In this document: positions 1 to 64,000 of the stretch, piece after piece
Layout: every line of letters begins with the position of its first letter
How positions within the stretch are numbered: position 1 is the first letter of the stretch
Notes under the pieces: generated by a model
Told to the model about the DNA's origin: nothing
The model's input: the letters and a program-made list of their open reading frames with translations, nothing else
Database searches by the model: none
NCBI GenBank assembly: GCA_028291765.1
Contig: JAQGNR010000009.1
Span: forward strand, 3,223 to 67,222
Direction of reading: 5' to 3'
Length of the DNA: 64,000 nt
Source: Herbaspirillum sp.
Lineage (GTDB): Bacteria > Pseudomonadota > Gammaproteobacteria > Burkholderiales > Burkholderiaceae_D
Position numbers and translations under genes: made by a program

Positions 1-2
1 AT

Positions 3-1271
3 TTACAGGCACTGATCGCAGCCGCACTGAACAACAATCGTGATCTGCGCACAGCGATACTGAACATCGAAGCGGCGCGCGCGCAGTACAACATCACCCG
101 TGCGGATCGTCTGCCCAACGTCAACGTCAATGCCAGTGCAACGCGCGAGCACCTGCCCGCCATCGAATCGCCGAACGGCCAGCCCCTGACGGGCAACATC
201 TATCAGGCCAATCTCGGCCTGGCGGCATTCGAACTGGATTTCTTCGGTCGGGTGCGCAGCCTGAGCCAATCGGCGCTGGCGTCGTATCTGGCTACGGAAG
301 AAGCGCGTCAATCGGTGCAGATCACTTTGGTCGCGCAAGTTGCGCAAGCGTATCTGGCGGAGCGTTCGTTTGCCGAGCAGTTGGCGATTGCGCAGCAAAC
401 ATTTGACAGCCGTCAAACGGATTACACCTTGGCCCAGAAGCGCTTCGATGTCGGCATCGATTCAGCGCTGACCCTAAGCCTCTCGAACACGCTGGTGCAA
501 TCGGCCCGCACTGCGATTGCGACCTTGAAACGGCAGCGTGCGCAAGCCGATAATGCGCTGACATTGCTGATCGGCGTGCGGGTTGCAAATCTGCCGGCGT
601 CGCCGACGCTTTCGGACGAGAACATCGTCGCGGACATTCCGGCCGGCCTGCCGTCGGACCTTTTGACACGCCGTCCGGACATTCGCGCCGCCGAACAACG
701 CCTGTTGGCGACCAATGCGAACATCGGTGCGGCCCGCGCAGCATTTTTCCCGCGCATCTCGCTGACGGGTACATTCGGCAGCGCCAGTACCTCGCTGGGC
801 GGCCTGTTCGATTCCGGCAGCGGCTTATGGTCGTTTGCGCCGCAGTTGACGCTGCCGATCTTCGACGGCGGCCGTAATCGCGGCAATCTGACGTTGGCGG
901 AAGTACGCAAGAATCTGGCTGTTGCTGATTACGAAAAAACCATCCAGACCGCTTTCCGGGAAGTTGCCGATGCATTGGTGGGGCGTGAAACGTTGACGGA
1001 GCAAGTCGAGGCCCAGGAGGCGTTTTTGAAGGTTACGCAGGAACGGGTTGATTTGACGAATATGCGTTACCAGAATGGTATTGCTAGCTCGTTTGATAGG
1101 CTTGATGCGGAGCGGGAATTGTTTGGGGCGCAGCAGGCCTTGGTTCAGGCGCGGCAGTTGCGTTTGGATAATTCGATTGATTTGTATCGGTCGTTGGGTG
1201 GGGGCTTGAATGAGGTGACCGGGACGGCGTTGCCGGCGGCGGCGCCTGTGCCAGGGTTGGCGGTGAAGTGA
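3..1271 (+). CDS. Outer membrane factor (NodT/OprM family) efflux channel lipoprotein, 5'-truncated by window edge
   Basis: The frame is open from nt 3 to TGA 1269-1271. The translation LQALIAAALNNNRDLRTAILNIEAARAQYNITRADRLPNVN... and the repeated helical OEP pattern are typical of RND-associated OMF proteins. Confidence 0.85.
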   Translation, partial: LQALIAAALNNNRDLRTAILNIEAARAQYNITRADRLPNVNVNASATREHLPAIESPNGQPLTGNIYQANLGLAAFELDFFGRVRSLSQSALASYLATEEARQSVQITLVAQVAQAYLAERSFAEQLAIAQQTFDSRQTDYTLAQKRFDVGIDSALTLSLSNTLVQSARTAIATLKRQRAQADNALTLLIGVRVANLPASPTLSDENIVADIPAGLPSDLLTRRPDIRAAEQRLLATNANIGAARAAFFPRISLTGTFGSASTSLGGLFDSGSGLWSFAPQLTLPIFDGGRNRGNLTLAEVRKNLAVADYEKTIQTAFREVADALVGRETLTEQVEAQEAFLKVTQERVDLTNMRYQNGIASSFDRLDAERELFGAQQALVQARQLRLDNSIDLYRSLGGGLNEVTGTALPAAAPVPGLAVK

Positions 1272-1286
1272 AATTTTAAGTGTGGT

Positions 1287-1398
1287 GGTGATCCTTCGAT
1301 ACGGCCTGCGGCCTACTCAGGACGAACGGTTTTTATTTAAGCGCGACACAAAATAACGTTCGCCCTGAGTAGGCCGCAGGCCGTATCGAAGGGTCACC
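1287..1398. repeat. Inverted repeat with 42-nt arms (1287-1328 / 1357-1398) and a 28-nt loop; putative bidirectional terminator or REP/MITE-like hairpin
   Basis: The arms are reverse complements at 40 of 42 positions. The element sits between the convergent OMF stop (1271) and the waaA stop (1400). Confidence 0.6.
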
Positions 1399-1399
1399 G

Positions 1400-2686
1400 C
1401 TAACCTAAAATTTTCGAAAGCAAATCCACAGTTCGGCTAGTCGCCCCCTGATGCTGCCGCGCAAACCCTTGCGCAGCTTGTCCCATTGCAGCACATCGCC
1501 CCGAATCGTCAAACAACGCCAGCGCACTTCGCAGCATCGCCCCGGCATTCGCAACACGCAACGCCCCGCCCACAGCAATCGCATCTTCCGTACTCTGCGC
1601 AAAGTTAAACGTATGAGGACCGATCAACACCGGCTTGCCGACGGTCGCCGCCTCAATCAGATTTTGCCCTCCCAGCGGCAGCAAACTCCCCCCGATAAAC
1701 GCAACATCGCAGGCGGTGTAATACGCAAACATCTCGCCCATGGTGTCGCCCAGCAAGATCCTGACCGATGCCGGCAGCGCATCGCTATCGTTTAAAGCAG
1801 AACGGCGCTGCATGCCCAGCGCCGGATAAGCGGCGATCAGCTCGGCCACAGCATCAAAACGTTGCGGATGACGCGGCACAATGACAATCAGCAAATCGCC
1901 GAGAAAGGCCTGATCCACGCCGGCCAGGGCCGATAAAATCAAAGCCTCTTCGCCTTCCCGTGTGCTGGCGCACAACAGCACAGGGCGCTGGCCGATCTGC
2001 GCACGCCATTGCCTACCCCGCTGCACCATCGCAGCCGGCGGCGCGACATCAAATTTCAGACTCCCGGTGACATGCACATTAGCTGCACCGAAACGCTTGA
2101 GCCGCCCGGCGTCGGCCTCGGTTTGCGCCGCGACCAATTTCAGACCGGCAGCCGCTTCCAGCATCAAACCTTCAAAGCGCTTACCGCGCCGCAACGAGCG
2201 CTCCGACAAGCGTGCATTGACCAACGCCACCGGCACCCGATAGCGCACGCATTGCGCCACCATATTCGGCCACACTTCGGTTTCCATCAGAATGCTGATG
2301 CGCGGCTTGAAATAGCGCAGGAAGCGGGCCGCCATCCAGCCGGTATCGTAAGGCAGATAGCTCTGCACAAAGCGCGCGCCATAATGCGCAAACAACTGCT
2401 GACCGGTAGCGCGGCCGGTCGCCGTCATATGCGTGAGCAGCAAGCCATGATCTGGAAAATCCGCCAGCAAGGCATCGATCAGCGGTTGCGCCGCACGCGT
2501 TTCGCCGACCGAGACCGCGTGTACCCATAACAGCGGCCTATGATTGCTGCCGGTCAACTGACGATAAAAACCGAAACGCTCGGCAATGTGCTGACGATAA
2601 CCGGGTTCCGCACGGCCGCGCCGCCACAGCTTCAGCAGCACGAATGGCAACGCCAGCGACCACACCGTGGAATAGAAAAACCGCAT
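1400..2686 (-). CDS. waaA: 3-deoxy-D-manno-octulosonic acid (Kdo) transferase
   Basis: The translation RFFYSTVWSLALPFVLLKLWRRGRAEPGY...WVHAVSVGETRAAQPLI matches the KdtA/WaaA N-terminus and the SVGE motif. ATG 2686-2684 overlaps the upstream TGA by 1 nt; the track start at 2689 is a TTG. Confidence 0.9.
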   Translation of the reverse strand: MRFFYSTVWSLALPFVLLKLWRRGRAEPGYRQHIAERFGFYRQLTGSNHRPLLWVHAVSVGETRAAQPLIDALLADFPDHGLLLTHMTATGRATGQQLFAHYGARFVQSYLPYDTGWMAARFLRYFKPRISILMETEVWPNMVAQCVRYRVPVALVNARLSERSLRRGKRFEGLMLEAAAGLKLVAAQTEADAGRLKRFGAANVHVTGSLKFDVAPPAAMVQRGRQWRAQIGQRPVLLCASTREGEEALILSALAGVDQAFLGDLLIVIVPRHPQRFDAVAELIAAYPALGMQRRSALNDSDALPASVRILLGDTMGEMFAYYTACDVAFIGGSLLPLGGQNLIEAATVGKPVLIGPHTFNFAQSTEDAIAVGGALRVANAGAMLRSALALFDDSGRCAAMGQAAQGFARQHQGATSRTVDLLSKILG

Positions 2687-3555
2687 CAAAGCAGGCTATG
2701 GCCGCTAAGCCGCGTCAGAATCGCCAAGGGGCTGGCGGCGGGATCATATTGTTTTTGCGCCGGCAGATGCAAGGTCTGCTCCAGCATATATTGCCCAGAC
2801 ATGACCGCATGCGAAGCCTGATCCGAAAAACAGACCCAGACCGATCCGGCGGCAAACGGCATTGTGACCTGCTGCGCGCCGGTTTGATAATCGGCATCGG
2901 ATTTCATGCCGTCGTGCAACTGCAGCATCAGATGATCGTATTCGCTGCGGAGGGATTTGGTGATTTTTAATCCATGCAGCAGATTGGCCTGCCAGCGACG
3001 ATAAGGTTTGGCGCGCGGCAGAAATCGCTGCGCAACCATTTCAAACGGTTCGCCTACCCGCCACACGCGCGGCAGGCCATGCGGATTGATGTTGGCAAAT
3101 ACACGCAGAATCCGCTCGCCATGATTGGGCCGCGACGGAAAGGCATCCACGTGCAAACGCTTGTCGTCGGCGCGCCATGATTGCGCGCGGGATTCGACTT
3201 GCATCGGCCGGTAGCTGGTTGGCGCCAAGCGCAGATATTCTTTATAGTCAGGCAACAGCGAATGAATCAACTCCTGCGCCTGTTCGCGGAAACGCCCGAT
3301 CATCAACGCCAATGCCAACTGTGTGGCGGTATCGCCGGCCGCGCCCTTCAGATGCCCGTGTGCATCCAGACTGATGTTGCGCGCTTTCGGGTGGCGTACC
3401 TCCGGTGTCAGCAGCGCCTGTTCCGACGGCAGCAATTCAAAAGACAGCTTTGGAAAATACAAAACCTTGCCCGCTTCAAGCGCGGCAATCCAGGCCGGAT
3501 CTGGCGTCAGGGCCTGCCATACAGACAGGGGGTTTTCGATGATTTGCTGTTCCAT
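2686..3555 (-). CDS. kdoO: Kdo hydroxylase-like Fe(II)/2-oxoglutarate dioxygenase (KdoO family)
   Basis: Contains LYFPKLSFEL...RLHVDAFPSRPNHGERILRVFANINP (an HxD metal motif) and a distal ASHAV histidine. It lies between waaC and waaA. The start is taken at MEQQII (ATG 3555), just downstream of the waaC stop. Confidence 0.65.
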   Translation of the reverse strand: MEQQIIENPLSVWQALTPDPAWIAALEAGKVLYFPKLSFELLPSEQALLTPEVRHPKARNISLDAHGHLKGAAGDTATQLALALMIGRFREQAQELIHSLLPDYKEYLRLAPTSYRPMQVESRAQSWRADDKRLHVDAFPSRPNHGERILRVFANINPHGLPRVWRVGEPFEMVAQRFLPRAKPYRRWQANLLHGLKITKSLRSEYDHLMLQLHDGMKSDADYQTGAQQVTMPFAAGSVWVCFSDQASHAVMSGQYMLEQTLHLPAQKQYDPAASPLAILTRLSGHSLL

Positions 3556-3563
3556 GATGCGTA

Positions 3564-4589
3564 TTATGCCCGTTGATCCATGTTGCCGGAAAGCGCAACT
3601 GCCGGTGACGCCCCCAACAAGTGATCGATAGCGGCACATACCGCCGTCACGGAGGGCATAACACCGGTATCGCCAAGATTAACGATCCGCGGCGACCAAT
3701 AACCTTCTGTCTTCCAGCGCGGCGTAGCGATGTAGAGTTCAATCGTGGGGCGGCAATAGGCCGCAGCAACGTGCGTCAGTCCGGTATCGACGCCGACCAC
3801 CAGCGCCGCACATTGCGCCAACGCAATCGCATCGATCAGAGTAAGGGACGGTAATACTTTCACATTCGGTAATTGCGCCGCAATTTGCTGCGCTCTGGCG
3901 TACTCTTCAGCATTTCCCCACGGCAGCAGCACCGGCAGACCGCGCGCGGTTAAAGCGGCAGCAATTTCGCGCCAGGACGCAATCGGCCATTGTTTATCGG
4001 CGCCTGCGGTGCCGTGGAAGAAAACGGCGTATTCGCCGGTTCCCTGCCATAGAGGTGATAGTGTACTCAGCGGCTTCTGCAATGCAAAATCGATTGCATC
4101 CGGCACCGCATATTCCAGCGCCTTTGCCGCCACTGCACGGCCCCGCGCCACCGCATGCGAGCGCAGATCTACCGGCACGCTGACGCAATGAAATAGTCTG
4201 GACAAAGGTTCGTAACCGGAATCCTCGGTCGCGTTGGCCAGGCCGACCCGCTTGCCGCCTGGCGCCAGCCTTGCCAGCCGCATTACCAGGCCGGTTTTCA
4301 GCAAACCCTGCGTATCGAGAATCAGATCGTATGGGAGCGCGCGCAAATGACGGTAAAACGCCGCAATTTCGGCACGCACCGAAGCCGATGATAAGTGCTT
4401 GCGCCAGCGGCGCAAGGCGATCGGGATAATGGTGCGGACATGGGGATTGAGGCGGACCAGATCGGTGTAAGCCTCTTCGACTACCCAATCGATTTTGGCG
4501 TCCGGGAAATGGCGATGCACATCGGCCAGCAGGGGCATGTTGTGCACTACGTCGCCTAGCGAGGAGACTCGGACGATCAGAATGTTCAA
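3564..4589 (-). CDS. waaC: LPS heptosyltransferase I
   Basis: The N-terminus NILIVRVSSLGDVVHNMPLLADV and the GT9 fold pattern fit WaaC. It uses a TTG start at 4589. Confidence 0.85.
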   Translation of the reverse strand: MNILIVRVSSLGDVVHNMPLLADVHRHFPDAKIDWVVEEAYTDLVRLNPHVRTIIPIALRRWRKHLSSASVRAEIAAFYRHLRALPYDLILDTQGLLKTGLVMRLARLAPGGKRVGLANATEDSGYEPLSRLFHCVSVPVDLRSHAVARGRAVAAKALEYAVPDAIDFALQKPLSTLSPLWQGTGEYAVFFHGTAGADKQWPIASWREIAAALTARGLPVLLPWGNAEEYARAQQIAAQLPNVKVLPSLTLIDAIALAQCAALVVGVDTGLTHVAAAYCRPTIELYIATPRWKTEGYWSPRIVNLGDTGVMPSVTAVCAAIDHLLGASPAVALSGNMDQRA

Positions 4590-4599
4590 GACTGGCCCA

Positions 4600-5472
4600 T
4601 TATTGTTGACAGAGCCTTAAGGCAAGATCCCACGCCGGCAATGCACAAAATCGCTGCGTCAACTTATCGCAAGACAACACCGAATTCATCGGCCGGCGCG
4701 CCGGCGTCGGATATTCGTCACTGCCGATTGCGGTAATGCGCGGCATCTTCGCCAGTGCTGCGTTGGCGACAATCGCATTGGTAAATTCATACCAGTTCGT
4801 GCGTCCTTGCGCGCTCAGATGATAAATACCGGACGCTTGCTCCAGCCCTGCAAAAGCGCCCTTTTCCGTCCTCAGTTGCCCTAGTATATTGGCCGCGGTA
4901 TCGGCGATCGTTCGACTCCATGTCGGTGCGCCGAATTGATCGGCGACAATGCGTAATTCATCTTTCTCTGCTGCCAGGCGCAGTATCGTCTGCAAAAAAT
5001 TCTTACCCCGCATGCCATACACCCAGCTAGTGCGCAAGATTAGATGCGCCGCGCCGCTGGCCTGTACCGCTTGCTCGCCAGCCAGCTTGCTGCGGCCGTA
5101 CACGTTGATGGGATCAGGCAGATCCTCTTCGGTATATGGCGATGCCTTGGCGCCGTTGAATACGTAATCGGTACTGAAATGCACGATGCCGGCGCCGATT
5201 TTTTCTGCTTCGTCAGCCATCACACCGGGCGCGGTTGCATTGATCCGAAATGCCAGATCCGGCTCGCTCTCGGCCTTATCCACCGCGGTATAGGCAGCCG
5301 CGTTGACGATCAGCTCCGGCTTCAACGTACGTACGACCTCCCTGATCCGGTCAGCATCGCTCAGATCGAGCTGGGCGCGATCCAGCGCCGTCACGTCACC
5401 CAGACTTTGTAGACTGCGTTCCAGTTCATAGCCGACCTGGCCGTTTTTCCCTATCAATAAAATTCGGGTCAT
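4600..5472 (-). CDS. rmlD: dTDP-4-dehydrorhamnose reductase
   Basis: Contains MTRILLIGKNGQVGYEL..., STDYVF and VYGRSKLAGE (YxxxK). The start is taken at the internal ATG 5472 rather than the track start 5529. Confidence 0.9.
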   Translation of the reverse strand: MTRILLIGKNGQVGYELERSLQSLGDVTALDRAQLDLSDADRIREVVRTLKPELIVNAAAYTAVDKAESEPDLAFRINATAPGVMADEAEKIGAGIVHFSTDYVFNGAKASPYTEEDLPDPINVYGRSKLAGEQAVQASGAAHLILRTSWVYGMRGKNFLQTILRLAAEKDELRIVADQFGAPTWSRTIADTAANILGQLRTEKGAFAGLEQASGIYHLSAQGRTNWYEFTNAIVANAALAKMPRITAIGSDEYPTPARRPMNSVLSCDKLTQRFCALPAWDLALRLCQQ

Positions 5473-5541
5473 TGATGTCTCGATACAGCAGTGGTTTATA
5501 AAAACAACGCAAAATTGAATTAACGGCATATTTCGCCAGTG

Positions 5542-7497
5542 TTATACAAGCGCGGAATTTTCCTTCAGATAAACCAGATCGACCAGCTCGGCATGCATTG
5601 TGTAACCGCTGACGAGCCGTGCCAAAATGGATCGAATCTCTGCCGCCTGATTATCATGCACGGCAAGCGCGAGCAACTGCAGCTCAGCGGAAAGCACATC
5701 CCATGGCAAAAATTCTTCCTGCGCTTTCATGATGCGGGAGTGCGCGGTCGGCTGCGGATTTTCACCGATCAATAACTCTTCGTATAATTTCTCCCCAGGA
5801 CGCAAGCCGGTTACCTTGATCTCGATGTCGCCATACGGGTTATTTTCATTTTTGACCATCAATCCCGACAATTCGACCATCCGATAGGCCAGATCGATGA
5901 TCTTGACCGGTTCACCCATGTCGAGCACGAATACATCGCCGCCTTCGGTCATCGCGCCGGCCTGCACGACCAATTGGGCGGCCTCAGGAATGGTCATGAA
6001 ATAGCGCGTCACTTCCAGGTCCGTCACGGTGATCGGGCCGCCCTCTTTGATCTGCTGCCGGAAGAGCGGCACGACGGACCCGGATGAACCCAGCACGTTG
6101 CCGAACCGCACCATGGCAAAACGGGTTCGGCATGGCACTGGAGCGGCATTCGCAGGCGTACTTTCAAAACCCGGGGCACTGCACGTAGAAAGCGCCTGTA
6201 AAATCATTTCGGCCAGTCGTTTGCTGGCGCCCATGACATTGGTCGGTCGTACTGCCTTATCGGTGCTGATCAACACGAAATCGTCAACGCCACTTTCCAC
6301 CGCCGCTCGCGCTACGTTGTAAGTGCCGAATACATTATTGCGCACCCCCTCCGCAGGGTTATGTTCGACCAAGGGGACATGTTTGTAGGCGGCAGCGTGA
6401 TAAACGGTATGCGGCTTCCAGACCTCGCATATCTCCCGAATCCGCTCGTAATCGCGCACGCTGCCCAGTAGCGGAATCAATTCCACCGGCACGTTCAATT
6501 CGATAGCCTGTGCCATTAAATCGCTGTGAATTTGGTACAGGCTGAACTCGCTGTGCTCCAGCAACAGCAATTTGGCCGGATTGACAGCGATGATCTGGCG
6601 GCACAACTCGGAACCGATACTGCCGCCGGCGCCGGTGACCATAACAACCTTACCGCGGATATTCCGGCTGATCAGCGCCGGATTCGGCGCCACTGGTTCA
6701 CGACCCAGCAAGTCGACAATATCGAGTTCGTGGATATCAGAGATAGTCGCCTTACCCTGCGCCAACTCCGACAAATCCGGCAGCGAGCGAATCCGGACAT
6801 GATGCTGACGCAACATCGCCAACACCTCATTACGACGCGCCCGGCTAATAGCCGGCATTGCAAGCAGAATGTCGGTGATGGCGTAGAGCTCGATCAGCTT
6901 GGGAAGATCACGGGGCGAATGCACAACATAGGCGTTAAGCGTTTTGCCCACCAGTTGCGGGTCGTCGTCCAGGAATCCGATCAGATTCAATTGCCGTTTG
7001 CGCTGGACAACCGAAGCGATCTGCGCCCCTGCTGCGCCTGCGCCATAGATCAGCAGGCGCGCTTCTCTTCCGGAGCGGCGGTCCCCGGTGGCCCGGGTCA
7101 GCCAGATGCGCGCGGCGATACGGCTGCCGGCAACCAGGAACAGAAACAACAAGGGCTGCAACAAGCCGAGCGTACGGGGAATGCCGGGCAATGCCAGCCA
7201 AACCAGGATCGCAAAGAAAATCGCACTATAAAGCGCGATGGCCTTCGCAATGGTCGCCATGGCCGACATGCCGGCATAACGAAAAACGGCGCGATAAAGG
7301 CCAAAACGGATCAGGATCGGCAATGACAGAATAATCGCCAGTTGATAGGCATGCCATTCGTATCCATGCGGCATCTCGGCCCTATCCAGCCGCAAATAAA
7401 ATGCCAGCCAGGTGGCAAGGATTGACATCAATATATCAACCCCTCCCACGATGCATTGCTTGATGCGCCTGGATAATTGGATAACGAATGTTTGCAT
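5542..7497 (-). CDS. Membrane-anchored UDP-HexNAc 4,6-dehydratase (CapD/WbpM/PglF family)
   Basis: Several N-terminal hydrophobic helices are followed by VVMVTGAGGSIGSEL and NVMGASKRLAE, both characteristic of this family. Confidence 0.85.
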   Translation of the reverse strand: MQTFVIQLSRRIKQCIVGGVDILMSILATWLAFYLRLDRAEMPHGYEWHAYQLAIILSLPILIRFGLYRAVFRYAGMSAMATIAKAIALYSAIFFAILVWLALPGIPRTLGLLQPLLFLFLVAGSRIAARIWLTRATGDRRSGREARLLIYGAGAAGAQIASVVQRKRQLNLIGFLDDDPQLVGKTLNAYVVHSPRDLPKLIELYAITDILLAMPAISRARRNEVLAMLRQHHVRIRSLPDLSELAQGKATISDIHELDIVDLLGREPVAPNPALISRNIRGKVVMVTGAGGSIGSELCRQIIAVNPAKLLLLEHSEFSLYQIHSDLMAQAIELNVPVELIPLLGSVRDYERIREICEVWKPHTVYHAAAYKHVPLVEHNPAEGVRNNVFGTYNVARAAVESGVDDFVLISTDKAVRPTNVMGASKRLAEMILQALSTCSAPGFESTPANAAPVPCRTRFAMVRFGNVLGSSGSVVPLFRQQIKEGGPITVTDLEVTRYFMTIPEAAQLVVQAGAMTEGGDVFVLDMGEPVKIIDLAYRMVELSGLMVKNENNPYGDIEIKVTGLRPGEKLYEELLIGENPQPTAHSRIMKAQEEFLPWDVLSAELQLLALAVHDNQAAEIRSILARLVSGYTMHAELVDLVYLKENSALV

Positions 7498-7527
7498 ATG
7501 TTCGATTAAAAATACGGTCAGTGCGGG

Positions 7528-8088
7528 TCAGTGCTGAACACCGTCGCGTTTCACTACTTTTTCAAAAGTCAGGCAGAGAATACGCAAATCGAACAGCATA
7601 TTCGCTTTGCGCAGGTATTCCTGATCGAGCTTTACCTTGTCCGGAATCGGCAACTCATCCCTGCCGTTGACCTGTGCCCAGCCGGTCAAACCGGGCAGTA
7701 ATTGATCGACCCCGCACTGGGTTCGCAATTCAATCAGGTCGTTTTGGTTGAATAACGCCGGACGGGGTCCGACAAAACTCATGTCGCCCGCGAGGATACT
7801 CCATAATTGGGGCAATTCGTCCAAGCTGCTTTTGCGTAGGAAACTGCCGATCGGCGTCAGGTACGTGTCCGGATTAGTCAGTAGATGCGTGGCAACAGTT
7901 GGGGTGCCTATCTGCATCGTACGGAATTTTGGCATTTTGAAGAGAATATTTCGTCTTCCGACTCGATCCGACCAATACAAGACCGGCCCGGGCGAGGTAA
8001 AACGAACGAGCAACGACACAATAATGATCGGTAGCAACAGCACAAATCCGGCGAATAACGCCAATACAAGATCGAATAGTCTTTTCAT
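7528..8088 (-). CDS. Small monotopic phosphoglycosyl transferase (PglC/WreU-like bacterial sugar transferase), the initiating enzyme
   Basis: Contains MKRLFDLVLALFAG..., KFRTM and SLDELPQLWSILAGDMSFVGPRP. ATG 8088 lies 4 nt after the upstream stop; the track start at 8115 would overlap by 23 nt. Confidence 0.85.
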   Translation of the reverse strand: MKRLFDLVLALFAGFVLLLPIIIVSLLVRFTSPGPVLYWSDRVGRRNILFKMPKFRTMQIGTPTVATHLLTNPDTYLTPIGSFLRKSSLDELPQLWSILAGDMSFVGPRPALFNQNDLIELRTQCGVDQLLPGLTGWAQVNGRDELPIPDKVKLDQEYLRKANMLFDLRILCLTFEKVVKRDGVQH

Positions 8089-8092
8089 CCGG

Positions 8093-9067
8093 CTATTGTT
8101 CCACATTGACCGCATTTTTGGCTATGTGCACGAACTGGTCACCGGTAATACGCAAACCTTGTTGCAAAGCAAAAGGAGGCGTCCAATTCAATTCCTGACG
8201 GATTGGACTGCTATCCACACGCAGCGAACCAATCAAACGTTCGATCTGTTCCGATTTTCCCAGCAAGCGCCCGCCCAATTGCAGCAAAGCGACAGGACAT
8301 GGCAACAGTCGCGGCGCACGTCCCATTGCAATACTCAACTGGCTTAATAAATCGGGAGTGGCAACATCTTCACCATCGCCCACCAGATAAGTTTTTCCGG
8401 CTGCAGCAGGATGTGTCGCACAAGTAATCAATGCATCCACCAGATTTTCAACATATATCAAACTGCGAAGATTTTGCACAGAAGCTAATGGCAGTGGAAT
8501 ACCTTTTGCCACGAACTTGAGCATTTGCGCGAAGTTACCTTTTACGTTTGGGCCATACACAAGTGGCGGACGCACAATGACGATTTCCAGCCCTGTTTCT
8601 GCGGCAACCCGATGCAAGGCCTGCTCAGCTTCCCATTTGGAAATACCATAAGGATCTTGTGGCGACGGCAAATCGGACCCAGCGAACTTGTCTTCACCCT
8701 GTGTTGCTTCGCCGTTCACTTTGACCGAACTGACATAAATCAGCCGCTTTACGCCACGTGCTGCCGCAGCACGTGCAAGATGCTCGGTTCCCGCGACATT
8801 CGTCTTGCGGAATTCTTCCAATGGACTGGCCGCATCATCGTGCATAACATGTACGCGAGCGGCCAAATGAACCACCACATCGACGTCATCAAGCACATTT
8901 GTCCAATTGGTTTCGCCGTCCAACGTGCCGACCAGCGCAGTCTCAATACCTTCGGCAAGCGGTCTTGCCATGCGCGTAGCTGCTCGAACGGCCCACCCTC
9001 GCGCACGTAATTGTTTACACAGAGGGGTACCGACAAAGCCGTTGGCGCCGGTCACCAGATAACGCAT
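8093..9067 (-). CDS. NAD-dependent sugar epimerase/4-reductase (extended SDR, WbpK/WbpV/WreQ-like)
   Basis: Contains MRYLVTGANGFVG and PYGISKWEAE (YxxxK). The gene order reductase, PGT, dehydratase mirrors wbpK/V-wbpL-wbpM type loci. Confidence 0.75.
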   Translation of the reverse strand: MRYLVTGANGFVGTPLCKQLRARGWAVRAATRMARPLAEGIETALVGTLDGETNWTNVLDDVDVVVHLAARVHVMHDDAASPLEEFRKTNVAGTEHLARAAAARGVKRLIYVSSVKVNGEATQGEDKFAGSDLPSPQDPYGISKWEAEQALHRVAAETGLEIVIVRPPLVYGPNVKGNFAQMLKFVAKGIPLPLASVQNLRSLIYVENLVDALITCATHPAAAGKTYLVGDGEDVATPDLLSQLSIAMGRAPRLLPCPVALLQLGGRLLGKSEQIERLIGSLRVDSSPIRQELNWTPPFALQQGLRITGDQFVHIAKNAVNVEQ

Positions 9068-9094
9068 TTTGTTTTTCCATGCAAGGACATGTTT

Positions 9095-10009
9095 TTAAAA
9101 CCGCCCCATTAGAAATAAAATTCTCAACATCAATGAATCCGCCCATCTTTGCCGGACAAATTTGGAAACGAACACAAGCGGAATTCTGTTGGCGATATGC
9201 GCTTTTCCGTCTGTCATGCTATTCACCAGCTTCAGTTGCTTCACGTTCAACAAGTCTGAAAAACAACGCTTGAATTCCGTAGCCTGCATGGCAACGCTAT
9301 ATATGCCGACGTCTCGTCTGATAAAACGACGTAGCCTGCGCCAAAAATTCTGGAACGTATTTGTTGCGACGCCAATCGTGTTGTTAGTATGCTGCCGATA
9401 TTTGATGGACGGAAAGGTGTCATAGATAACCTTGCCAAACGCGACAACGACGATATAACACCACCAGTCATGCATCGAAAACCGGCTTGGCGAATTTTTT
9501 AGAAGTAATTGGCGGGCAGGGCCGGTAAGCGCTATCGTGCAACCTGTCGCGATATTTTCCACAAGTGCATTTTCCAATGCTATTACCCTGGGAATCCTTG
9601 AATAACCTATATGCGCAAGCGTCTCATCAACATACTCTAGCCGAGAGAAATAAACACCTACGTTTTCTTTTTCGGATGAAAGCTTATCAACGGCACGTGC
9701 AATTTTCGACTCATGCCAATAATCATCCTGATCGGCAAAAAAGTAACAATCGAAGCCGTCGCCGGCATGCTTAAGCAATTCAAAAAAACTCAGGGCAGGC
9801 CCAAGTCGCTGCGATGCTTCGAGTATCTCTATGCTTAGAGCGCTCATATATGTCCGGATAATATCCAAGCTTGCATCGCTTGAACCATCATCCCGAACGA
9901 TCACTTTAAAGTCGGATGTATTCTGCGCTATCAGACTATCAAGGAAGTCCGGCAAGTACGCAGCACCGTTGTAAGTTGCCAGGAGCACAACGGACGATCG
10001 ATTCTTCAC
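9095..10009 (-). CDS. Glycosyltransferase family 2
   Basis: Contains VVLLATYNGAAYLPDFLDSLIAQ...VIVRDDGSSDAS and DQDDYW. It uses a GTG start. Confidence 0.8.
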   Translation of the reverse strand: MKNRSSVVLLATYNGAAYLPDFLDSLIAQNTSDFKVIVRDDGSSDASLDIIRTYMSALSIEILEASQRLGPALSFFELLKHAGDGFDCYFFADQDDYWHESKIARAVDKLSSEKENVGVYFSRLEYVDETLAHIGYSRIPRVIALENALVENIATGCTIALTGPARQLLLKNSPSRFSMHDWWCYIVVVAFGKVIYDTFPSIKYRQHTNNTIGVATNTFQNFWRRLRRFIRRDVGIYSVAMQATEFKRCFSDLLNVKQLKLVNSMTDGKAHIANRIPLVFVSKFVRQRWADSLMLRILFLMGRF

Positions 10010-10141
10010 GTCACACTACCCTTACCTTCGACAGTGAATTTACGGGCAGTCATTTACGAACAAACGGAACAACGTTACTGTCCGCCATCATCATGACAAA
10101 TAAACCCAGATCGCCAAAATGCGTCTCGTCAGTATGCAGCA

Positions 10142-11392
10142 TTAAGCAGCAACCTTTACCACTTCCAACTTGGGCAGAGGGAAAACCAAATTCATATTCG
10201 TAAACTTCTTATTCGTCACAAAGAATTGCCTGAAATGCCAAGGCAATACAATCATGTAGTCTGGTTTTTTACTTAGAAGCTCTTGCTCTGAAATAATTGG
10301 AATCCAGGTACCTGGCGTATGACAACCAAATTTTTCAGGATTCACTTCCCCAACAAACGCCACGTCTTCCGGAGTCAATCCGCAGTACTGCAACAACACA
10401 TTACCCTTGGTCGAAGCCCCAAGTACCGCCACAGATTTTTTCTCCGCATGCGCCGTTTCAATGAATTTCAGCAAATCACGTTTTGTTTGAACGGCGCGCT
10501 CCGCAAACTCCTGATACGGCAGCAGTGTATCCAATCCCCTCAGGCGCTCGTCGTCGAGAATCTTCTGTATAGCGGGGGCGACTGTCGTATCCCCTTTTGA
10601 CTTCGACACGGTAATCGAAAAACTCCCCCCGTTGATATCATTGAATTCAACATCGATAATCTTGAAACCGACTTTATCCGTCATCCATTTTATCTGGCGG
10701 AGAGCATAAAATTCGAGGTGTTCATGACAGACCGTATCATACGAATTCGTGTCGAGCATGGTCGGCATATAGCTCTGTTCAAATACCCAGACACCATCAT
10801 TCGCCAAAACTTGATATACCTGCTGCATGAAGCCCACCGGATCTTCGAGGTCGTAGAACATGGAAAACGAGGTGACCACCTTCGCTTTCTGCCCTGGGAA
10901 ACGTTTTTCCACCAATGCGGAAGAAAAGAAATCCGGAATCAACTGGATGTGGGCGGGGTAATAGCTGTGAAATTTAACGCCGGTCGGATCGACACCAACC
11001 AGGACTGCGCCCGAAGACGGATATGCCTGCAGCGTGGTGCTGTCGTTGCTACCGATATCGATGACCAAATCGCCCTCGCGTAATGCAACTTGTCCGAGAA
11101 TTTTCTTAACCTTATTGTGCAGATGCGTCACCATACTGGCGTTAAGGCCCGAGCGATAGCCGTAATTTTCACCGTACATCTCTCCCAGATCGTAGGAATG
11201 CTCCAGTTGCAGCAGCCCACATACTTCGCCGTCCCCTACGCATTTCACCAAATGCAGCGGTCCAGTGGTGACTTCGGCGTCTTTTTCACGTGGAAAAACA
11301 CCTGTCAGCATCTGCTCGCCAAGATCCAACACACGTTCCAAGTTCACGTTGCCACAAATTCTGCACTTTTCAACTTTCTTATACATCGTCAT
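10142..11392 (-). CDS. NDP-hexose C-methyltransferase (TylCIII-like, SAM-dependent, N-terminal Zn-ribbon)
   Basis: Contains CRICGN...VKCVGDGEVCG cysteine pairs, the VIDIGSNDSTTL SAM motif, and a C-terminal methyltransferase-14-like region. Confidence 0.75.
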   Translation of the reverse strand: MTMYKKVEKCRICGNVNLERVLDLGEQMLTGVFPREKDAEVTTGPLHLVKCVGDGEVCGLLQLEHSYDLGEMYGENYGYRSGLNASMVTHLHNKVKKILGQVALREGDLVIDIGSNDSTTLQAYPSSGAVLVGVDPTGVKFHSYYPAHIQLIPDFFSSALVEKRFPGQKAKVVTSFSMFYDLEDPVGFMQQVYQVLANDGVWVFEQSYMPTMLDTNSYDTVCHEHLEFYALRQIKWMTDKVGFKIIDVEFNDINGGSFSITVSKSKGDTTVAPAIQKILDDERLRGLDTLLPYQEFAERAVQTKRDLLKFIETAHAEKKSVAVLGASTKGNVLLQYCGLTPEDVAFVGEVNPEKFGCHTPGTWIPIISEQELLSKKPDYMIVLPWHFRQFFVTNKKFTNMNLVFPLPKLEVVKVAA

Positions 11393-11498
11393 CGCCTAAT
11401 AAACATTTTTATTTTCTATGAGCGCCTGCACTCATAGACACCAATTCGCCAAAACCACCTTGTTCAGTAATTCCTGTAATAAGAGCGTGCTGCATTTT

Positions 11499-12536
11499 TC
11501 AGTGGCCTACATCTAGTATATTCGCAGCAATACGCGTGATCCACGTCGCATGAGGACTCTTCAATAAACTATACATTCCAGATCTGCCGGCTTTCTTTCT
11601 GAATATGCAACACAAACTTATCAATGCATTCATTAGGGCAGCAGGAAAGATAGCAATCAATAAATACGGAAATCGTGATAAACCTTTTACTCTGCCGGAT
11701 AGAAAAGTACGATATTCGCGTAAGCCATAACCACCAAGTGCACAGTACATTGCCAGAGGCCCTATTTTGCGCCATGGCTCCTTCGGATAAACGACCGCCT
11801 TGGCATCATCCGAATAATCATTAAACGACCATATAAGTTGCGGCCATTTAAACATCCATATTTCGAAGCCACGCGATGTCCACATCGCATTGCCGTAACG
11901 AATCGTGATGAGCGGCTCCGCAATCACTGCAGTCTTTTCAATTGCCGGTGATTGAAAAATAATGCCGACGTGAATAAATAATGTTCCGTAATAAGTTTGC
12001 CGATCTCGGGATAGCCAAAAATCACGCCTGATAACGACACAACCGATAAACGAAAGACATTGCGTCGTTTTTTGAAAAAATTCCTCTTTATCCGCTGGAC
12101 CAAATTCTTTATCGGCCGACAATTCGATAAGATTTTCATTCAGCATTTTTGAAAAGTCCGCATTCTTGACTTCTACATTTGCCACGACAAGATCCACATC
12201 ATCTTTGAGTACCGCCAGTAAGCGGGTAACGGCATTGGGACGAAGCAAATCGTCGTCGGTCATCAACCAGCAAAATTCACCTTTTGCATAGCCGACCGCT
12301 TTATCGTAGTCTTTGTCGACACCGGAATTTTCCGACTCGCGATAATAATGAATCTCTGGGTAACGCAATAAATATTGCGCCATGACTTCTGGGGTATTGT
12401 CCGGCGAAGCACCATCCACAACGATAAGCTCGACACCCGGCTGCATCTGGCTCAGAATTGAGTCCAGGGTTTCACCGATGAACTTCTCTCTGCTGTAAGT
12501 TGCAATGCAAATTGACAGTTTGAGTGGATCAGGCAT
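11499..12536 (-). CDS. Glycosyltransferase family 2 with hydrophobic C-terminus
   Basis: Contains LSICIATYSREKFIGETLDSILSQ...LIVVDGASPDNT. It is a tandem paralog of the next gene. Confidence 0.8.
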   Translation of the reverse strand: MPDPLKLSICIATYSREKFIGETLDSILSQMQPGVELIVVDGASPDNTPEVMAQYLLRYPEIHYYRESENSGVDKDYDKAVGYAKGEFCWLMTDDDLLRPNAVTRLLAVLKDDVDLVVANVEVKNADFSKMLNENLIELSADKEFGPADKEEFFQKTTQCLSFIGCVVIRRDFWLSRDRQTYYGTLFIHVGIIFQSPAIEKTAVIAEPLITIRYGNAMWTSRGFEIWMFKWPQLIWSFNDYSDDAKAVVYPKEPWRKIGPLAMYCALGGYGLREYRTFLSGRVKGLSRFPYLLIAIFPAALMNALISLCCIFRKKAGRSGMYSLLKSPHATWITRIAANILDVGH

Positions 12537-13554
12537 TGTTCAGTATCCGACGCATCCATTTAATCTGTTGATAGAAAAATCCGAGAGCACTTATAACGAC
12601 GTAAGGCGTACCAAAGTAGATAAATCGTTTTATATCGATTGCCGGTGAACGATCGCAATATGTCATTCGGACCAGCCGGTCCAATTCCTGCCTGCTTTCG
12701 CGCGCGGGGAATTTCATGCAGCGAATTTTGAGCATCAAAAATTCTTTCAAACCAAATTCGTTCCGAATGACACGCCTGATATGCAAAGCCTCCAGGCTTT
12801 CGTGTCCAAAAAAACTGTCCGCAAGCCGATGATAACCTTCGATGCCGATTCTGAAACGCGCGACCATCCCTTTATCCGCAAACGAATCATTGTCACCGCG
12901 TTGATCCAGCCATACTTCGGGAACATAGCAAGCCGTGAGCCCGGAGGAAATCAATCCGAAAAATCGTGCCACATGCCCCCAGCAACTTTTGCTGAATGCT
13001 TCCGGTAACTCCCCATCTTGCCATTTTTGTCGGCGAACAACCATACCACTGATAAAGCTAAAAAACGCTTCCGTTGTAACAGCATGCTGGAACCATTCCA
13101 GACGCTCATCACAATTTACCAAATTTAACGTAAATGCCTGATCCGGAGACAACACGGGGTGCTCATGCAATATAACCATCTCCTTACTGCAAATCGTGTG
13201 CTTGCAGATATAGATGTCTTTCCCTTGTTTCATCCATTCCAGGGCGCGCTCAATCGCTCCGGGACGCATGACATCATCGCCACTGAACAGCCAGCAGTAT
13301 TCACCTCGCGCAAGTGCAACGCACGTCGCCATATCTGCATCGATGCCGCCGCGCTCGCTTCCTCGGTGATAATGAAAGTTAGCCCATAATCTGCTGTAAC
13401 TTTCCATCAATGCAGGTGTCCCGTCGGTGGATCCGCCATCATAAACGACGACCTCGATCCCATCCATGGTCTGCGGCAAAATAGAGTCCAGCGCCTGGCC
13501 TACAAATGCCCCGCAATTATAAATGGGTATGCATATTGATAAACGAATGCTCAT
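12529..13554 (-). CDS. Glycosyltransferase family 2 with hydrophobic C-terminus
   Basis: Contains MSIRLSICIPIYNCGAFVGQALDSILPQ...VVVYDGGSTDGT. ATG 13554 is preferred over the TTG at 13569. Confidence 0.8.
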   Translation of the reverse strand: MSIRLSICIPIYNCGAFVGQALDSILPQTMDGIEVVVYDGGSTDGTPALMESYSRLWANFHYHRGSERGGIDADMATCVALARGEYCWLFSGDDVMRPGAIERALEWMKQGKDIYICKHTICSKEMVILHEHPVLSPDQAFTLNLVNCDERLEWFQHAVTTEAFFSFISGMVVRRQKWQDGELPEAFSKSCWGHVARFFGLISSGLTACYVPEVWLDQRGDNDSFADKGMVARFRIGIEGYHRLADSFFGHESLEALHIRRVIRNEFGLKEFLMLKIRCMKFPARESRQELDRLVRMTYCDRSPAIDIKRFIYFGTPYVVISALGFFYQQIKWMRRILNNA

Positions 13555-13612
13555 CCGGGATATTTCCAATCAAGTTACTGCAATCGTTTAATACATGCCT
13601 TTGACGGGCAAG

Positions 13613-14365
13613 CTAAAAACTAATGGTAAAGAGGAATTTACCTATTTTTATCCTTTTATAGAAAATACATCCGGCGCCACCATACACGCTAAAACTATCG
13701 AACACGTGCGGTGGCGCATTAAACGCAGCTAATAATTCCTTTGACTCCTCGCGAACGTAAAAGCGATTCAACCCATCAAAATAGGCAAAAACATACCCTT
13801 TGCCAAGCAGGATATCTTCCCAATCGGCATGGTTCTGGACGTTTGTAAAAGGCGCCACCGCCTCAACAATGATTACGCGAGGCCGATACGCTTCCCAAGC
13901 GCCGCCTTTAATAACGGACAATTCGGCACCTTCAACATCTATTTTTAGAAAGTCAATTTCCTTATCATGCCCGTGCTGTTTACATATATCTGCCAAGGTT
14001 AAACATTCGACTTTACGTTTTATGGCATTTTTAGCGAGCTTTCCCTGATTCGCAACCACCTCCCACCCACTTGCGATTGCCGTCGAAGCCCCGCTGTTAG
14101 GTATCTGCAGATAGTCGATCGGCTCACGGTTGTCGCTGATGGCGCAATTAAGGTTGACGTCTCTAGGCCGGAATTTTTTTAAAAACTTCCAGTAAATACT
14201 GGAAGGCTCCACATTGATCCCGGACCATCCCTGATCGTAAAAATGCTTGGTAACAGAGTGATCGACCGGATGCCATGCGCCGACATCGATATAGAAGCCA
14301 TCTTTCTTTCCCTTGAATACCCGATTAAGCATTACGTCTTCAAAATTTTGTGCGTAGGAAATCAT
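13613..14365 (-). CDS. FkbM-family SAM-dependent methyltransferase
   Basis: Contains MISYAQNFEDVMLNRVF and FYIDVGAW. It has an ATGA overlap with the wzx stop. Confidence 0.8.
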   Translation of the reverse strand: MISYAQNFEDVMLNRVFKGKKDGFYIDVGAWHPVDHSVTKHFYDQGWSGINVEPSSIYWKFLKKFRPRDVNLNCAISDNREPIDYLQIPNSGASTAIASGWEVVANQGKLAKNAIKRKVECLTLADICKQHGHDKEIDFLKIDVEGAELSVIKGGAWEAYRPRVIIVEAVAPFTNVQNHADWEDILLGKGYVFAYFDGLNRFYVREESKELLAAFNAPPHVFDSFSVYGGAGCIFYKRIKIGKFLFTISF

Positions 14366-15858
14366 CTATAACCCTTGATATATCTATTTGCCGCCGGCGA
14401 CGAAAATACCGTAGCGGAAATTGCTGTTATTGCTGTCAAAATAATAATTAAAAAATTTGCCCATTGATTAGGGCTGTCAACCAGTTGCCGGATCAGATGA
14501 CCGAGCGCGACTACGACGAAAGCAATCGCTATAGGTTTTATCAAACCGTTCCAAATCCAACTGCGGTTATCCAGATAGGGAAATTGCTTATTGATAATAA
14601 AAGTATTAATTATCAAGAATGTCAGAGTGTAGCCAACCCAGGCGATGGCAGCGCCTACACCTCCCCATCGATTTGAAAGAAGAATGACAGCGGGGGTAGA
14701 TATTGCTATCAAACACGCGTTAATTTTCAAGACAGGTTTTGCATCCCCGGTCGCCAGTTGAAGCGCATATGGAACGTTCATCAAACCGTTAAGCGCATTT
14801 CCCATCGCCAGCAAACCCAACACCACTACGCCGTTCTCGGCCGTTAACTTATTGTGCGTCCATATCAAAAGCAAGTCATAAGAAAAGAAGATCAAAATCA
14901 TCATTAACGGCAATATTGTTACTGCCATCAACTGGCCTGCCTGATCGTAAAGCGACCTGATTTGCTCTCGCTCTTTCTGACTCACCAACTGAGAAAATTT
15001 TGGGAAAATCGCACTAAAAATTGGACCGATGAGAATATAAAGGCTGCCTGCCGCTACCGAAGCCGCATAGTAATATCCAAACGACTGCAACGTCAGTACT
15101 CGGCTTAGAACCACTTTATCCAATTGTGTAAACGCAACCGCCATCAAGGTGATGCCGGACATTTCGACAGCAAATTTCCTTGTCTCATACAGCAATTTCT
15201 TCTCAAATATCGGCTTATGATCGGTCTGTCGAATTTGACTCCATAAGTGCCAGGCAATGACCAAAGTCTGGATAATAATGACAAAAGCATTCCAGACAAA
15301 AAAACTGATCACACTGGAAGAAACCTTCCACAATATAAGCACAGCGCCTACCGAACGGACCGTCGAAAATAATGCGGTCAATACATTCAATGACGTCTGT
15401 TGCTGCAGCCCCATTAATGCACCTCCGTACAAACCGGTAGGCCATTGAACCGCCAACACGACACCCATCAGAATAATTGCGGCAGTAATTTCATGAGGTT
15501 GAAGCGTTTGAGACTTTATCCAAAGATGTGCAATTGGATATGCCGATAAGGCAACCGCAATGGCTATGCAAATTGCCACTCCCCAATAAATCCATTCCAA
15601 AGTACGTACAAAATTCCGTATTTTCGGAAGGTTTCCTTCGCTTGCCGACAATACTGCCATCTCGCGATTGGCCGCAGTACCCAATCCCATATCGAGAATG
15701 CCGAGTAAAGCCTGAAGGGTGATAAAGACACCAATCAGCCCATACGCTTCCATCCCCAAAAATTTAATGTACAGAGGCGTAAACGCAATTGAAAGCAATG
15801 CTCCCCAACCGCGCCCCAGGAAATTGACCAACACGTTTTTAGAGACTCGGCTAGTCAT
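14362..15858 (-). CDS. wzx: Wzx-type polysaccharide flippase (MOP/PST family)
   Basis: A 498-aa, highly hydrophobic protein with about 12-14 predicted helices. The N-terminus SKNVLVNFLGRGWGALLSIAFTPLYIKFLG is typical of this family. Confidence 0.8.
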   Translation of the reverse strand: MTSRVSKNVLVNFLGRGWGALLSIAFTPLYIKFLGMEAYGLIGVFITLQALLGILDMGLGTAANREMAVLSASEGNLPKIRNFVRTLEWIYWGVAICIAIAVALSAYPIAHLWIKSQTLQPHEITAAIILMGVVLAVQWPTGLYGGALMGLQQQTSLNVLTALFSTVRSVGAVLILWKVSSSVISFFVWNAFVIIIQTLVIAWHLWSQIRQTDHKPIFEKKLLYETRKFAVEMSGITLMAVAFTQLDKVVLSRVLTLQSFGYYYAASVAAGSLYILIGPIFSAIFPKFSQLVSQKEREQIRSLYDQAGQLMAVTILPLMMILIFFSYDLLLIWTHNKLTAENGVVVLGLLAMGNALNGLMNVPYALQLATGDAKPVLKINACLIAISTPAVILLSNRWGGVGAAIAWVGYTLTFLIINTFIINKQFPYLDNRSWIWNGLIKPIAIAFVVVALGHLIRQLVDSPNQWANFLIIILTAITAISATVFSSPAANRYIKGYR

Positions 15859-15898
15859 GATATCCAGTTGGCGGAGTGTTCAATTTATTTGTTCGCCT

Positions 15899-16984
15899 TT
15901 ACTCATGGTAATCATTTGCCTCATAACCGTGCCGCTTCACTAGCTCATCGCGCTCGGCAATTTTCAGGTCTTCGCGTACCATTTCACTCACCAGTTCGTT
16001 GAAACTGATCTTGGGGGTCCAGCCGAGCTTATCTCTTGCCTTGCTTGCGTCGCCCAACAAAGTTTCCACTTCGGTGGGACGGAAATAACAGGGATCGACC
16101 GCGACGATGCATTTGCCGGAGGCGTCATAGCCCTTATCTTCCAAACCTTCGCCGCGCCACGTGATTGACATGCCCAATTCTTGGGCTGCAGCATTCACAA
16201 AATCGCGCACGCTATATTGCACGCCAGTGGCAATGACGAAATCCTCCGCCTTATCTTGCTGCAGCATCAACCACTGCATTTCGACGTAATCCTTAGCATG
16301 CCCCCAATCCCGCAACGCATTCATGTTTCCCAGATAGAGGCATTCCTGCAGGCCGAGCTTGATGCGCGCCAGTGCGCGGGTGATCTTGCGCGTAACGAAG
16401 GTCTCGCCGCGAACCGGACTTTCGTGATTGAACAAGATGCCGTTGCACGCATATATGCCATAGGCTTCGCGATAATTGACAGTGATCCAATAGGCATAGA
16501 GCTTGGCCACGGCATAAGGGCTGCGGGGGTAGAAAGGCGTGGTTTCTTTTTGCGGCGTTTCTTGCACCAGACCATACAGCTCGGAAGTCGAAGCCTGGTA
16601 GAAACGCGTTTTCTTTTCCATGCCCAGAATACGAATCGCCTCCAGGATGCGCAGCGCTCCCAGTGCGTCGGAATTAGCAGTGTATTCCGGCTCTTCAAAC
16701 GAAACCGCGACATGACTCTGCGCCGCAAGATTATAAATCTCGTCTGGCTGGACTTTCTGGATGATGTGAGTAAGGCTGGAGGAATCTGTCATATCCCCAT
16801 AATGGAGGAAGAACGGCAGCCCTTTTTCATGGATATCATGAAACAGATGATCGATGCGGGCGGTATTGAACATGGAGCTGCGACGCCTCACGCCATGCAC
16901 TTCATAGCCTTTATCAAGCAGCAATTCGGCCAGATAGGCGCCATCTTGCCCGGTGACGCCAGTAATCAGTGCGATTTTTTGCAT
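15899..16984 (-). CDS. gmd: GDP-mannose 4,6-dehydratase (long, enterobacterial-type)
   Basis: Contains [32 protein letters not shown] and [17 protein letters not shown]. Confidence 0.92.
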
Positions 16985-17514
16985 ATCAAGTATCTTTTAC
17001 GATTAGATTAGACACGGCTGTCATCGATCATTCTGGCGAATGTCGTATGCGCCTAAATAGCCGTCAGTTTTGGCGCTGCCAACAAGCCCGCGACATATAA
17101 AGCCGGATCTGGTTCTTTAAACATGCCGATATCCCAATGAATATGGCTAATCCAATGGCGCCGCCAGCTATGTGACGATGCGTTTTTGGCAAGCCTTGGA
17201 TTATAGTGGAAATCTACCTGCGGAACGATTTTGGCACGCATGGGACTGCATGTTTAAGCCAATCACGTATAGAATTCGGTCTGACAAATCCAGACTGCCA
17301 GTGGCAAATCATTCGTTTATCTTACAAATAATGATGAAGTAATCTAATTTACAGGATAGTGGAAGTTTTTGGATACGTCACTGGATTTATTCCCCCATAG
17401 ATAGATGCCCCGACGTTCGGGGAAATGCGGGGTCAATATTTAATCGCCTATGGCGCGTTTTTTTGAAAAGCATCGTATTTAATGATCAAAATTCCGACTT
17501 TGATTCTGGCATAA

Positions 17515-18492
17515 CAGGGGGCGATCATAATTTCTCAGAATCTAAAGGCTTCACCGCGGCAGGCTGACCAAACCTCTGCCAAAGTTGCCATTCTTTTATG
17601 TACTTATCATGGACAGCAATACCTTGCCGAGCAATTGGACTCCATCGAAACGCAAATTCATACTCAGTGGGATATCTGGGCGTCGGATGACGGATCGACG
17701 GACAATACATGCAATTTGCTCGAAACTTATCGCAATAAGTGGAAAGGGCATCTATCCATTCTTACGGGGCCAGCCAAGGGATTTGCCGCTAATTTCTTGT
17801 CGTTAATTACGAACACTGCAATATCCGCCGACTACTATGCGTTCTCAGATCAGGATGATATTTGGGAGCCGGACAAGCTTCACCGCGCAGTAACATGGCT
17901 GAAAACTATTCCACAAAACGTGCCGGCCATGTACTGCTCAAGAACCAAGTACATAGGCGCGGATAGCGTTGAACTTGGCCTTTCCACCAATTTCTCCTGG
18001 TCACCCAGCTTCCGCAACGCGCTGGTTCAAAGTATCGGTGGCGGCAACACGATGGTCTTCAACCAGGCCGCCCGTAAACTCCTTGCCATAACGGCCAATC
18101 ATGAAGACGTGGTGTCGCACGACTGGTGGACTTATATGTTGGTTACCGGCAACGGCGGTCAAGTCTTCTATGATGCGTACCCTGCCGTACGTTATCGTCA
18201 ACATGGCAACAATATGGCCGGGCAAAACATTACGCTTATGGCCCGTATGGCGCGGATCAAAGCGCTATTTGCAGGCCGCTACACTACCTGGAACGACGCT
18301 AATATCAAGGCCCTCAATGAAGTCCGCGACGTACTGACAGAAGAAAATCGGATCGTGCTGGATATTTTTGCCAGTGCGAGAAAAAAAACTTTCATTCCAA
18401 GACTCATTGGCGTCATCCGCTCGGGCGTTTATCGACAACCCTTTCTGGGAAATCTCAGCTTCTTTGTGGCGGTGATACTCAATAAGCTGTGA
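17515..18492 (+). CDS. Glycosyltransferase family 2 with unresolved start (possible pseudogene)
   Basis: The frame is open from 17515 and encodes KVAILLCTYHGQQYLAEQLDSIETQ...DDGSTDNT...DQDDIW. The first canonical start (TTG 17635) lies after the conserved first beta-strand, and an in-frame ATG at 17482 is cut off by TAA 17512-17514. Confidence 0.65.
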   Translation, partial: QGAIIISQNLKASPRQADQTSAKVAILLCTYHGQQYLAEQLDSIETQIHTQWDIWASDDGSTDNTCNLLETYRNKWKGHLSILTGPAKGFAANFLSLITNTAISADYYAFSDQDDIWEPDKLHRAVTWLKTIPQNVPAMYCSRTKYIGADSVELGLSTNFSWSPSFRNALVQSIGGGNTMVFNQAARKLLAITANHEDVVSHDWWTYMLVTGNGGQVFYDAYPAVRYRQHGNNMAGQNITLMARMARIKALFAGRYTTWNDANIKALNEVRDVLTEENRIVLDIFASARKKTFIPRLIGVIRSGVYRQPFLGNLSFFVAVILNKL

Positions 18493-18544
18493 TAAAGATA
18501 TATGCTAACCCGCAGCACTTGAGAAGGCGCTGAGGTGATTCGGG

Positions 18545-19393
18545 TTATCGACTAGCAGTCAGCATCGAACGCAATGTGCTTTCAAGGGAATGCAACGGTA
18601 TCGTTCCGACCGTCTCGATCAGCTTCGCAGGACTGCCGCATAAGCGATGAATCTCATTAGGTCGAACAAAGGCCGGATTGACACGCACCTCTAGCGTATT
18701 GCTGCTCATCTTGGACAACAATGCAATCACTGACTTCAACGTCACCGGGTGGCCGCTACACACATTGTATGTCTCACCAGGTATCGCTTTGTCCAACAAT
18801 CGCAAATAAGCCTCGCAGACGTCGCGTACATCGTTAAACTCACGCGCCACATCCAGATTGCCGAGCTCGACCGAACCTGCGTCACGCGCAAAATGATCAA
18901 CCAGTTTCGGAATCACGAACGACACCGCCTGGCCTGGGCCGGTGTAATTGAAAGGCCGCACAAAAAATAACGGCAAGCGATCCAGATAGGTACGCGCCAT
19001 ATATTCCATGGCCAGCTTGCTCATGGAATAATGATTGATCGGCGCCGCAGGCTGCATTTCAGTGATCGGCGATTGCTCGCAATTGCCGTAGACATTAGCA
19101 CTACTCGCCAACAGAACGACACGGAGCTGCGTCGATGCTGCTAGAGCATCAAGCAGATTGAGTGTACCGATTACGTTAATGTCATAAAAAGCGCTCGCCA
19201 TCGCATGGCCGACAAAACTAATCGCTGCCAGATGCACTACGGCTTCAGGCGCGATGCCTGCGACTTCGCGCTTCAGCGCTTCCTTGTCTTGCAAATTGGT
19301 CTGCAGTGCGATCACATCGTGTCCGGCCGCTGTTGCCGCCGATAAAAAATGCCGGCCGGTAAAACCCCGGGCGCCTGTGACCAGGATCCTCAA
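18545..19393 (-). CDS. rmd: GDP-4-dehydro-6-deoxy-D-mannose reductase-like SDR (Rmd-like)
   Basis: Contains (TTG)[12 protein letters not shown] and [11 protein letters not shown], and lies immediately downstream of a short-type gmd. TTG 19393-19391 overlaps the gmd TGA (TTGA). Confidence 0.7.
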
Positions 19394-29047: not shown

Positions 29048-30034
29048 CTATCGATTCATAATATCGCGAACTATCCCTCTGACACCTCTTGAAAATTTTC
29101 GATAACGCCCAGTACGCACCTCATTTAACACCGCGTAAAAGCGTTGCACCGGATTTTTCGGCAGTGAAGATCGAACTCTGGAATGGGCTAATGCACTTTG
29201 CATCACGGCCAAATTGGCAGGAGACAGCATGTGCCGAGCGCTCAAACGTTCGAATAACACATTAAATCGTCCAGCATGCTTCTCCTGAAACTCCCCAGGC
29301 AAGAAACACATCAAACGCCAGAAGAGCTTAATACATTGCAAGAAACCCGGTATTTGTATGCCCACCGCGTTACGACCATGTTGACGGTATTGAATCAACA
29401 AGCCATCCATGAGCACAATCTTTCCCTTTGCCGCCGCCGTAATGGCTAGCCATTCATCATGTAGCCAATTATCGGGAAACGGTAACGCCAAATCCAGCAA
29501 ACTACGCCGGAAGGCCACGGTCGCACCGGTCACGAGATTGCGACGGCATAATACGGAAAAGGCATCGCCGTTATGCATGCGATTACGCTCGTCTTCGGAT
29601 AAACGCAAGGCTTCAAACAAAGAAATTTTTAAATCTCGTGCATCTTGATCCACCAACTTTGCATCGGTATTAATCAATAGCACGTCAGAATCTGATTCGA
29701 ACATTCTTGCCAATTCATCGATCTTTTCAGGAAGCCATATATCGTCTTGGTCACATAAAAAAATCAACTCTGTATCCAGCGCAGAAACTGCCGCCTCAAA
29801 ATTGCGCACAATGCCCATTCGTCGAGAATTCCGATGCACAAGAACAGACAACGGTGCGCGATGTGCCCACTCTTGCAAAAATTCCCAGGTACCATCATCA
29901 GATTCATCATCAAAGATTACAATTCGATCAGGTAGGCGTTTCTGGGCTAAAAGACTTTCCAACTGATCAGAAAGATAAGCAATCCCATTAAAGGTACAAA
30001 GCGCCACACCTGAGGTAAGTGAATATTTAGTCAT
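29048..30034 (-). CDS. Glycosyltransferase family 2
   Basis: Contains GVALCTFNGIAYLSDQLESLLAQ...IVIFDDESDDGT and CDQDDIW. It belongs to the same subfamily as the 9.1-kb and 17.5-kb GT2 genes. Confidence 0.8.
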   Translation of the reverse strand: MTKYSLTSGVALCTFNGIAYLSDQLESLLAQKRLPDRIVIFDDESDDGTWEFLQEWAHRAPLSVLVHRNSRRMGIVRNFEAAVSALDTELIFLCDQDDIWLPEKIDELARMFESDSDVLLINTDAKLVDQDARDLKISLFEALRLSEDERNRMHNGDAFSVLCRRNLVTGATVAFRRSLLDLALPFPDNWLHDEWLAITAAAKGKIVLMDGLLIQYRQHGRNAVGIQIPGFLQCIKLFWRLMCFLPGEFQEKHAGRFNVLFERLSARHMLSPANLAVMQSALAHSRVRSSLPKNPVQRFYAVLNEVRTGRYRKFSRGVRGIVRDIMNR

Positions 30035-30257
30035 AAAATATAATCACTACAATTTTGACGACCGTATATCTTTATAACCAATAGCATCTCGGGACTTTTC
30101 CTCAATAAAAACAAACTCCATGTACGGAGACAGCAATCAATTCACGGACTAGCCACGGAGGGCAACGCTCGGCGAAAACGGCCATCCTATTAAAGTGCGC
30201 CTCGGCGAGCTAATTGCAGTTACTTGCTATCACCTGAGAAATTCAATGGAATACCTT

Positions 30258-31130
30258 TTAAATTTTCCTGGCAACAACAAGCCTTGATCCGCCTATAGGA
30301 AAATTGAAACCCATTTTAATAAGTACTAGCTCGACACTAAGTATTCGAAAAAAAAATGCATTTAGCCACGATGGAATTGTTAACTCTGCAGTGGAATCAA
30401 ATTGTTTGTCCGGTACTTTTTTCTGAAGAAATCTAGAAATCATCATGGCAGGAAGAAGTGATGTTATGAAAGACGTACTTTTGATCACGCGAAAACCTGC
30501 GGCCTCTATTTTTTGGAAGATGTCTGCGGCCGCATAACGTCGCTCATGCATAGCGTGCTCATCTGCATAACTCCACAGCCATGCATGCTGGGGAACAGTA
30601 AGCAACATCAAACCGTTGGGTTTTAGAGCTGTATACATCTGCGCGAGTACGTCCTGATCTTCCTTAATGTGTTCTAAAACGTCGAATGCGCCAATTACGT
30701 CAAATTCATTCTCGAAAGGAATGTTCCTGGCATCCATCTGCATAAACTTGGTAGCCGGCAAGCGCTCACTCGCAAAACCAAGACCCGCTATGAAAATTTC
30801 ACTTCCATACAACGTTGAATGAGGAAATTTTTTCGATATCCCGGACAAGACATATCCAGTGCCACAACCTATTTCCAGCAAGGATTTGAAATTTTTGCCG
30901 TATTTTTCAATCGCCCACATGAGCAACTTATTTCTGGATCGGAACCAAAAATTAGCTTCTTCTAAATGAGCAAGCCGTGAAAAATAGCTTGACTTAAACC
31001 CACCTCCCCCATGAGCGTAGTCTGGCGCATAGGATTCAAAACCATCCAAACGGACCGGGGCGAAATCACAGACGGGGCAGTTGCATATTGAAGATGCGTA
31101 ACATGCATTGCAGGAAAGGCAACGTTTCAT
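30258..31130 (-). CDS. Class I SAM-dependent methyltransferase with N-terminal Cys4 ribbon
   Basis: Contains MKRCLSCNACYASSICNCPVCDF, LLEIGCGTGY and FDVIGAFDVLEHI. Confidence 0.8.
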   Translation of the reverse strand: MKRCLSCNACYASSICNCPVCDFAPVRLDGFESYAPDYAHGGGGFKSSYFSRLAHLEEANFWFRSRNKLLMWAIEKYGKNFKSLLEIGCGTGYVLSGISKKFPHSTLYGSEIFIAGLGFASERLPATKFMQMDARNIPFENEFDVIGAFDVLEHIKEDQDVLAQMYTALKPNGLMLLTVPQHAWLWSYADEHAMHERRYAAADIFQKIEAAGFRVIKSTSFITSLLPAMMISRFLQKKVPDKQFDSTAELTIPSWLNAFFFRILSVELVLIKMGFNFPIGGSRLVVARKI

Positions 31131-31558
31131 AATCCATCCATATTTGATGCCTTGTTATCCGCAAAAACGAAAAATTTAAACGCAATGAAGAGAAAACTGG
31201 CCACGACGAAAATGGCCGAGACCTGAACCCATTGGTGTGCATAACCCAATTCATCAACGAAAATAATTAGGATAGCTAGATTAATACAATAGCCAAGAAA
31301 ATGAGCCATAAAGTAGCGAATACCCGAACCAAGCGCGCTTCCTTTGTGTGTAAAAGTCAGGCTACGGTTACCCACGTAGCCAATTGCAGCGCCGATTCCA
31401 TAGAGGAGTGTCATCGCAACTTTAGGCGCCACGCCAAGATAGGTGAGCAGCAAATAAACCAGATAACCGGCCGAGTTACTCACGATGCCGACGAGGGCAT
31501 AGCGGGTCAACTGTACGAATGAGTTTTTGGCTCTCTCAGCCATAGGAAAATTACTCAT
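31127..31558 (-). CDS. GtrA-family membrane protein
   Basis: A 143-aa protein, FVQLTRYALVGIVSNSAGYLVYLLL..., with four hydrophobic segments. It has an ATGA overlap with the downstream methyltransferase. Confidence 0.75.
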   Translation of the reverse strand: MSNFPMAERAKNSFVQLTRYALVGIVSNSAGYLVYLLLTYLGVAPKVAMTLLYGIGAAIGYVGNRSLTFTHKGSALGSGIRYFMAHFLGYCINLAILIIFVDELGYAHQWVQVSAIFVVASFLFIAFKFFVFADNKASNMDGL

Positions 31559-31664
31559 GCGCCAAGGCCTCCAGACCGAAACTCATTCTGCCATTGCCGA
31601 ACATATAGCGTTGGTCTCTATGGTCACAAACGAATGAGTATTCTGTCATCTCTGAGTTCCCCCA

Positions 31665-33278
31665 TCAATCAGATCGGCGGAGAAGCATAATCTGGTCAAT
31701 GTGTGAGATTTCTTTATAACCGGCCGCCCATACTTTGTCAGCTACGCATTTTTGTAACTGCTTATAATCTGGTGATGCGCTAAAAATTTTAAATAGCGGA
31801 CCATCTGAACCGTTGTCAAAAGAGAGTAATAAATAATCACTTGTTCCAATTCCCATTGGGAACAGGGAAATCGGATTGTTATTCCTGAAGAGTTTCCAAG
31901 TATTAAATGGCGGAGTCTCCGCGACACTCGCACCTTTCGGTATAAGACCAACCAATTTATCAGCTCGCGCTGATTCGTATAAGTTCGAAGAAAGGATTGA
32001 CGGGACTACATAGAGGTCGTTAAGCGGCGTAAAAAGGCCCTCTTTTGCGTATTTGTAATCCCAGTCGATAGTTGGTCCATATGGATTTTGAAAACACATT
32101 ACAAAACAAACCAAGAACATAAAACACGCGGGAAGACAATGATAAAAGCTGAAGTTTTTTTCGAATGGCTCTCGATGACACCACTTATAAAAGCTCACGA
32201 CACCGACCAGCCCCGCATAGACGACGAAAGGAAAATAAAAACTATGATAGTGAGTAAGCCAACCATCTTTCTCGGCGCCACCAATTGACACAATCACATT
32301 AGGCACCAACGTAATTAATGCAATAAGTGCCACACGCCATTGAAAGATAATTGCTACTAATAGGAAAACCAGATTGAAGAGTATTAATTTAATCAGGCCA
32401 GGACGAAATATATTTGCCATGACCTTATTGAAAGACAAAAATGATTTATATGCCTCGTGATTATCAACATTATTTTGAAATAAAAGATAAATGCAGATAT
32501 ATATAAATAGACCTAACGAAATGCTCAATACAAAAAAGATATTTTTCTTTGGGACTCCTTTATATAAAATAAGGCTGCTCAATGAAAACAATAAAAGCAG
32601 AGCCGCCGCACGCTCATGAATTGACGTTCCCGCGACGACAATCAGTGCGATGCCAATCATTTGCGATCGGGTCAATGTTTCTCGCTTTACAATTGGTCCG
32701 TACAGCGACAATGCGTACCACAATGCAAGAGGCATGAAAAGTCGATCAAAATAGAACCATCCTGCGGATGCTATCCGCCACGCTGGGTGCGCACATAAAA
32801 CGATAACGAACAAAAAAGCAAGATAGCTGGGTATCTTGGCTTTACGCAAATATATGTACGAGATTAACGGCAAACCGACAAAGGAAAAAATGTTGACCAT
32901 TGCGGCTGTAAACTCAGGCCCGACAAAGTATGAAATCGCCGAAAGGGGATAAACAATCAAATATGCATGCCCTATTAGAACATTGTACGGATCCGAATTC
33001 GCAACCGCGGCAAAATCAAACGTACAATATTGCCTAATTGATGTCATTCCGAATAACGGGAATGCATTTAAAAATGCACGTATGGCAGATGTCGTAGGCA
33101 GTCCATTTTTTAAGGTGTTATCAATCACATCCAAAAAAAAGGCAGTATCAATATCACCTATTCCCTCCTTTGCTTTCCAAAAGGAATAGAGTCCTAAAAT
33201 TATACAAAGACATGCTAAAAATAAATAACTAAGTACATCGAAGAAAAGCCCGAAGGTGAAGACATTCCGTTTTTTCAT
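31665..33278 (-). CDS. Large polytopic membrane protein (DUF2079/GT-C-like candidate); start uncertain
   Basis: Very AT-rich and hydrophobic throughout. It has a DTAFFLDVIDNTLKNG loop after the first helix. The maximal ORF starts with TTG 33335; ATG options are 33299 and 33278. Confidence 0.55.
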   Translation of the reverse strand: MKKRNVFTFGLFFDVLSYLFLACLCIILGLYSFWKAKEGIGDIDTAFFLDVIDNTLKNGLPTTSAIRAFLNAFPLFGMTSIRQYCTFDFAAVANSDPYNVLIGHAYLIVYPLSAISYFVGPEFTAAMVNIFSFVGLPLISYIYLRKAKIPSYLAFLFVIVLCAHPAWRIASAGWFYFDRLFMPLALWYALSLYGPIVKRETLTRSQMIGIALIVVAGTSIHERAAALLLLFSLSSLILYKGVPKKNIFFVLSISLGLFIYICIYLLFQNNVDNHEAYKSFLSFNKVMANIFRPGLIKLILFNLVFLLVAIIFQWRVALIALITLVPNVIVSIGGAEKDGWLTHYHSFYFPFVVYAGLVGVVSFYKWCHREPFEKNFSFYHCLPACFMFLVCFVMCFQNPYGPTIDWDYKYAKEGLFTPLNDLYVVPSILSSNLYESARADKLVGLIPKGASVAETPPFNTWKLFRNNNPISLFPMGIGTSDYLLLSFDNGSDGPLFKIFSASPDYKQLQKCVADKVWAAGYKEISHIDQIMLLRRSD

Positions 33279-33913
33279 AGTTTTTGGAATTAGATACATG
33301 TATTCGTTAGGAAAATTGGGATAAGCTTCTTGCAACGATTATGATTGCCCGGTATTTAACTAGGCGCGGCTATTATGGTTCCGAGCAAAATTAAGGCGGT
33401 TCCCAAACGCCCTCCTAAAACTCATCAACTCGCTCAAAGGCGTCCGGTAGAAAAATCAATGGGTCAAAACAGTGAAATGAGAAATTTCAACTCACCCCAA
33501 GAGTAGGAGGAAGTAACCAAAATTGGCAATATGCCACATCAAAGCCAGCTCCCCATAAATTGTAAAAATGATCGCGGCAACGATATAAATGCAGTCCGGA
33601 AATCTATCATCATTTTCTTCTCGTACTGCTAGGCCAAAGCCAGTTTGCCTTATGGGCCGCCATTATAAAGCATGTAACGTCAGCCTTTATGATCGAATAT
33701 GAACGGTACTCGTATAACAATCGACGTTAGATGAGCGCATTTTTACAACAGGACTACAAATCCCGGGCAGTCAATTGCGGGAACAGTATAATCAAGCTAC
33801 AACAGTAAGATTTGCCGATTCGCAATTAATTATATGTAACCGTGAGCGATTAGTGGCTGATAATAATTAGCTATATTAAAATCGCCAATTATCTAAAAAA
33901 TACATATATCTCA

Positions 33914-34840
33914 ATGAAGCTTTCCGTTGTCGCAACGCTTTACCAATCCGCGTCGCATATTGCCGAGTTTTATCAACGGGCAAGTGCTGTTGCGAGCGAA
34001 TTTGCTGGATCAGAATATGAAATAATTTTAGTAAACGACGGATCAACTGACGATAGTCTTGCCCTTGCAGTGCATCTTACCGAAAGAGACAGTCATGTCG
34101 TTGTAGTTGATCTATCCCGTAACTTTGGCCATCACAAAGCCATGATGACCGGTCTCGCCCAAGCCAAGGGGCAAAATATTTTTCTGATTGATAGTGACTT
34201 GGAAGAGGAGCCAGAGTGGCTTTTCAACTTTGCCGAGCAGATGGAGCATGATAGAAGTGATGTTGTGTATGGAGTACAGGAAAAGCGTAAAGGTGGACTC
34301 TTCGAGCGTTGGAGTGGTTATTGGTTTTATAAGTTATTCAATTTCCTAACAGGGCTTTCTCTTCCGGAAAATACTGTTACTGCACGTTTGATGACATGCC
34401 GGTACGTAGACGCTCTGCTGCGTCATGAAGAACGCGAGGTCTTTATGGCCGGCCTTTGTTATATAACTGGTTTCAAGCAGACGTGTCATCTAATAAGAAA
34501 ACACAGCAACGCCCCGACAACTTACACCTTTAAACGAAAAATGGCGCTACTAGTTAATTCAGTAACGTCTTTTAGTAACCTGCCCCTAATAAGTATTTTC
34601 TATATGGGAGCAATCATTTTTCTGATTGCCGCAGTTTACATAGTATATCTAGTGGTTAATTGGTCTCTTCTGAATACTCCGTTAAGCGGCTGGACCTCGG
34701 TAATGGCTTCTATTTGGCTACTCGGAGGCCTGATAATGTCGTCCATCGGCGTAGTTGGCATATATCTTTCAAAAATATTTTCAGAAACGAAAAGGCGCCC
34801 TTACACTATTATTCGACAAACATTTGGGCGAACCAAATAA
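33914..34840 (+). CDS. GT2, polyprenyl-phosphate glycosyltransferase type (ArnC/GtrB-like) with two C-terminal TM helices
   Basis: Contains MKLSVVATLYQSASHIAEF...IILVNDGSTDDS, DLSRNFGHHKAM and DSDLEE, plus hydrophobic segments near the C-terminus. Confidence 0.8.
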   Translation: MKLSVVATLYQSASHIAEFYQRASAVASEFAGSEYEIILVNDGSTDDSLALAVHLTERDSHVVVVDLSRNFGHHKAMMTGLAQAKGQNIFLIDSDLEEEPEWLFNFAEQMEHDRSDVVYGVQEKRKGGLFERWSGYWFYKLFNFLTGLSLPENTVTARLMTCRYVDALLRHEEREVFMAGLCYITGFKQTCHLIRKHSNAPTTYTFKRKMALLVNSVTSFSNLPLISIFYMGAIIFLIAAVYIVYLVVNWSLLNTPLSGWTSVMASIWLLGGLIMSSIGVVGIYLSKIFSETKRRPYTIIRQTFGRTK

Positions 34841-34868
34841 TGCTGAAATTTTTGGGGTGTTATTTCAA

Positions 34869-36059
34869 ATGAAACGAATATTGATAGTTGCAGGCGGGGA
34901 ATGGCAAATACCTATTATTCGCAAGGCTAAAGAACTGGGTATTTTCGTTGTGAACACGAATCTCTACCCCGATTCAGCCGGATTTGAGTTTGCAGATATT
35001 GGCCTTGTCGCAAACGTGCTCGATAGAGACAAAAACCTGGAATATGCGAGGCAATATAACGTCGACGGTGTGATAACGGATCAAAGTGACATCGCAGTAA
35101 CAACAGTAGCATATGTTGCTGAACAGCTTGGTATTCATGGCATAGGCACTGCGACAGCTGAACTATTTACAAATAAGCATGAGATGCGGAAGTTTTGCCA
35201 ACGCAATAATTTTCCAACACCTGCATATGAATTGTGTCGGAATATAGCTGACGCTATTCGATTCGTTAGAACGCACGGATTTCCTGTTGTGATGAAGCCG
35301 CCCGCCAATCAGTCTAGCCGGGGAGTTGCAAAAGTTACCTCCAACGATGAGTTAGAACATGCTTATGAATCAGCTTTGTTGCAAAGTAACGATAAAACAG
35401 TACTGATTGAAAAGTTTATTGGTGGTACTGAGCTAACGGTGGATGGTATTCAACTAAATGCCGGTAGCCATTATTGTTTGGCGACGTCTTGTAAAACACA
35501 TTACGCACACAATGAAATGGTTGCCAATCAATTATGGTTTAGCCAACGTCATGAACAAATCGACTACCTGGCATTGCACGAACAACATAATCGCTTAGTT
35601 GAATCAATGGCTTTGCCATACGGGTTAACCCATGCTGAATACAAATATGATGAAGGGAAGCTTTATCTCATCGAAGTTGCTGCACGTGGCGGTGGAACAA
35701 GAATTTCATCTGACATTGTGCCTCTTATGAGCGGTATGGATAGCAATGCTCTATTAATAAGAATGGCACTTGGGGAAAAAATAAGCTCGATCGAACCAAT
35801 ATTTCCAGATCGGGTGGCAGTATTAGACTTTTTTGAGTTTAAGCCTGGTCATGTAAAGGTAATTAAGGGCATTGAGCGAGTGCGTAACATGACTGGTATC
35901 GTGACCATCGGGTTGAATATCAAAAAAGATGATGTTATCGCGCTAGCGTCGGATGACCGAACTCGACATGGGCATGTCGTCGCGTATGCGGACGCCCCCG
36001 CAACTCTGCGAAAATTATTAACTGAAGTACACCAAACGGTACAGGTTTATTATGAATAG
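34869..36059 (+). CDS. ATP-grasp domain ligase
   Basis: Contains MKRILIVAGGEWQIPIIRKAKELG, FPVVMKPPANQSSRGV, LIEKFIGGTE and LIEVAARGGG. The start is taken at ATG 34869 rather than the track start 34755. Confidence 0.8.
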   Translation: MKRILIVAGGEWQIPIIRKAKELGIFVVNTNLYPDSAGFEFADIGLVANVLDRDKNLEYARQYNVDGVITDQSDIAVTTVAYVAEQLGIHGIGTATAELFTNKHEMRKFCQRNNFPTPAYELCRNIADAIRFVRTHGFPVVMKPPANQSSRGVAKVTSNDELEHAYESALLQSNDKTVLIEKFIGGTELTVDGIQLNAGSHYCLATSCKTHYAHNEMVANQLWFSQRHEQIDYLALHEQHNRLVESMALPYGLTHAEYKYDEGKLYLIEVAARGGGTRISSDIVPLMSGMDSNALLIRMALGEKISSIEPIFPDRVAVLDFFEFKPGHVKVIKGIERVRNMTGIVTIGLNIKKDDVIALASDDRTRHGHVVAYADAPATLRKLLTEVHQTVQVYYE

Positions 36060-36855
36060 CGTCCCCATTTTTGACAGCCTTACGCACCCTTTCCCTAATG
36101 GCAATTGGTTTCATCCGGAATATGATGGGAAAAACACAATCCAGCATTTGCTTTCCACAATGGAGGAAAACAACGTCAAATGGGCTCTTGCAGTAGGAAT
36201 GGGATCCAAAGTAGGCGCCTATGAAGAAAAAACATATGTTTCTTTTGTCCGTCATCATGCCGCCAATTTATTTCCAATAGCCTTTTTTGATTTTGAAGTG
36301 CTTGATTCAGGTATATCGATTAAAGAATATCTGCAACGCTTAAAAGATTTGGGATATGTTGGAATCAAGATTCACCCTCGGATATCAAGTATCAACTTAT
36401 CGAATGCGTGGCTGCCGAATATAATAACTGAGGCGAACAAACTTAACCTGGCAATTCTTCTTTGCACTTATTTTTGGAGCAAAGACAAGAAACTTTGTTC
36501 CAATACTCCCGAACAATTACTTACCCTCTTGTGTGAGGTACCTAATGAAAAGTTAATTCTGGTACACGGGGGGGCCGTCAGATTACTTGAAGTCGCTGAA
36601 ATTGCGAGGCAATTTCGAGAGACCCTACTGGATTTATCTTTCACTATTTGTAAGTATGAAAGAAGCTCGATTGATCTCGATATTCGATTCCTCTTTGAGA
36701 AGTTTGATCTCCGACTATGTGTCGGATCGGATAGTCCTGAATTCGGCGCATCCAAATTAAGGGAGCGCTTTGAATTGTTAACTGAAGGTTTGGATGAGAC
36801 AAAGAAAAAAAATATTGGGTACCGAAATTTGCAAACTCATCTCGGAATCGGTTAG
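36052..36855 (+). CDS. Metal-dependent TIM-barrel amidohydrolase-2-like protein
   Basis: Contains IFDSLTHPFPNG..., GIKIHPR, LVHGG and VGSDSP. It overlaps the ATP-grasp stop by 8 nt. Confidence 0.6.
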   Translation: MNSVPIFDSLTHPFPNGNWFHPEYDGKNTIQHLLSTMEENNVKWALAVGMGSKVGAYEEKTYVSFVRHHAANLFPIAFFDFEVLDSGISIKEYLQRLKDLGYVGIKIHPRISSINLSNAWLPNIITEANKLNLAILLCTYFWSKDKKLCSNTPEQLLTLLCEVPNEKLILVHGGAVRLLEVAEIARQFRETLLDLSFTICKYERSSIDLDIRFLFEKFDLRLCVGSDSPEFGASKLRERFELLTEGLDETKKKNIGYRNLQTHLGIG

Positions 36856-36998
36856 TGTCTTTAATTCTACCTTCGGTTGACAGGAAAGATACGATCGAGC
36901 GTTATTCGTCGCAATATAAAAATTTAGTTATGACCTGGCCGGCTATTTCCAGACCAAAATAATCTAGAGATAATAGGCCCCTCGTATGAGGAGTGAGC

Positions 36999-37083
36999 AT
37001 GAAGAAGAGCTGATACAACGACGAGCAGATTGTCAGGATCTTGCGGGAAGCGGCGAGTGATGAAGTGAAGCGGCTCAAGGCGA
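36999..37083 (+). mobile_element. Relic of an IS3-family orfA (transposase N-terminus), internally deleted and interrupted by a stop
   Basis: Hand translation gives MKKS*YNDEQIVRILREAASDEVKRLKA, which resembles IS3/IS407 OrfA (MKKSR.TDEQI..ILREAE...EAKRLKALE) with the HTH core missing. Confidence 0.45.
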
Positions 37084-37489
37084 ATGGTCGCGCTATGAGG
37101 GTAGCGCTATCAATTTTCTAATCGATGATTTTTTGGAAATCAATCTGGATGAAAAATTTGACTTTGTCGTCGCATCCGGAATATTTAACCACCGCCTCAC
37201 CGAAGTAAATAATTACGATTTAATTGAAGCGACTATTGCTAAAGCACTTTGATTGAGTCGTGATGGCATTCCTTTTGATTTTCTTTCCGATAAGGTCGAT
37301 TATCAATTGGAACATACGTTTCACAGTTCGCCGGAGAAAATAATGGCCATTGCGTACAAGCATTCTCGGAATGTAATGCTCCGCAACGATTACATGCCAT
37401 TTGAGTTTTCTTTATTTATTTTTAAAGATGACTCATTCTCAAACGAAGATACGCTTTTTAACCGATTCAAAGCACATCCACATAAGTGA
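37082..37489 (+). pseudogene. 5'-truncated class I methyltransferase with an in-frame TGA
   Basis: Translation gives ...FDFVVASGIFNHRL...IAKAL*LSRDGIPFDFLSDKVDYQLEH.... The SAM motif I region is absent, and there is an in-frame stop at 37250-37252. Confidence 0.55.
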
Positions 37490-37516
37490 GCTTGAATTTT
37501 TTAAGGGATATAAAGA

Positions 37517-38221
37517 ATGGACTACGCTAGCGAAATACTTGATTTTTGTATTGAAAACCGTGTTTCAACTACTGAGTTGGCCGACGCACTCGGTAAATCA
37601 GGAGTACTACCGAAAGTTGGACCCGTTAATTTCGATCTGTACCGTGCGGGGCGTGTGCGCACCATATTTACTGCAAATAATTCCAACTATGCCGTACATG
37701 AACAAGTACGGGACGTTCAGAAAGGTGAAGTCGTCATCGTTTTTTCGCACCTATGCGACGGACGGGGAATTGTTGGGGATCTGATCGCCAAATATGCTTT
37801 GCTTTATAAAGGCGCGGCAGCAGTAATAGTGCAAGGTTTCATTAGGGATGCAGCGGAAATCAGGCGCCAGGGATATCCTGTTTGGTCTGAGGGAGTGTCA
37901 CCACTTGGATGTTTTAATATTCCAAGTGAGCCTTATCCTAAGGATCTTGAAGAAAAAATGAGAGCTATCTATGAGGGTGGAATAGCAGTTTGTGATGACG
38001 GTGGTGTCACGGTGATTCCTCCTGACAGATTAAACGCAGACATGTTGGCACGTTTGCAAAGAATAGAGATGCAAGAAGATATTTGGTTCTTCTGTCTTGA
38101 TACCTTGAAGTGGGATACCAAAAAAATTGTTTGTGATAAAGCTTATCTTACAGAACGAGATCTATTATCAAGCATACACATTGAACATTTGAGAGAATTA
38201 TCCCAGCCTCTCGATAAATAA
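37517..38221 (+). CDS. RraA/HMG-aldolase (demethylmenaquinone methyltransferase-like) family protein
   Basis: Contains TTELADALGKSGVL..., GEVVIVFSHLCDGRGIVGDLIAKYALLYKGAAAVIVQGFIRDAAEI and YPVWSEGVSP. Confidence 0.7.
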   Translation: MDYASEILDFCIENRVSTTELADALGKSGVLPKVGPVNFDLYRAGRVRTIFTANNSNYAVHEQVRDVQKGEVVIVFSHLCDGRGIVGDLIAKYALLYKGAAAVIVQGFIRDAAEIRRQGYPVWSEGVSPLGCFNIPSEPYPKDLEEKMRAIYEGGIAVCDDGGVTVIPPDRLNADMLARLQRIEMQEDIWFFCLDTLKWDTKKIVCDKAYLTERDLLSSIHIEHLRELSQPLDK

Positions 38222-38281
38222 ATAATATACACAGCCGTGCCGACACTGAATGGCACGGCATCAAGGGAGTAGTGAATCGCA

Positions 38282-39475
38282 ATGGATGACATTATATTTT
38301 CCGCTCTGTCGAAGGTTTGCCAATCCTACTCTGTGGCCTTTGCGGATTACGTGCGTGCTTGCGAAAAAAAAGGACAACGGATCGTAAAATTGCAGACGGG
38401 CGACCCCGATTTTCCGACTCATCCCAATATCATAAGTGCTGCCCATGATGCCTTGCTAAAAGGGGAGACCAAATATTGCGATAGCAGGGGACTATTTGAT
38501 TTACGTGGAGCTCTCGCCTCCAAGCTTCTAGCTGAAAACAATATTAAGTGCTCTGCTAACGACAATATACTTATCACGCACGGAGCGGTTCATGGCATAG
38601 GAATGGCGATACGCGCGCTTGTCAACCCAGGTGATGAATGCGTCATTATCGAGCCGTACTGGCGTGCATACGAGATGGATGTGATCCTCGCAGAAGGAAT
38701 ACCGATCATCGTGCAAACGACACCAAAAGACGGTTTCCAACTCGTGGCAGATAGGGTTATCGAGCGTTTTACGCCTCGAACCAAATTAATCATTCTCAAT
38801 ACACCCAACAACCCCTCTGGCGCCGTATATGGGGAAGCTGAACTTCGTAAATTGGTAACTGCTGCAGCTGCCCGTGGCATTTACGTAATATCCGATGAAG
38901 TCTATGAGTCAATAGTTTTTCAAGAATCCAAACATTTCAGCATAGCCTCGAATCCGGATGTATTTGACTGGGTTATTTCGGCTTTCAGTTTCTCAAAAAC
39001 ACACGCAATGACCGGCTGGCGCATTGGATACATTGTTGCAAGTAAGAACGTAATTGACGAAATCCTAAAACTGAGTCAATTTTCAGTAACTAGTCTTTCC
39101 CCTTTTACGCAAATGGCCGGGATAGCCGCATTACATGATCCGGAGGCTCAGAACCACGTCAAATTAATGCGAAATGAGTATGAAAAAAGAAGAGAAAGAA
39201 TTATTTTTTCTATAAATGGATCATGGCTAGAAGAAGCTATGATTCTGCCGCAAGGCGCTTTTTATTCCATGATTGATGTAACACGATTTGGACTCCCCTC
39301 CTTGGAATTGGCAAAAAAAATCGTAGATGTGACTAATGTATCGTTCACTCCAGGAATCGCTTTTGGTGACCGAATGGACGGCTATTTACGAATGTGTTTT
39401 GCAACGTCCGATGCCAATATTGATTGCGCGATTAATGCACTGCTTAATATCGAGAAATTATGGCGTTCAAATTGA
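38282..39475 (+). CDS. PLP-dependent aminotransferase, class I/II (aspartate aminotransferase fold)
   Basis: Contains LNTPNNPSGAVY and the SFSKTHAMTGWRIGY PLP-lysine motif. Confidence 0.85.
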   Translation: MDDIIFSALSKVCQSYSVAFADYVRACEKKGQRIVKLQTGDPDFPTHPNIISAAHDALLKGETKYCDSRGLFDLRGALASKLLAENNIKCSANDNILITHGAVHGIGMAIRALVNPGDECVIIEPYWRAYEMDVILAEGIPIIVQTTPKDGFQLVADRVIERFTPRTKLIILNTPNNPSGAVYGEAELRKLVTAAAARGIYVISDEVYESIVFQESKHFSIASNPDVFDWVISAFSFSKTHAMTGWRIGYIVASKNVIDEILKLSQFSVTSLSPFTQMAGIAALHDPEAQNHVKLMRNEYEKRRERIIFSINGSWLEEAMILPQGAFYSMIDVTRFGLPSLELAKKIVDVTNVSFTPGIAFGDRMDGYLRMCFATSDANIDCAINALLNIEKLWRSN

Positions 39476-39594
39476 AACGCCTTGCTACCTAAGACAAATT
39501 ACGAAGATTCGTGACGAAGTGCAGAAGATTCAATGGACAATAATCCGATTATAGTGCTCCAAAAAACGGCAGCCCAGAAATATTTACCGAGCAA

Positions 39595-40734
39595 ATGAAC
39601 GAAAAAAAAATCCCATTTAACTGGCCACATATGACCGGTAAAGAATTGCAGTACATTGCAGAAGCCCATGCAAATGGATGTTTGGCTGGCGATGGACCTT
39701 TTACCAAACTATGCCATGAATGGCTGGAAGAGCGTACTAAATGCTCTAAAGCATTACTGACGCACTCATGTACCGCCGCCTTAGAGATGGCCGCTTTGCT
39801 GCTGGACATTCGTCCCGGCGATGAAATTATTATGCCTTCCTACACGTTTGTTTCGACAGCAAACGCATTCGTCTTGAGAGGTGGCGTGCCGGTATTTGTT
39901 GATATTCGGGAAGATACGTTGAACTTGGATGAGAGTTTGATTGAGGCAGCTATTACGTCACGTACACGCGCGATCGCTCCTGTTCATTATGCTGGTGTAG
40001 CCTGTGAAATGGATACGATCATGTCCATTTCCAAGCATCATGGACTGAAAGTGGTGGAAGATGCCGCCCAAGGCGTGATGGCAAGCTATAAAGGCCGTGC
40101 TTTGGGCAGCATCGGTGACCTGGGGGCCTATAGTTTTCATGAAACAAAGAATGTGATTTCGGGAGAAGGCGGTGCGCTGTTGGTCAATGATCCGCAGTTA
40201 GTGTTGCGCGCTGAAATTATCAGAGAAAAAGGTACCGATCGTAGTCGTTTTTTTCGAGGCGAAGTCGACAAGTACACATGGCAGGAGGTCGGCTCATCCT
40301 TTCTACCTGGAGAATTAATTGCTGCCTTTCTTTCGGCACAACTTGAAGAGGGAGACCGGATCACTCAAAAGCGTTTAGCTGTGTGGCAGCGTTATCACGA
40401 GTTACTTCACCCCTTAGAAACCAGCGGCGCTCTTCGTCGTCCCATCGTACCTGATGAATGCCAGCATAACGCGCACATGTATTACGTGATACTTGCAGAT
40501 GGAATTGATCGGCAGAAAGTATTAGAAGAATTTAGACATGAAGGTATTTCGTCTGTGTTCCATTACGTTCCGCTTCATTCATCGCCAGCAGGTCAGAAGT
40601 ACAGTAGGGTCCATGGGACGTTGGATATGACAGATCGTCAATCCGAGCGATTAGTTCGTTTACCCCTTTGGGTCGAACTAACGGATGTGGAGCAAAATAG
40701 GGTCGTTGACTTACTCACCCGCGCGGTTTCTTGA
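39595..40734 (+). CDS. wecE: dTDP-4-amino-4,6-dideoxy-D-galactose (Fuc4N) transaminase-like, DegT/WecE family
   Basis: Long blocks match my recollection of E. coli WecE: EMAALLLDIRPGDEIIMPSYTFVSTANAFVLRG, HYAGVACEMDTIM, VEDAAQGVMASYKGRALGSIG, FHETKN, AEIIREKGTDRSRFFRGEVDKYTW, VFHYVPLHSSPAG and SERLVRLPL. Confidence 0.88.
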   Translation: MNEKKIPFNWPHMTGKELQYIAEAHANGCLAGDGPFTKLCHEWLEERTKCSKALLTHSCTAALEMAALLLDIRPGDEIIMPSYTFVSTANAFVLRGGVPVFVDIREDTLNLDESLIEAAITSRTRAIAPVHYAGVACEMDTIMSISKHHGLKVVEDAAQGVMASYKGRALGSIGDLGAYSFHETKNVISGEGGALLVNDPQLVLRAEIIREKGTDRSRFFRGEVDKYTWQEVGSSFLPGELIAAFLSAQLEEGDRITQKRLAVWQRYHELLHPLETSGALRRPIVPDECQHNAHMYYVILADGIDRQKVLEEFRHEGISSVFHYVPLHSSPAGQKYSRVHGTLDMTDRQSERLVRLPLWVELTDVEQNRVVDLLTRAVS

Positions 40735-40756
40735 CAATCAAAGCATTCATTAAATT

Positions 40757-41167
40757 TTAGTTCATGGCATTGCGTTTGCCGAAGCCGAAAACCCAAAATC
40801 GTGTCAAAAGAAACGAGGGAATTGATCCAAGTAGCGCCGCGACCAGAAAACCAGTGCGTTCACCATACGGTGTACCAAACCCTGCATCGATTACGTGGCG
40901 ACATATCGGTGAAAGAAACGATACCAAAGCCATAATGATCAAATTCGACACGACAAAACGCCAAAACAGTCCGCGTCGACCAAATATCCAAGACCGCTGA
41001 ATCAAAAAATTGACAATGATGAGCGGCATATAAGTTAACGCGCTTGCAAAAGAGTAAGCAATAGCTGAGTCGCTGCTCATCATTTTATAGATCAATAATT
41101 GCAGTGCCGTAGCGGCGACACCAAGAATGCCCCCATTAATAAAAAATTTTAGATATTGACGAATCAT
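40757..41167 (-). CDS. GtrA-family membrane protein
   Basis: MIRQYLKFFINGGILGVAATALQLLIYKMM..., with four hydrophobic segments. ATG 41167 gives an ATGA overlap with the upstream stop; the track start at 41227 is less likely. Confidence 0.7.
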   Translation of the reverse strand: MIRQYLKFFINGGILGVAATALQLLIYKMMSSDSAIAYSFASALTYMPLIIVNFLIQRSWIFGRRGLFWRFVVSNLIIMALVSFLSPICRHVIDAGFGTPYGERTGFLVAALLGSIPSFLLTRFWVFGFGKRNAMN

Positions 41168-41964
41168 GCTCGTTTGCGAATCACAATAATTTGATGCAAA
41201 GACCAATGCCGTGCAAGTGGCCGACACAGGGATTCGATCAAAGCCAATGGACGAGCCATGAATGAGGGCATTAGCTGACGGAAATTCAGACCGCCAGAAA
41301 ACAGGTAGCGTAATGCATTCAATTCGAAACCGCGATGGACGATTTCCAATTGTTTGCCAAACAAAGCTTCAAATCGCAGCAAATCACGCTGAAACACAAT
41401 GTGTGCCATTGCCTGATTTGCCCCCGAAAGAGGTCCACCGATCTCAGCAGTACGCCAATTTGGTGCGTTGGGATCGAAATGCTCGTCACTATGCAAATGT
41501 CGATGCAATAACTGAGAAGCAAAACCCCCGTGCGGTTCGATCAGGATACAGCCGCCGCCCGGGCGTAGAACACGCGTCAACTCTGCAAAGAAACTCTCTG
41601 GGTCGGGCAAATGATGAAATACATTAATGGCATATATGCAACGTACCGAATCGTCATTCAGCGCCATTGCCTGGGCATTGATCTCCATGTCAATGTGAGG
41701 CCCTTTTCGAACATCAGAAGTTATAAGTGCAGGACGTATACTCTTGAAAAAGCCGGCTCCTGTACCAAGCTCAATCTCCGTTCCCGAAACAACAAGGTAC
41801 CGGTCACATAAGCTAGCCATATCACGATAGAACGTTTCGAACGTTGAACGAAGCAACCGTTTTTTGAGCAAGATACTGGTATGTATATCAAGCAGAATAT
41901 TGTCGTCGACATCAACTCCGCGTACCTGGGAAGCGTAAAACCATTGGCGTAATTGCTTGAGCAT
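41164..41964 (-). CDS. Class I SAM-dependent methyltransferase
   Basis: Contains EIELGTGAGFF, IYAINVFHHLPDPESFFAELTRVLRPGGGCILIEP. Confidence 0.75.
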   Translation of the reverse strand: MLKQLRQWFYASQVRGVDVDDNILLDIHTSILLKKRLLRSTFETFYRDMASLCDRYLVVSGTEIELGTGAGFFKSIRPALITSDVRKGPHIDMEINAQAMALNDDSVRCIYAINVFHHLPDPESFFAELTRVLRPGGGCILIEPHGGFASQLLHRHLHSDEHFDPNAPNWRTAEIGGPLSGANQAMAHIVFQRDLLRFEALFGKQLEIVHRGFELNALRYLFSGGLNFRQLMPSFMARPLALIESLCRPLARHWSLHQIIVIRKRA

Positions 41965-41968
41965 GTAT

Positions 41969-42775
41969 TCAATCCTCTAATGTAGAAACATGTTGTGCAG
42001 CCTGATTGGCTAGGAAACCCGTAAGACTATCTTCATTAACGGGGATCGGTATATTTAGCAATTTAGCGGTACGTAGCCCCAAAACGATTAACGAGGCTGG
42101 TACAAAAATAATCCAGGGACGATGTCCAACTTCGGCAGCCGCATTCAACACTAACTGACGCAGACTGAATAATTGTTTCTCAAATAGATTTGCTTGAGGC
42201 ACTCGCTCGTAATTCGCGGCCAAGGTCAAGGTTTCCCGGCAAAGCTTTTCAATCGTAATGACAGGCACCAGCCCATACCCCCCATCAGGCAATGGAATTA
42301 GCGGTAAACGGCGAGCCCATTTACAAATCCTGCCATATATTCCTCCAGTTCCCAAAACTAGTCCTGGACGAACAATGACAATATCTGTCGCACCGGCCAA
42401 GCTCTGCTCTATGGCCAGCTTGGTCTGTCCGTAAAGCGAAGTGGCATGATCCCCAGCTGAATATGAAGAGAAGAAAATTTGCCGTCCGACACCCGCTTCA
42501 CGTAATTGGGTGACACACTTAAGCGTTTCATTCAGTGTCAATTGCGCACCGGCTGCCCCGGAAAAGTCATGCGCCAGATGGAAAGCACAGTCCACATCTT
42601 CCAGCGCAATCGCGGGTATCGGCGCCCCGAAGGCCCATTTCAATGTAATACCACCGTTAAAATTCTCCACCGCGCCGGAGCGACAAAGGGTGATTACCTC
42701 ATGGCCCTGTTCAAAGGCATAGCGGGCCAGATTGGCACCGATGAAGCCAGCACCACCGATGATTAATATCCGCAT
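41969..42775 (-). CDS. NAD-dependent epimerase/reductase (extended SDR)
   Basis: Contains MRILIIGGAGFIGANL and SLYGQTKLAIE (YxxxK). It overlaps the upstream GMC gene by 13 nt. Confidence 0.8.
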   Translation of the reverse strand: MRILIIGGAGFIGANLARYAFEQGHEVITLCRSGAVENFNGGITLKWAFGAPIPAIALEDVDCAFHLAHDFSGAAGAQLTLNETLKCVTQLREAGVGRQIFFSSYSAGDHATSLYGQTKLAIEQSLAGATDIVIVRPGLVLGTGGIYGRICKWARRLPLIPLPDGGYGLVPVITIEKLCRETLTLAANYERVPQANLFEKQLFSLRQLVLNAAAEVGHRPWIIFVPASLIVLGLRTAKLLNIPIPVNEDSLTGFLANQAAQHVSTLED

Positions 42776-44343
42776 TTCAAGGTCTCGTCTGCGATACGGG
42801 CGGCATTGGCCATTAGGGTCAAGGAATGATTTTTGGCAGGTAAGCTAGGAAGAACGCTGCCATCTACAATACGGACCCGCTTGCTATCCCACAATCTGCC
42901 ATCGATATGTGTCTCAAAAGGCCCAGGATAATGGCGCATCGGCAAACAGGCGGCATGGTGAAAACCCCAGCCCGGGGGAGACATTGAGGCAAGACGTTGA
43001 AGCGAATAAGCACCCAACGGCCGTAGCGCAGCAAGCAGTTTTTGGATCATATTGCCTTGAGAAAGTCGATGAGGATAATCAATCCTAATCGATCCATCAG
43101 ATTCGACACTAAGTTGATTTCCAGCAACAGGCTTGGACGTTTCCCAAATTTGGGCGACTAACATGCCCCCGATCAAATTAGGTAATAGTCGTATAGCGGA
43201 ATTTAAGGGTAACGGAATATCGGCAAGCAAGTCGGCCCAAAGAAGCGCGCCAGGATAATAAAAGCTGATCATGTTGCTGCGGGCCAGTCCGCCAAGAGTT
43301 GCCACGAGTTGTATGGGGAAACTTTGGGACGGGAAAGCGGCGCCGAATTTTTTTGGAATGAAGAGCGGCAGCAATGTCGGGGGATGGTCGATAAACGGCA
43401 GTTTCCGTCCGAACTCCTGCTTGTTCAATAAAACCAGACGAGCAGTTTGCATCGTGCCGCAACCTAAAAGAAGATGTCGAGCCCTTATCGTTTTGATTAC
43501 ATCATCGTTTCCTACGCACAGATCGATCTCGACATGCTCTGCCGATTCACGATAAGCGACCAGACGATGACCACCGAGATATGTCAAGCTTCCGCGAGTA
43601 ATCAATTCTTTGAGCGTACGCCGTGCTGTGTAAATCCCAGACTGTTCAGTAGAAAAGAATTCGGTTTCACCGAATTCATGTTGACTATATCCCCGATGCG
43701 GTTGAGTAAGAACGGCCAGTCTGGAGCGGCCTAATCGGAAATTTGCCTCATTAGTACGCTTGCGACGCATGCGATAACGGGTGAGAAGATATTCCGCAGC
43801 TGAAACGATCGGCGCCGGCGGCAGCATTCCTGTAGTTTCACCTAGAAAGCTATGCATATCGTCAACCTCACCTGCGATGCCGATATGTGCCTCCAGGTCT
43901 GCATAGTAACTATCTAGCGCGGCGGCTTTGAATGGCCAATCGCCGGCTTCGTCCAAATCTTTGTCGGTGTAGCGAAATAGTTGAGCGCCCCAGGCGTTTG
44001 ACATTCCCCCTGCAGCATAGCTGCCGGCGCCCTGGAGGAGACATTTATTTGCATCATCGAAGACGCGAAAAGTTTTGCCACCCAATATGTAACCCACGTT
44101 TGGCAAGCGCAATTTGGCATGAACGCGGCCGGGGTCAATCAGGTTCCCAAGCATCTCCCAGCGATGACCAAGCAAGGATTCGAAATCCCCGGATGCGAGT
44201 CCTCCGCGGAGCGTTGCGTGAGGAAAATTCCCCTGCGGTAAATCTCCTACATCGACGATGCAAACGTCCTTCCCTTCAAGACGGCGCCCTGCAGCGACTC
44301 CCGCTGGGCCGGAGCCCACGATCACATAATCAAAGGAGTCCAT
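42763..44343 (-). CDS. GMC-family FAD-dependent oxidoreductase
   Basis: Contains FDYVIVGSGPAGVAAGRRL and the C-terminal VDGSVLPSLPAKNHSLTLMANAARIAD. Confidence 0.75.
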   Translation of the reverse strand: MDSFDYVIVGSGPAGVAAGRRLEGKDVCIVDVGDLPQGNFPHATLRGGLASGDFESLLGHRWEMLGNLIDPGRVHAKLRLPNVGYILGGKTFRVFDDANKCLLQGAGSYAAGGMSNAWGAQLFRYTDKDLDEAGDWPFKAAALDSYYADLEAHIGIAGEVDDMHSFLGETTGMLPPAPIVSAAEYLLTRYRMRRKRTNEANFRLGRSRLAVLTQPHRGYSQHEFGETEFFSTEQSGIYTARRTLKELITRGSLTYLGGHRLVAYRESAEHVEIDLCVGNDDVIKTIRARHLLLGCGTMQTARLVLLNKQEFGRKLPFIDHPPTLLPLFIPKKFGAAFPSQSFPIQLVATLGGLARSNMISFYYPGALLWADLLADIPLPLNSAIRLLPNLIGGMLVAQIWETSKPVAGNQLSVESDGSIRIDYPHRLSQGNMIQKLLAALRPLGAYSLQRLASMSPPGWGFHHAACLPMRHYPGPFETHIDGRLWDSKRVRIVDGSVLPSLPAKNHSLTLMANAARIADETLKCGY

Positions 44344-44824
44344 ACCAAGTCTTTTGCAAACGTCCGTGGATTAACCTGAACAGAGCCGAGGTCATAATAA
44401 AAACCATACTTGTCAGAGCTCTTGCAAATCCGCCTGAACAACGCACGAATTCGGAATGGCTTGCGTCTGATTCCGCCAGATATGACAGCAACAATAACTT
44501 TGCGCTCAAGATGTGGCGTTTTGTGCCGCCACGCAACCAGGGTTCTATGCCCATGGCGTCTAACTGTCGAGCGACGACAATGGATACTGTACCCAGTTGA
44601 AGTGGGGGGGCTGTACGCAATTCTTTAATTTCCTCGTGCGCACGAAAATATCTATCGATGATTTCGGAAGATGGATCTCTGTGGAATAGGCAACGATGTA
44701 AATAACATACCTCTTGCTTCATCGCCTCGCGTTCAATCGCTGGCGATGCTATATCCGCAAGAGAGGCATCAGTATTTTTCAATTGATTGTTCACATCCTC
44801 AGCGATTGAGAAGTTCACGTTCAA
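44330..44824 (-). CDS. Hypothetical protein (no family recognised); start uncertain
   Basis: The ORF is wedged with overlaps between the GT2 and the GMC oxidoreductase. Candidate starts are TTG 44824, GTG 44818 and ATG 44722. It contains a C7 tract. Confidence 0.4.
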   Translation of the reverse strand: MNVNFSIAEDVNNQLKNTDASLADIASPAIEREAMKQEVCYLHRCLFHRDPSSEIIDRYFRAHEEIKELRTAPPLQLGTVSIVVARQLDAMGIEPWLRGGTKRHILSAKLLLLSYLAESDASHSEFVRCSGGFARALTSMVFIMTSALFRLIHGRLQKTWYGLL

Positions 44825-45731
44825 AATTAGACTTATCCTGATGGGTGATCGAATCGAGAATCAGGCCAATCGCCGCGAAAATGATCGCAACAATTTCCAA
44901 ACCGGTAGCAAGAATGGCTAGCGGCACATGTCGAATATATTGCTCGCGCATCCAATCCTGAAATACAGGAATACCCGCGACAAATCCTATAAAGGCAAAG
45001 AAAAGTGCGGCGCCGCCGAAGAAAGTCAACGGTCGGTAGTATCGCAAGATGCGAGCAATAGTACTTATGACTTTAGCGCCATCATGCAAAGTATTTAATT
45101 TCGAAAAACTACCTGCCGGGCGGTCACGATAATTGATAGGTATCTCAATAATTCGAAAGCGTTTGTCCAAAGCATGCAAAGTCATATCGGTTTCTATTTC
45201 AAATCCCTCAACTAGAATTGGATAGCTCTTCACAAACAGTCTATTGAACACTCGGTAACCGCTCATTATGTCAGCCAACTTGGCGCGGAAAAGCTTATTG
45301 ACCAAATAACGTACCAACGAATTTCCCAATCCATGCAAAGCACGCTTGTTTTCGGCGGCATAATGTCCGGCACTATGCCGATCGCCGACGACCATATCGG
45401 CTTCATTGGCAATGATTGGCGCAATTAATTCCATGGCCTGTTCAGCCGGATACGTCGAATCCGCATCTGCAAGAACATAGATATCGGCTTCGACGTCAAG
45501 GAAAGCGCGTCTGACAGCATTTCCTTTCCCCGGCCGTTGTTCATTGATAACGCCACCCTTGCATCCAATTAGCAAAAGCGTTTTATTTGCCAGCGATTCG
45601 GTAGTATCAGTTGAGCGATTGTTGATTACCCATACTTCTGCCTCAGGTAAGGCACGGTGAAAATCACCGATGGTAGCTGCAATTGTTTGTTCTTCATTAT
45701 ATGCGGGCAAGATAACTGCAATCTTATTCAT
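44799..45731 (-). CDS. GT2, polyprenyl-phosphate glycosyltransferase type with two C-terminal TM helices
   Basis: Contains MNKIAVILPAYNEEQTIAATI...VWVINNRSTDTT, LADADSTYP and C-terminal hydrophobic segments. The start is taken at ATG 45731. Confidence 0.8.
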   Translation of the reverse strand: MNKIAVILPAYNEEQTIAATIGDFHRALPEAEVWVINNRSTDTTESLANKTLLLIGCKGGVINEQRPGKGNAVRRAFLDVEADIYVLADADSTYPAEQAMELIAPIIANEADMVVGDRHSAGHYAAENKRALHGLGNSLVRYLVNKLFRAKLADIMSGYRVFNRLFVKSYPILVEGFEIETDMTLHALDKRFRIIEIPINYRDRPAGSFSKLNTLHDGAKVISTIARILRYYRPLTFFGGAALFFAFIGFVAGIPVFQDWMREQYIRHVPLAILATGLEIVAIIFAAIGLILDSITHQDKSNFERELLNR

Positions 45732-45752
45732 CAAAAATTCTCTCATGCAAAA

Positions 45753-45777
45753 TCCATTGCAGACTGTGTGCAATGGA
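45753..45777 (-). terminator. 9-bp stem hairpin followed by TTTT on the minus strand (weak terminator/attenuator candidate)
   Basis: The sequence is tccattgca-gactgtg-tgcaatgga. On the transcribed strand it is followed by ttttgcatgagag and the GT2 ATG. Confidence 0.3.
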
Positions 45778-45970
45778 CATCTTGTTCATCGATATAGCAT
45801 AGAATTGCCGCATAAAAATGCCACATTGTATACGCCAAGAAAAGGATGTACCACAATTTTTGGTGCTGGTTATTACAGGTCATCCCATGCTTCGCATCAG
45901 CGTCGCCCCTCTCCGCTGGCTTCTTGTACTTGATAAAAATCCGGGCATGCGAACTGACAGCGTTACGAGA

Positions 45971-48439
45971 TCAGTCTGCGGTGCGTAGCGATATTTCCCG
46001 TATGTTCACCGCTTGGTCAGTTTGGCCCCCACCGTAAACAATTGCCTTTACCGCGCCTTCGGGACGAGTAATCACGCGCCGGATCGTAATGCCTTCGGGC
46101 TTGCAGGGATGGAGCTCAATGTCGGTGGAAATAAATACATCTTTGGCATTTGTCCAATTAATCTGCGAACGAAACAAATCATTTTCAGGACAAGCCACTT
46201 TCATTTCCAATAATGCTTTCTTATTCAGACCAAAATCGACCGTCTGCGTAATTGCGGAATTCACAGATGCATCGACCCCAGAAGCAGTCGGAATCGCACC
46301 GTTAAGTTTCCATGAAGGTTCCAGTTTGTGCAAATCGGGCCCTACAATACGCTCTCGTGTATACAGCAGTTCTGGCTTGACCAAACCCACACGGATGTTG
46401 TGAAACCTGAATACTTCGTCAGTCAAATTCATCACTTCAGCTTCATGCGGTTCATTCTGGCCTATTGTATGAACTATCACCTCAATGCCCAATTGTCCGA
46501 TAAGCCTGCCGAAGTGGGTAAATTTGATATCCGACGTAAAGAAAGACCAGGAATGCCAGGAGTCTGCAATAGTTCCCCCAGGAAAATGACTGAAAACCGG
46601 ATCGGTTCCCAACACTAAAATCTGTCGATGGCTCAGGTCATCCATTTTACGAATAATGTCGCCGACTACCGCGACAGGCTTATTACGCACCAGAAAAGCC
46701 TCACCGGCAGCGCGATCTAAGAACAGGGATGGGTCAAATTGCTGAAGCGGCCCGGACGCGACGGGAAATCGCGCCAAATTAATAAGGCATAAAACCGATA
46801 CAAGCAAAGTTGTGCTGATACGAGGGTATGCAATTCCTGAAAGCGCCCAACAGCCCAAAATAAGAAACCAGGGAATAATCTGATATATATAGCGCAGATA
46901 CGCTTGCGAATTGAACACCAAAACGACATAAAACATCGCGGCCATTATGGCAGTTAACATTGCCCAGCGACGATGAACGATCGCACTTAAAACCGATAGT
47001 GGAAAAAATATTAACAATACAATTCCGACCGCCCCATTTGCTGCGGATTCGCCAAACCCTTTGGAACTAATTACCGCATCCCAAAATAACTGGATGCTTA
47101 ATGGCTTCTCATACATCGGATTCGAAAATCCCCGGCCATTACCAAAGACGCTACCAGTACTAAAAAATGGAGAATGAAATATGTCGTTATAGAAGGGAAA
47201 AAACGGATTCCCAGTTTTCCAATAGGCCACGAGGTAAGGAGGCAGCCCGCAGACGAAGAAGGCAATAACTGCAATTGCAACTACCGCAAATGTTACGGAC
47301 TGAAATTTCCCTGTCCTGGAACGTATCCAGGCACCGGCAAGCAGTAACGGAATAATGGGTGCGCCAAGCAATTTAATTGCACAGGCGTATCCTGCGGTGA
47401 CACCCATTACAAACCAACGGCCATTCGTTACATTGGTGGTGCCAATTAGTTCGGCAAAACAGATTAAAAAATAAAATCCAAGTGCCGACTCTACGAAAAC
47501 ACTGCTTGCAATCATAAGTGTTAACGGCAAAGTCAAAAGGATCGCAGGCACCGTCAACGCAGCCAACGATCCGACACGGTGCTTCATCATTCGATATGAG
47601 AGCCATGCAGTAGCAAACAGGAACGAAGAGGACATCAGCCTCGCTCCTTGCTCCCCGCCTAAAAAATATGAGGGGACCAAGAGCCAGTTGGCACCCATGG
47701 GCTCAACCGCCCAGGTGTACTGCGTAACATCAAACTTCCAAAGTTTGGACTCAAGAATACGGGCGGGAATATTAAGATGCATCGATAACGCATCATGTCC
47801 GATATCCGGCAACATCGTCACCATCAATACCAGAGTGGCACCAGCTAAAACAAATGCAAGGATGATAATTTCAGGCCACGGGCGTCGCTGGAACGCAAGC
47901 AAATTTTCTAACTTTATATGAAGCCTGCCATTTTTTTGAAGTCTGCACGCACTAAAGAGCGCCGCAGATGAAAACAAAACAAAAAGTACAGCAGGGGTGC
48001 AAATTGGAAAATGCACTAATAACCCTATTAATGATCCGATAATGGCAAATCCCACAGCACAATCACGAGTAGTCCAGATATGCCCATCAGCATCCTCGCT
48101 CAATCCAAGAATATATCCGCCAATTAGCGCCGCACATAACCAAAACCAGACAACGGACATGAGGGGGCCTAGTCCAGTCAATCCGACGCATAAAATCAAA
48201 GACGGAACAATCAGGAAAAGAAATGGTATCCGCAGTCTCAGCAAAATAATGTAGCCGATCAAACCGATGGCAAGGCACTCACGAAAATTTCTTCCCACAA
48301 CTCCTGAGGACCAAATGACTTCTTTCCACCAACCTTGCGTTACTGTTGCGCCAAACCCGATACCTAGCAGTGACAGCGCGACAATCAACAATACTATTGA
48401 CCACACTTGCTCGTTATTTTTTTTCATGCGAATTTTCAT
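45971..48439 (-). CDS. Large GT-C-like polytopic membrane glycosyltransferase with a soluble C-terminal domain of about 250 aa
   Basis: About 16 hydrophobic segments are followed by a hydrophilic C-terminus. The start is taken at ATG 48439, which is preceded by gagg; the track start at 48601 overlaps the acyltransferase gene. Confidence 0.65.
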   Translation of the reverse strand: MKIRMKKNNEQVWSIVLLIVALSLLGIGFGATVTQGWWKEVIWSSGVVGRNFRECLAIGLIGYIILLRLRIPFLFLIVPSLILCVGLTGLGPLMSVVWFWLCAALIGGYILGLSEDADGHIWTTRDCAVGFAIIGSLIGLLVHFPICTPAVLFVLFSSAALFSACRLQKNGRLHIKLENLLAFQRRPWPEIIILAFVLAGATLVLMVTMLPDIGHDALSMHLNIPARILESKLWKFDVTQYTWAVEPMGANWLLVPSYFLGGEQGARLMSSSFLFATAWLSYRMMKHRVGSLAALTVPAILLTLPLTLMIASSVFVESALGFYFLICFAELIGTTNVTNGRWFVMGVTAGYACAIKLLGAPIIPLLLAGAWIRSRTGKFQSVTFAVVAIAVIAFFVCGLPPYLVAYWKTGNPFFPFYNDIFHSPFFSTGSVFGNGRGFSNPMYEKPLSIQLFWDAVISSKGFGESAANGAVGIVLLIFFPLSVLSAIVHRRWAMLTAIMAAMFYVVLVFNSQAYLRYIYQIIPWFLILGCWALSGIAYPRISTTLLVSVLCLINLARFPVASGPLQQFDPSLFLDRAAGEAFLVRNKPVAVVGDIIRKMDDLSHRQILVLGTDPVFSHFPGGTIADSWHSWSFFTSDIKFTHFGRLIGQLGIEVIVHTIGQNEPHEAEVMNLTDEVFRFHNIRVGLVKPELLYTRERIVGPDLHKLEPSWKLNGAIPTASGVDASVNSAITQTVDFGLNKKALLEMKVACPENDLFRSQINWTNAKDVFISTDIELHPCKPEGITIRRVITRPEGAVKAIVYGGGQTDQAVNIREISLRTAD

Positions 48440-48542
48440 AACCTCAACTCTATTTCGCGAAACCACTTGCAGATGCCACCAATGACCCGAAACTGAAGGC
48501 AACAAACCTTCAATATGCGCAATCAATTTGACTTTCGCTCCA

Positions 48543-49514
48543 TTACTTTTCAGGTCTTTGCTTTTTGAATTGTCCAATCCGGCTATCGATGCCAACAACA
48601 ACAGCCCAAGAGAGTAACAAGGTCACAACAAATGATATGCAGAAAAATTCGAAAGAACGACCTTGATGGAAAAATAGAAGCACCCATGCACCCACTACCG
48701 TATGAAAAAGATAAACGGGATAGGATAGATCGCCAAGAATGCGATCCAGTTTTCCCGTCTTTTGCGAAGCAAAAGATATGACGACCCACGCTGAAAGCAG
48801 CGTTGAAAAATAAATGCCATATCCCCACGGCCACGGATCGTACCAACGCCAGATGAGACCATGAATTAACCATACAAGCACGCTCAGTATTGGCGCTTTG
48901 AATCTTTCAAGCACATCTCTATGATGAGAAACCAGGGATCCAAATGCGAACACCGCAAAGCAAGTTAAAAAGTAAGAGTAGCGAATCCCGAATGTATCGG
49001 AATGAAAGCCATATTGTGCACTCAACAAAAGACTCAAAACCAAACCCAACCAAGCTGCAGGCCGGCTAAAAGCCATCAAAGGTATCAATATGTAGACGCC
49101 GATTTCAACCGCCAATGCACCTGCCACCGGGACAAACATGCCGGCAACGGGAATAGGCAACAGAGTGACGTTGACAAACCATTCCAACCAGCCATGCGGC
49201 CTTACGAACTGCGGATTTAAGAACGCAGGATCAACCCCGTATCTGTGCAATATTACGACCGCCGCCGCCCCGCAGACACAGGCTATCCAGTAAATCGGAA
49301 AAATACGCAGAAAACGATTGTAGGCATAGTCCCGCAAACCATCTACTGTCGGCCCATATTTGTGACGTAGCACATGCGTCATCAGAAAGCCGCTCAGCAG
49401 ATAAAAACCCCAAACCGCGTATGCGGCAGGGCCTGGCAACATGCCTTCCCACAGATGCGAAATAACGACCAAAAATGCCAAAAAGAAACGCCAAGTCCCA
49501 AAACCAAGTTTCAT
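48543..49514 (-). CDS. Acyltransferase family 3 (membrane O-acyl/acetyltransferase)
   Basis: Contains FGTWRFFLAFLVVISHLW and about 10 hydrophobic segments. Confidence 0.8.
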   Translation of the reverse strand: MKLGFGTWRFFLAFLVVISHLWEGMLPGPAAYAVWGFYLLSGFLMTHVLRHKYGPTVDGLRDYAYNRFLRIFPIYWIACVCGAAAVVILHRYGVDPAFLNPQFVRPHGWLEWFVNVTLLPIPVAGMFVPVAGALAVEIGVYILIPLMAFSRPAAWLGLVLSLLLSAQYGFHSDTFGIRYSYFLTCFAVFAFGSLVSHHRDVLERFKAPILSVLVWLIHGLIWRWYDPWPWGYGIYFSTLLSAWVVISFASQKTGKLDRILGDLSYPVYLFHTVVGAWVLLFFHQGRSFEFFCISFVVTLLLSWAVVVGIDSRIGQFKKQRPEK

Positions 49515-49528
49515 GCTTATCCCAATTA

Positions 49529-52500
49529 TTATTGTCTTGCTCTAGTGTCATTACTCCAAAGCGTAAGCGGTCGTGCATGACGCTCACTGCTCAATCCAAG
49601 ATCGCTCAGAATGCCGTCAAGCGTATTCCAGGCAGCTTCCGCCCCCCAGGCTTCTCCCGCAAAAGCTATTCCCGCCTGACTTACCTCCGACCACAGTGAT
49701 TCGTCTTGATAGAGTCGGATGACCTCTTCAGCAAATGCGGCTGCGCCATCAGCGACCAGAATATTCCGACCTGATGTCAACGACATACCGTCGGCCGCAA
49801 GAGACGTAGCCACCGCTGGTAACCCGGCCGCCATTGACGATCCGATCTTGCCCTTGATGCCGGCACCGAAACGCAGCGGAGCGACAGCGACTCGCATCTG
49901 ATCGAGCAAGGATGATAGATCTTCTATAAACCCGGTAACAATGACATCTTCGCTCGCCAAAGCCGTAACTTGCACCGGCGCATTGCTTCCCACGGCATAA
50001 AAGCGTACTCCCGGCAATCTCTGACGAAGAATAGGCATAATTTCATTTGCGAAATATATTACGGCATCGACATTCGGCGTATGTTGATAGCCGCCGACAA
50101 ATACGATGTCCCGCCTATCTTTAAATGTCGTATTTGTCCCCTTCACCTCCATGATCAATGGAAATACATGGATCTTTTGGTCAGGTAACTCTTGCTGCAG
50201 AACATCACGCTCCGTCATGCTTACGACAATGCTTGTATCAACTGCACGAATTGCATCGAACTCCACCATCTTCATTGTTTCTGCGGCTTCCTGCTTCACC
50301 TTATCGTCAAACAAGTTCGCTTCCCTCGACATGCGAAGGTAATGTAAATCGACAGTATGAAATAACACTTTGGCTTGGGGCGAATAATGGCGTACCACCT
50401 CCAGATGATGATGAACAACCATGGGACGAAACATCAGGACCAGATCATAGCGCTGCCCAAAATCCTTCAAGTGCTGAGCAACTGACTCGCAATAGGGTGA
50501 GTAAAGCACTTCTATACCAGCGCGTTGCAGGTCCGGGGTAAATTCCGGCATGTACAAGAAATTATGCTCAGGGATAAAGGTCACCTGAAAATCCATTTCG
50601 CGCAGCAGCAACAGCATATTGAACGTAATAATCGATCCGGCATCCTGGTTGGGCGTCGGCGTGCAATGATCCAGCACCAGAACACGGCGCTTGGCCATGC
50701 GATCCTTGGCGTCATCGGCATCGACGCCATTTTCCTGGTGATTCGCCAGACGTGCCTGCCAACGTTGAAACTGCTTCTTCAGATTGGCAACTTGATATGC
50801 TTTAGCGCCCTGACCGGTATCTGTGCCGGATGTAATACCTTCGTAATGCACAACAACAGATAGTGGTTGATAAATGACACGATACCCATGCTCGCGAATT
50901 TTCAGCGCAAGATCGGAATCCTCGCAGTAAGCAGGGAGGTAATGCTCGTCAAACCCGCCCATCTCTTCAAACAAGGTTTTGGGTACCATGATGGATGCAC
51001 CCGAACAATAATCTACCTCGCGTGCATAGTTATACATCGGTGATAACTGGTCTTGATTCCGGCCGAAATTCCAGGCACTTCCGTCTTTCCAGATAATCCC
51101 GCCCGCTTCTTGCAGGCTACCGTCCGGATACACAAGCTTGGAACCTGCAAGCCCTGTCCCCGGAAAATCCTGAAAGGTCCTCACAAGCGCATCGAGCCAG
51201 CCTGGGCTTACTTCTGTGTCATTGTTGAAAAAGCACAAATATTGCCCTATGGCCGCCTTGGCGCCGATATTGCAGGATCGGATGAAACCTTGATTTTCCT
51301 GATTTGATATCAGCCGTATATGTTTTATTTCACGGAGAATATTGGCCGAGTCGTCCGGCGAACAATCATCGACAACGATAATCTCGAACGGAATGGCCGG
51401 TGGATTTGCGGCAATAGATGCCAGACAGCGAAGCGTATAGTTGCTCTTGCCATAGATGGGCACGATAACAGAGACAACAGGCGTCAGCGAAGTGCTGAGA
51501 TCGATAGGGTTAGCGGTAAGATCGTACTCCGAAAATGGCGTTCCGAAGACCGCCCTCTCCTGCAGCCTATGCCCTGAAATGTGCCCGAGACTTGTCAATA
51601 GGATACGGGGAGCAAATCTTTGCAAAAACTGCCGGTGAGCCGCCCTGGTCCGATCGCTTAAGGGCAATCGCATATACATTGTCCTGCCAGCACGAATCAA
51701 TACCTTGGCATACACCTTGGCTTGTATCCCTGGCTGTGACACCCAACGGCGTCCCTCTCGTAAAAAGAGTGTGGCCTTCCAGGAGTTACTTGACGTAATT
51801 CGGGAAATCTCATTTTGATGCTCTACCTTCAATTCGGCAATTTCTTGCTCAAGCTTCCTATATGCAAACTCTTTCTTCAATTCGGGGGTTGCATGTCCAA
51901 GCTTTTCCTGCAAATCGGCAAGTTGGCCATCTCTTTCCGCAACCACTCTTCTCCATTCCAGGATCAACTCGGAATCGTTGATCGGCTGATCCAATATTCC
52001 CGAAGCAAATGAAGGAAGCGCACCATCGGAAGCGACCGCAACCCAATATACCGGCTTGCTCATTCCCGCCGATTGATTGACAGCCCCACTCTCAGACGAA
52101 TAGCTCTGCAGGGGCGTCGCTGCCGACTCCGAAAAAATACAAGATCCGTAAACAATACGCTGACCAAAATAGGCAACATTTTCAAAATAATTTCCGACAA
52201 GTTGTTTGAATTCTTGCTCAAACAATTCCTTGACGTGATACGGATTGCTATAGTTTGGATCAATAGAATAATGCTGCTTATCGGGACTGGAAATTATCAC
52301 CACACCGCCCGGACGCAAGACACGCTTGAATTCCTGCATCATCTTTTCGTGCTCATCATGATGTTCGATAGTCTCGAAACTCACGATCATATCCACACTC
52401 GCATCCGGTAATGGTATGGCAGCACAACTACCTGCCAAGAATGAAAGATTGTCTTTTTTATAGCGGCGCTTGGCGTGCTCAACCGCTTCTTCAGAGATAT

Positions 52501-52702
52501 CGACACCAATTACTTTCAGCGCTTTGTCGGCTAGCATGGCCGAGCCGTAACCTTCACCACTGGCGATATCAAGTACCGTTTTTCCCTCGGCAATTTCACA
52601 AGCCTGCAAATAGCGATGCAAATGTTCAAGCACAATATTGCCTTGCTCTTCGGGTACAAAACGTTCGCCCGTAAACGCCATACTGTCTAATTCATTCTTC
52701 AC
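49529..52702 (-). CDS. Multidomain O-polysaccharide enzyme: N-terminal SAM methyltransferase, coiled coil, GT2, then C-terminal GT4-like domain
   Basis: Contains FTGERFVPE...VLDIASGEGYGSAMLA; a heptad-like segment ERDGQLADLQEKLGHATPELKKEFAYRKLEQEIAELKVEHQNEI; VSVIVPIYGKSNYTLRCLASI...IVVDDCSPDDS; and the C-terminal FVGGYQHTPNVDA...APLRFGAGIKGKIGSSMAAGLPAVAT. GTG 52702 overlaps the wzt stop; the alternative is ATG 52681. Confidence 0.8.
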   Translation of the reverse strand: MKNELDSMAFTGERFVPEEQGNIVLEHLHRYLQACEIAEGKTVLDIASGEGYGSAMLADKALKVIGVDISEEAVEHAKRRYKKDNLSFLAGSCAAIPLPDASVDMIVSFETIEHHDEHEKMMQEFKRVLRPGGVVIISSPDKQHYSIDPNYSNPYHVKELFEQEFKQLVGNYFENVAYFGQRIVYGSCIFSESAATPLQSYSSESGAVNQSAGMSKPVYWVAVASDGALPSFASGILDQPINDSELILEWRRVVAERDGQLADLQEKLGHATPELKKEFAYRKLEQEIAELKVEHQNEISRITSSNSWKATLFLREGRRWVSQPGIQAKVYAKVLIRAGRTMYMRLPLSDRTRAAHRQFLQRFAPRILLTSLGHISGHRLQERAVFGTPFSEYDLTANPIDLSTSLTPVVSVIVPIYGKSNYTLRCLASIAANPPAIPFEIIVVDDCSPDDSANILREIKHIRLISNQENQGFIRSCNIGAKAAIGQYLCFFNNDTEVSPGWLDALVRTFQDFPGTGLAGSKLVYPDGSLQEAGGIIWKDGSAWNFGRNQDQLSPMYNYAREVDYCSGASIMVPKTLFEEMGGFDEHYLPAYCEDSDLALKIREHGYRVIYQPLSVVVHYEGITSGTDTGQGAKAYQVANLKKQFQRWQARLANHQENGVDADDAKDRMAKRRVLVLDHCTPTPNQDAGSIITFNMLLLLREMDFQVTFIPEHNFLYMPEFTPDLQRAGIEVLYSPYCESVAQHLKDFGQRYDLVLMFRPMVVHHHLEVVRHYSPQAKVLFHTVDLHYLRMSREANLFDDKVKQEAAETMKMVEFDAIRAVDTSIVVSMTERDVLQQELPDQKIHVFPLIMEVKGTNTTFKDRRDIVFVGGYQHTPNVDAVIYFANEIMPILRQRLPGVRFYAVGSNAPVQVTALASEDVIVTGFIEDLSSLLDQMRVAVAPLRFGAGIKGKIGSSMAAGLPAVATSLAADGMSLTSGRNILVADGAAAFAEEVIRLYQDESLWSEVSQAGIAFAGEAWGAEAAWNTLDGILSDLGLSSERHARPLTLWSNDTRARQ

Positions 52703-54123
52703 GGCTCATTCCTTACTACTTCAAGTTTTATTCGATGCATCGGTATGCCAATAAGTCCCGTAGCCGAATTGCTCGACTCCGACTTGAACATCAAGGCATC
52801 GGAAATCCAGTGATGCTGAATATGCTGATCTTGTGTTCCACTTGCAATTGCGACACTCACACTGTAATCGCCCACAGGAATGATTGGCATCGTAAATGTA
52901 AATCTGGCCTGTACTTCATCTCCCTCGGCACCCAATATTTGCTCATCCATATAGCTGAGATAGGTATTGTCGCCAAACAGGGTTTGGCCTAGCCGATCTT
53001 TGACTGTAAAGCCAATAATTATCCCATCCATCGGTGCGCGCACGATGGCCTCTATCGCCAGAGTGACTACTTCACCGCCGACGACCCATGAAAATGGAAC
53101 GTCATCTTCATCCAGAAATTCAACTGACGTAATTTGCGCACCGCCTTTGCCGAATGACCCAGCCTCCGGCTCAAATCTAAAAATTTGCAAATCATTACGT
53201 AAATTGCTGGCGTTGATAAATGGCAGACGCTGATCTCTTTGAAGACGATCGGTCTTCTGATTCTTGTCTAATTTAAGTCTGGTGGTGCTGCTCTTACCCT
53301 GCTGTGCTTCGTAAAAAGCTTCCAGATACGCCTCGCACACATCTTTAGGGCTACCCTCCTGTAACACTTCGCCTTTTTCCAGCCAGATCACATGATTGCA
53401 GAGACTTTTTATAGCGCTCGTATCATGGCTGACAAAAAGCACGGTTCCCGTCTCCATGAATGACCGCAAGAATCGCATACATTTTTGCGTAAAAAATGCA
53501 TCCCCAACCGCCAGCGCTTCATCAATCACGAGAATGTCCGCATCGACATGCGCGATAACAGCAAAAGCAAGACGCACCATCATGCCGCTGGAATAAGTTT
53601 TTACCGGCTGGTCGATAAAATCGCCGATGTCCGCAAACGCTTCAATTTCAGCAAATTTCGCTGAGGTCTGCTCGCGCGTCAAGCCTAAAACGCCCGCATT
53701 CATAAAGACGTTTTCCCTGCCGGTGAACTCGGGATTAAAACCCGATCCAAGCTCCAATAGCGCGGCAACACGACCATTGATTTCAATCTGGCCCCCGCTT
53801 GGATAAAGCGTTCCGCAGATGATTTGCAGCAATGTCGATTTACCCGAACCATTACGCCCGATAATGCCGACGCTGCCGCCCTTCTTGATCTCGAATGAAA
53901 TATCCCTCAAAGCCCAGAATTCACGAAAATACTGTTTGGATGGCCTTCCGCTCAAACGCTGCAGGCGAGGTGCTGCAAACTGCTTGAGCCGGTCATGCGG
54001 CTTGTCGTAAATCTGGTAACACTTGCTGAGCTTACTCACACGAATTGCGATGGCATCGCCATGATCCTGACTGCTCACTTCTGTCACTTTATTGGCGGAC
54101 GCATCAATTTCATTAGAGGACAT
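52699..54123 (-). CDS. wzt: O-antigen ABC transporter ATP-binding protein with a C-terminal carbohydrate-binding extension
   Basis: Contains Walker A GRNGSGKST, signature YSSGMMVRLAFA and Walker B ILVIDEALAVGD. A beta-rich C-terminal domain of about 200 aa follows (GAQITSVEFLDEDD...GFTVKDRLGQTLFGDNT...GDYSVSVAIA). The start is taken at ATG 54123. Confidence 0.9.
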   Translation of the reverse strand: MSSNEIDASANKVTEVSSQDHGDAIAIRVSKLSKCYQIYDKPHDRLKQFAAPRLQRLSGRPSKQYFREFWALRDISFEIKKGGSVGIIGRNGSGKSTLLQIICGTLYPSGGQIEINGRVAALLELGSGFNPEFTGRENVFMNAGVLGLTREQTSAKFAEIEAFADIGDFIDQPVKTYSSGMMVRLAFAVIAHVDADILVIDEALAVGDAFFTQKCMRFLRSFMETGTVLFVSHDTSAIKSLCNHVIWLEKGEVLQEGSPKDVCEAYLEAFYEAQQGKSSTTRLKLDKNQKTDRLQRDQRLPFINASNLRNDLQIFRFEPEAGSFGKGGAQITSVEFLDEDDVPFSWVVGGEVVTLAIEAIVRAPMDGIIIGFTVKDRLGQTLFGDNTYLSYMDEQILGAEGDEVQARFTFTMPIIPVGDYSVSVAIASGTQDQHIQHHWISDALMFKSESSNSATGLIGIPMHRIKLEVVRNEP

Positions 54124-54940
54124 CCGCAAAACCCTTCTTGGTCTTCTGAAACCAGGCAAAACCGGACCAAGCGATAACTACAGCGACGATTGTATAAATA
54201 CCCAAGCCTATCCAATTCGGCAGATGCCCCCAAATAAGAACTTCGCGGGCTTGCTCGATAATGAAAGTCAGCGGATTCGCCATAATCCACACACGGAATC
54301 GTTCCGGCACGGCACTCACCGGATAAAAAACTGGCGAGAGAAACATCAATACAGTCGTGATAATCGTAATTGTCTGACCGACATCCCGCAAAAAGACGCC
54401 TAGAGAGGCCAGCATCCAGGAAATACCGGTGATAAGGATAACGAGGGGTAATAAGACGAATGGAATCAAAATCACCGTCCAATTCAAATAGCCATTGAAA
54501 AGCACAAAAGCCGCCAACAATACACTCATGCTGATAAGACTGTGAAACAGTGCTGCGCCGATCGCAACTATCGGCAATATTTCAATCGGGAAAACGACTT
54601 TCTTGACGTAATTGGCATTACCGAGAATCAAACTGGGAGACCGATTGAGGACCTCTGCAAACAGGCTCTGCACAATTAGACCGGCAAATAGCAGGACCGC
54701 GAATTGCGTTTTGCTTTCACTCGCGCCCGCCCAGCGGGATTTGAAAATTTCGGAAAAAACAAACGTATAAACAGTCAACATGAAGACTGGGTTGAAGAAT
54801 GACCATGCAAGTCCTAGTACAGACCCTTTATAACGGCCGACGACTTCACGACGAGCCATCTGAAAAATCAGTTGCCGATTGCGCCACAGACTCTTTGCAA
54901 GTGCCTGCAAAGTGGCGGGCTGTGCTGCATGAGGATTCAT
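54113..54940 (-). CDS. wzm: O-antigen ABC transporter permease (ABC-2 type)
   Basis: Contains LWRNRQLIFQMARREVVGRYKGSVLGLAWSFFNP and six hydrophobic segments. Confidence 0.88.
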   Translation of the reverse strand: MNPHAAQPATLQALAKSLWRNRQLIFQMARREVVGRYKGSVLGLAWSFFNPVFMLTVYTFVFSEIFKSRWAGASESKTQFAVLLFAGLIVQSLFAEVLNRSPSLILGNANYVKKVVFPIEILPIVAIGAALFHSLISMSVLLAAFVLFNGYLNWTVILIPFVLLPLVILITGISWMLASLGVFLRDVGQTITIITTVLMFLSPVFYPVSAVPERFRVWIMANPLTFIIEQAREVLIWGHLPNWIGLGIYTIVAVVIAWSGFAWFQKTKKGFADVL

Positions 54941-55482
54941 GGAAAGACTTCAGCATCTGCAAGCAATTTACCGACCTGATCCTTTCCCGACAACACGGGC
55001 GTGCCGTTCATCGGCCATTCAATGCCAATTGCAGGATCATTCCAAAGAATAGTGCGCTCATATTCCGGCGCCCAATAATCGGTAGTTTTATAAAGAAATT
55101 CAGCGGATTCGCTGGTGACCAGAAAGCCATGGGCAAAGCCTGGTGGCACCCACAGTTGCCGTTTGTTTTCGGCTGATAAAACGACACCGGTCCACCCACC
55201 GAAAGTGGGGGAGCTTTTTCTGATGTCTACAACAATGTCAAATACTTCTCCGGCAATGACACGCACCAACTTTCCTTGTGGTTGCTTGATCTGGTAATGG
55301 AGTCCGCGCAGTACATTCTTCGCTGACTTGGAATGGTTATCCTGAACAAACCGGGAAGTTACTCCGCTCAGTTCAGTGAAACGACGTTCATTGAAACTTT
55401 CATAGAAGAATCCGCGGTCGTCGCCAAATACCTTGGGCTCGAAAATCAATACTTCAGGAATATCGGCAGCTTCTACTCGCAT
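54937..55482 (-). CDS. rmlC: dTDP-4-dehydrorhamnose 3,5-epimerase
   Basis: Contains FEPKVFGDDRGFFYESF, RGLHYQ and PPGFAHGF. Confidence 0.9.
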   Translation of the reverse strand: MRVEAADIPEVLIFEPKVFGDDRGFFYESFNERRFTELSGVTSRFVQDNHSKSAKNVLRGLHYQIKQPQGKLVRVIAGEVFDIVVDIRKSSPTFGGWTGVVLSAENKRQLWVPPGFAHGFLVTSESAEFLYKTTDYWAPEYERTILWNDPAIGIEWPMNGTPVLSGKDQVGKLLADAEVFP

Positions 55483-55484
55483 TT

Positions 55485-56369
55485 TTAATACACCTTATCT
55501 TTTAACAATTGCCTCAGATAGCGGCCATAACCGTTCTTCTCCAAAGGCCGCGCCAACGCATCGAGTTGCTCTGCGGTGATATAAGCTTTGCGATAGGCTA
55601 TTTCTTCCGGACAGGCAACTTTCAAACCTTGACGTTTCTCAATCGTTGCAATGAATTGACCCGCTTCCAATAAAGAGTCATGCGTACCGGTATCAAGCCA
55701 TGCCATACCGCGCCCCATTACTTCGACAGTCAGCTGGTTGCTCTCAAGGTAGGCACGATTGACATCCGTGATCTCAAGTTCGCCGCGCGATGACGGCTTA
55801 ATGCCTGCAGCAATATCGCATACGCTTTGATCGTAAAAATATAACCCCGTAACGGCATAGTTGGATTTTGGCTGTTGCGGCTTTTCTTCGATACTGACCG
55901 CATTGCGTTGGCGGTCAAACTCAACGACACCGTAACGCTCCGGATCATGCACATGATAGGCAAACACGGTTGCACCCGAGGTACGAGCCGAGGCGACACG
56001 CAATTGACTCTCAAAATCGTGGCCGTAATAAATGTTATCTCCAAGGATGAGCGCCGACAATGCGTCACCGATGAAGTCCCGTCCGATAATAAATGCCTGC
56101 GCCAACCCGTCGGGCGTCGGCTGTATCGCATAAGTTAATTGCAGACCCCACTGGCTGCCATCGCCGAGTAGTTCCTTAAAAAGCGGCGTGTCATGCGGTG
56201 TGGAAATGATCAGAATTTCTCGAATACCCGCCAGCATCAATGTCGTCAGCGGATAGTAAATCATCGGCTTGTCATAGACAGGCAACAACTGTTTCGATAC
56301 GGCCTGCGTGACCGGATATAGCCTGGTTCCAGAACCGCCCGCCAGAATAATGCCCTTGCGCTGCTTCAT
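55485..56369 (-). CDS. rmlA: Glucose-1-phosphate thymidylyltransferase
   Basis: Contains [21 protein letters not shown].... The alternative ATG 56378 forms an ATGA overlap with the rmlB stop. Confidence 0.92.
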
Positions 56370-56374
56370 TGCAT

Positions 56375-57454
56375 TCATGCTTTTCCTTTTACGGCCTTGC
56401 GCTGCTCGTAATTCTTCTCCACCCATTTCAGATAATCGCCGGACTGGATATTACTGACCCAATCCTGATTATCCAGATACCAGCGCACAGTCTTCTTAAT
56501 CCCAGTTTCAAAAGTTTCAGCCGGCTTCCATCCCAGCTCCCGCTCAATCTTTCGCGCATCAATCGCATACCGCCGATCATGCCCCGGCCGATCCGTCACA
56601 TAAGTAATCTGATCGCGATAACTGCCGGAAGCCTTCGGCTCCAATCCATCCAGCATGTCGCACAACAAATGCACCACATCGATATTGGCCATCTCATTCC
56701 AGCCACCGACGTTATAAACCTCGCCCAAGCGTCCAGCTTCCAGCACCCGCCGAATAGCAGCGCAATGATCGCCGACATACAGCCAGTCGCGCACCTGCCG
56801 GCCATCGCCGTAAATCGGCAAAGGCTTGCCGGCGCGGGCATTGGCGATAATCAGCGGGATCAGTTTTTCCGGGAAATGATAAGGACCATAGTTATTAGAA
56901 CAATTGGTCGTCAGCGTCGGAAAGCCATAAGTATGGTGATACGAGCGAACCAGATGATCGGAAGCAGCCTTGGATGCCGAATAGGGGCTGTTCGGCGCAT
57001 ATGCCGTAGTTTCAGTAAACGGCGCGTCATCCGGCCCCAACGTTCCATAAACCTCATCGGTGGAAACATGCAGAAAACGAAAAGCGGTCTTTTCTGCATC
57101 GGGCAATGCGCCCCAGTAAGAACGCGCGGCCTCCAGCAAGCTGAATGTACCGTTGATATTAGTTTCGATAAACGCGGCCGGCCCATGAATCGAGCGATCG
57201 ACATGGCTTTCAGCAGCAAAATGCACAATGGCGCGAGGTTTGTGTTCGGCCAGCAAAGCGGCAACCTGAGCACCATCGCAAATATCACCGCGCACAAACA
57301 AATGACGTGGATCACCGTCCAACGCAGCCAGGTTATTCAGATTGCCGGCGTAAGTCAGCTTGTCAAAATTAAGCACCGGCTCATCGCTCTGCGCAAGCCA
57401 GTCAAGTACAAAATTCGAACCGATAAAACCGGCGCCGCCAGTGACAAAAATCAT
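56375..57454 (-). CDS. rmlB: dTDP-glucose 4,6-dehydratase
   Basis: Contains [25 protein letters not shown] and [11 protein letters not shown]. Confidence 0.92.
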
Positions 57455-57541
57455 CCGGTTACCTAAATATTATAAAAAAACGACACTATAGGCCATTTTA
57501 TCGATAAATCTTACCCGCAACCGAATGAATTTGATCCGAAT

Positions 57542-58351
57542 CTACTTTTCCACCCTCATCCCCAACAAATCACCGATAACGGACCTCAGATCGATTTCCT
57601 TGTTTCCGACAAGGATGTTTTCCCAGGAAGCGGCACTGCGGACGGTCGCCGGCAGTACGGGAAAATCACGATTAGCAATTTGCCATTGCGCAATTGTCCC
57701 TATATCACGGTGGTAAGTATTATTGGCAAAGGTAAAAATGCGCCCCATCAGCCCGGGAATGACCTGCGTACTCAAGTCGATTTCGCTGGCGCCAATCGCC
57801 TGCATCGAGGCCATCACCGCCGGCTCAAAAATGTAGACCGCCGCATTGGCAAAATTACCCGGCGGGTTCGCCACTTTCTCATGGAATGCAATCACAACAC
57901 CCTGCGCATCCAATTCCAGTATGCCGCACGATTTCGGATCGTCCGTTTCGAAGGTCATCATTGTCATCACGGTCGATTTCGGCCGGCTCAGATGACACGC
58001 CACAAAATGCCGCACATTGAACAAGGTCAGATTATCGGCATGCGCGACGATAAACGGCTCGCCCCCGAAAAAATCACTGTTGCCAATCACGGTGCCGCCG
58101 GTACCGAGCAGACGTTCCTCATAAACCATCGTCACATAGTCCGCCCAAGCGCAGTCTTCGACAAAACGCCTGACCATCGGCGCCAGATAATGTGTATTAA
58201 GCAATATCTCGGTAACACCGCCGGTGACCAGCGCTTCCAGCCAATAATCCAGCAAAGGCCGGCCGTGTATCGGCACCAGGCACTTCGGCAAATGATTGGT
58301 CAAAGGTTGCAAGCGCGTGCCGAATCCGGCTGCCAACAACAGCGCGCGCAT
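57542..58351 (-). CDS. Sugar-1-phosphate nucleotidyltransferase (HddC/mannose-1-P guanylyltransferase-like)
   Basis: Contains MRALLLAAGFGTRLQPLT and an NTP_transferase fold pattern. Confidence 0.75.
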   Translation of the reverse strand: MRALLLAAGFGTRLQPLTNHLPKCLVPIHGRPLLDYWLEALVTGGVTEILLNTHYLAPMVRRFVEDCAWADYVTMVYEERLLGTGGTVIGNSDFFGGEPFIVAHADNLTLFNVRHFVACHLSRPKSTVMTMMTFETDDPKSCGILELDAQGVVIAFHEKVANPPGNFANAAVYIFEPAVMASMQAIGASEIDLSTQVIPGLMGRIFTFANNTYHRDIGTIAQWQIANRDFPVLPATVRSAASWENILVGNKEIDLRSVIGDLLGMRVEK

Positions 58352-58354
58352 TCT

Positions 58355-59845
58355 TCAGTCCGCCAATTCGGAGGCCAGATCTGCCGTCGACAATGGAATG
58401 TTCCCCACTCTTCCGACCTGGCAGGCGGCGGCGATTGAGCCGAGATACATGCTTTGCCAGATATCCACGCCTAAGGCCATCGCCATGGAACAACACGTCA
58501 GCAAACTATCCCCGGCGCCGGCGGAATCCTTGGGGGCCGTATTGAACGCCGGCAAGCGATCCGTAAGCCACTCTTCACGGTTGTCCGACGAAGCATGCGC
58601 GATGACGCCCTCGGCGCCTAATGTCATTATGATATTTTTTGCGCGTGATTTCTTCCGCAACTTTTCAGCCAGCACGATCAGACCGGAATTGAAATCCCGA
58701 ACCGCCAAACGTGCTTCCCGTTCAGTCGGCGTCAACAACAGCATATTCTTGAAGCGCGAAACATCCCCCATTTGCGATGACGATTGACTATCTGCAACCA
58801 TCGGGATTTTGCGGCGGCGGCACGCTTCGGAAATTTCATCGACAACATACTGCGGCAGGCAGCCGTAATTGAAATCGGAAAAAATAACGATATCGGTATT
58901 CGGCAGCGCAGCTTTGACGGCTGCGACGTATCGAGCGCCCAACTGGAGTTGGATATCGTGCTGGCGCAGGTGGCTTACGCGCAGCAAAGTTTTACCCGAG
59001 GCCCGATATCGCTGCTTAAGCGTGGTCGGACGGCTTTCATCTTCGAATATCTCGGCGCTAACGCCATATTCCACTAATTTTTCTTGTGCAAATTCCGCCG
59101 TGGCATCCTTGCCGGACACGGAAAAAAACTTGACGTCCGCACCTAATTCACGCGCATGGGAAGCAACGATCGCCGCCCCGCCGATAAATTTCTCTTGCTG
59201 GATCGGCGTTACCACCAGCGTCGGATCTTCCTGCGACATGCCCACCGGATCGCATGTCACATATTCGTCAATGATCAGATCGCCTAAGACGATCACGCGA
59301 AAGCCTTTGAACCTGAACATCACTTCACGCAAATTGGCCATCGTAAAGCCATGCCGCCCGGGAAAATCGGGTTGCCGGATAATCGAGGAAAGATTGGCAC
59401 TCGCCATGTCCCGCTTCAGCAGGTCAACCGAAGAAAAGCGCATTTCGCCCGAACTAAACATCAACGAACCGCCATAGCTATCGACGGCCGCCTGTTCCAG
59501 ATTGAATAGCGCCTCGTGTTCCTTGCCTTTTACGACAATTAACGGCTTGATTTCGCGTATGACTGCGTCCGCCGGACGCGCCATGATGAAAGAATAATTT
59601 ACAAAGCTGATCGCGTTGATGCCATCCAGCCGGAGCGCCTCAGGAACCATCACGCCTTCGGTCGCATCGGGCGTCACGCCGACCACCAGGAAATCGCCGC
59701 ACTCAGCGGCAAAGCGCAGCAAACGGAGATGCCCCGGGTGGACCGTATTAAAGTTACCGGCAACAAAAACGACGCGCTTGCCTGCTTTGGTTACGCTTTC
59801 GATGTCGGCGACGACATCATGATTTATCGATGAAGAATCGCTCAA
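58355..59845 (-). CDS. Bifunctional cytidylyltransferase-like / PfkB sugar kinase protein (HldE-like, domains in reverse order)
   Basis: The N-terminus has VVFVAGNFNTVHPGHLRLLRFA (the HxGH nucleotidyltransferase motif). The C-terminal two-thirds has VIVLGDLIIDEY..., GGAAIVA and SAGAGDSLL (PfkB). It uses a TTG start. Confidence 0.75.
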   Translation of the reverse strand: MSDSSSINHDVVADIESVTKAGKRVVFVAGNFNTVHPGHLRLLRFAAECGDFLVVGVTPDATEGVMVPEALRLDGINAISFVNYSFIMARPADAVIREIKPLIVVKGKEHEALFNLEQAAVDSYGGSLMFSSGEMRFSSVDLLKRDMASANLSSIIRQPDFPGRHGFTMANLREVMFRFKGFRVIVLGDLIIDEYVTCDPVGMSQEDPTLVVTPIQQEKFIGGAAIVASHARELGADVKFFSVSGKDATAEFAQEKLVEYGVSAEIFEDESRPTTLKQRYRASGKTLLRVSHLRQHDIQLQLGARYVAAVKAALPNTDIVIFSDFNYGCLPQYVVDEISEACRRRKIPMVADSQSSSQMGDVSRFKNMLLLTPTEREARLAVRDFNSGLIVLAEKLRKKSRAKNIIMTLGAEGVIAHASSDNREEWLTDRLPAFNTAPKDSAGAGDSLLTCCSMAMALGVDIWQSMYLGSIAAACQVGRVGNIPLSTADLASELAD

Positions 59846-59961
59846 AATATACGACCTGTTCAGTTAAAACGATTATCAAAATACCGCTATATCGTGTTCG
59901 AAATTGGCAACGGAGCGATCATCGCTGCGCGCCACTTCGGTCTTCATTGTTTCAAGAATAA

Positions 59962-61143
59962 TCAGGACATTTTCTGGAAAACACCATGATGATTCGGCAT
60001 GCCCCAGGTCGCAATAAACACTTCGTCTTCCCGACAGAATTTGATAATGTTTTCTGCATTTCCCTGCTCTATCAAAATCATCGCCGTTCTGATCATGATC
60101 AATATATCTTTTGCCTTCGCCACATCCGTTTGCGACGTAATTATTTGGCCTTTATTAAAGTAATCAAGAATGTCGTCCAAAATCGATATCGCTTTTTGGC
60201 AATTCGGACTTGAGGCCGCATCAATCAGACCATCTACAATACCAACCAGCTCGGCCAGACCATTCGATAAAGCCGGCGATGGCGAGGACAGCACACATTG
60301 CGTGCTCAAAAAATGGCTTAAACGGCTTTGCTCAATAAATGTAATTGCGGCATCGTTATCGCGCTTGGCAGAATATTCGCCTTTGATCCAATTCATCGCC
60401 AGAACGTCTTTGTAATTTGGCCAAGACGAATATAGTCTGAATTTCCCGTCATGCATCTCGCGCAACAATTCGGCGGGATCGATAAAGTATTTTTTCCGGA
60501 CAAACGGGTTTTGGATGACGTCCATAAACCAGGATTCAATTTTCCGGGTATGAGGAATACTGTCCCATTTTGGTAAAAACAAACGTTTCACGGTGTCGAC
60601 GCCCGGCCCAAATGCCTTGCTGCGCACCACACTCTGATAAAGGGCCTTCAGCAGCAATTCCATGAAGCCGCCATACATTTCGTTGTAGGTGACGATCGCA
60701 AATCCGTCCGGCTTCAGACATTCATGCAGCTTGGCGATCCATGCACTGGTCGGCTGGACAGTATAAATAAAGCCCTCAGCGTCGATAATGTCATATGGCT
60801 TGGTGGGCACAAAATCAAGCACCGACTTCGCAACGATTTCTTTCAAGCTTTTTTCGAGCTTGAACTTGGAGAAATAGCGCTGTATGTAAGGATGCGCTTC
60901 CTTATTTGGCTCCACCAGCGTGACATTTGCGCCCCATTGTGCAAACACCAGCGAGTTTTCTCCGGTATCCGGGCCGAATTCGAGCAGCTCCTTATCCCTG
61001 AATAAGGCGGGCGGCAGAGACATCCGGAAAAAAACATCGTTACGCACTTTTGCATACTTGAACAGTTCAGCATCGCCACTGAAATCGGCATAAGTAGGCT
61101 GGACATCCTGCGCTGCGTAATATTCGTACATTTTTTCCATCAT
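59962..61143 (-). CDS. Putative class I SAM-dependent methyltransferase with a helical C-terminal extension
   Basis: Contains LLEFGPDTGENSLVFAQWGANVTLVEP (motif I-like) and YDIIDAEGF. Its ATG shares 1 nt with the upstream TAA. Confidence 0.55.
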   Translation of the reverse strand: MMEKMYEYYAAQDVQPTYADFSGDAELFKYAKVRNDVFFRMSLPPALFRDKELLEFGPDTGENSLVFAQWGANVTLVEPNKEAHPYIQRYFSKFKLEKSLKEIVAKSVLDFVPTKPYDIIDAEGFIYTVQPTSAWIAKLHECLKPDGFAIVTYNEMYGGFMELLLKALYQSVVRSKAFGPGVDTVKRLFLPKWDSIPHTRKIESWFMDVIQNPFVRKKYFIDPAELLREMHDGKFRLYSSWPNYKDVLAMNWIKGEYSAKRDNDAAITFIEQSRLSHFLSTQCVLSSPSPALSNGLAELVGIVDGLIDAASSPNCQKAISILDDILDYFNKGQIITSQTDVAKAKDILIMIRTAMILIEQGNAENIIKFCREDEVFIATWGMPNHHGVFQKMS

Positions 61144-61898
61144 TATTCTGCCTTGGGAAAATCTCTGATAATTGATTCATGGCTGCGCAGCGTCAATCCG
61201 CCGTCGACCACGATATTTTGTCCGGTAACATACGAAGCCTGATCGCCGGCAAGGAACATGATGACGTTGATAATATCTTGCGATTTACCCGCCCGGCCCA
61301 GCGGAATATATTGCTCGAACCGGTCTGTTAGCCAACTGTTTTCCTTATAAAATTCTTGTGCCGCGTCCTTAATGACGACGCACGGCGATACTGAGTTGAC
61401 GCGTATCCCTTTGCGGCCGAGCTGCAACGCATAATAACGAGCCAATTGCACCAACCCCGCCTTGCTGACGTGGTACCCGACATCCTGTTCGGGTGCGATG
61501 TAATGATCGGCAATGGAACTGACCATCACGATGCTGTTACCGGCCTCGCGCTCACTAAAATAGCGGTGATCTATTACGTGATCGATTGCATTTCTGGTAG
61601 CAGTCAGAGCAACCATCAGATCGGTTTCGAACGCATCCGATGCGGATCGATTACGCTGCATAAAAACGATGCTATAAAGTTTTCCGTGCGTTGCCACCGC
61701 CAAATCCAACGCAGATCGCAACGCAGGAGCATCTGAAACATCGACCGCATGCGCCATCAGGTGCTGATGGCTTAAGCCCGCGTCATGTTTCCGCCCAAAC
61801 ACCGATACCCGATTGCCGGGACCGGAAAGCAAATGTTGCACGAGAGCCTGCCCAGTGCCACGGGTGCCGCCGACAATAATGTAATGCCGGTCAGTCAT
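61143..61898 (-). CDS. Classical short-chain dehydrogenase/reductase
   Basis: Contains YIIVGGTRGTGQAL, MVSSIA and YHVSKAGLVQL (YxxxK). Confidence 0.8.
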   Translation of the reverse strand: MTDRHYIIVGGTRGTGQALVQHLLSGPGNRVSVFGRKHDAGLSHQHLMAHAVDVSDAPALRSALDLAVATHGKLYSIVFMQRNRSASDAFETDLMVALTATRNAIDHVIDHRYFSEREAGNSIVMVSSIADHYIAPEQDVGYHVSKAGLVQLARYYALQLGRKGIRVNSVSPCVVIKDAAQEFYKENSWLTDRFEQYIPLGRAGKSQDIINVIMFLAGDQASYVTGQNIVVDGGLTLRSHESIIRDFPKAE

Positions 61899-63141
61899 TC
61901 TTGACGATCCTCAGCGCCGGCACAGGAACGACAAAACAGCCGCCCTGATCGAGATATGCCTGATTTTTTTGAATGAAGGTATCGGCAAAGCGCCATGCCA
62001 GCACCAGAACATAATCGGGTTTGCGTTCATAAATCGCCGACGTCGGCAGTACCGGCAGATGCAGTCCCGGGCTATAACGGCCTTGCTTGGCAAGATTATC
62101 GTCGACCAGATAATCGAGATATTGGCCGAGTTCAAAATGATAAATCAGCGTCGTACCGGTAATGGATGCGCCGAAGCCGGCGATCGTCTTGCCTTCGCTT
62201 TTTGCCTGTTTCAAAAATTGCAGCGTCTGCTGTTTTAGTCCGTCGATTTTTGCCGCATATGCATCGTAGGTTTCCCGGCGATACACGCCTTTGCTCTCCT
62301 CTTCAGCCAACAATTTTGCAACCGATCCATCATTGGCGATCGGGCCGCCGGAACGCTGCACGAAATAACGCAGCGAGCCGCCCTTGGTGGCGACCCGCTC
62401 AATGGCAACCAGCTCAAGACCGACGCTCGCAAACAAGGCCTGCATCGGCTTGACCGAAAATGAAGACAAGTGTTCATGGTAAATAAAATCGAACACCATA
62501 TTGTCGATCAGATCGGCCAGGTAATAGCTTTCAAAAATGAATATGCCATCTTCGGCCAGCAATGTATTGATGCCGTCCACCCAGGAACGCAGATCATCGA
62601 TATTGGCGAATACGTTATTGGCAGTGACAACGCGGGCATGCCCATGGCTGGCGACGATTTGTTTCGCGAGATCACGCTCAAAAAATTTGCCGATTGTCTC
62701 GATACCGTTGGCAGTCGCCTGTTCGGCGATGTGCGCCGCAAATTCCACACCCAGGACCTTCATCCCCAATTCTTTAAACGACTGCAGCAAGGTGCCGTCG
62801 TTGGAACCCAAATCCATTACCAGCGACCCCGGCGCGACTTCGCAACGTTCTACGACATGCGCGGCATAACTCTGGAAATGCGAATTGAGTCCGAACGAAC
62901 TCTGGGTAACATAGATGTAGCTGCCATAGAGCACGTCGGAATCGATCACGTCGATGATTTGCGCCAGACCGCATTGCTTGCACATATACAAGTCGATCGG
63001 ATAGCTGGGCTGCGTTTCACCCAGACGATCCCGACTGACATAATCATCGCCGATAGGCGTCGGTTTCAATGCAAATACCAATTCGAGATCGGGGCTTGCA
63101 CAGGCGCGGCAATCGGTGCGTTGATGGATAATCTGCTTCAT
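61891..63141 (-). CDS. NDP-hexose C-methyltransferase (TylCIII-like), second copy in the window
   Basis: Contains CRACASPD...CKQCGL, VMDLGSNDGTLL and a C-terminal domain like that of the 10.1-kb gene. ATG 63141 forms an ATGA overlap with the upstream stop. Confidence 0.75.
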   Translation of the reverse strand: MKQIIHQRTDCRACASPDLELVFALKPTPIGDDYVSRDRLGETQPSYPIDLYMCKQCGLAQIIDVIDSDVLYGSYIYVTQSSFGLNSHFQSYAAHVVERCEVAPGSLVMDLGSNDGTLLQSFKELGMKVLGVEFAAHIAEQATANGIETIGKFFERDLAKQIVASHGHARVVTANNVFANIDDLRSWVDGINTLLAEDGIFIFESYYLADLIDNMVFDFIYHEHLSSFSVKPMQALFASVGLELVAIERVATKGGSLRYFVQRSGGPIANDGSVAKLLAEEESKGVYRRETYDAYAAKIDGLKQQTLQFLKQAKSEGKTIAGFGASITGTTLIYHFELGQYLDYLVDDNLAKQGRYSPGLHLPVLPTSAIYERKPDYVLVLAWRFADTFIQKNQAYLDQGGCFVVPVPALRIVKND

Positions 63142-63689
63142 GGATTTCCTGATAATGGCTTGATTCGTTGGTTCAGATCCCTGATATAGCGCTCGGCCGC
63201 GGCGACATCGCTGCCATCCGGCGCCCAATCGGGAAATACCGTAGCTCCGGGTTGGAACGGACCATTCGTCGTTTCGTGAAAGACCAGCACGTCCGAACGA
63301 ATAATCAAGGTATGAAATATCGGCCGCTCCACGCGTTCGTAAAAGGGCCGTCCCGAAGCATAATCGCCCATTTCAATGACCTGCGTCACTTCACCGGCGT
63401 CATCGAAAAAAACGACATCGACCCGCCCGGATATCACATGCATCGATTCGGATTTCCCCGGGTGCTTATGCGGACGGACATAGGCGCTGCGTTCGTGCAC
63501 AATCAGCATCTCGTGCAATTGATCGTCAGGAGAATTATGCGTACACAGGCGAATTCGATTGCGCGGATTTGCCGCAGAAAGTCGTTCCAGATGCTCGATG
63601 TCCGGACGCGACGCTGTGACGATGTCGAGATCCGAATAAATCACTTCGGCATTTTGAAATCGATACTTTCTCGATGGATCAGGCAGCAT
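63138..63689 (-). CDS. WbuC-family cupin
   Basis: Contains RIRLCTHNSPDDQLHEMLIVHERSAYVRPHKHPGKSESMHVISGRVDVVFFDD. The start is ATG 63689 or 63704. Confidence 0.65.
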   Translation of the reverse strand: MLPDPSRKYRFQNAEVIYSDLDIVTASRPDIEHLERLSAANPRNRIRLCTHNSPDDQLHEMLIVHERSAYVRPHKHPGKSESMHVISGRVDVVFFDDAGEVTQVIEMGDYASGRPFYERVERPIFHTLIIRSDVLVFHETTNGPFQPGATVFPDWAPDGSDVAAAERYIRDLNQRIKPLSGNP

Positions 63690-64000
63690 GTTCTTTCCCC
63701 GCAAAGACCATCGTTATTTCAACGCTGACGCGCGTTTGATCGCCCAGATTAACCGCCCCTCCATGTACGATCCCTTCGTTGAACAAAAGCATATTGCCCG
63801 GCTCGGTCAGCATCAGCTCTGCACCGATCGCGGTAATGTCTTCATCGATCAGCGGTTTCATTCCCCCGGCGCCGGCGACAGCGCGATAGCGCCACTCTTT
63901 CTTATGCGAATTAGGCACAATCATCAAGCCGTTCTTGCCGGGCTGCGAGAAAATCGGTATCCAGATTTTGACGGTAACGGCGCCCGGCGGAAAGGCCTGC
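63679..64000 (-). CDS. Phytanoyl-CoA dioxygenase (PhyH)-like Fe(II)/2OG oxygenase, C-terminal part (5' end outside window)
   Basis: The frame stays open to the window edge, giving ...QAFPPGAVTVKIWIPIFSQPGKNGLMIVPNSHKKEW...LLFNEGIVHGGAVN. Confidence 0.55.
   Translation of the reverse strand, partial: QAFPPGAVTVKIWIPIFSQPGKNGLMIVPNSHKKEWRYRAVAGAGGMKPLIDEDITAIGAELMLTEPGNMLLFNEGIVHGGAVNLGDQTRVSVEITMVFAGKEHAA

Follow-up and report, generated by a model that had tools for sequence, protein, structure and literature searches.

A widespread uncharacterised cassette in a Herbaspirillum polysaccharide region, most likely for the ATP-dependent acylation of a 4-amino-6-deoxy sugar

What is attached to a 4-amino-6-deoxy sugar when an ATP-grasp ligase, an aldolase, an amidohydrolase-like protein and a second aminotransferase keep company with the WecE enzyme that makes it? 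The window analysed here, a stretch of 64,000 nucleotides from a Herbaspirillum sp., carries such a group of five genes, for which the initial annotation proposed a pathway to an amino-acid-acylated 4-amino-4,6-dideoxyhexose. We find this central idea largely supported and the interpretation as a whole partly so, and infer the route and the acid. The island belongs to an uncharacterised cassette common to many bacterial phyla, which here most likely joins a 4-amino-6-deoxy sugar to an unusual acid via an ATP-dependent ligase, for delivery to a surface polysaccharide on a lipid carrier. No description of the cassette was found in the literature searched.

In the window ORF list all five genes lie on the plus strand exactly where they had been placed (Table 1), and profile matches, together with an AF2 fold for the amidohydrolase-like protein, uphold every family assignment. 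Overlooked, however, were the GT2 gene with which the operon starts, one gene 5' of the ligase, the GtrA-family and GT-C-fold genes that diverge from the operon just upstream, and the content of the 660-bp interval 36855-37517, which is not empty but a disrupted methyltransferase gene. The absence of the usual acetyl- or formyltransferase is confirmed among the scanned window ORFs (150 aa or longer, with near-complete coverage apart from some short or nested ones), where an O-acyltransferase is the sole acyltransferase.

Table 1. Features of the island and related genes in the window.
Feature	Position	Strand	Basis and remarks
GtrA-family small membrane protein, candidate Und-P-sugar flippase	31127-31558	-	Pfam GtrA_DPMS_TM 63.6 bits
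537-aa polytopic GT-C-fold protein, candidate lipid carrier-to-polysaccharide transferase	31665-33278	-	start possibly 33335
GT2, ArnC/GtrB/PgfS type, two C-terminal membrane helices	33914-34840	+	Pfam Glycos_transf_2 93.9 bits
ATP-grasp ligase, L-amino-acid-ligase-like	34869-36059	+	Pfam ATP-grasp_4 52 bits; LAL_C2 47.6 bits
Amidohydro_2-like TIM-barrel, ACMSD/LigI branch	36052-36855	+	Pfam Amidohydro_2 22.3 bits, under 26.4 cutoff
Class I SAM-dependent methyltransferase pseudogene	36855-37489	+	between amidohydrolase and aldolase; three-frame translation
RraA-like protein	37517-38221	+	Pfam RraA-like 71 bits
Class I/II aminotransferase, aspartate-aminotransferase Ib type	38282-39475	+	Pfam Aminotran_1_2 207 bits
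WecE orthologue	39595-40734	+	TIGR02379 653 bits, NF008687 626 bits, both above cutoff
Acyl_transf_3 membrane O-acyltransferase	48543-49514		sole acyltransferase among scanned window ORFs
rmlA	55485-56426	-	Pfam NTP_transferase 267 bits
rmlB	56375-57454	-	Pfam GDP_Man_Dehyd 320 bits

Homologues of the ATP-grasp protein form at least 634 clusters, and our comparison sample consisted of 80 species-level loci with such a homologue, drawn from at least 10 phyla. The same genes recur beside it in dozens of unrelated genomes, and the grouping is far beyond chance. Of the five genes, four pass the co-occurrence check suggested in the initial annotation, the ligase being accompanied by WecE in 55 of the 80 loci, by RraA in 35 and by the amidohydrolase in 24. 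Gene order and overlaps are the same as in the window in the nearest relative, L001 (each gene 74-84% identical), and in the Methylophilus locus L002. Strains that bear the cassette include Cohnella sp. CFH 77786, Aliarcobacter vitoriensis CECT 9230, Paenibacillus montaniterrae and Roseburia lenta.

With respect to the sugar, rmlA and rmlB, which are common to the rhamnose pathway and lie outside the island itself, supply dTDP-4-keto-6-deoxyglucose; rmlC and rmlD are also in the window. The WecE protein matches E. coli WecE (4PIW, 501 bits) far above ArnB (171 bits) and is, as its equivalog scores suggest, a dTDP-4-keto-6-deoxy-D-glucose 4-aminotransferase, probably yielding dTDP-Fuc4N. Most loci without WecE are on truncated contigs; one of the WecE-less loci, L008, is an enterobacterial MAG, from a group in which wecE is located in the ECA cluster. 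RmlA or RmlB is found beside the cassette in 23 of the 80 loci, and a WecF-like GT56, of the dTDP-Fuc4NAc transferase family, adjoins it in 11. The GT56 neighbour supports the 4-amino sugar as the probable modified moiety; the alternative left open initially, a uronic acid, is thereby disfavoured.

The ligase has profile matches in the PDB to 4DIM (8.7e-32) and to the L-amino-acid ligase BL00235 (3VOT, 8e-31). Its genomic association is with WecE, GT2 or GT56, and aldolases, and it is predicted to form an amide by N-acylating a dTDP-4-amino-4,6-dideoxyhexose. To our knowledge no ATP-grasp enzyme acting in this way on a dTDP-amino sugar has been described, and literature searches found none. 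The clades of the ligase tree track the accessory set (RraA with amidohydrolase and methyltransferase; RraA only; DmpG-type aldolase; none or PaaK-like), a match that is confounded with taxonomy. Where the ligase is at least 45% identical to that of the window, RraA lies alongside in 23 of 27 loci, and in Aliarcobacter (L032) ligase and methyltransferase are fused in one 626-aa protein, a Rosetta-stone fusion.

The best PDB match of the RraA-like protein is the HMG/CHA aldolase 3NOJ (2.2e-13), whose catalytic pair R123 and D124 corresponds to R110 and D111 of the island protein, residues nearly invariant in 37 homologues; against the NCBIfam LigK equivalog it scores 61 bits, under the cutoff of 179. 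RraA-family proteins are also known as oxaloacetate decarboxylases or non-enzymatic regulators. Here we predict a metal-dependent pyruvate aldolase (class II, HMG/CHA type) that builds the acid skeleton. An aldolase is present in 49 of the 80 loci, RraA-type in 35 and DmpG-type (NF006049, 267 bits, above the 229 cutoff) in 14, never together. The appearance of this unrelated enzyme in place of RraA backs the earlier suggestion that an aldolase-made acid would feed the ligase. In some 30 of the 80 loci neither type is seen, so that acids of other origin must also be open to the ligase family.

The class I aminotransferase matches the aspartate aminotransferases 1J32, 1GD9 and 1B5P (216-230 bits), scores 316 bits, under cutoff, against the NCBIfam archaeal AspAT and is nearest to the dicarboxylate-specific AspATs. 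It is predicted to aminate a 2-oxo dicarboxylic acid, as a lineage-specific addition: the enzyme occurs in 7 of the 80 loci, close orthologues (61% identity or more) being confined to L001 and L004. It thus falls outside the conserved set, and an amino-acid-acylated product, as first claimed, is possible only for the small sub-clade that bears it; in most relatives the attached group is probably a 2-oxo or hydroxy acid.

Intact methyltransferase genes occupy the same position in 23 of the 80 loci. DNA alignment with those of L001 and L002 (227 aa) reveals in the window copy single-base deletions at two places near the 5' end, an in-frame TGA stop (37250-37252) and, in place of the SAM-binding part, an IS3-family remnant (~36934-37100) that matches, at 75%, the 5' end of transposase genes of this family from plasmids of Caballeronia and Burkholderia. 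A further IS fragment is found in the window at 21196-21570. The dead methyltransferase and the IS remnant may mean that the island is decaying or under polar effects; if the operon is still expressed, its product lacks the methylation made by its relatives. The acid here would most likely be 4-hydroxy-4-methylglutamate, unmethylated because the methyltransferase is dead. As a chemical precedent, viosamine in the O-antigen of Vibrio anguillarum V-123 is N-acylated with 2,4-dihydroxy-3,3,4-trimethylpyroglutamic acid (PMC10609480, table), a skeleton that 4-hydroxy-4-methyl-2-oxoglutarate plus two C-methyl groups would give, as expected of an HMG aldolase and a methyltransferase.

The AF2 model of the amidohydrolase-like protein (pLDDT 94.4) confirms the fold assigned to it; the best Foldseek match is 3IRS (TM 0.79), followed by ACMSD, dihydroxybenzoate decarboxylase and LigI. 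D8, H12, K106, H108, H172, D194 and D227 are invariant, and the HxH metal motif is incomplete, its first His being an invariant Leu. Amide hydrolysis, which the assignment might suggest, need not occur: the branch is one of decarboxylases, lactonases and hydratases, and lactone/lactam chemistry, hydration or decarboxylation of the acid are the candidate reactions.

The full-length NCBIfam matches of the GT2 protein are PgfS (173 bits) and ArnC (122 bits), both under the equivalog cutoffs, and a polyprenyl-phosphate sugar transferase is predicted. A homologue lies within 10 kb of the ligase gene in 59 of the 80 loci, mostly adjacent. It and the WecF-like GT56 are never found together, and one or the other is present in 70 loci; the ligase product is therefore the donor for a Fuc4NAc-type or a lipid-phosphate transferase. 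The GT-C-fold protein, which has no Pfam match, possesses about 10 hydrophobic segments (AF2 pLDDT 84.5, pTM 0.87), and all its Foldseek PDB matches with E <= 0.005 are GT-C enzymes (STT3, DPY19, AftA, ArnT and PglB; probability 1.00, TM 0.36-0.50). Its homologues are found in clusters of WbqC, GT2, hexapeptide acyltransferase, EamA, the GT-C protein itself and DegT. Together, the ArnC-like GT2, GtrA and GT-C would imply delivery of the sugar on undecaprenyl phosphate and periplasmic decoration, not incorporation into the O-unit by a cytoplasmic transferase. What links this GT2 to the neighbouring GT-C and GtrA genes is adjacency alone, and two other GT2/GT-C-type modules are present in the window. 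In L008 a divergently oriented GtrA homologue likewise adjoins the GT2 and ligase cassette. Loci of the relatives also hold small ArnE/ArnF-like EamA pairs and GT-C enzymes (PMT_2, DUF2079, YfhO), as in the operons WecE-GT2-ATPgrasp-EamA-EamA (L077, L078, L081) and RmlA-.-RmlB-.-YfhO-WecE-ATPgrasp-RraA-Hexapep-PMT2-EamA-EamA-GT2 (L016; dots are unclassified ORFs).

The locus counts for WecE, GT2/GT56, aldolase and aminotransferase point to an Arn-like module, and we give about even credence to the island being the cytoplasmic half of such a lipid-carrier-dependent system that decorates a surface polysaccharide. RmlA and RmlB would provide dTDP-4-keto-6-deoxyglucose for amination by WecE to a dTDP-4-amino-4,6-dideoxyhexose, by orthology most likely Fuc4N. 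The aldolase would condense pyruvate with a second 2-oxo acid, in the simplest case pyruvate again, to 4-hydroxy-4-methyl-2-oxoglutarate, the identity of this acid being the weakest step; in this lineage the AspAT-like enzyme would convert it to 4-hydroxy-4-methylglutamate, while in intact relatives the methyltransferase would add one or more methyl groups and the ACMSD/LigI-like protein process the acid further. Judging from family chemistry and gene association, the ligase, occupying the slot of the usual acetyl- or formyltransferase, would activate a carboxylate of the acid as an acyl phosphate and link it with the 4-amino group that the dTDP-sugar carries. As family, fold and gene neighbourhood suggest, the GT2 enzyme would then load the N-acyl sugar onto undecaprenyl phosphate, GtrA would flip it, and the GT-C-fold protein would attach it to an acceptor, probably the O-polysaccharide that is encoded in the window and exported by an ABC transporter.

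Could the attached acid simply be an ordinary amino acid, whether Gly, Ala, Asp or Glu, much like the N-acetylglycyl or aspartyl groups on Qui4N in the O-antigens of enterobacteria, with the aldolase, methyltransferase and amidohydrolase tailoring the sugar or the attached residue, or serving some other purpose? The LAL_C2 domain and the L-amino-acid ligases among the nearest solved relatives speak for this, as does the good precedent for amide-linked standard amino acids on O-antigen amino sugars (PMC7685785). Moreover, some 30 loci have ligase, WecE and GT2 without an aldolase, so that a common metabolite must suffice for some members of the family; their ligases, however, are for the most part those of the remotest clade, at 30-37% identity, whose specificity may differ. 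Given also the near-constant RraA beside close relatives of the ligase, the mutual replacement of two unrelated pyruvate aldolases and the tracking of aldolase type by ligase clade, we regard this as an unlikely, though appreciable, possibility. A decaying, horizontally acquired remnant without product, in which the IS3 event silenced RraA, the aminotransferase and WecE or left the pathway non-productive, seems to us rather improbable. The ruined methyltransferase gene, the low GC content of the island (40-45%, where the core LPS genes that open the window have 57-60%), the integrase and IS21/Mu-type transposase genes that flank L001 and the additional IS fragment all fit such a history; but the other operon genes are full-length (coverage of 99-100% relative to the homologues of 74-84% identity) with catalytic residues kept, and natural relatives (L012, L017, L060 and the RraA-only clade) retain the rest without any methyltransferase.

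The acyl group might also be transient, like the formyl group of the Arn pathway: acylation would draw the transamination forward and create the GT2 substrate, and the amidohydrolase-fold protein, as an ArnD analogue, would remove the acyl and so leave a free, positively charged amino sugar in the polysaccharide. The architecture does mirror ArnB, ArnA, ArnC, ArnE/F and ArnT, and the putative deacylase gene follows the ligase directly with an 8-bp overlap. Yet most GT2-bearing loci have no amidohydrolase, ten loci with the soluble-donor GT56 do (where lipid-linked deacylation is unexpected), the protein has no membrane segment and its fold neighbours are not deacylases; a dedicated aldolase, methyltransferase and aminotransferase would, besides, be wasteful for a throw-away group, and we think this explanation very unlikely. 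Hardly credible, finally, is the amidation of a sugar carboxylate, an amino acid from aldolase and aminotransferase being joined to a uronic acid much as the ATP-grasp domain of Campylobacter jejuni Cj1438 forms glucuronamide, with WecE a mere neighbour. ATP-grasp enzymes do activate carboxylates, amides of uronic acids are found in O-antigens and capsules, and the aminotransferase could supply the amine partner, but it is absent from 73 of the 80 loci, and neither UDP-glucose dehydrogenase nor any further gene for uronic acids came up among the recurrent neighbour families of the ligase loci; those that recur instead include WecE, RmlA/RmlB, the WecF-like GT56 and ArnC/ArnE/ArnF-like genes.

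Among known systems, the Arn (Pmr) pathway, which modifies lipid A with 4-amino-4-deoxy-L-arabinose, offers parallels to the proposed decoration at each stage: a DegT-family aminotransferase produces a nucleotide 4-amino sugar that undergoes N-acylation of its amine in the cytoplasm, an ArnC-type GT2 passes the acylated sugar to undecaprenyl phosphate, a small membrane protein flips it (GtrA here, ArnE/F-like pairs in many relatives) and a GT-C enzyme completes the periplasmic transfer. Among solved structures ArnB ranks second for WecE, as does ArnC among the NCBIfam matches of the GT2, and ArnT is one of the GT-C fold matches; no island protein reaches an Arn equivalog cutoff. The sugar would differ, being a WecE/Rml-derived dTDP-6-deoxyhexose instead of UDP-Ara4N, as would the acylating enzyme, a ligase using a free acid in place of a formyl-tetrahydrofolate transferase; the island has dedicated acid-making enzymes and no ArnD-type deformylase, and the likely acceptor is a polysaccharide, not lipid A. 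The GtrA/GtrB/GtrC three-component systems that glycosylate O-antigens and teichoic acids (including CsbB/YfhO and Streptococcus mutans Pgf) similarly encode a GT2 with C-terminal helices together with GtrA and a GT-C protein; PgfS is the best NCBIfam match of our GT2, and in Bacillota the cassette is found with YfhO, PMT_2 or DUF2079 proteins. The known examples draw on UDP-sugars for plain glucose, GlcNAc or the like, whereas the module here would be coupled to a full pathway for an N-acylated 4-amino-4,6-dideoxyhexose.

With the ECA and O-antigen pathways for dTDP-Fuc4NAc/Qui4NAc (RmlA, RmlB, WecE/VioA, WecD/VioB, WecF) the island shares the precursor and the aminotransferase family, and in the 11 GT56 loci apparently the enzyme that uses the product; it differs in having the ligase and acid-supply enzymes in place of the acetyltransferase WecD/VioB and, in the window, in its exit via a lipid-phosphate GT2 instead of WecF. 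Like LigK/ProA, the predicted class II pyruvate aldolase has the RraA fold and keeps the Arg-Asp pair, and its pairing with an Amidohydro_2-superfamily protein that has LigI among its fold neighbours recalls LigK with LigJ/LigI of protocatechuate 4,5-cleavage. The similarity to LigK is at family level only, however; the island protein has a conserved C-terminal extension (residues ~183-210) absent in LigK, the amidohydrolase is without the first His of HxH and, given the context of glycan biosynthesis, the aldolase would run synthetically. The ligase itself shares the ATP-grasp fold and the LAL C-terminal domain with the L-amino-acid ligases (BL00235, BacD, RizA), of which BL00235 is the best characterised solved relative. 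With these and with Cj1438 it would have in common amide formation through an acyl phosphate, but here the amine is predicted to be an amino sugar bound to a nucleotide, and the acid to be the product of an aldolase.

The genes between 33914 and 40734 of the window form a tight run on the forward strand. The initial annotation had described an island at 34869-40734, and all five of its genes were detected there (ATP-grasp ligase, amidohydrolase-fold protein, RraA-type aldolase, class I aminotransferase and WecE), as were rmlA and rmlB in the window; it had also held that an acetyl or formyl transferase is absent, and no N-acetyl- or N-formyltransferase was found among the window ORFs scanned. 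The WecE protein scores 625.8 bits against NF008687 (cutoff 375) and 653 bits against TIGR02379 (cutoff 434.85), with 171 bits to ArnB as against 501.6 to E. coli WecE. This orthology suggests Fuc4N (galacto at C4) as its product, but the NCBIfam subfamily model takes its name from the gluco product, and sequence alone allows either. Aligned over its full length, the GT2 scores 173 bits with the PgfS model and 122 bits with ArnC, family-level values below the equivalog cutoffs. The ligase has a profile match to BL00235 at 8e-31, and its family comprises no fewer than 634 clusters of homologues (90% identity); an exact-sequence look-up of the window's own ligase found no record. A promoter and terminator scan of 33200-41000 gave sites no more numerous than in shuffled sequence, and so says nothing about operon structure.

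Coordinates of the island and of associated features in the window
Feature	Position	Strand	Remarks
GtrA-family protein	31127-31558	-	63.6 bits; divergent, upstream of the operon
Polytopic membrane protein, 537 aa	31665-33278	-	Transcribed divergently from the operon; missed by the initial annotation
GT2, 308 aa	33914-34840	+	Pfam 93.9 bits; two C-terminal hydrophobic helices
ATP-grasp ligase	34869-36059	+	ATP-grasp_4 52.1 bits (GA 27); LAL_C2 47.6 bits (GA 29.4)
Amidohydrolase-fold protein	36052-36855	+	Amidohydro_2 22.3 bits (GA 26.4); 8-bp overlap with ligase
Methyltransferase pseudogene	36855-37489	+	Three-frame translation; alignment with the L001 and L002 genes
RraA-like protein	37517-38221	+	Pfam RraA-like 71.2 bits (GA 24.5)
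Class I aminotransferase	38282-39475	+	Pfam 207 bits
WecE	39595-40734	+	Both NCBIfam cutoffs exceeded; E. coli WecE 4PIW 501.6 bits
Second module	40757-48601	-	GtrA 40757-41227; methyltransferase; SDR 41969-42775; GMC-type oxidoreductase 42763-44343; 164-aa ORF; GT2 44799-45773
rmlA	55485-56426		Substrate supply for WecE
rmlB	56375-57454		Substrate supply for WecE
rmlA, rmlB and rmlC	54937-57454		
rmlD	4600-5529		

Taking one genome per species, we obtained 80 loci with a homologue of the ligase, spanning Proteobacteria, Campylobacterota, Acidobacteria, Planctomycetes, Actinobacteria, Spirochaetes, Hydrogenedentota and many Bacillota. Within ~10 kb of the ligase, and bearing in mind that many of the negative loci are truncated contigs, the association proposed by the initial annotation holds for WecE (an orthologue 50-66% identical in 55 of the 80 loci), for RraA-like proteins (35) and for the amidohydrolase-fold protein (24), but not for the class I aminotransferase, which is present in only 7. 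An ArnC/GtrB-like GT2, which adjoins the ligase in the window, occurs in 59 loci and a WecF-like GT56 in 11, never together, so that 70 loci have one or the other. The aldolase is likewise exchangeable, a DmpG-type 4-hydroxy-2-oxovalerate aldolase (NF006049, 267 bits, above the cutoff) occurring in 14 loci and never together with the RraA-like protein (49 loci with either). A methyltransferase is found in 23 loci, RmlA or RmlB in 23, GT-C enzymes (PMT_2, DUF2079, YfhO) in 26, and, as flippase component, ArnE/F-like EamA pairs in 13 related loci, the window having GtrA.

The gene order of the closest relative of the island, L001 (proteins 74-84% identical, ligase 76%), is GT2, ATP-grasp, amidohydrolase, methyltransferase, RraA, aminotransferase, EamA, two further genes and WecE; that of the Methylophilus locus L002 is WecF-like GT56, ATP-grasp, amidohydrolase, methyltransferase, RraA and WecE, followed by Wzx and glycosyltransferases. 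A typical operon elsewhere is WecE-GT2-ATPgrasp-EamA-EamA (L077, L078 and L081), and a longer one, in L016, reads RmlA-.-RmlB-.-YfhO-WecE-ATPgrasp-RraA-Hexapep-PMT2-EamA-EamA-GT2 (dots being unclassified ORFs). A neighbour-joining tree of the ligase separates clades with RraA, amidohydrolase and methyltransferase (including the window), with RraA only, with the DmpG-type aldolase, and with none of these or a PaaK-like protein; since the clades also track taxonomy, their match to the accessory sets is supportive and not decisive. The DmpG-type loci without RraA (L036, L040, L041, L045, L047-L050, L052, L053, L055, L057, L058 and L070) belong to Lachnospiraceae and Spirochaete genomes, and their aldolase adjoins the ligase (e.g. 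L070 12828-13868); in most of them a conserved 329-aa protein with no family match also adjoins it, and nonulosonic-acid-type genes (CMP-sugar synthetase, GT52-like) are often close by. In L008, an enterobacterial MAG ("uncultured Klebsiella sp."), positions 4511-9441 carry a divergent GtrA, GT2, ATP-grasp, amidohydrolase, methyltransferase and RraA, with no WecE in the 17 kb examined. In enterobacteria wecE normally lies within the ECA cluster, and that copy could supply the amino sugar in trans. This version of the cassette had no DNA match among E. coli complete genomes, and a plasmid collection contained only distant relatives of the ligase (26-30% identity).

The best PDB match of the RraA-like protein is the HMG/CHA aldolase 3NOJ (2.2e-13), whose catalytic R123 and metal-binding D124 align to R110 and D111, two residues conserved to 90% or more across 37 homologues from the cassette; with this Arg-Asp pair kept, the protein looks catalytically competent. 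It scores below the LigK equivalogs (NF006731, 61.4 bits against a cutoff of 179; TIGR02798, 48.9 against 304.5), and its sequence places it in a subfamily separate from LigK, distinguished by a conserved C-terminal extension. The amidohydrolase-fold protein of the window falls under the Pfam GA, and many of its homologues (at least 409 clusters at 90% identity) have a precomputed PF04909 match. Its single sequence retrieved only noise from the PDB, and a 23-sequence profile gave weak matches to 3CJP and the ACMSD C-terminus and nothing else, so that structure prediction was required. The model is a (beta/alpha)8 barrel (AF2 pLDDT 94.4) for which Foldseek returned 3IRS (TM 0.79, E 3e-11) and, at probability 1.00, ACMSD, DHBA decarboxylase and LigI; on this model the protein can be confidently assigned to the TIM barrels of the ACMSD/LigI branch. 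The enzymes characterised from that branch include decarboxylases, lactonases and hydratases only, and the protein is not obviously an amidase. D8, H12, H108, H172 and D227 are invariant, but in the main family an invariant Leu10 stands in place of the first histidine of HxH, a motif that a divergent Campylobacterota/Paenibacillus branch retains. The combination of such a protein with an RraA-type aldolase is reminiscent of LigI/LigJ with LigK. The aminotransferase is closest to the dicarboxylate-specific aspartate aminotransferases (1J32, 1GD9 and 1B5P at 216-230 bits), under the curated AspAT equivalog cutoff (best NF041091, 315.8 bits versus 550), and is likely a specialised AspAT paralogue. 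Its close orthologues are limited to the window, L001 and another locus, L004, implying a recent addition gained within that sub-clade.

The ~660 bp between the amidohydrolase-fold and RraA-like genes, overlooked by the initial annotation, are a destroyed methyltransferase gene. Translated in three frames, the gap (36855-37517) shows pieces of a class I SAM methyltransferase. L001 and L002 have an intact gene for a 227-aa protein in the corresponding place, and alignment with these genes shows homology over the first ~80 nt and the last ~390 nt. A foreign segment of ~170 bp (~36934-37100) encodes an IS3-type OrfA fragment (MKKS*YNDEQIVRILREAASDEVKRL...) and matches, at 75%, IS3-family transposase genes carried by Caballeronia and Burkholderia plasmids, at their 5' end; the SAM-binding motif is lost, and there are two 1-bp deletions causing frameshifts and a TGA at 37250-37252. 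NCBIfam and PDB give generic class I methyltransferase matches to the cassette enzyme and nothing more specific. In an uncultured Aliarcobacter (L032 10001-11881) ligase and methyltransferase are fused into a 626-aa protein, a Rosetta-stone link that places the two in one pathway. With the methyltransferase dead, the methyl group or groups added in relatives would be missing from the product here, which predicts a structural (serological) variant with respect to close relatives. Elsewhere in the window, an IS21-like transposase N-terminal fragment (HTH; ISRRLGISRNTVRRYIR) followed by an apparently truncated glycosyltransferase-like ORF (21196-21995) adds to the evidence for IS-mediated remodelling of the LPS region. 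The cassette of L001 is flanked by phage-type integrase and Mu and IS21 transposase genes (1-540 and 18014-19010), with a truncated WbqC gene immediately upstream of its GT2. Apparently the cassette is carried by mobile DNA and has taken the place of a WbqC/hexapeptide-acyltransferase-type module.

A tentative reading, which we regard as possible rather than probable, is that these loci specify a widespread, so far undescribed surface decoration. In it, the ATP-grasp enzyme would attach a custom-built acid, made by an RraA- or DmpG-type aldolase and optionally methylated, aminated or cyclised, to the amino group of a dTDP-4-amino-4,6-dideoxyhexose, for Arn-like undecaprenyl-phosphate or WecF-like delivery. 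For the window itself, the most likely mechanism is the following. RmlA, RmlB and WecE would yield dTDP-Fuc4N; the RraA-type aldolase would condense two pyruvates to 4-hydroxy-4-methyl-2-oxoglutarate, transaminated here to 4-hydroxy-4-methylglutamate; and the ligase would form the amide between acid and amino sugar. The GT2 would then move the sugar onto undecaprenyl phosphate, GtrA would flip it, and the GT-C protein (the 537-aa membrane protein discussed below) would add it to the exported O-polysaccharide. The acid probably comes from a pyruvate aldol adduct: two evolutionarily unrelated class II pyruvate aldolases interchange beside the ligase, and this is the strongest argument for an acyl donor derived from a 4-hydroxy-2-oxo acid. 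An attractive precedent by analogy is the O-antigen of Vibrio anguillarum V-123, in which viosamine is acylated with 2,4-dihydroxy-3,3,4-trimethylpyroglutamic acid (PMC10609480). With its ring opened, this group corresponds to 3,3-dimethyl-4-hydroxy-4-methyl-2-oxoglutarate as the 5-amide, in which the HMG skeleton bears two additional C-methyl groups where the 2-oxo group activates it. Amides of the 2-oxoglutaramate type cyclise spontaneously to 2-hydroxy-5-oxoprolines. We set aside 3-hydroxy-2,3-dimethyl-5-oxoprolyl and 3-hydroxy-3-methyl-5-oxoprolyl products, whose skeletons do not come from a pyruvate-pyruvate aldol.

The initial annotation had also allowed that the ligase might amidate a uronic acid. 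This is disfavoured by the neighbourhood, in which WecE and a GT2 or GT56 tie the ligase to the 4-amino-4,6-dideoxyhexose pathway; together with the aldolases, these neighbours speak for a sugar amine and a non-standard acid as substrates rather than two free L-amino acids. Judged by the same neighbours, the users of the product would be either a WecF-type transferase, whose family accepts dTDP-Fuc4NAc, or a lipid-phosphate GT2. The most likely substrate of the ligase is the dTDP-sugar, at the step usually carried out by WecD, VioB or a formyltransferase. Possibly the acyl donor is instead an ordinary amino acid, especially in the distant aldolase-free clade. That the acyl group is transient, being taken off by the amidohydrolase-fold protein as by ArnD, is disfavoured by both the distribution and the fold of that protein. 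Finally, the island could possibly be a silent remnant in this genome, but all its genes other than the methyltransferase are intact, and methyltransferase-free versions occur naturally.

With respect to the last transfer, the 537-aa membrane protein has only 12 homologues among 5.8 billion proteins, none of them in the 80 ligase loci, and Pfam gives nothing useful for it even at E <= 1. Its AlphaFold model (pLDDT 84.5, pTM 0.87) matches GT-C glycosyltransferases only: STT3, DPY19, AftA, ArnT and PglB. One homologue (L083) lies in a cluster WbqC-GT2-hexapeptide acyltransferase-EamA-[homologue]-DegT, and another, in Herbaspirillum (L085), near GtrA and WbqC-GT2. The predicted fold and these DegT, GT2 and EamA neighbourhoods make the protein a plausible final transferase for the lipid-linked 4-amino sugar; its predicted pairing with the GT2 of the operon is drawn from their adjacency and from the surroundings of its homologues. 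The second lipid-carrier-type module of the window also includes an 876-aa polytopic membrane protein with no Pfam match, and its oxidoreductase and SDR recall a DprE1/DprE2-like, two-step epimerisation of a lipid-linked sugar. A third (22080-24721, reverse strand) has a GT2 and, directly downstream, a PMT_2-type GT-C protein of 606 aa. This suggests several independent periplasmic decorations on one polysaccharide.

The window encodes Wzm and a Wzt with a Wzt_C domain, so the main O-polysaccharide is exported by an ABC transporter. A 1057-aa methyltransferase-GT2-GT1 fusion adjoins this Wzt with its C-terminal carbohydrate-binding domain (49529-54159, reverse strand), the same arrangement as in the WbdD/WbdA-like chain-terminating, cap-recognising ABC-transporter O-antigen systems. 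Two TylC3-like sugar C-methyltransferase-type genes with Methyltransf_13 and Methyltransf_14 domains (10142-11392 and 61891-63228, reverse strand) point to branched-chain or C-methylated sugars elsewhere in the LPS. The core LPS genes waaA, kdoO (Kdo hydroxylase, 419 bits) and waaC (1400-4589, reverse strand) have ~58-60% GC, and the polysaccharide region from ~9 kb to 57 kb has 40-52%. For two of the island features the nearest relatives are Burkholderiales (Herbaspirillum, Caballeronia), a hint that the host is a betaproteobacterium.

Exotic N-acyl groups on amino sugars shape the antigenicity of O-antigens and cell-wall glycans, yet few of the enzymes responsible for their synthesis and attachment are known. 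We know of no description of ATP-grasp N-acylation of a dTDP-amino sugar with a dedicated pyruvate aldolase and tailoring enzymes. Our literature searches did not find ATP-grasp combined with viosamine, with WecE, or with RraA plus glycosyltransferase and aminotransferase; a review of E. coli O-antigens lists amide-linked amino acids and, in the passages retrieved on ligases, amide linkages and amino acids, does not name the attaching enzyme (PMC7685785). Were the proposal true, the cassette would be the missing genetic basis of orphan N-acyl groups such as the trimethylpyroglutamoyl-viosamine of Vibrio anguillarum, and hydroxy-methyl-glutamyl or oxoprolyl amino sugars would be predicted in Methylophilus, Aliarcobacter, Cohnella and many gut Lachnospiraceae. 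The cassette, whose families range from Proteobacteria to these Lachnospiraceae, is of clear interest to glycobiologists and offers a testable set of enzymes (ligase, aldolase, methyltransferase, amidohydrolase-fold protein and aminotransferase) and, if confirmed, both a step new to nucleotide-sugar biochemistry and a genomic marker for unusual surface epitopes.

The overall logic predicted for the cassette is that of the Arn and Gtr systems, and each of its protein families is already known; what would be new is their combination, in which a dedicated pyruvate aldolase, with tailoring enzymes, feeds the ATP-grasp N-acylation of a dTDP-amino sugar. If this is confirmed, the Arn logic (aminate, acylate, lipid-load, flip, transfer) would reach polysaccharide decoration, in Gram-negative and Gram-positive bacteria.

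Follow-up and report, generated by a model that had tools for sequence, protein, structure and literature searches.

The locus at positions 40757 to 48439 of the window (the whole stretch of 64,000 nucleotides analysed here) raises the question of whether seven adjacent genes act together on a sugar carried by a membrane lipid, and how far they resemble the mycobacterial Rv3789-dprE1-dprE2-aftA locus, to which a preliminary description had likened them. When the open reading frames were re-read, all seven minus-strand genes were found in the order described, and domain searches and structural models upheld every gene assignment. As read from the DNA, the genes of the small protein and the GMC-fold flavoenzyme overlap by 14 nt, those of the flavoenzyme and the short-chain dehydrogenase/reductase (SDR) overlap by 13 nt, a gap of 4 nt separates the SDR from the methyltransferase, and the methyltransferase stop and the GtrA start share the sequence ATGA; the GT-C and GT2 genes lie about 239 nt apart. 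These junctions agree with the earlier reading, except that the 26-nt overlap reported between the GT2 and the small protein is valid only if the latter begins at TTG 44824. The start of this gene (44330..44824, minus strand, 164 aa from TTG) is uncertain between 44722, 44794 and 44824. The database call gives it 154 aa, from which we computed a GTG start at 44794 and hence a 4-nt gap after the GT2, and the conserved core starts about 24 residues inside that call.

The conservation of this arrangement was assessed in a synteny census of 35 distinct loci, whose GMC proteins had at least 41% identity and for which counts were made over loci with sufficient flank. The small protein was encoded upstream of the GMC enzyme in 28/28 testable loci and the SDR downstream of it in 25/26. 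The GT2 lay directly upstream in 14/20 loci and anywhere in the locus in 17/20, and GtrA was found downstream in 14-15 of 20. In 14 of the 21 loci with flank, the methyltransferase stood between SDR and GtrA; as about a third of the loci have no such gene, the enzyme is often part of the cassette but is optional. The 14-nt overlap recurred in 8/9 genome loci checked and the 13-nt overlap in 7/9. The order GT-C, GT2, small protein, GMC, SDR (with or without methyltransferase), GtrA was present in five distinct metagenome loci (L055/L056, L057, L058, L063 and L072), complete or as far as the contig reaches. In two further loci (L069 and L070) the small protein, GMC enzyme, SDR and methyltransferase were together and a GT2 was not detected nearby. 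The proposed neighbourhood of GMC enzyme, SDR, GtrA, GT2 and a large polytopic membrane protein is thus strongly conserved across many unrelated genomes. The GT-C itself is not a constant part of the set, since other loci have unrelated large membrane proteins instead. The label "proteobacterial" was also too narrow: the cassette occurs in Beta-, Gamma-, Alpha- and Zetaproteobacteria and in Desulfovibrio, and divergent sets of small protein, GMC enzyme, SDR and GT2 are found in Phycisphaerales, Bryobacterales, Aminicenantes and Eiseniibacteriota.

Of all partners of the GMC enzyme, the small protein is the most tightly coupled, a point absent from the preliminary description. The protein, about 130-154 aa long depending on its start, had no sequence match in Pfam or the PDB, and its family comprises 171 representatives in 1.84 billion clusters, almost all of 110-165 aa. 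Its gene was found even beside GMC relatives of just 26-32% identity, and in P0281, P0288 and L021 the protein is fused to the C-terminus of the SDR. A twin-arginine or signal sequence was not found in it, and its C-terminal stretch is moderately hydrophobic. We propose that it serves the GMC enzyme and the SDR as a subunit or adaptor, the conserved overlaps and the SDR fusions being signs of a physical complex. The same features bear on the possibility that the genes are mere neighbours with independent roles in a crowded O-antigen cluster. Such clusters are low-GC mosaics, and a promoter and terminator scan of the region gave no signal beyond chance, as would suit this explanation; however, order, overlaps and fusions are kept across phyla and in unrelated contexts, so that the synteny census contradicts it and we give it hardly any credence.

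The genes at the two ends of the set indicate how a lipid-linked sugar could be made, flipped and used. The GT2 (44799..45731, minus strand; 310 aa from ATG, 324 aa from TTG 45773) matched PF00535 at 6.9e-18 in Pfam and, among NCBIfam models, AglJ (TIGR04182, 3e-62), dolichyl-phosphate hexose transferase (1e-21) and PpgS (2e-14). Its best PDB sequence matches were the P. furiosus Dol-P-Man synthase (5mlz, 4e-11) and ArnC. It consists of a GT-A domain followed by two C-terminal hydrophobic segments (233-259 and 266-298) and resembles GtrB, ArnC, DPMS and AglJ in type; its earlier assignment as a polyprenyl-phosphate GT2 is upheld by the NCBIfam and PDB matches. The small membrane protein at 40757..41167 (minus strand, 136 aa from ATG) belongs to the GtrA family (PF04138 at 1.4e-9, 38.6 bits against a cut-off of 26.1), and in Methylococcus a GtrA is fused to an 821-aa DUF7024 membrane protein.

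The GT-C-fold glycosyltransferase (45971..48439, minus strand; 822 aa from ATG, 876 aa from a TTG further upstream) gave no Pfam match when its translation was searched. It is hydrophobic to about residue 563, and a soluble tail of about 260 aa follows. In its AF2 model (pLDDT 75, pTM 0.70) a polytopic membrane part (about 1-565) and a C-terminal beta-sandwich (about 660-822) resembling carbohydrate-binding modules were seen. In Foldseek searches the membrane part was closest to ArnT (5ezm/5f15; E about 1e-4, target TM 0.51-0.57), with AftD and AglB next, and the tail matched CBM16, CBM4 and CBM22 modules. Homologues carry the NCBI name "glycosyltransferase family 39", and the one from Arenicella matched Pfam PMT (PF02366) at 2e-6. 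A motif, P-D/E-x-G-H-D-A-L-x-x-H-L (D216, H221), comes after the helix 188-208 and is kept in every homologue spanning that region.

Between these ends lie the enzymes that could alter the sugar. The GMC-fold FAD oxidoreductase (42763..44343, minus strand, 526 aa) has an N-terminal GSGPAG (GxGxxG) motif and a marginal PF05199 score (25.1 bits, the cut-off being 24.6). Its residues H462 and H506 never vary and N505 almost never does, and among the matches listed its homologues are 53-71% identical. A profile search of the PDB returned FAD glucose dehydrogenase (6a2u_B, 1.8e-5), pyranose 2-oxidase and HMF oxidase. By Foldseek, the AF2 model (pLDDT 78.8, pTM 0.85) was closest to the FAD-GDH alpha subunit and the large subunit of fructose dehydrogenase (E about 1e-24 to 1e-22, TM 0.66-0.70), then to pyranose 2-oxidases and C-glycoside 3-oxidases. 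With pLDDT values of 75-79, the GMC and GT-C models are of moderate confidence. The nearest structures are sugar-oxidising GMC enzymes, and not choline or alcohol oxidases or DprE1, in line with the sugar substrate suggested earlier. We propose that the enzyme oxidises a hydroxyl of the lipid-linked sugar to a carbonyl.

The SDR (41969..42775, minus strand, 268 aa) is of a short "extended" type (PF01370 at 2.5e-9 in Pfam), and in 11 orthologues, distant ones included, its residues G7, G13, S103, Y115 and K119 never vary; the Ser-Tyr-Lys triad is among these. We propose that it is an NAD(P)H-dependent ketoreductase finishing an epimerisation. The class I SAM-dependent methyltransferase (41164..41964, minus strand, 266 aa) matched PF08241 at 1.2e-10 in Pfam, and its homologue adjoins a GtrA gene in Herbaspirillum too. 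Signal or Tat sequences were not found in the soluble proteins checked, the GMC enzyme, which has no signal peptide, included; this fits a cytoplasmic location for enzymes that need FAD, NAD(P)H and SAM.

These three enzymes could instead do their work before loading by the GT2, on a precursor that is still soluble (a free sugar, a sugar phosphate or a nucleotide sugar). Such a route would suit the SDR, whose best sequence matches of solved structure are GDP- and CDP-sugar epimerases. A GMC relative of 28% identity, encoded on plasmids of Rhizobium leguminosarum, would suit it too: its neighbours, a GHMP kinase and a protein of the HAD family, suggest sugar activation. However, the solved NDP-sugar relatives of the SDR are 326-347 aa long and align with it in the Rossmann half only, the structural neighbours of the GMC enzyme take free or glycosidically bound sugars rather than NDP-sugars, and domain searches of the cassette revealed no kinase or nucleotidyltransferase. 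Late tailoring at the membrane is also indicated by the adjacency of the SDR to GtrA or the methyltransferase and by a formyltransferase-GtrA fusion in a variant locus; we therefore consider tailoring before loading unlikely.

This variant, L013 from Parvibaculaceae, encodes, in this order, a class-III aminotransferase, the GT2, the small protein, the GMC enzyme and the fusion of a formyltransferase domain to GtrA, and an SDR is absent. It suggests that the sugar passes through an oxidised, carbonyl-bearing form while on the lipid carrier, and its gene order fits amination and formylation of that carbonyl at the membrane shortly before flipping. A variant in Herbaspirillum, with GT2, GtrA, GNAT, PIG-L deacetylase, SDR, GMC enzyme and a near homologue of the present GT-C, likewise fits the tailoring of a lipid-linked sugar.

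In aminoglycoside pathways, class-III aminotransferases are paired with GMC-type dehydrogenases and act on C6 aldehydes, as in 6'-amination. With such an aminotransferase in L013, a primary hydroxyl may be the one oxidised, and reduction would then bring about no simple epimerisation. The GMC enzyme would then convert the C6 hydroxyl of the lipid-linked sugar to an aldehyde and start no epimerisation, and the product could end as a uronic acid, which the methyltransferase may turn into its methyl ester, as a 6-amino sugar (the case of the variant locus) or, should enolisation precede reduction by the SDR, as a sugar inverted at C5. Primary alcohols are common GMC substrates, and the methyltransferase, matched at family level only, would be compatible with such a role. 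Nevertheless, ring positions (C1, C2, C3 or C5) are the sites of oxidation in the top structural neighbours, UDP-uronic acids are readily supplied by other routes, and in nearly all loci the GMC gene is followed by one for an SDR whose ketoreductase triad is intact and which would achieve nothing by simply reducing a C6 aldehyde back to the alcohol. We regard C6 oxidation as quite unlikely.

L013 also bears on whether the GMC enzyme and SDR alter the carrier lipid, for example by converting the alpha-unit of a polyprenol into a dolichol-like carrier for the AglJ-like GT2. This GT2 is nearest to archaeal Dol-P hexosyltransferases, alcohols are GMC substrates, and eukaryotic dolichol synthesis involves an SDR. 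Yet the aminotransferase and formyltransferase-GtrA variant cannot be accounted for by lipid chemistry, the GMC enzyme has sugar oxidoreductases as its structural neighbours, and a polyprenol kinase and a double-bond reductase are absent from the cassette, which makes this explanation very improbable.

The sugar is thus probably remodelled by the flavoenzyme, the small protein and the reductase while on the membrane lipid. The module sits within a Wzm/Wzt rhamnose-type O-antigen locus: the genes at 49529..54940 (minus strand) encode a 1057-aa methyltransferase-GT2-GT1 fusion (Methyltransf_11, Glycos_transf_2 and Glyco_trans_1_4 in Pfam), Wzt (ABC_tran and Wzt_C, 1.7e-35, the C-terminal carbohydrate-binding domain) and Wzm (ABC2_membrane). 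They mark an ABC-transporter-dependent O-polysaccharide pathway, and a matching arrangement of fusion, Wzt and Wzm was seen in Pseudorhodoferax. On balance, we lean towards a Gtr-type three-component system that adds a side-branch sugar to the ABC-exported O-polysaccharide, with a tailoring cassette at the cytoplasmic face placed between donor synthesis and flipping. The GT2, by its type, would load undecaprenyl phosphate with a sugar taken from a nucleotide sugar. The GMC enzyme would then oxidise one hydroxyl of the bound sugar to a carbonyl, aided by the small protein, whose translation is coupled to its own and which may act as a membrane tether or as a bridge to the SDR; the SDR with NAD(P)H would reduce the carbonyl from the opposite face to give an epimer, possibly one without a nucleotide-sugar route. 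After optional methylation by the methyltransferase, GtrA, as its family suggests, would flip the finished donor, and the GT-C, by its ArnT-like fold, would use this donor in the periplasm to glycosylate the polysaccharide, which the CBM-like tail would grip. Within this scheme, the epimerisation itself, the O-methylation, and both the nature of the sugar and the site of its oxidation are inferred.

The cassette conservation, the GMC fold and the L013 variant together indicate a functional analogue of DprE1/DprE2; homology, which the comparison might imply, does not apply, as the proteins are unrelated. This flavoenzyme has a GMC fold whereas DprE1 is of VAO type, the donor synthase is a GT2 instead of the UbiA-type synthase of the mycobacterial locus, the GT-C, which is ArnT/PMT-like and ends in a CBM-like tail, does not match AftA, and the SDR is of a short "extended" type. 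Gtr-type three-component periplasmic glycosylation systems with auxiliary epimerases are known (Kelly et al. 2024, PMC11127046) and form a nearer framework than the mycobacterial locus. Our literature search found no publication on this cassette. A second oxidase/reductase pair had been claimed for the module at 22-29 kb of the window, which encodes a membrane-anchored GT2, a DAO-type flavoenzyme, a TIM-barrel protein and a PMT_2 GT-C; since a recognisable reductase was not found there, the claim is only half right.

Next to the GT-C gene, positions 48543..49514 (minus strand) encode an acyltransferase-3 family membrane protein (PF01757 at 8.5e-13), a probable O-acetyltransferase acting on the same glycan. 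Its close homologue (1.5e-130) adjoins the GT-C in the Pseudorhodoferax locus, and a further homologue lies within the Herbaspirillum locus.

All seven genes of the module noted in the preliminary description were found as open reading frames on the minus strand of the window (40757-48439), and the domains assigned to them stand. In the order of transcription, they encode a GT-C glycosyltransferase of 822 aa, a GT2 glycosyltransferase (44799-45731; PF00535 with 6.9e-18 and the archaeal dolichyl-phosphate hexosyltransferase model AglJ with 3e-62), a small protein, a GMC-type flavoprotein (42763-44343), an SDR (41969-42775; PF01370), a methyltransferase (41164-41964; PF08241) and GtrA (40757-41167; PF04138 with 38.6 bits against the cut-off of 26.1), the last with about four hydrophobic segments. 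The GT-C and the small protein had no match in Pfam or NCBIfam. Reading the junctions from the DNA, we confirmed that the stop of the small-protein gene overlaps the start of the GMC gene by 14 nt, that 13 nt are likewise shared by the end of the GMC gene and the start of the SDR gene, that the SDR and methyltransferase genes are separated by 4 nt and that the methyltransferase and GtrA genes have an ATGA in common. The 26-nt overlap proposed earlier between the GT2 and small-protein genes holds if the latter starts at TTG 44824, but not with the database gene call, in which the small protein has 154 aa and the calculated start is GTG 44794; the conserved core of the small-protein family begins about 24 residues beyond this GTG. 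The GT-C and GT2 genes are about 239 nt apart, and a scan of 40.5-49.7 kb for promoters and terminators gave no signal above shuffled expectation.

The module is located in an island of low GC content (about 40-50%, with flanks of 55-59%), which by its gene content is an ABC-transporter-dependent O-polysaccharide locus. The genes upstream on the same strand encode an acyltransferase-3 protein, a methyltransferase-GT2-GT1 fusion of 1057 aa, Wzt with a C-terminal carbohydrate-binding domain, Wzm and enzymes of the dTDP-rhamnose pathway, and the overall organisation is the same in a Pseudorhodoferax locus. As to the specificity of the methyltransferase, we obtained only generic class I matches; its top PDB matches were designed repeat proteins and were treated as spurious.

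The GT2 carries a GT-A domain followed by two C-terminal hydrophobic segments, its nearest solved sequence relatives are the dolichyl-phosphate-mannose synthase of P. furiosus (5mlz, 4e-11) and ArnC, and the NCBIfam matches are AglJ, dolichyl-phosphate hexose transferase and PpgS, so that by sequence it is of the polyprenyl-phosphate type. No gene for a UbiA-type phosphoribosyltransferase was found between 40.7 and 49.5 kb, which leaves the GT2 as the sole candidate for the donor synthase. For the GT-C, only 14 homologues were found, named in NCBI as 'glycosyltransferase family 39 protein', the best of them from Herbaspirillum with 57% identity; the homologue from Arenicella matches Pfam PMT, whereas the window protein matches no Pfam family. 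In the AF2 model (pLDDT 75, pTM 0.70) the membrane domain resembles ArnT (5ezm and 5f15, Foldseek, target-normalised TM 0.51-0.57), and then AftD and AglB, and the last ~160 residues resemble beta-sandwich modules of the CBM16, CBM4 and CBM22 families. The motif P-D/E-x-G-H-D-A-L-x-x-H-L, with D216 and H221, follows the helix 188-208. Residues 1-185 (window 47885-48439) comprise about six N-terminal helices before this loop motif and are weakly conserved among the homologues, with a GWW motif as the exception; they may form an additional membrane module. With the features of GT2, GtrA and GT-C all present, the module belongs by its components to the Gtr-type three-component class of periplasmic glycosylation systems. 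It resembles the GtrA/GtrB/GtrC systems of Shigella and Salmonella phages and ArnC/ArnD/ArnE-F/ArnT in having a GT2 with C-terminal transmembrane helices, a small flippase and a variable GT-C; the classical Gtr systems, however, lack the redox tailoring step. ArnD provides a precedent for modification of a sugar on undecaprenyl phosphate, although it is a deformylase and not an oxidoreductase.

Into this frame a cassette is inserted that consists of the small protein, the GMC flavoenzyme and the short SDR, often with the methyltransferase. The flavoenzyme has the motif VIVGSGPAG at residues 7-15, corresponding to the N-terminal GxGxxG, with G10, G12, P13 and G15 invariant; it passes PF05199 marginally (25.1 vs 24.6 bits), by a match limited to the last 34 residues, and no VAO-type or ALO domain was found in the Pfam scan. 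A PDB profile search with 20 homologues retrieved the alpha subunit of B. cepacia FAD glucose dehydrogenase (FAD-GDH; 1.8e-5), pyranose 2-oxidase and HMF oxidase. The AF2 model (pLDDT 78.8, pTM 0.85) was matched by Foldseek to many GMC enzymes (E 1e-24 to 1e-17, TM 0.55-0.70), with FAD-GDH alpha and the large subunit of fructose dehydrogenase at the top (E ~1e-24 to 1e-22, TM 0.66-0.70) and bacterial and fungal pyranose 2-oxidases and C-glycoside 3-oxidases in second rank. Residues H462 and H506 are invariant and N505 nearly so, and in the local sequence alignment to HMF oxidase PAKNHSL stands opposite PTANTNL; H462 and N505/H506 presumably occupy the places where GMC enzymes have the catalytic His and the His/Asn pair. 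As judged from the model, the protein is thus a GMC-fold flavoenzyme with sugar-oxidising enzymes as the nearest structural relatives, and not of the VAO type like DprE1. Modification of the carrier lipid instead of the sugar is an improbable rival explanation, against which these sugar-oxidising relatives speak.

The matched entries 6a2u and 8grj, of B. cepacia FAD-GDH and Gluconobacter fructose dehydrogenase, are gamma-alpha complexes, and in these enzymes the gene of the small subunit lies immediately upstream of that of the catalytic subunit, as the small-protein gene lies upstream of the GMC gene in the module. They are periplasmic, with a Tat signal on the small subunit, a 3Fe-4S cluster and a cytochrome c partner. 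In contrast, no Tat motif was present in 11 aligned small proteins (0/11), there was no signal peptide on the GMC protein, no cytochrome gene in the module and no clustered cysteine motif (in the flavoenzyme C295 and C524 are invariant and C28 nearly so), and the small protein of the window had no signal motif and did not resemble any solved chain in sequence. We rejected the reading of the enzyme as a periplasmic dehydrogenase of the FAD-GDH kind with a hitch-hiker subunit, as Tat signal, cysteine cluster and cytochrome gene are all lacking. The bacterial pyranose 2-oxidases and C-glycoside 3-oxidases (for example 7qf8, 7dve and 8qve) have in common with the window enzyme the GMC fold, and they oxidise glycosidically bound sugars at a secondary hydroxyl, with a ketone as the product; this is the chemistry we propose for the window enzyme. 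However, they are soluble, catabolic enzymes acting on small glycosides, with 13-17% identity to the window GMC and with no small partner or lipid context.

The small protein retrieved only itself in a word-index search; its family was recovered by an exhaustive HMMER search, which gave 171 representatives among 1.84 billion clusters, almost all of 110-165 aa. Nothing meaningful was found in a PDB-sequence profile search or a Pfam scan of 11 members, and the C-terminal stretch is moderately hydrophobic. With the family HMM, a small ORF was detected immediately upstream of GMC relatives of 26-32% identity in Phycisphaerales, Bryobacterales and Aminicenantes, and in three cases, the proteins P0281 and P0288 and an Eiseniibacteriota locus (L021), the small domain was fused to the C-terminus of an SDR. 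The label 'proteobacterial', applied earlier to the module, was thus too narrow. No other protein is tied as closely to the flavoenzyme as the small protein, and a physical complex of small protein, GMC enzyme and SDR is suggested by the SDR-small fusions and by the recurrence of the 14-nt and 13-nt overlaps. The fusion proteins are about 418 aa long, with the SDR as the N-terminal half, and in the Eiseniibacteriota locus (L021, region 8307-10004) the fusion gene is located immediately upstream of the GMC gene. We also considered the C-terminal extensions of about 150 aa in SDRs of Herbaspirillum (430 aa) and Rhizobium (405 aa) as diverged small domains and rejected this, as the HMM match was not significant (E ~0.1).

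By its PF01370 match the SDR belongs to the extended 'Epimerase' type, and its Ser-Tyr-Lys triad does not vary: G7, G13, S103, Y115 and K119 are invariant in 11 orthologues, distant ones included, and the conserved residues predict an intact oxidoreductase. It has 268 aa, whereas the solved proteins nearest to it, NDP-sugar epimerases, have 326-347 aa and align with it across the Rossmann half alone. A rival to tailoring on the lipid would be the tailoring of a soluble precursor, with these epimerases on its side; the shortness of the SDR and the half-alignment fit a substrate other than a nucleotide sugar but are no proof of one.

To the conservation of the neighbourhood we applied a census, which combined the surroundings of three homologues with a genome scan and a metagenome scan and gave 35 distinct loci (numbered with the prefix L) whose GMC protein is at least 41% identical to that of the window (53-71% among the homologues listed). 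Each feature was counted over the loci with enough flank for it. The small protein was found upstream of the GMC gene in 28/28 loci, a count that includes two truncated or frameshifted GMC genes with a negative scripted score, for both of which the ORF list shows the small gene. The SDR followed the GMC gene in 25/26; a GT2 was present in 17 of 20 loci, in 14 of them directly upstream; the methyltransferase was found in 14/21 and GtrA in 14-15 of 20. The neighbourhood of GMC, SDR, GtrA and GT2 is therefore strongly conserved, and these counts contradict the rival explanation of coincidental neighbours. The order homologous GT-C, GT2, small protein, GMC and SDR recurred in five distinct metagenome loci (L055/L056, L057, L058, L063 and L072), up to the contig ends, and L055/L056 has the complete window order including the methyltransferase and GtrA. 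Among the named hosts are Pseudorhodoferax, Rhodoferax, Methylococcus, Arenicella, Rhizobium sp. RU36D, Parvibaculaceae, Mariprofundaceae and Desulfovibrio.

The large membrane partner differed from locus to locus, being a PMT_2 protein with DUF7024, a DUF1420 protein, a TPR-tailed protein or an unannotated polytopic protein. Between the window GT-C and an 821-aa GtrA-fused protein of Methylococcus no similarity was detectable, which means that the large partner is not orthologous across the loci; since Gtr-type systems keep the genes for donor synthesis and swap the acceptor-specific GT-C, such variability is expected. In the Methylococcus MAG (L004/L007, 13175-15640) GtrA forms the N-terminus of this polytopic protein, which ends in DUF7024. 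Two metagenome contigs (L069 and L070) have small protein, GMC, SDR and methyltransferase, and no GT2 homologue was detected in either, with flanks of 5 kb upstream and 9 kb downstream in L070; their donor synthase may be unlinked or of another type.

The module had been likened to the mycobacterial Rv3789-DprE1-DprE2-AftA locus, in which a polyprenyl-phosphate sugar is oxidised and then reduced (summarised in PMC11127046). The likeness is sound as a functional lead: in both cases a flavoenzyme and an SDR-fold protein, in the window a putative oxidase and a putative reductase, lie side by side, next to a GtrA-type protein and a GT-C. As homology it is wrong. DprE1 has a VAO/PCMH-type fold and the window flavoenzyme a GMC fold, and the mycobacterial donor is made from PRPP by a UbiA-type synthase, whereas the window has a GT2. 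As both the fold of the flavoenzyme and the donor synthase depart from the defining features, the module is not a DprE1/DprE2 member, and its likeness to the mycobacterial locus is one of convergent function. Moreover, the window GT-C is ArnT/PMT-like with a CBM-like tail, and the small partner is obligatory here, unlike in the mycobacterial locus.

Conceptually, the published system nearest to the module is that for pentofuranoses in Citrobacter youngae O1/O2 (ORF12-15), in which synthesis of a lipid-linked monosaccharide at the cytoplasmic face is followed by flipping, with an optional epimerisation by a cytoplasmic enzyme in between, and a GT-C with a C-terminal CBM then adds the sugar to an ABC-transporter-dependent O-polysaccharide (Kelly et al., PNAS 2024, PMC11127046). 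The window agrees with it in the overall logic and in the architecture of the GT-C; with ORF12, the founder of CAZy GT136, the GT-C was compared by architecture only. The Citrobacter system, however, uses a PRPP-dependent UbiA-type synthase with a phosphatase domain, a MATE flippase and, for epimerisation, a single GalE-like SDR or DprE1/E2 homologues for Araf (PMC11127046), whereas in the window the synthase is a GT2, the putative flippase is GtrA and the tailoring would belong to the GMC enzyme, the small protein and the short SDR, with or without the methyltransferase. Kelly et al. introduced these auxiliary epimerases and knew no others in O-antigen side-chain systems (PMC11127046).

A variant locus bears on the role of the flavoenzyme. 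In a Parvibaculaceae MAG (L013, OZ240687.1, 6975-12861) the order is class-III aminotransferase, GT2 (split in two ORFs), small protein, GMC and a fusion of 368 aa with an N-terminal formyltransferase and a C-terminal GtrA domain, and there is no SDR. This gene set implies a lipid-linked formamido sugar. In the simplest reading, oxidation by the GMC enzyme gives the lipid-linked sugar a carbonyl, at which amination and formylation follow at the membrane, immediately ahead of flipping; in the common cassette, this carbonyl would instead be reduced by the SDR. The same class-III aminotransferase keeps open a rival explanation, in which oxidation takes place at C6 and leads to a uronic, amino or C5-inverted sugar; oxidation of a secondary hydroxyl is the reaction of the pyranose 2- and C-glycoside 3-oxidases.

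As the best-supported model for the window we propose that the GT2 would make an undecaprenyl-phosphate sugar, of which one hydroxyl would be oxidised by the pair of GMC enzyme and small protein; the SDR would then reduce the carbonyl with inversion of the stereochemistry, the methyltransferase could methylate the sugar, GtrA would flip the donor, and the GT-C would add the sugar to the exported polysaccharide, with the CBM-like tail holding the polymer. The enzyme families and folds, the membrane features, the conserved order, the overlaps and the fusions are established; we infer that the redox pair acts on a lipid-linked substrate and that the outcome is epimerisation, and likewise the position that is oxidised, what the methyltransferase modifies, and the acceptors of the sugar and of the electrons. 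That Desulfovibrio has the cassette speaks against an obligate need for oxygen.

The cassette is real, strongly conserved and apparently uncharacterised, and it is set in a known kind of system; in our literature search, which does not prove novelty because its coverage is incomplete, no paper turned up that describes a GMC enzyme in this role. Redox tailoring on a lipid carrier has so far been documented for ribose-derived pentofuranoses (DprE1/DprE2 and the Citrobacter SDR), and DprE1/DprE2 is an important tuberculosis drug target. We regard it as a serious, if still tentative, possibility that the complex of GMC enzyme, orphan small subunit and short SDR is a widespread convergent counterpart of DprE1/DprE2, acting on GT2-made polyprenyl-phosphate sugars, which it would epimerise or, in variant loci, feed to aminotransferase and formyltransferase, and so creating rare side-branch sugars without a nucleotide-sugar pathway. 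If so, an unrelated second enzyme set would exist for GT2-made donors, on-lipid epimerisation would be a general route to rare sugars, and a general, unrecognised layer of surface-glycan diversification would extend over at least five phyla. This could account for surface sugars with unexplained biosynthesis, would give functions to a conserved GMC subfamily and to the orphan small-protein family, with its 171 cluster representatives, and would make the cassette a marker of modified O-antigens and other glycans in genomes and metagenomes; the enzymes might also be of use in glycoengineering.

Related genes were seen in other arrangements. Herbaspirillum sp. RTI4 (L051, JAVIWQ010000002.1, 3906-22294) has a GT2, GtrA, a GNAT protein, a PIG-L deacetylase, the 430-aa SDR, a GMC gene and a 57%-identical GT-C, followed by a methyltransferase-GtrA pair and a second GMC gene beside a paralogous GT-C, and also a 624-aa membrane protein; each of the two GMC genes adjoins a paralogue of the window GT-C (833 aa and 841 aa), and the locus looks like an array of related tailoring modules. 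On plasmid pRle248b of Rhizobium leguminosarum bv. viciae 248 (L112, 42604-53434), there is a GMC relative with 28% identity whose annotation is only 'FAD-dependent oxidoreductase'; the 405-aa SDR comes before it, with a 4-nt overlap, and in the vicinity are a GT2, a polytopic hypothetical protein of 656 aa, a GHMP kinase and a HAD-IIIA protein, and for none of these genes is there a functional annotation; similar matches occur in 20 Rhizobium plasmids.

In the window itself, a second oxidase/reductase pair had been claimed at 22-29 kb. The minus-strand genes at 22080-28881 do resemble a three-component system, with a GT2 with two C-terminal transmembrane segments (27868-28881), a DAO-family FAD oxidoreductase (26708-27865), an unannotated 262-aa protein (25919-26707), a xylose-isomerase-like TIM-barrel protein (25083-25922), a soluble GT2 (23897-24721) and a PMT_2 GT-C (22080-23900). 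The GT2 and the oxidoreductase are thus as claimed, but no clear reductase, and no GtrA, was found among the scanned genes of this module; the only PDB match of the 262-aa protein was a non-significant one to an SDR (E 0.16). Convergent to the module, a plus-strand operon (33914-40734) encodes a GT2, an ATP-grasp L-amino-acid-ligase-like protein, a class I/II aminotransferase-like ORF and a WecE-type dTDP-4-amino-4,6-dideoxyhexose transaminase (TIGR02379, 1e-196), which ends 23 nt before the GtrA stop; the gene content of the operon suggests an amino-acid-decorated amino sugar in the same glycan.
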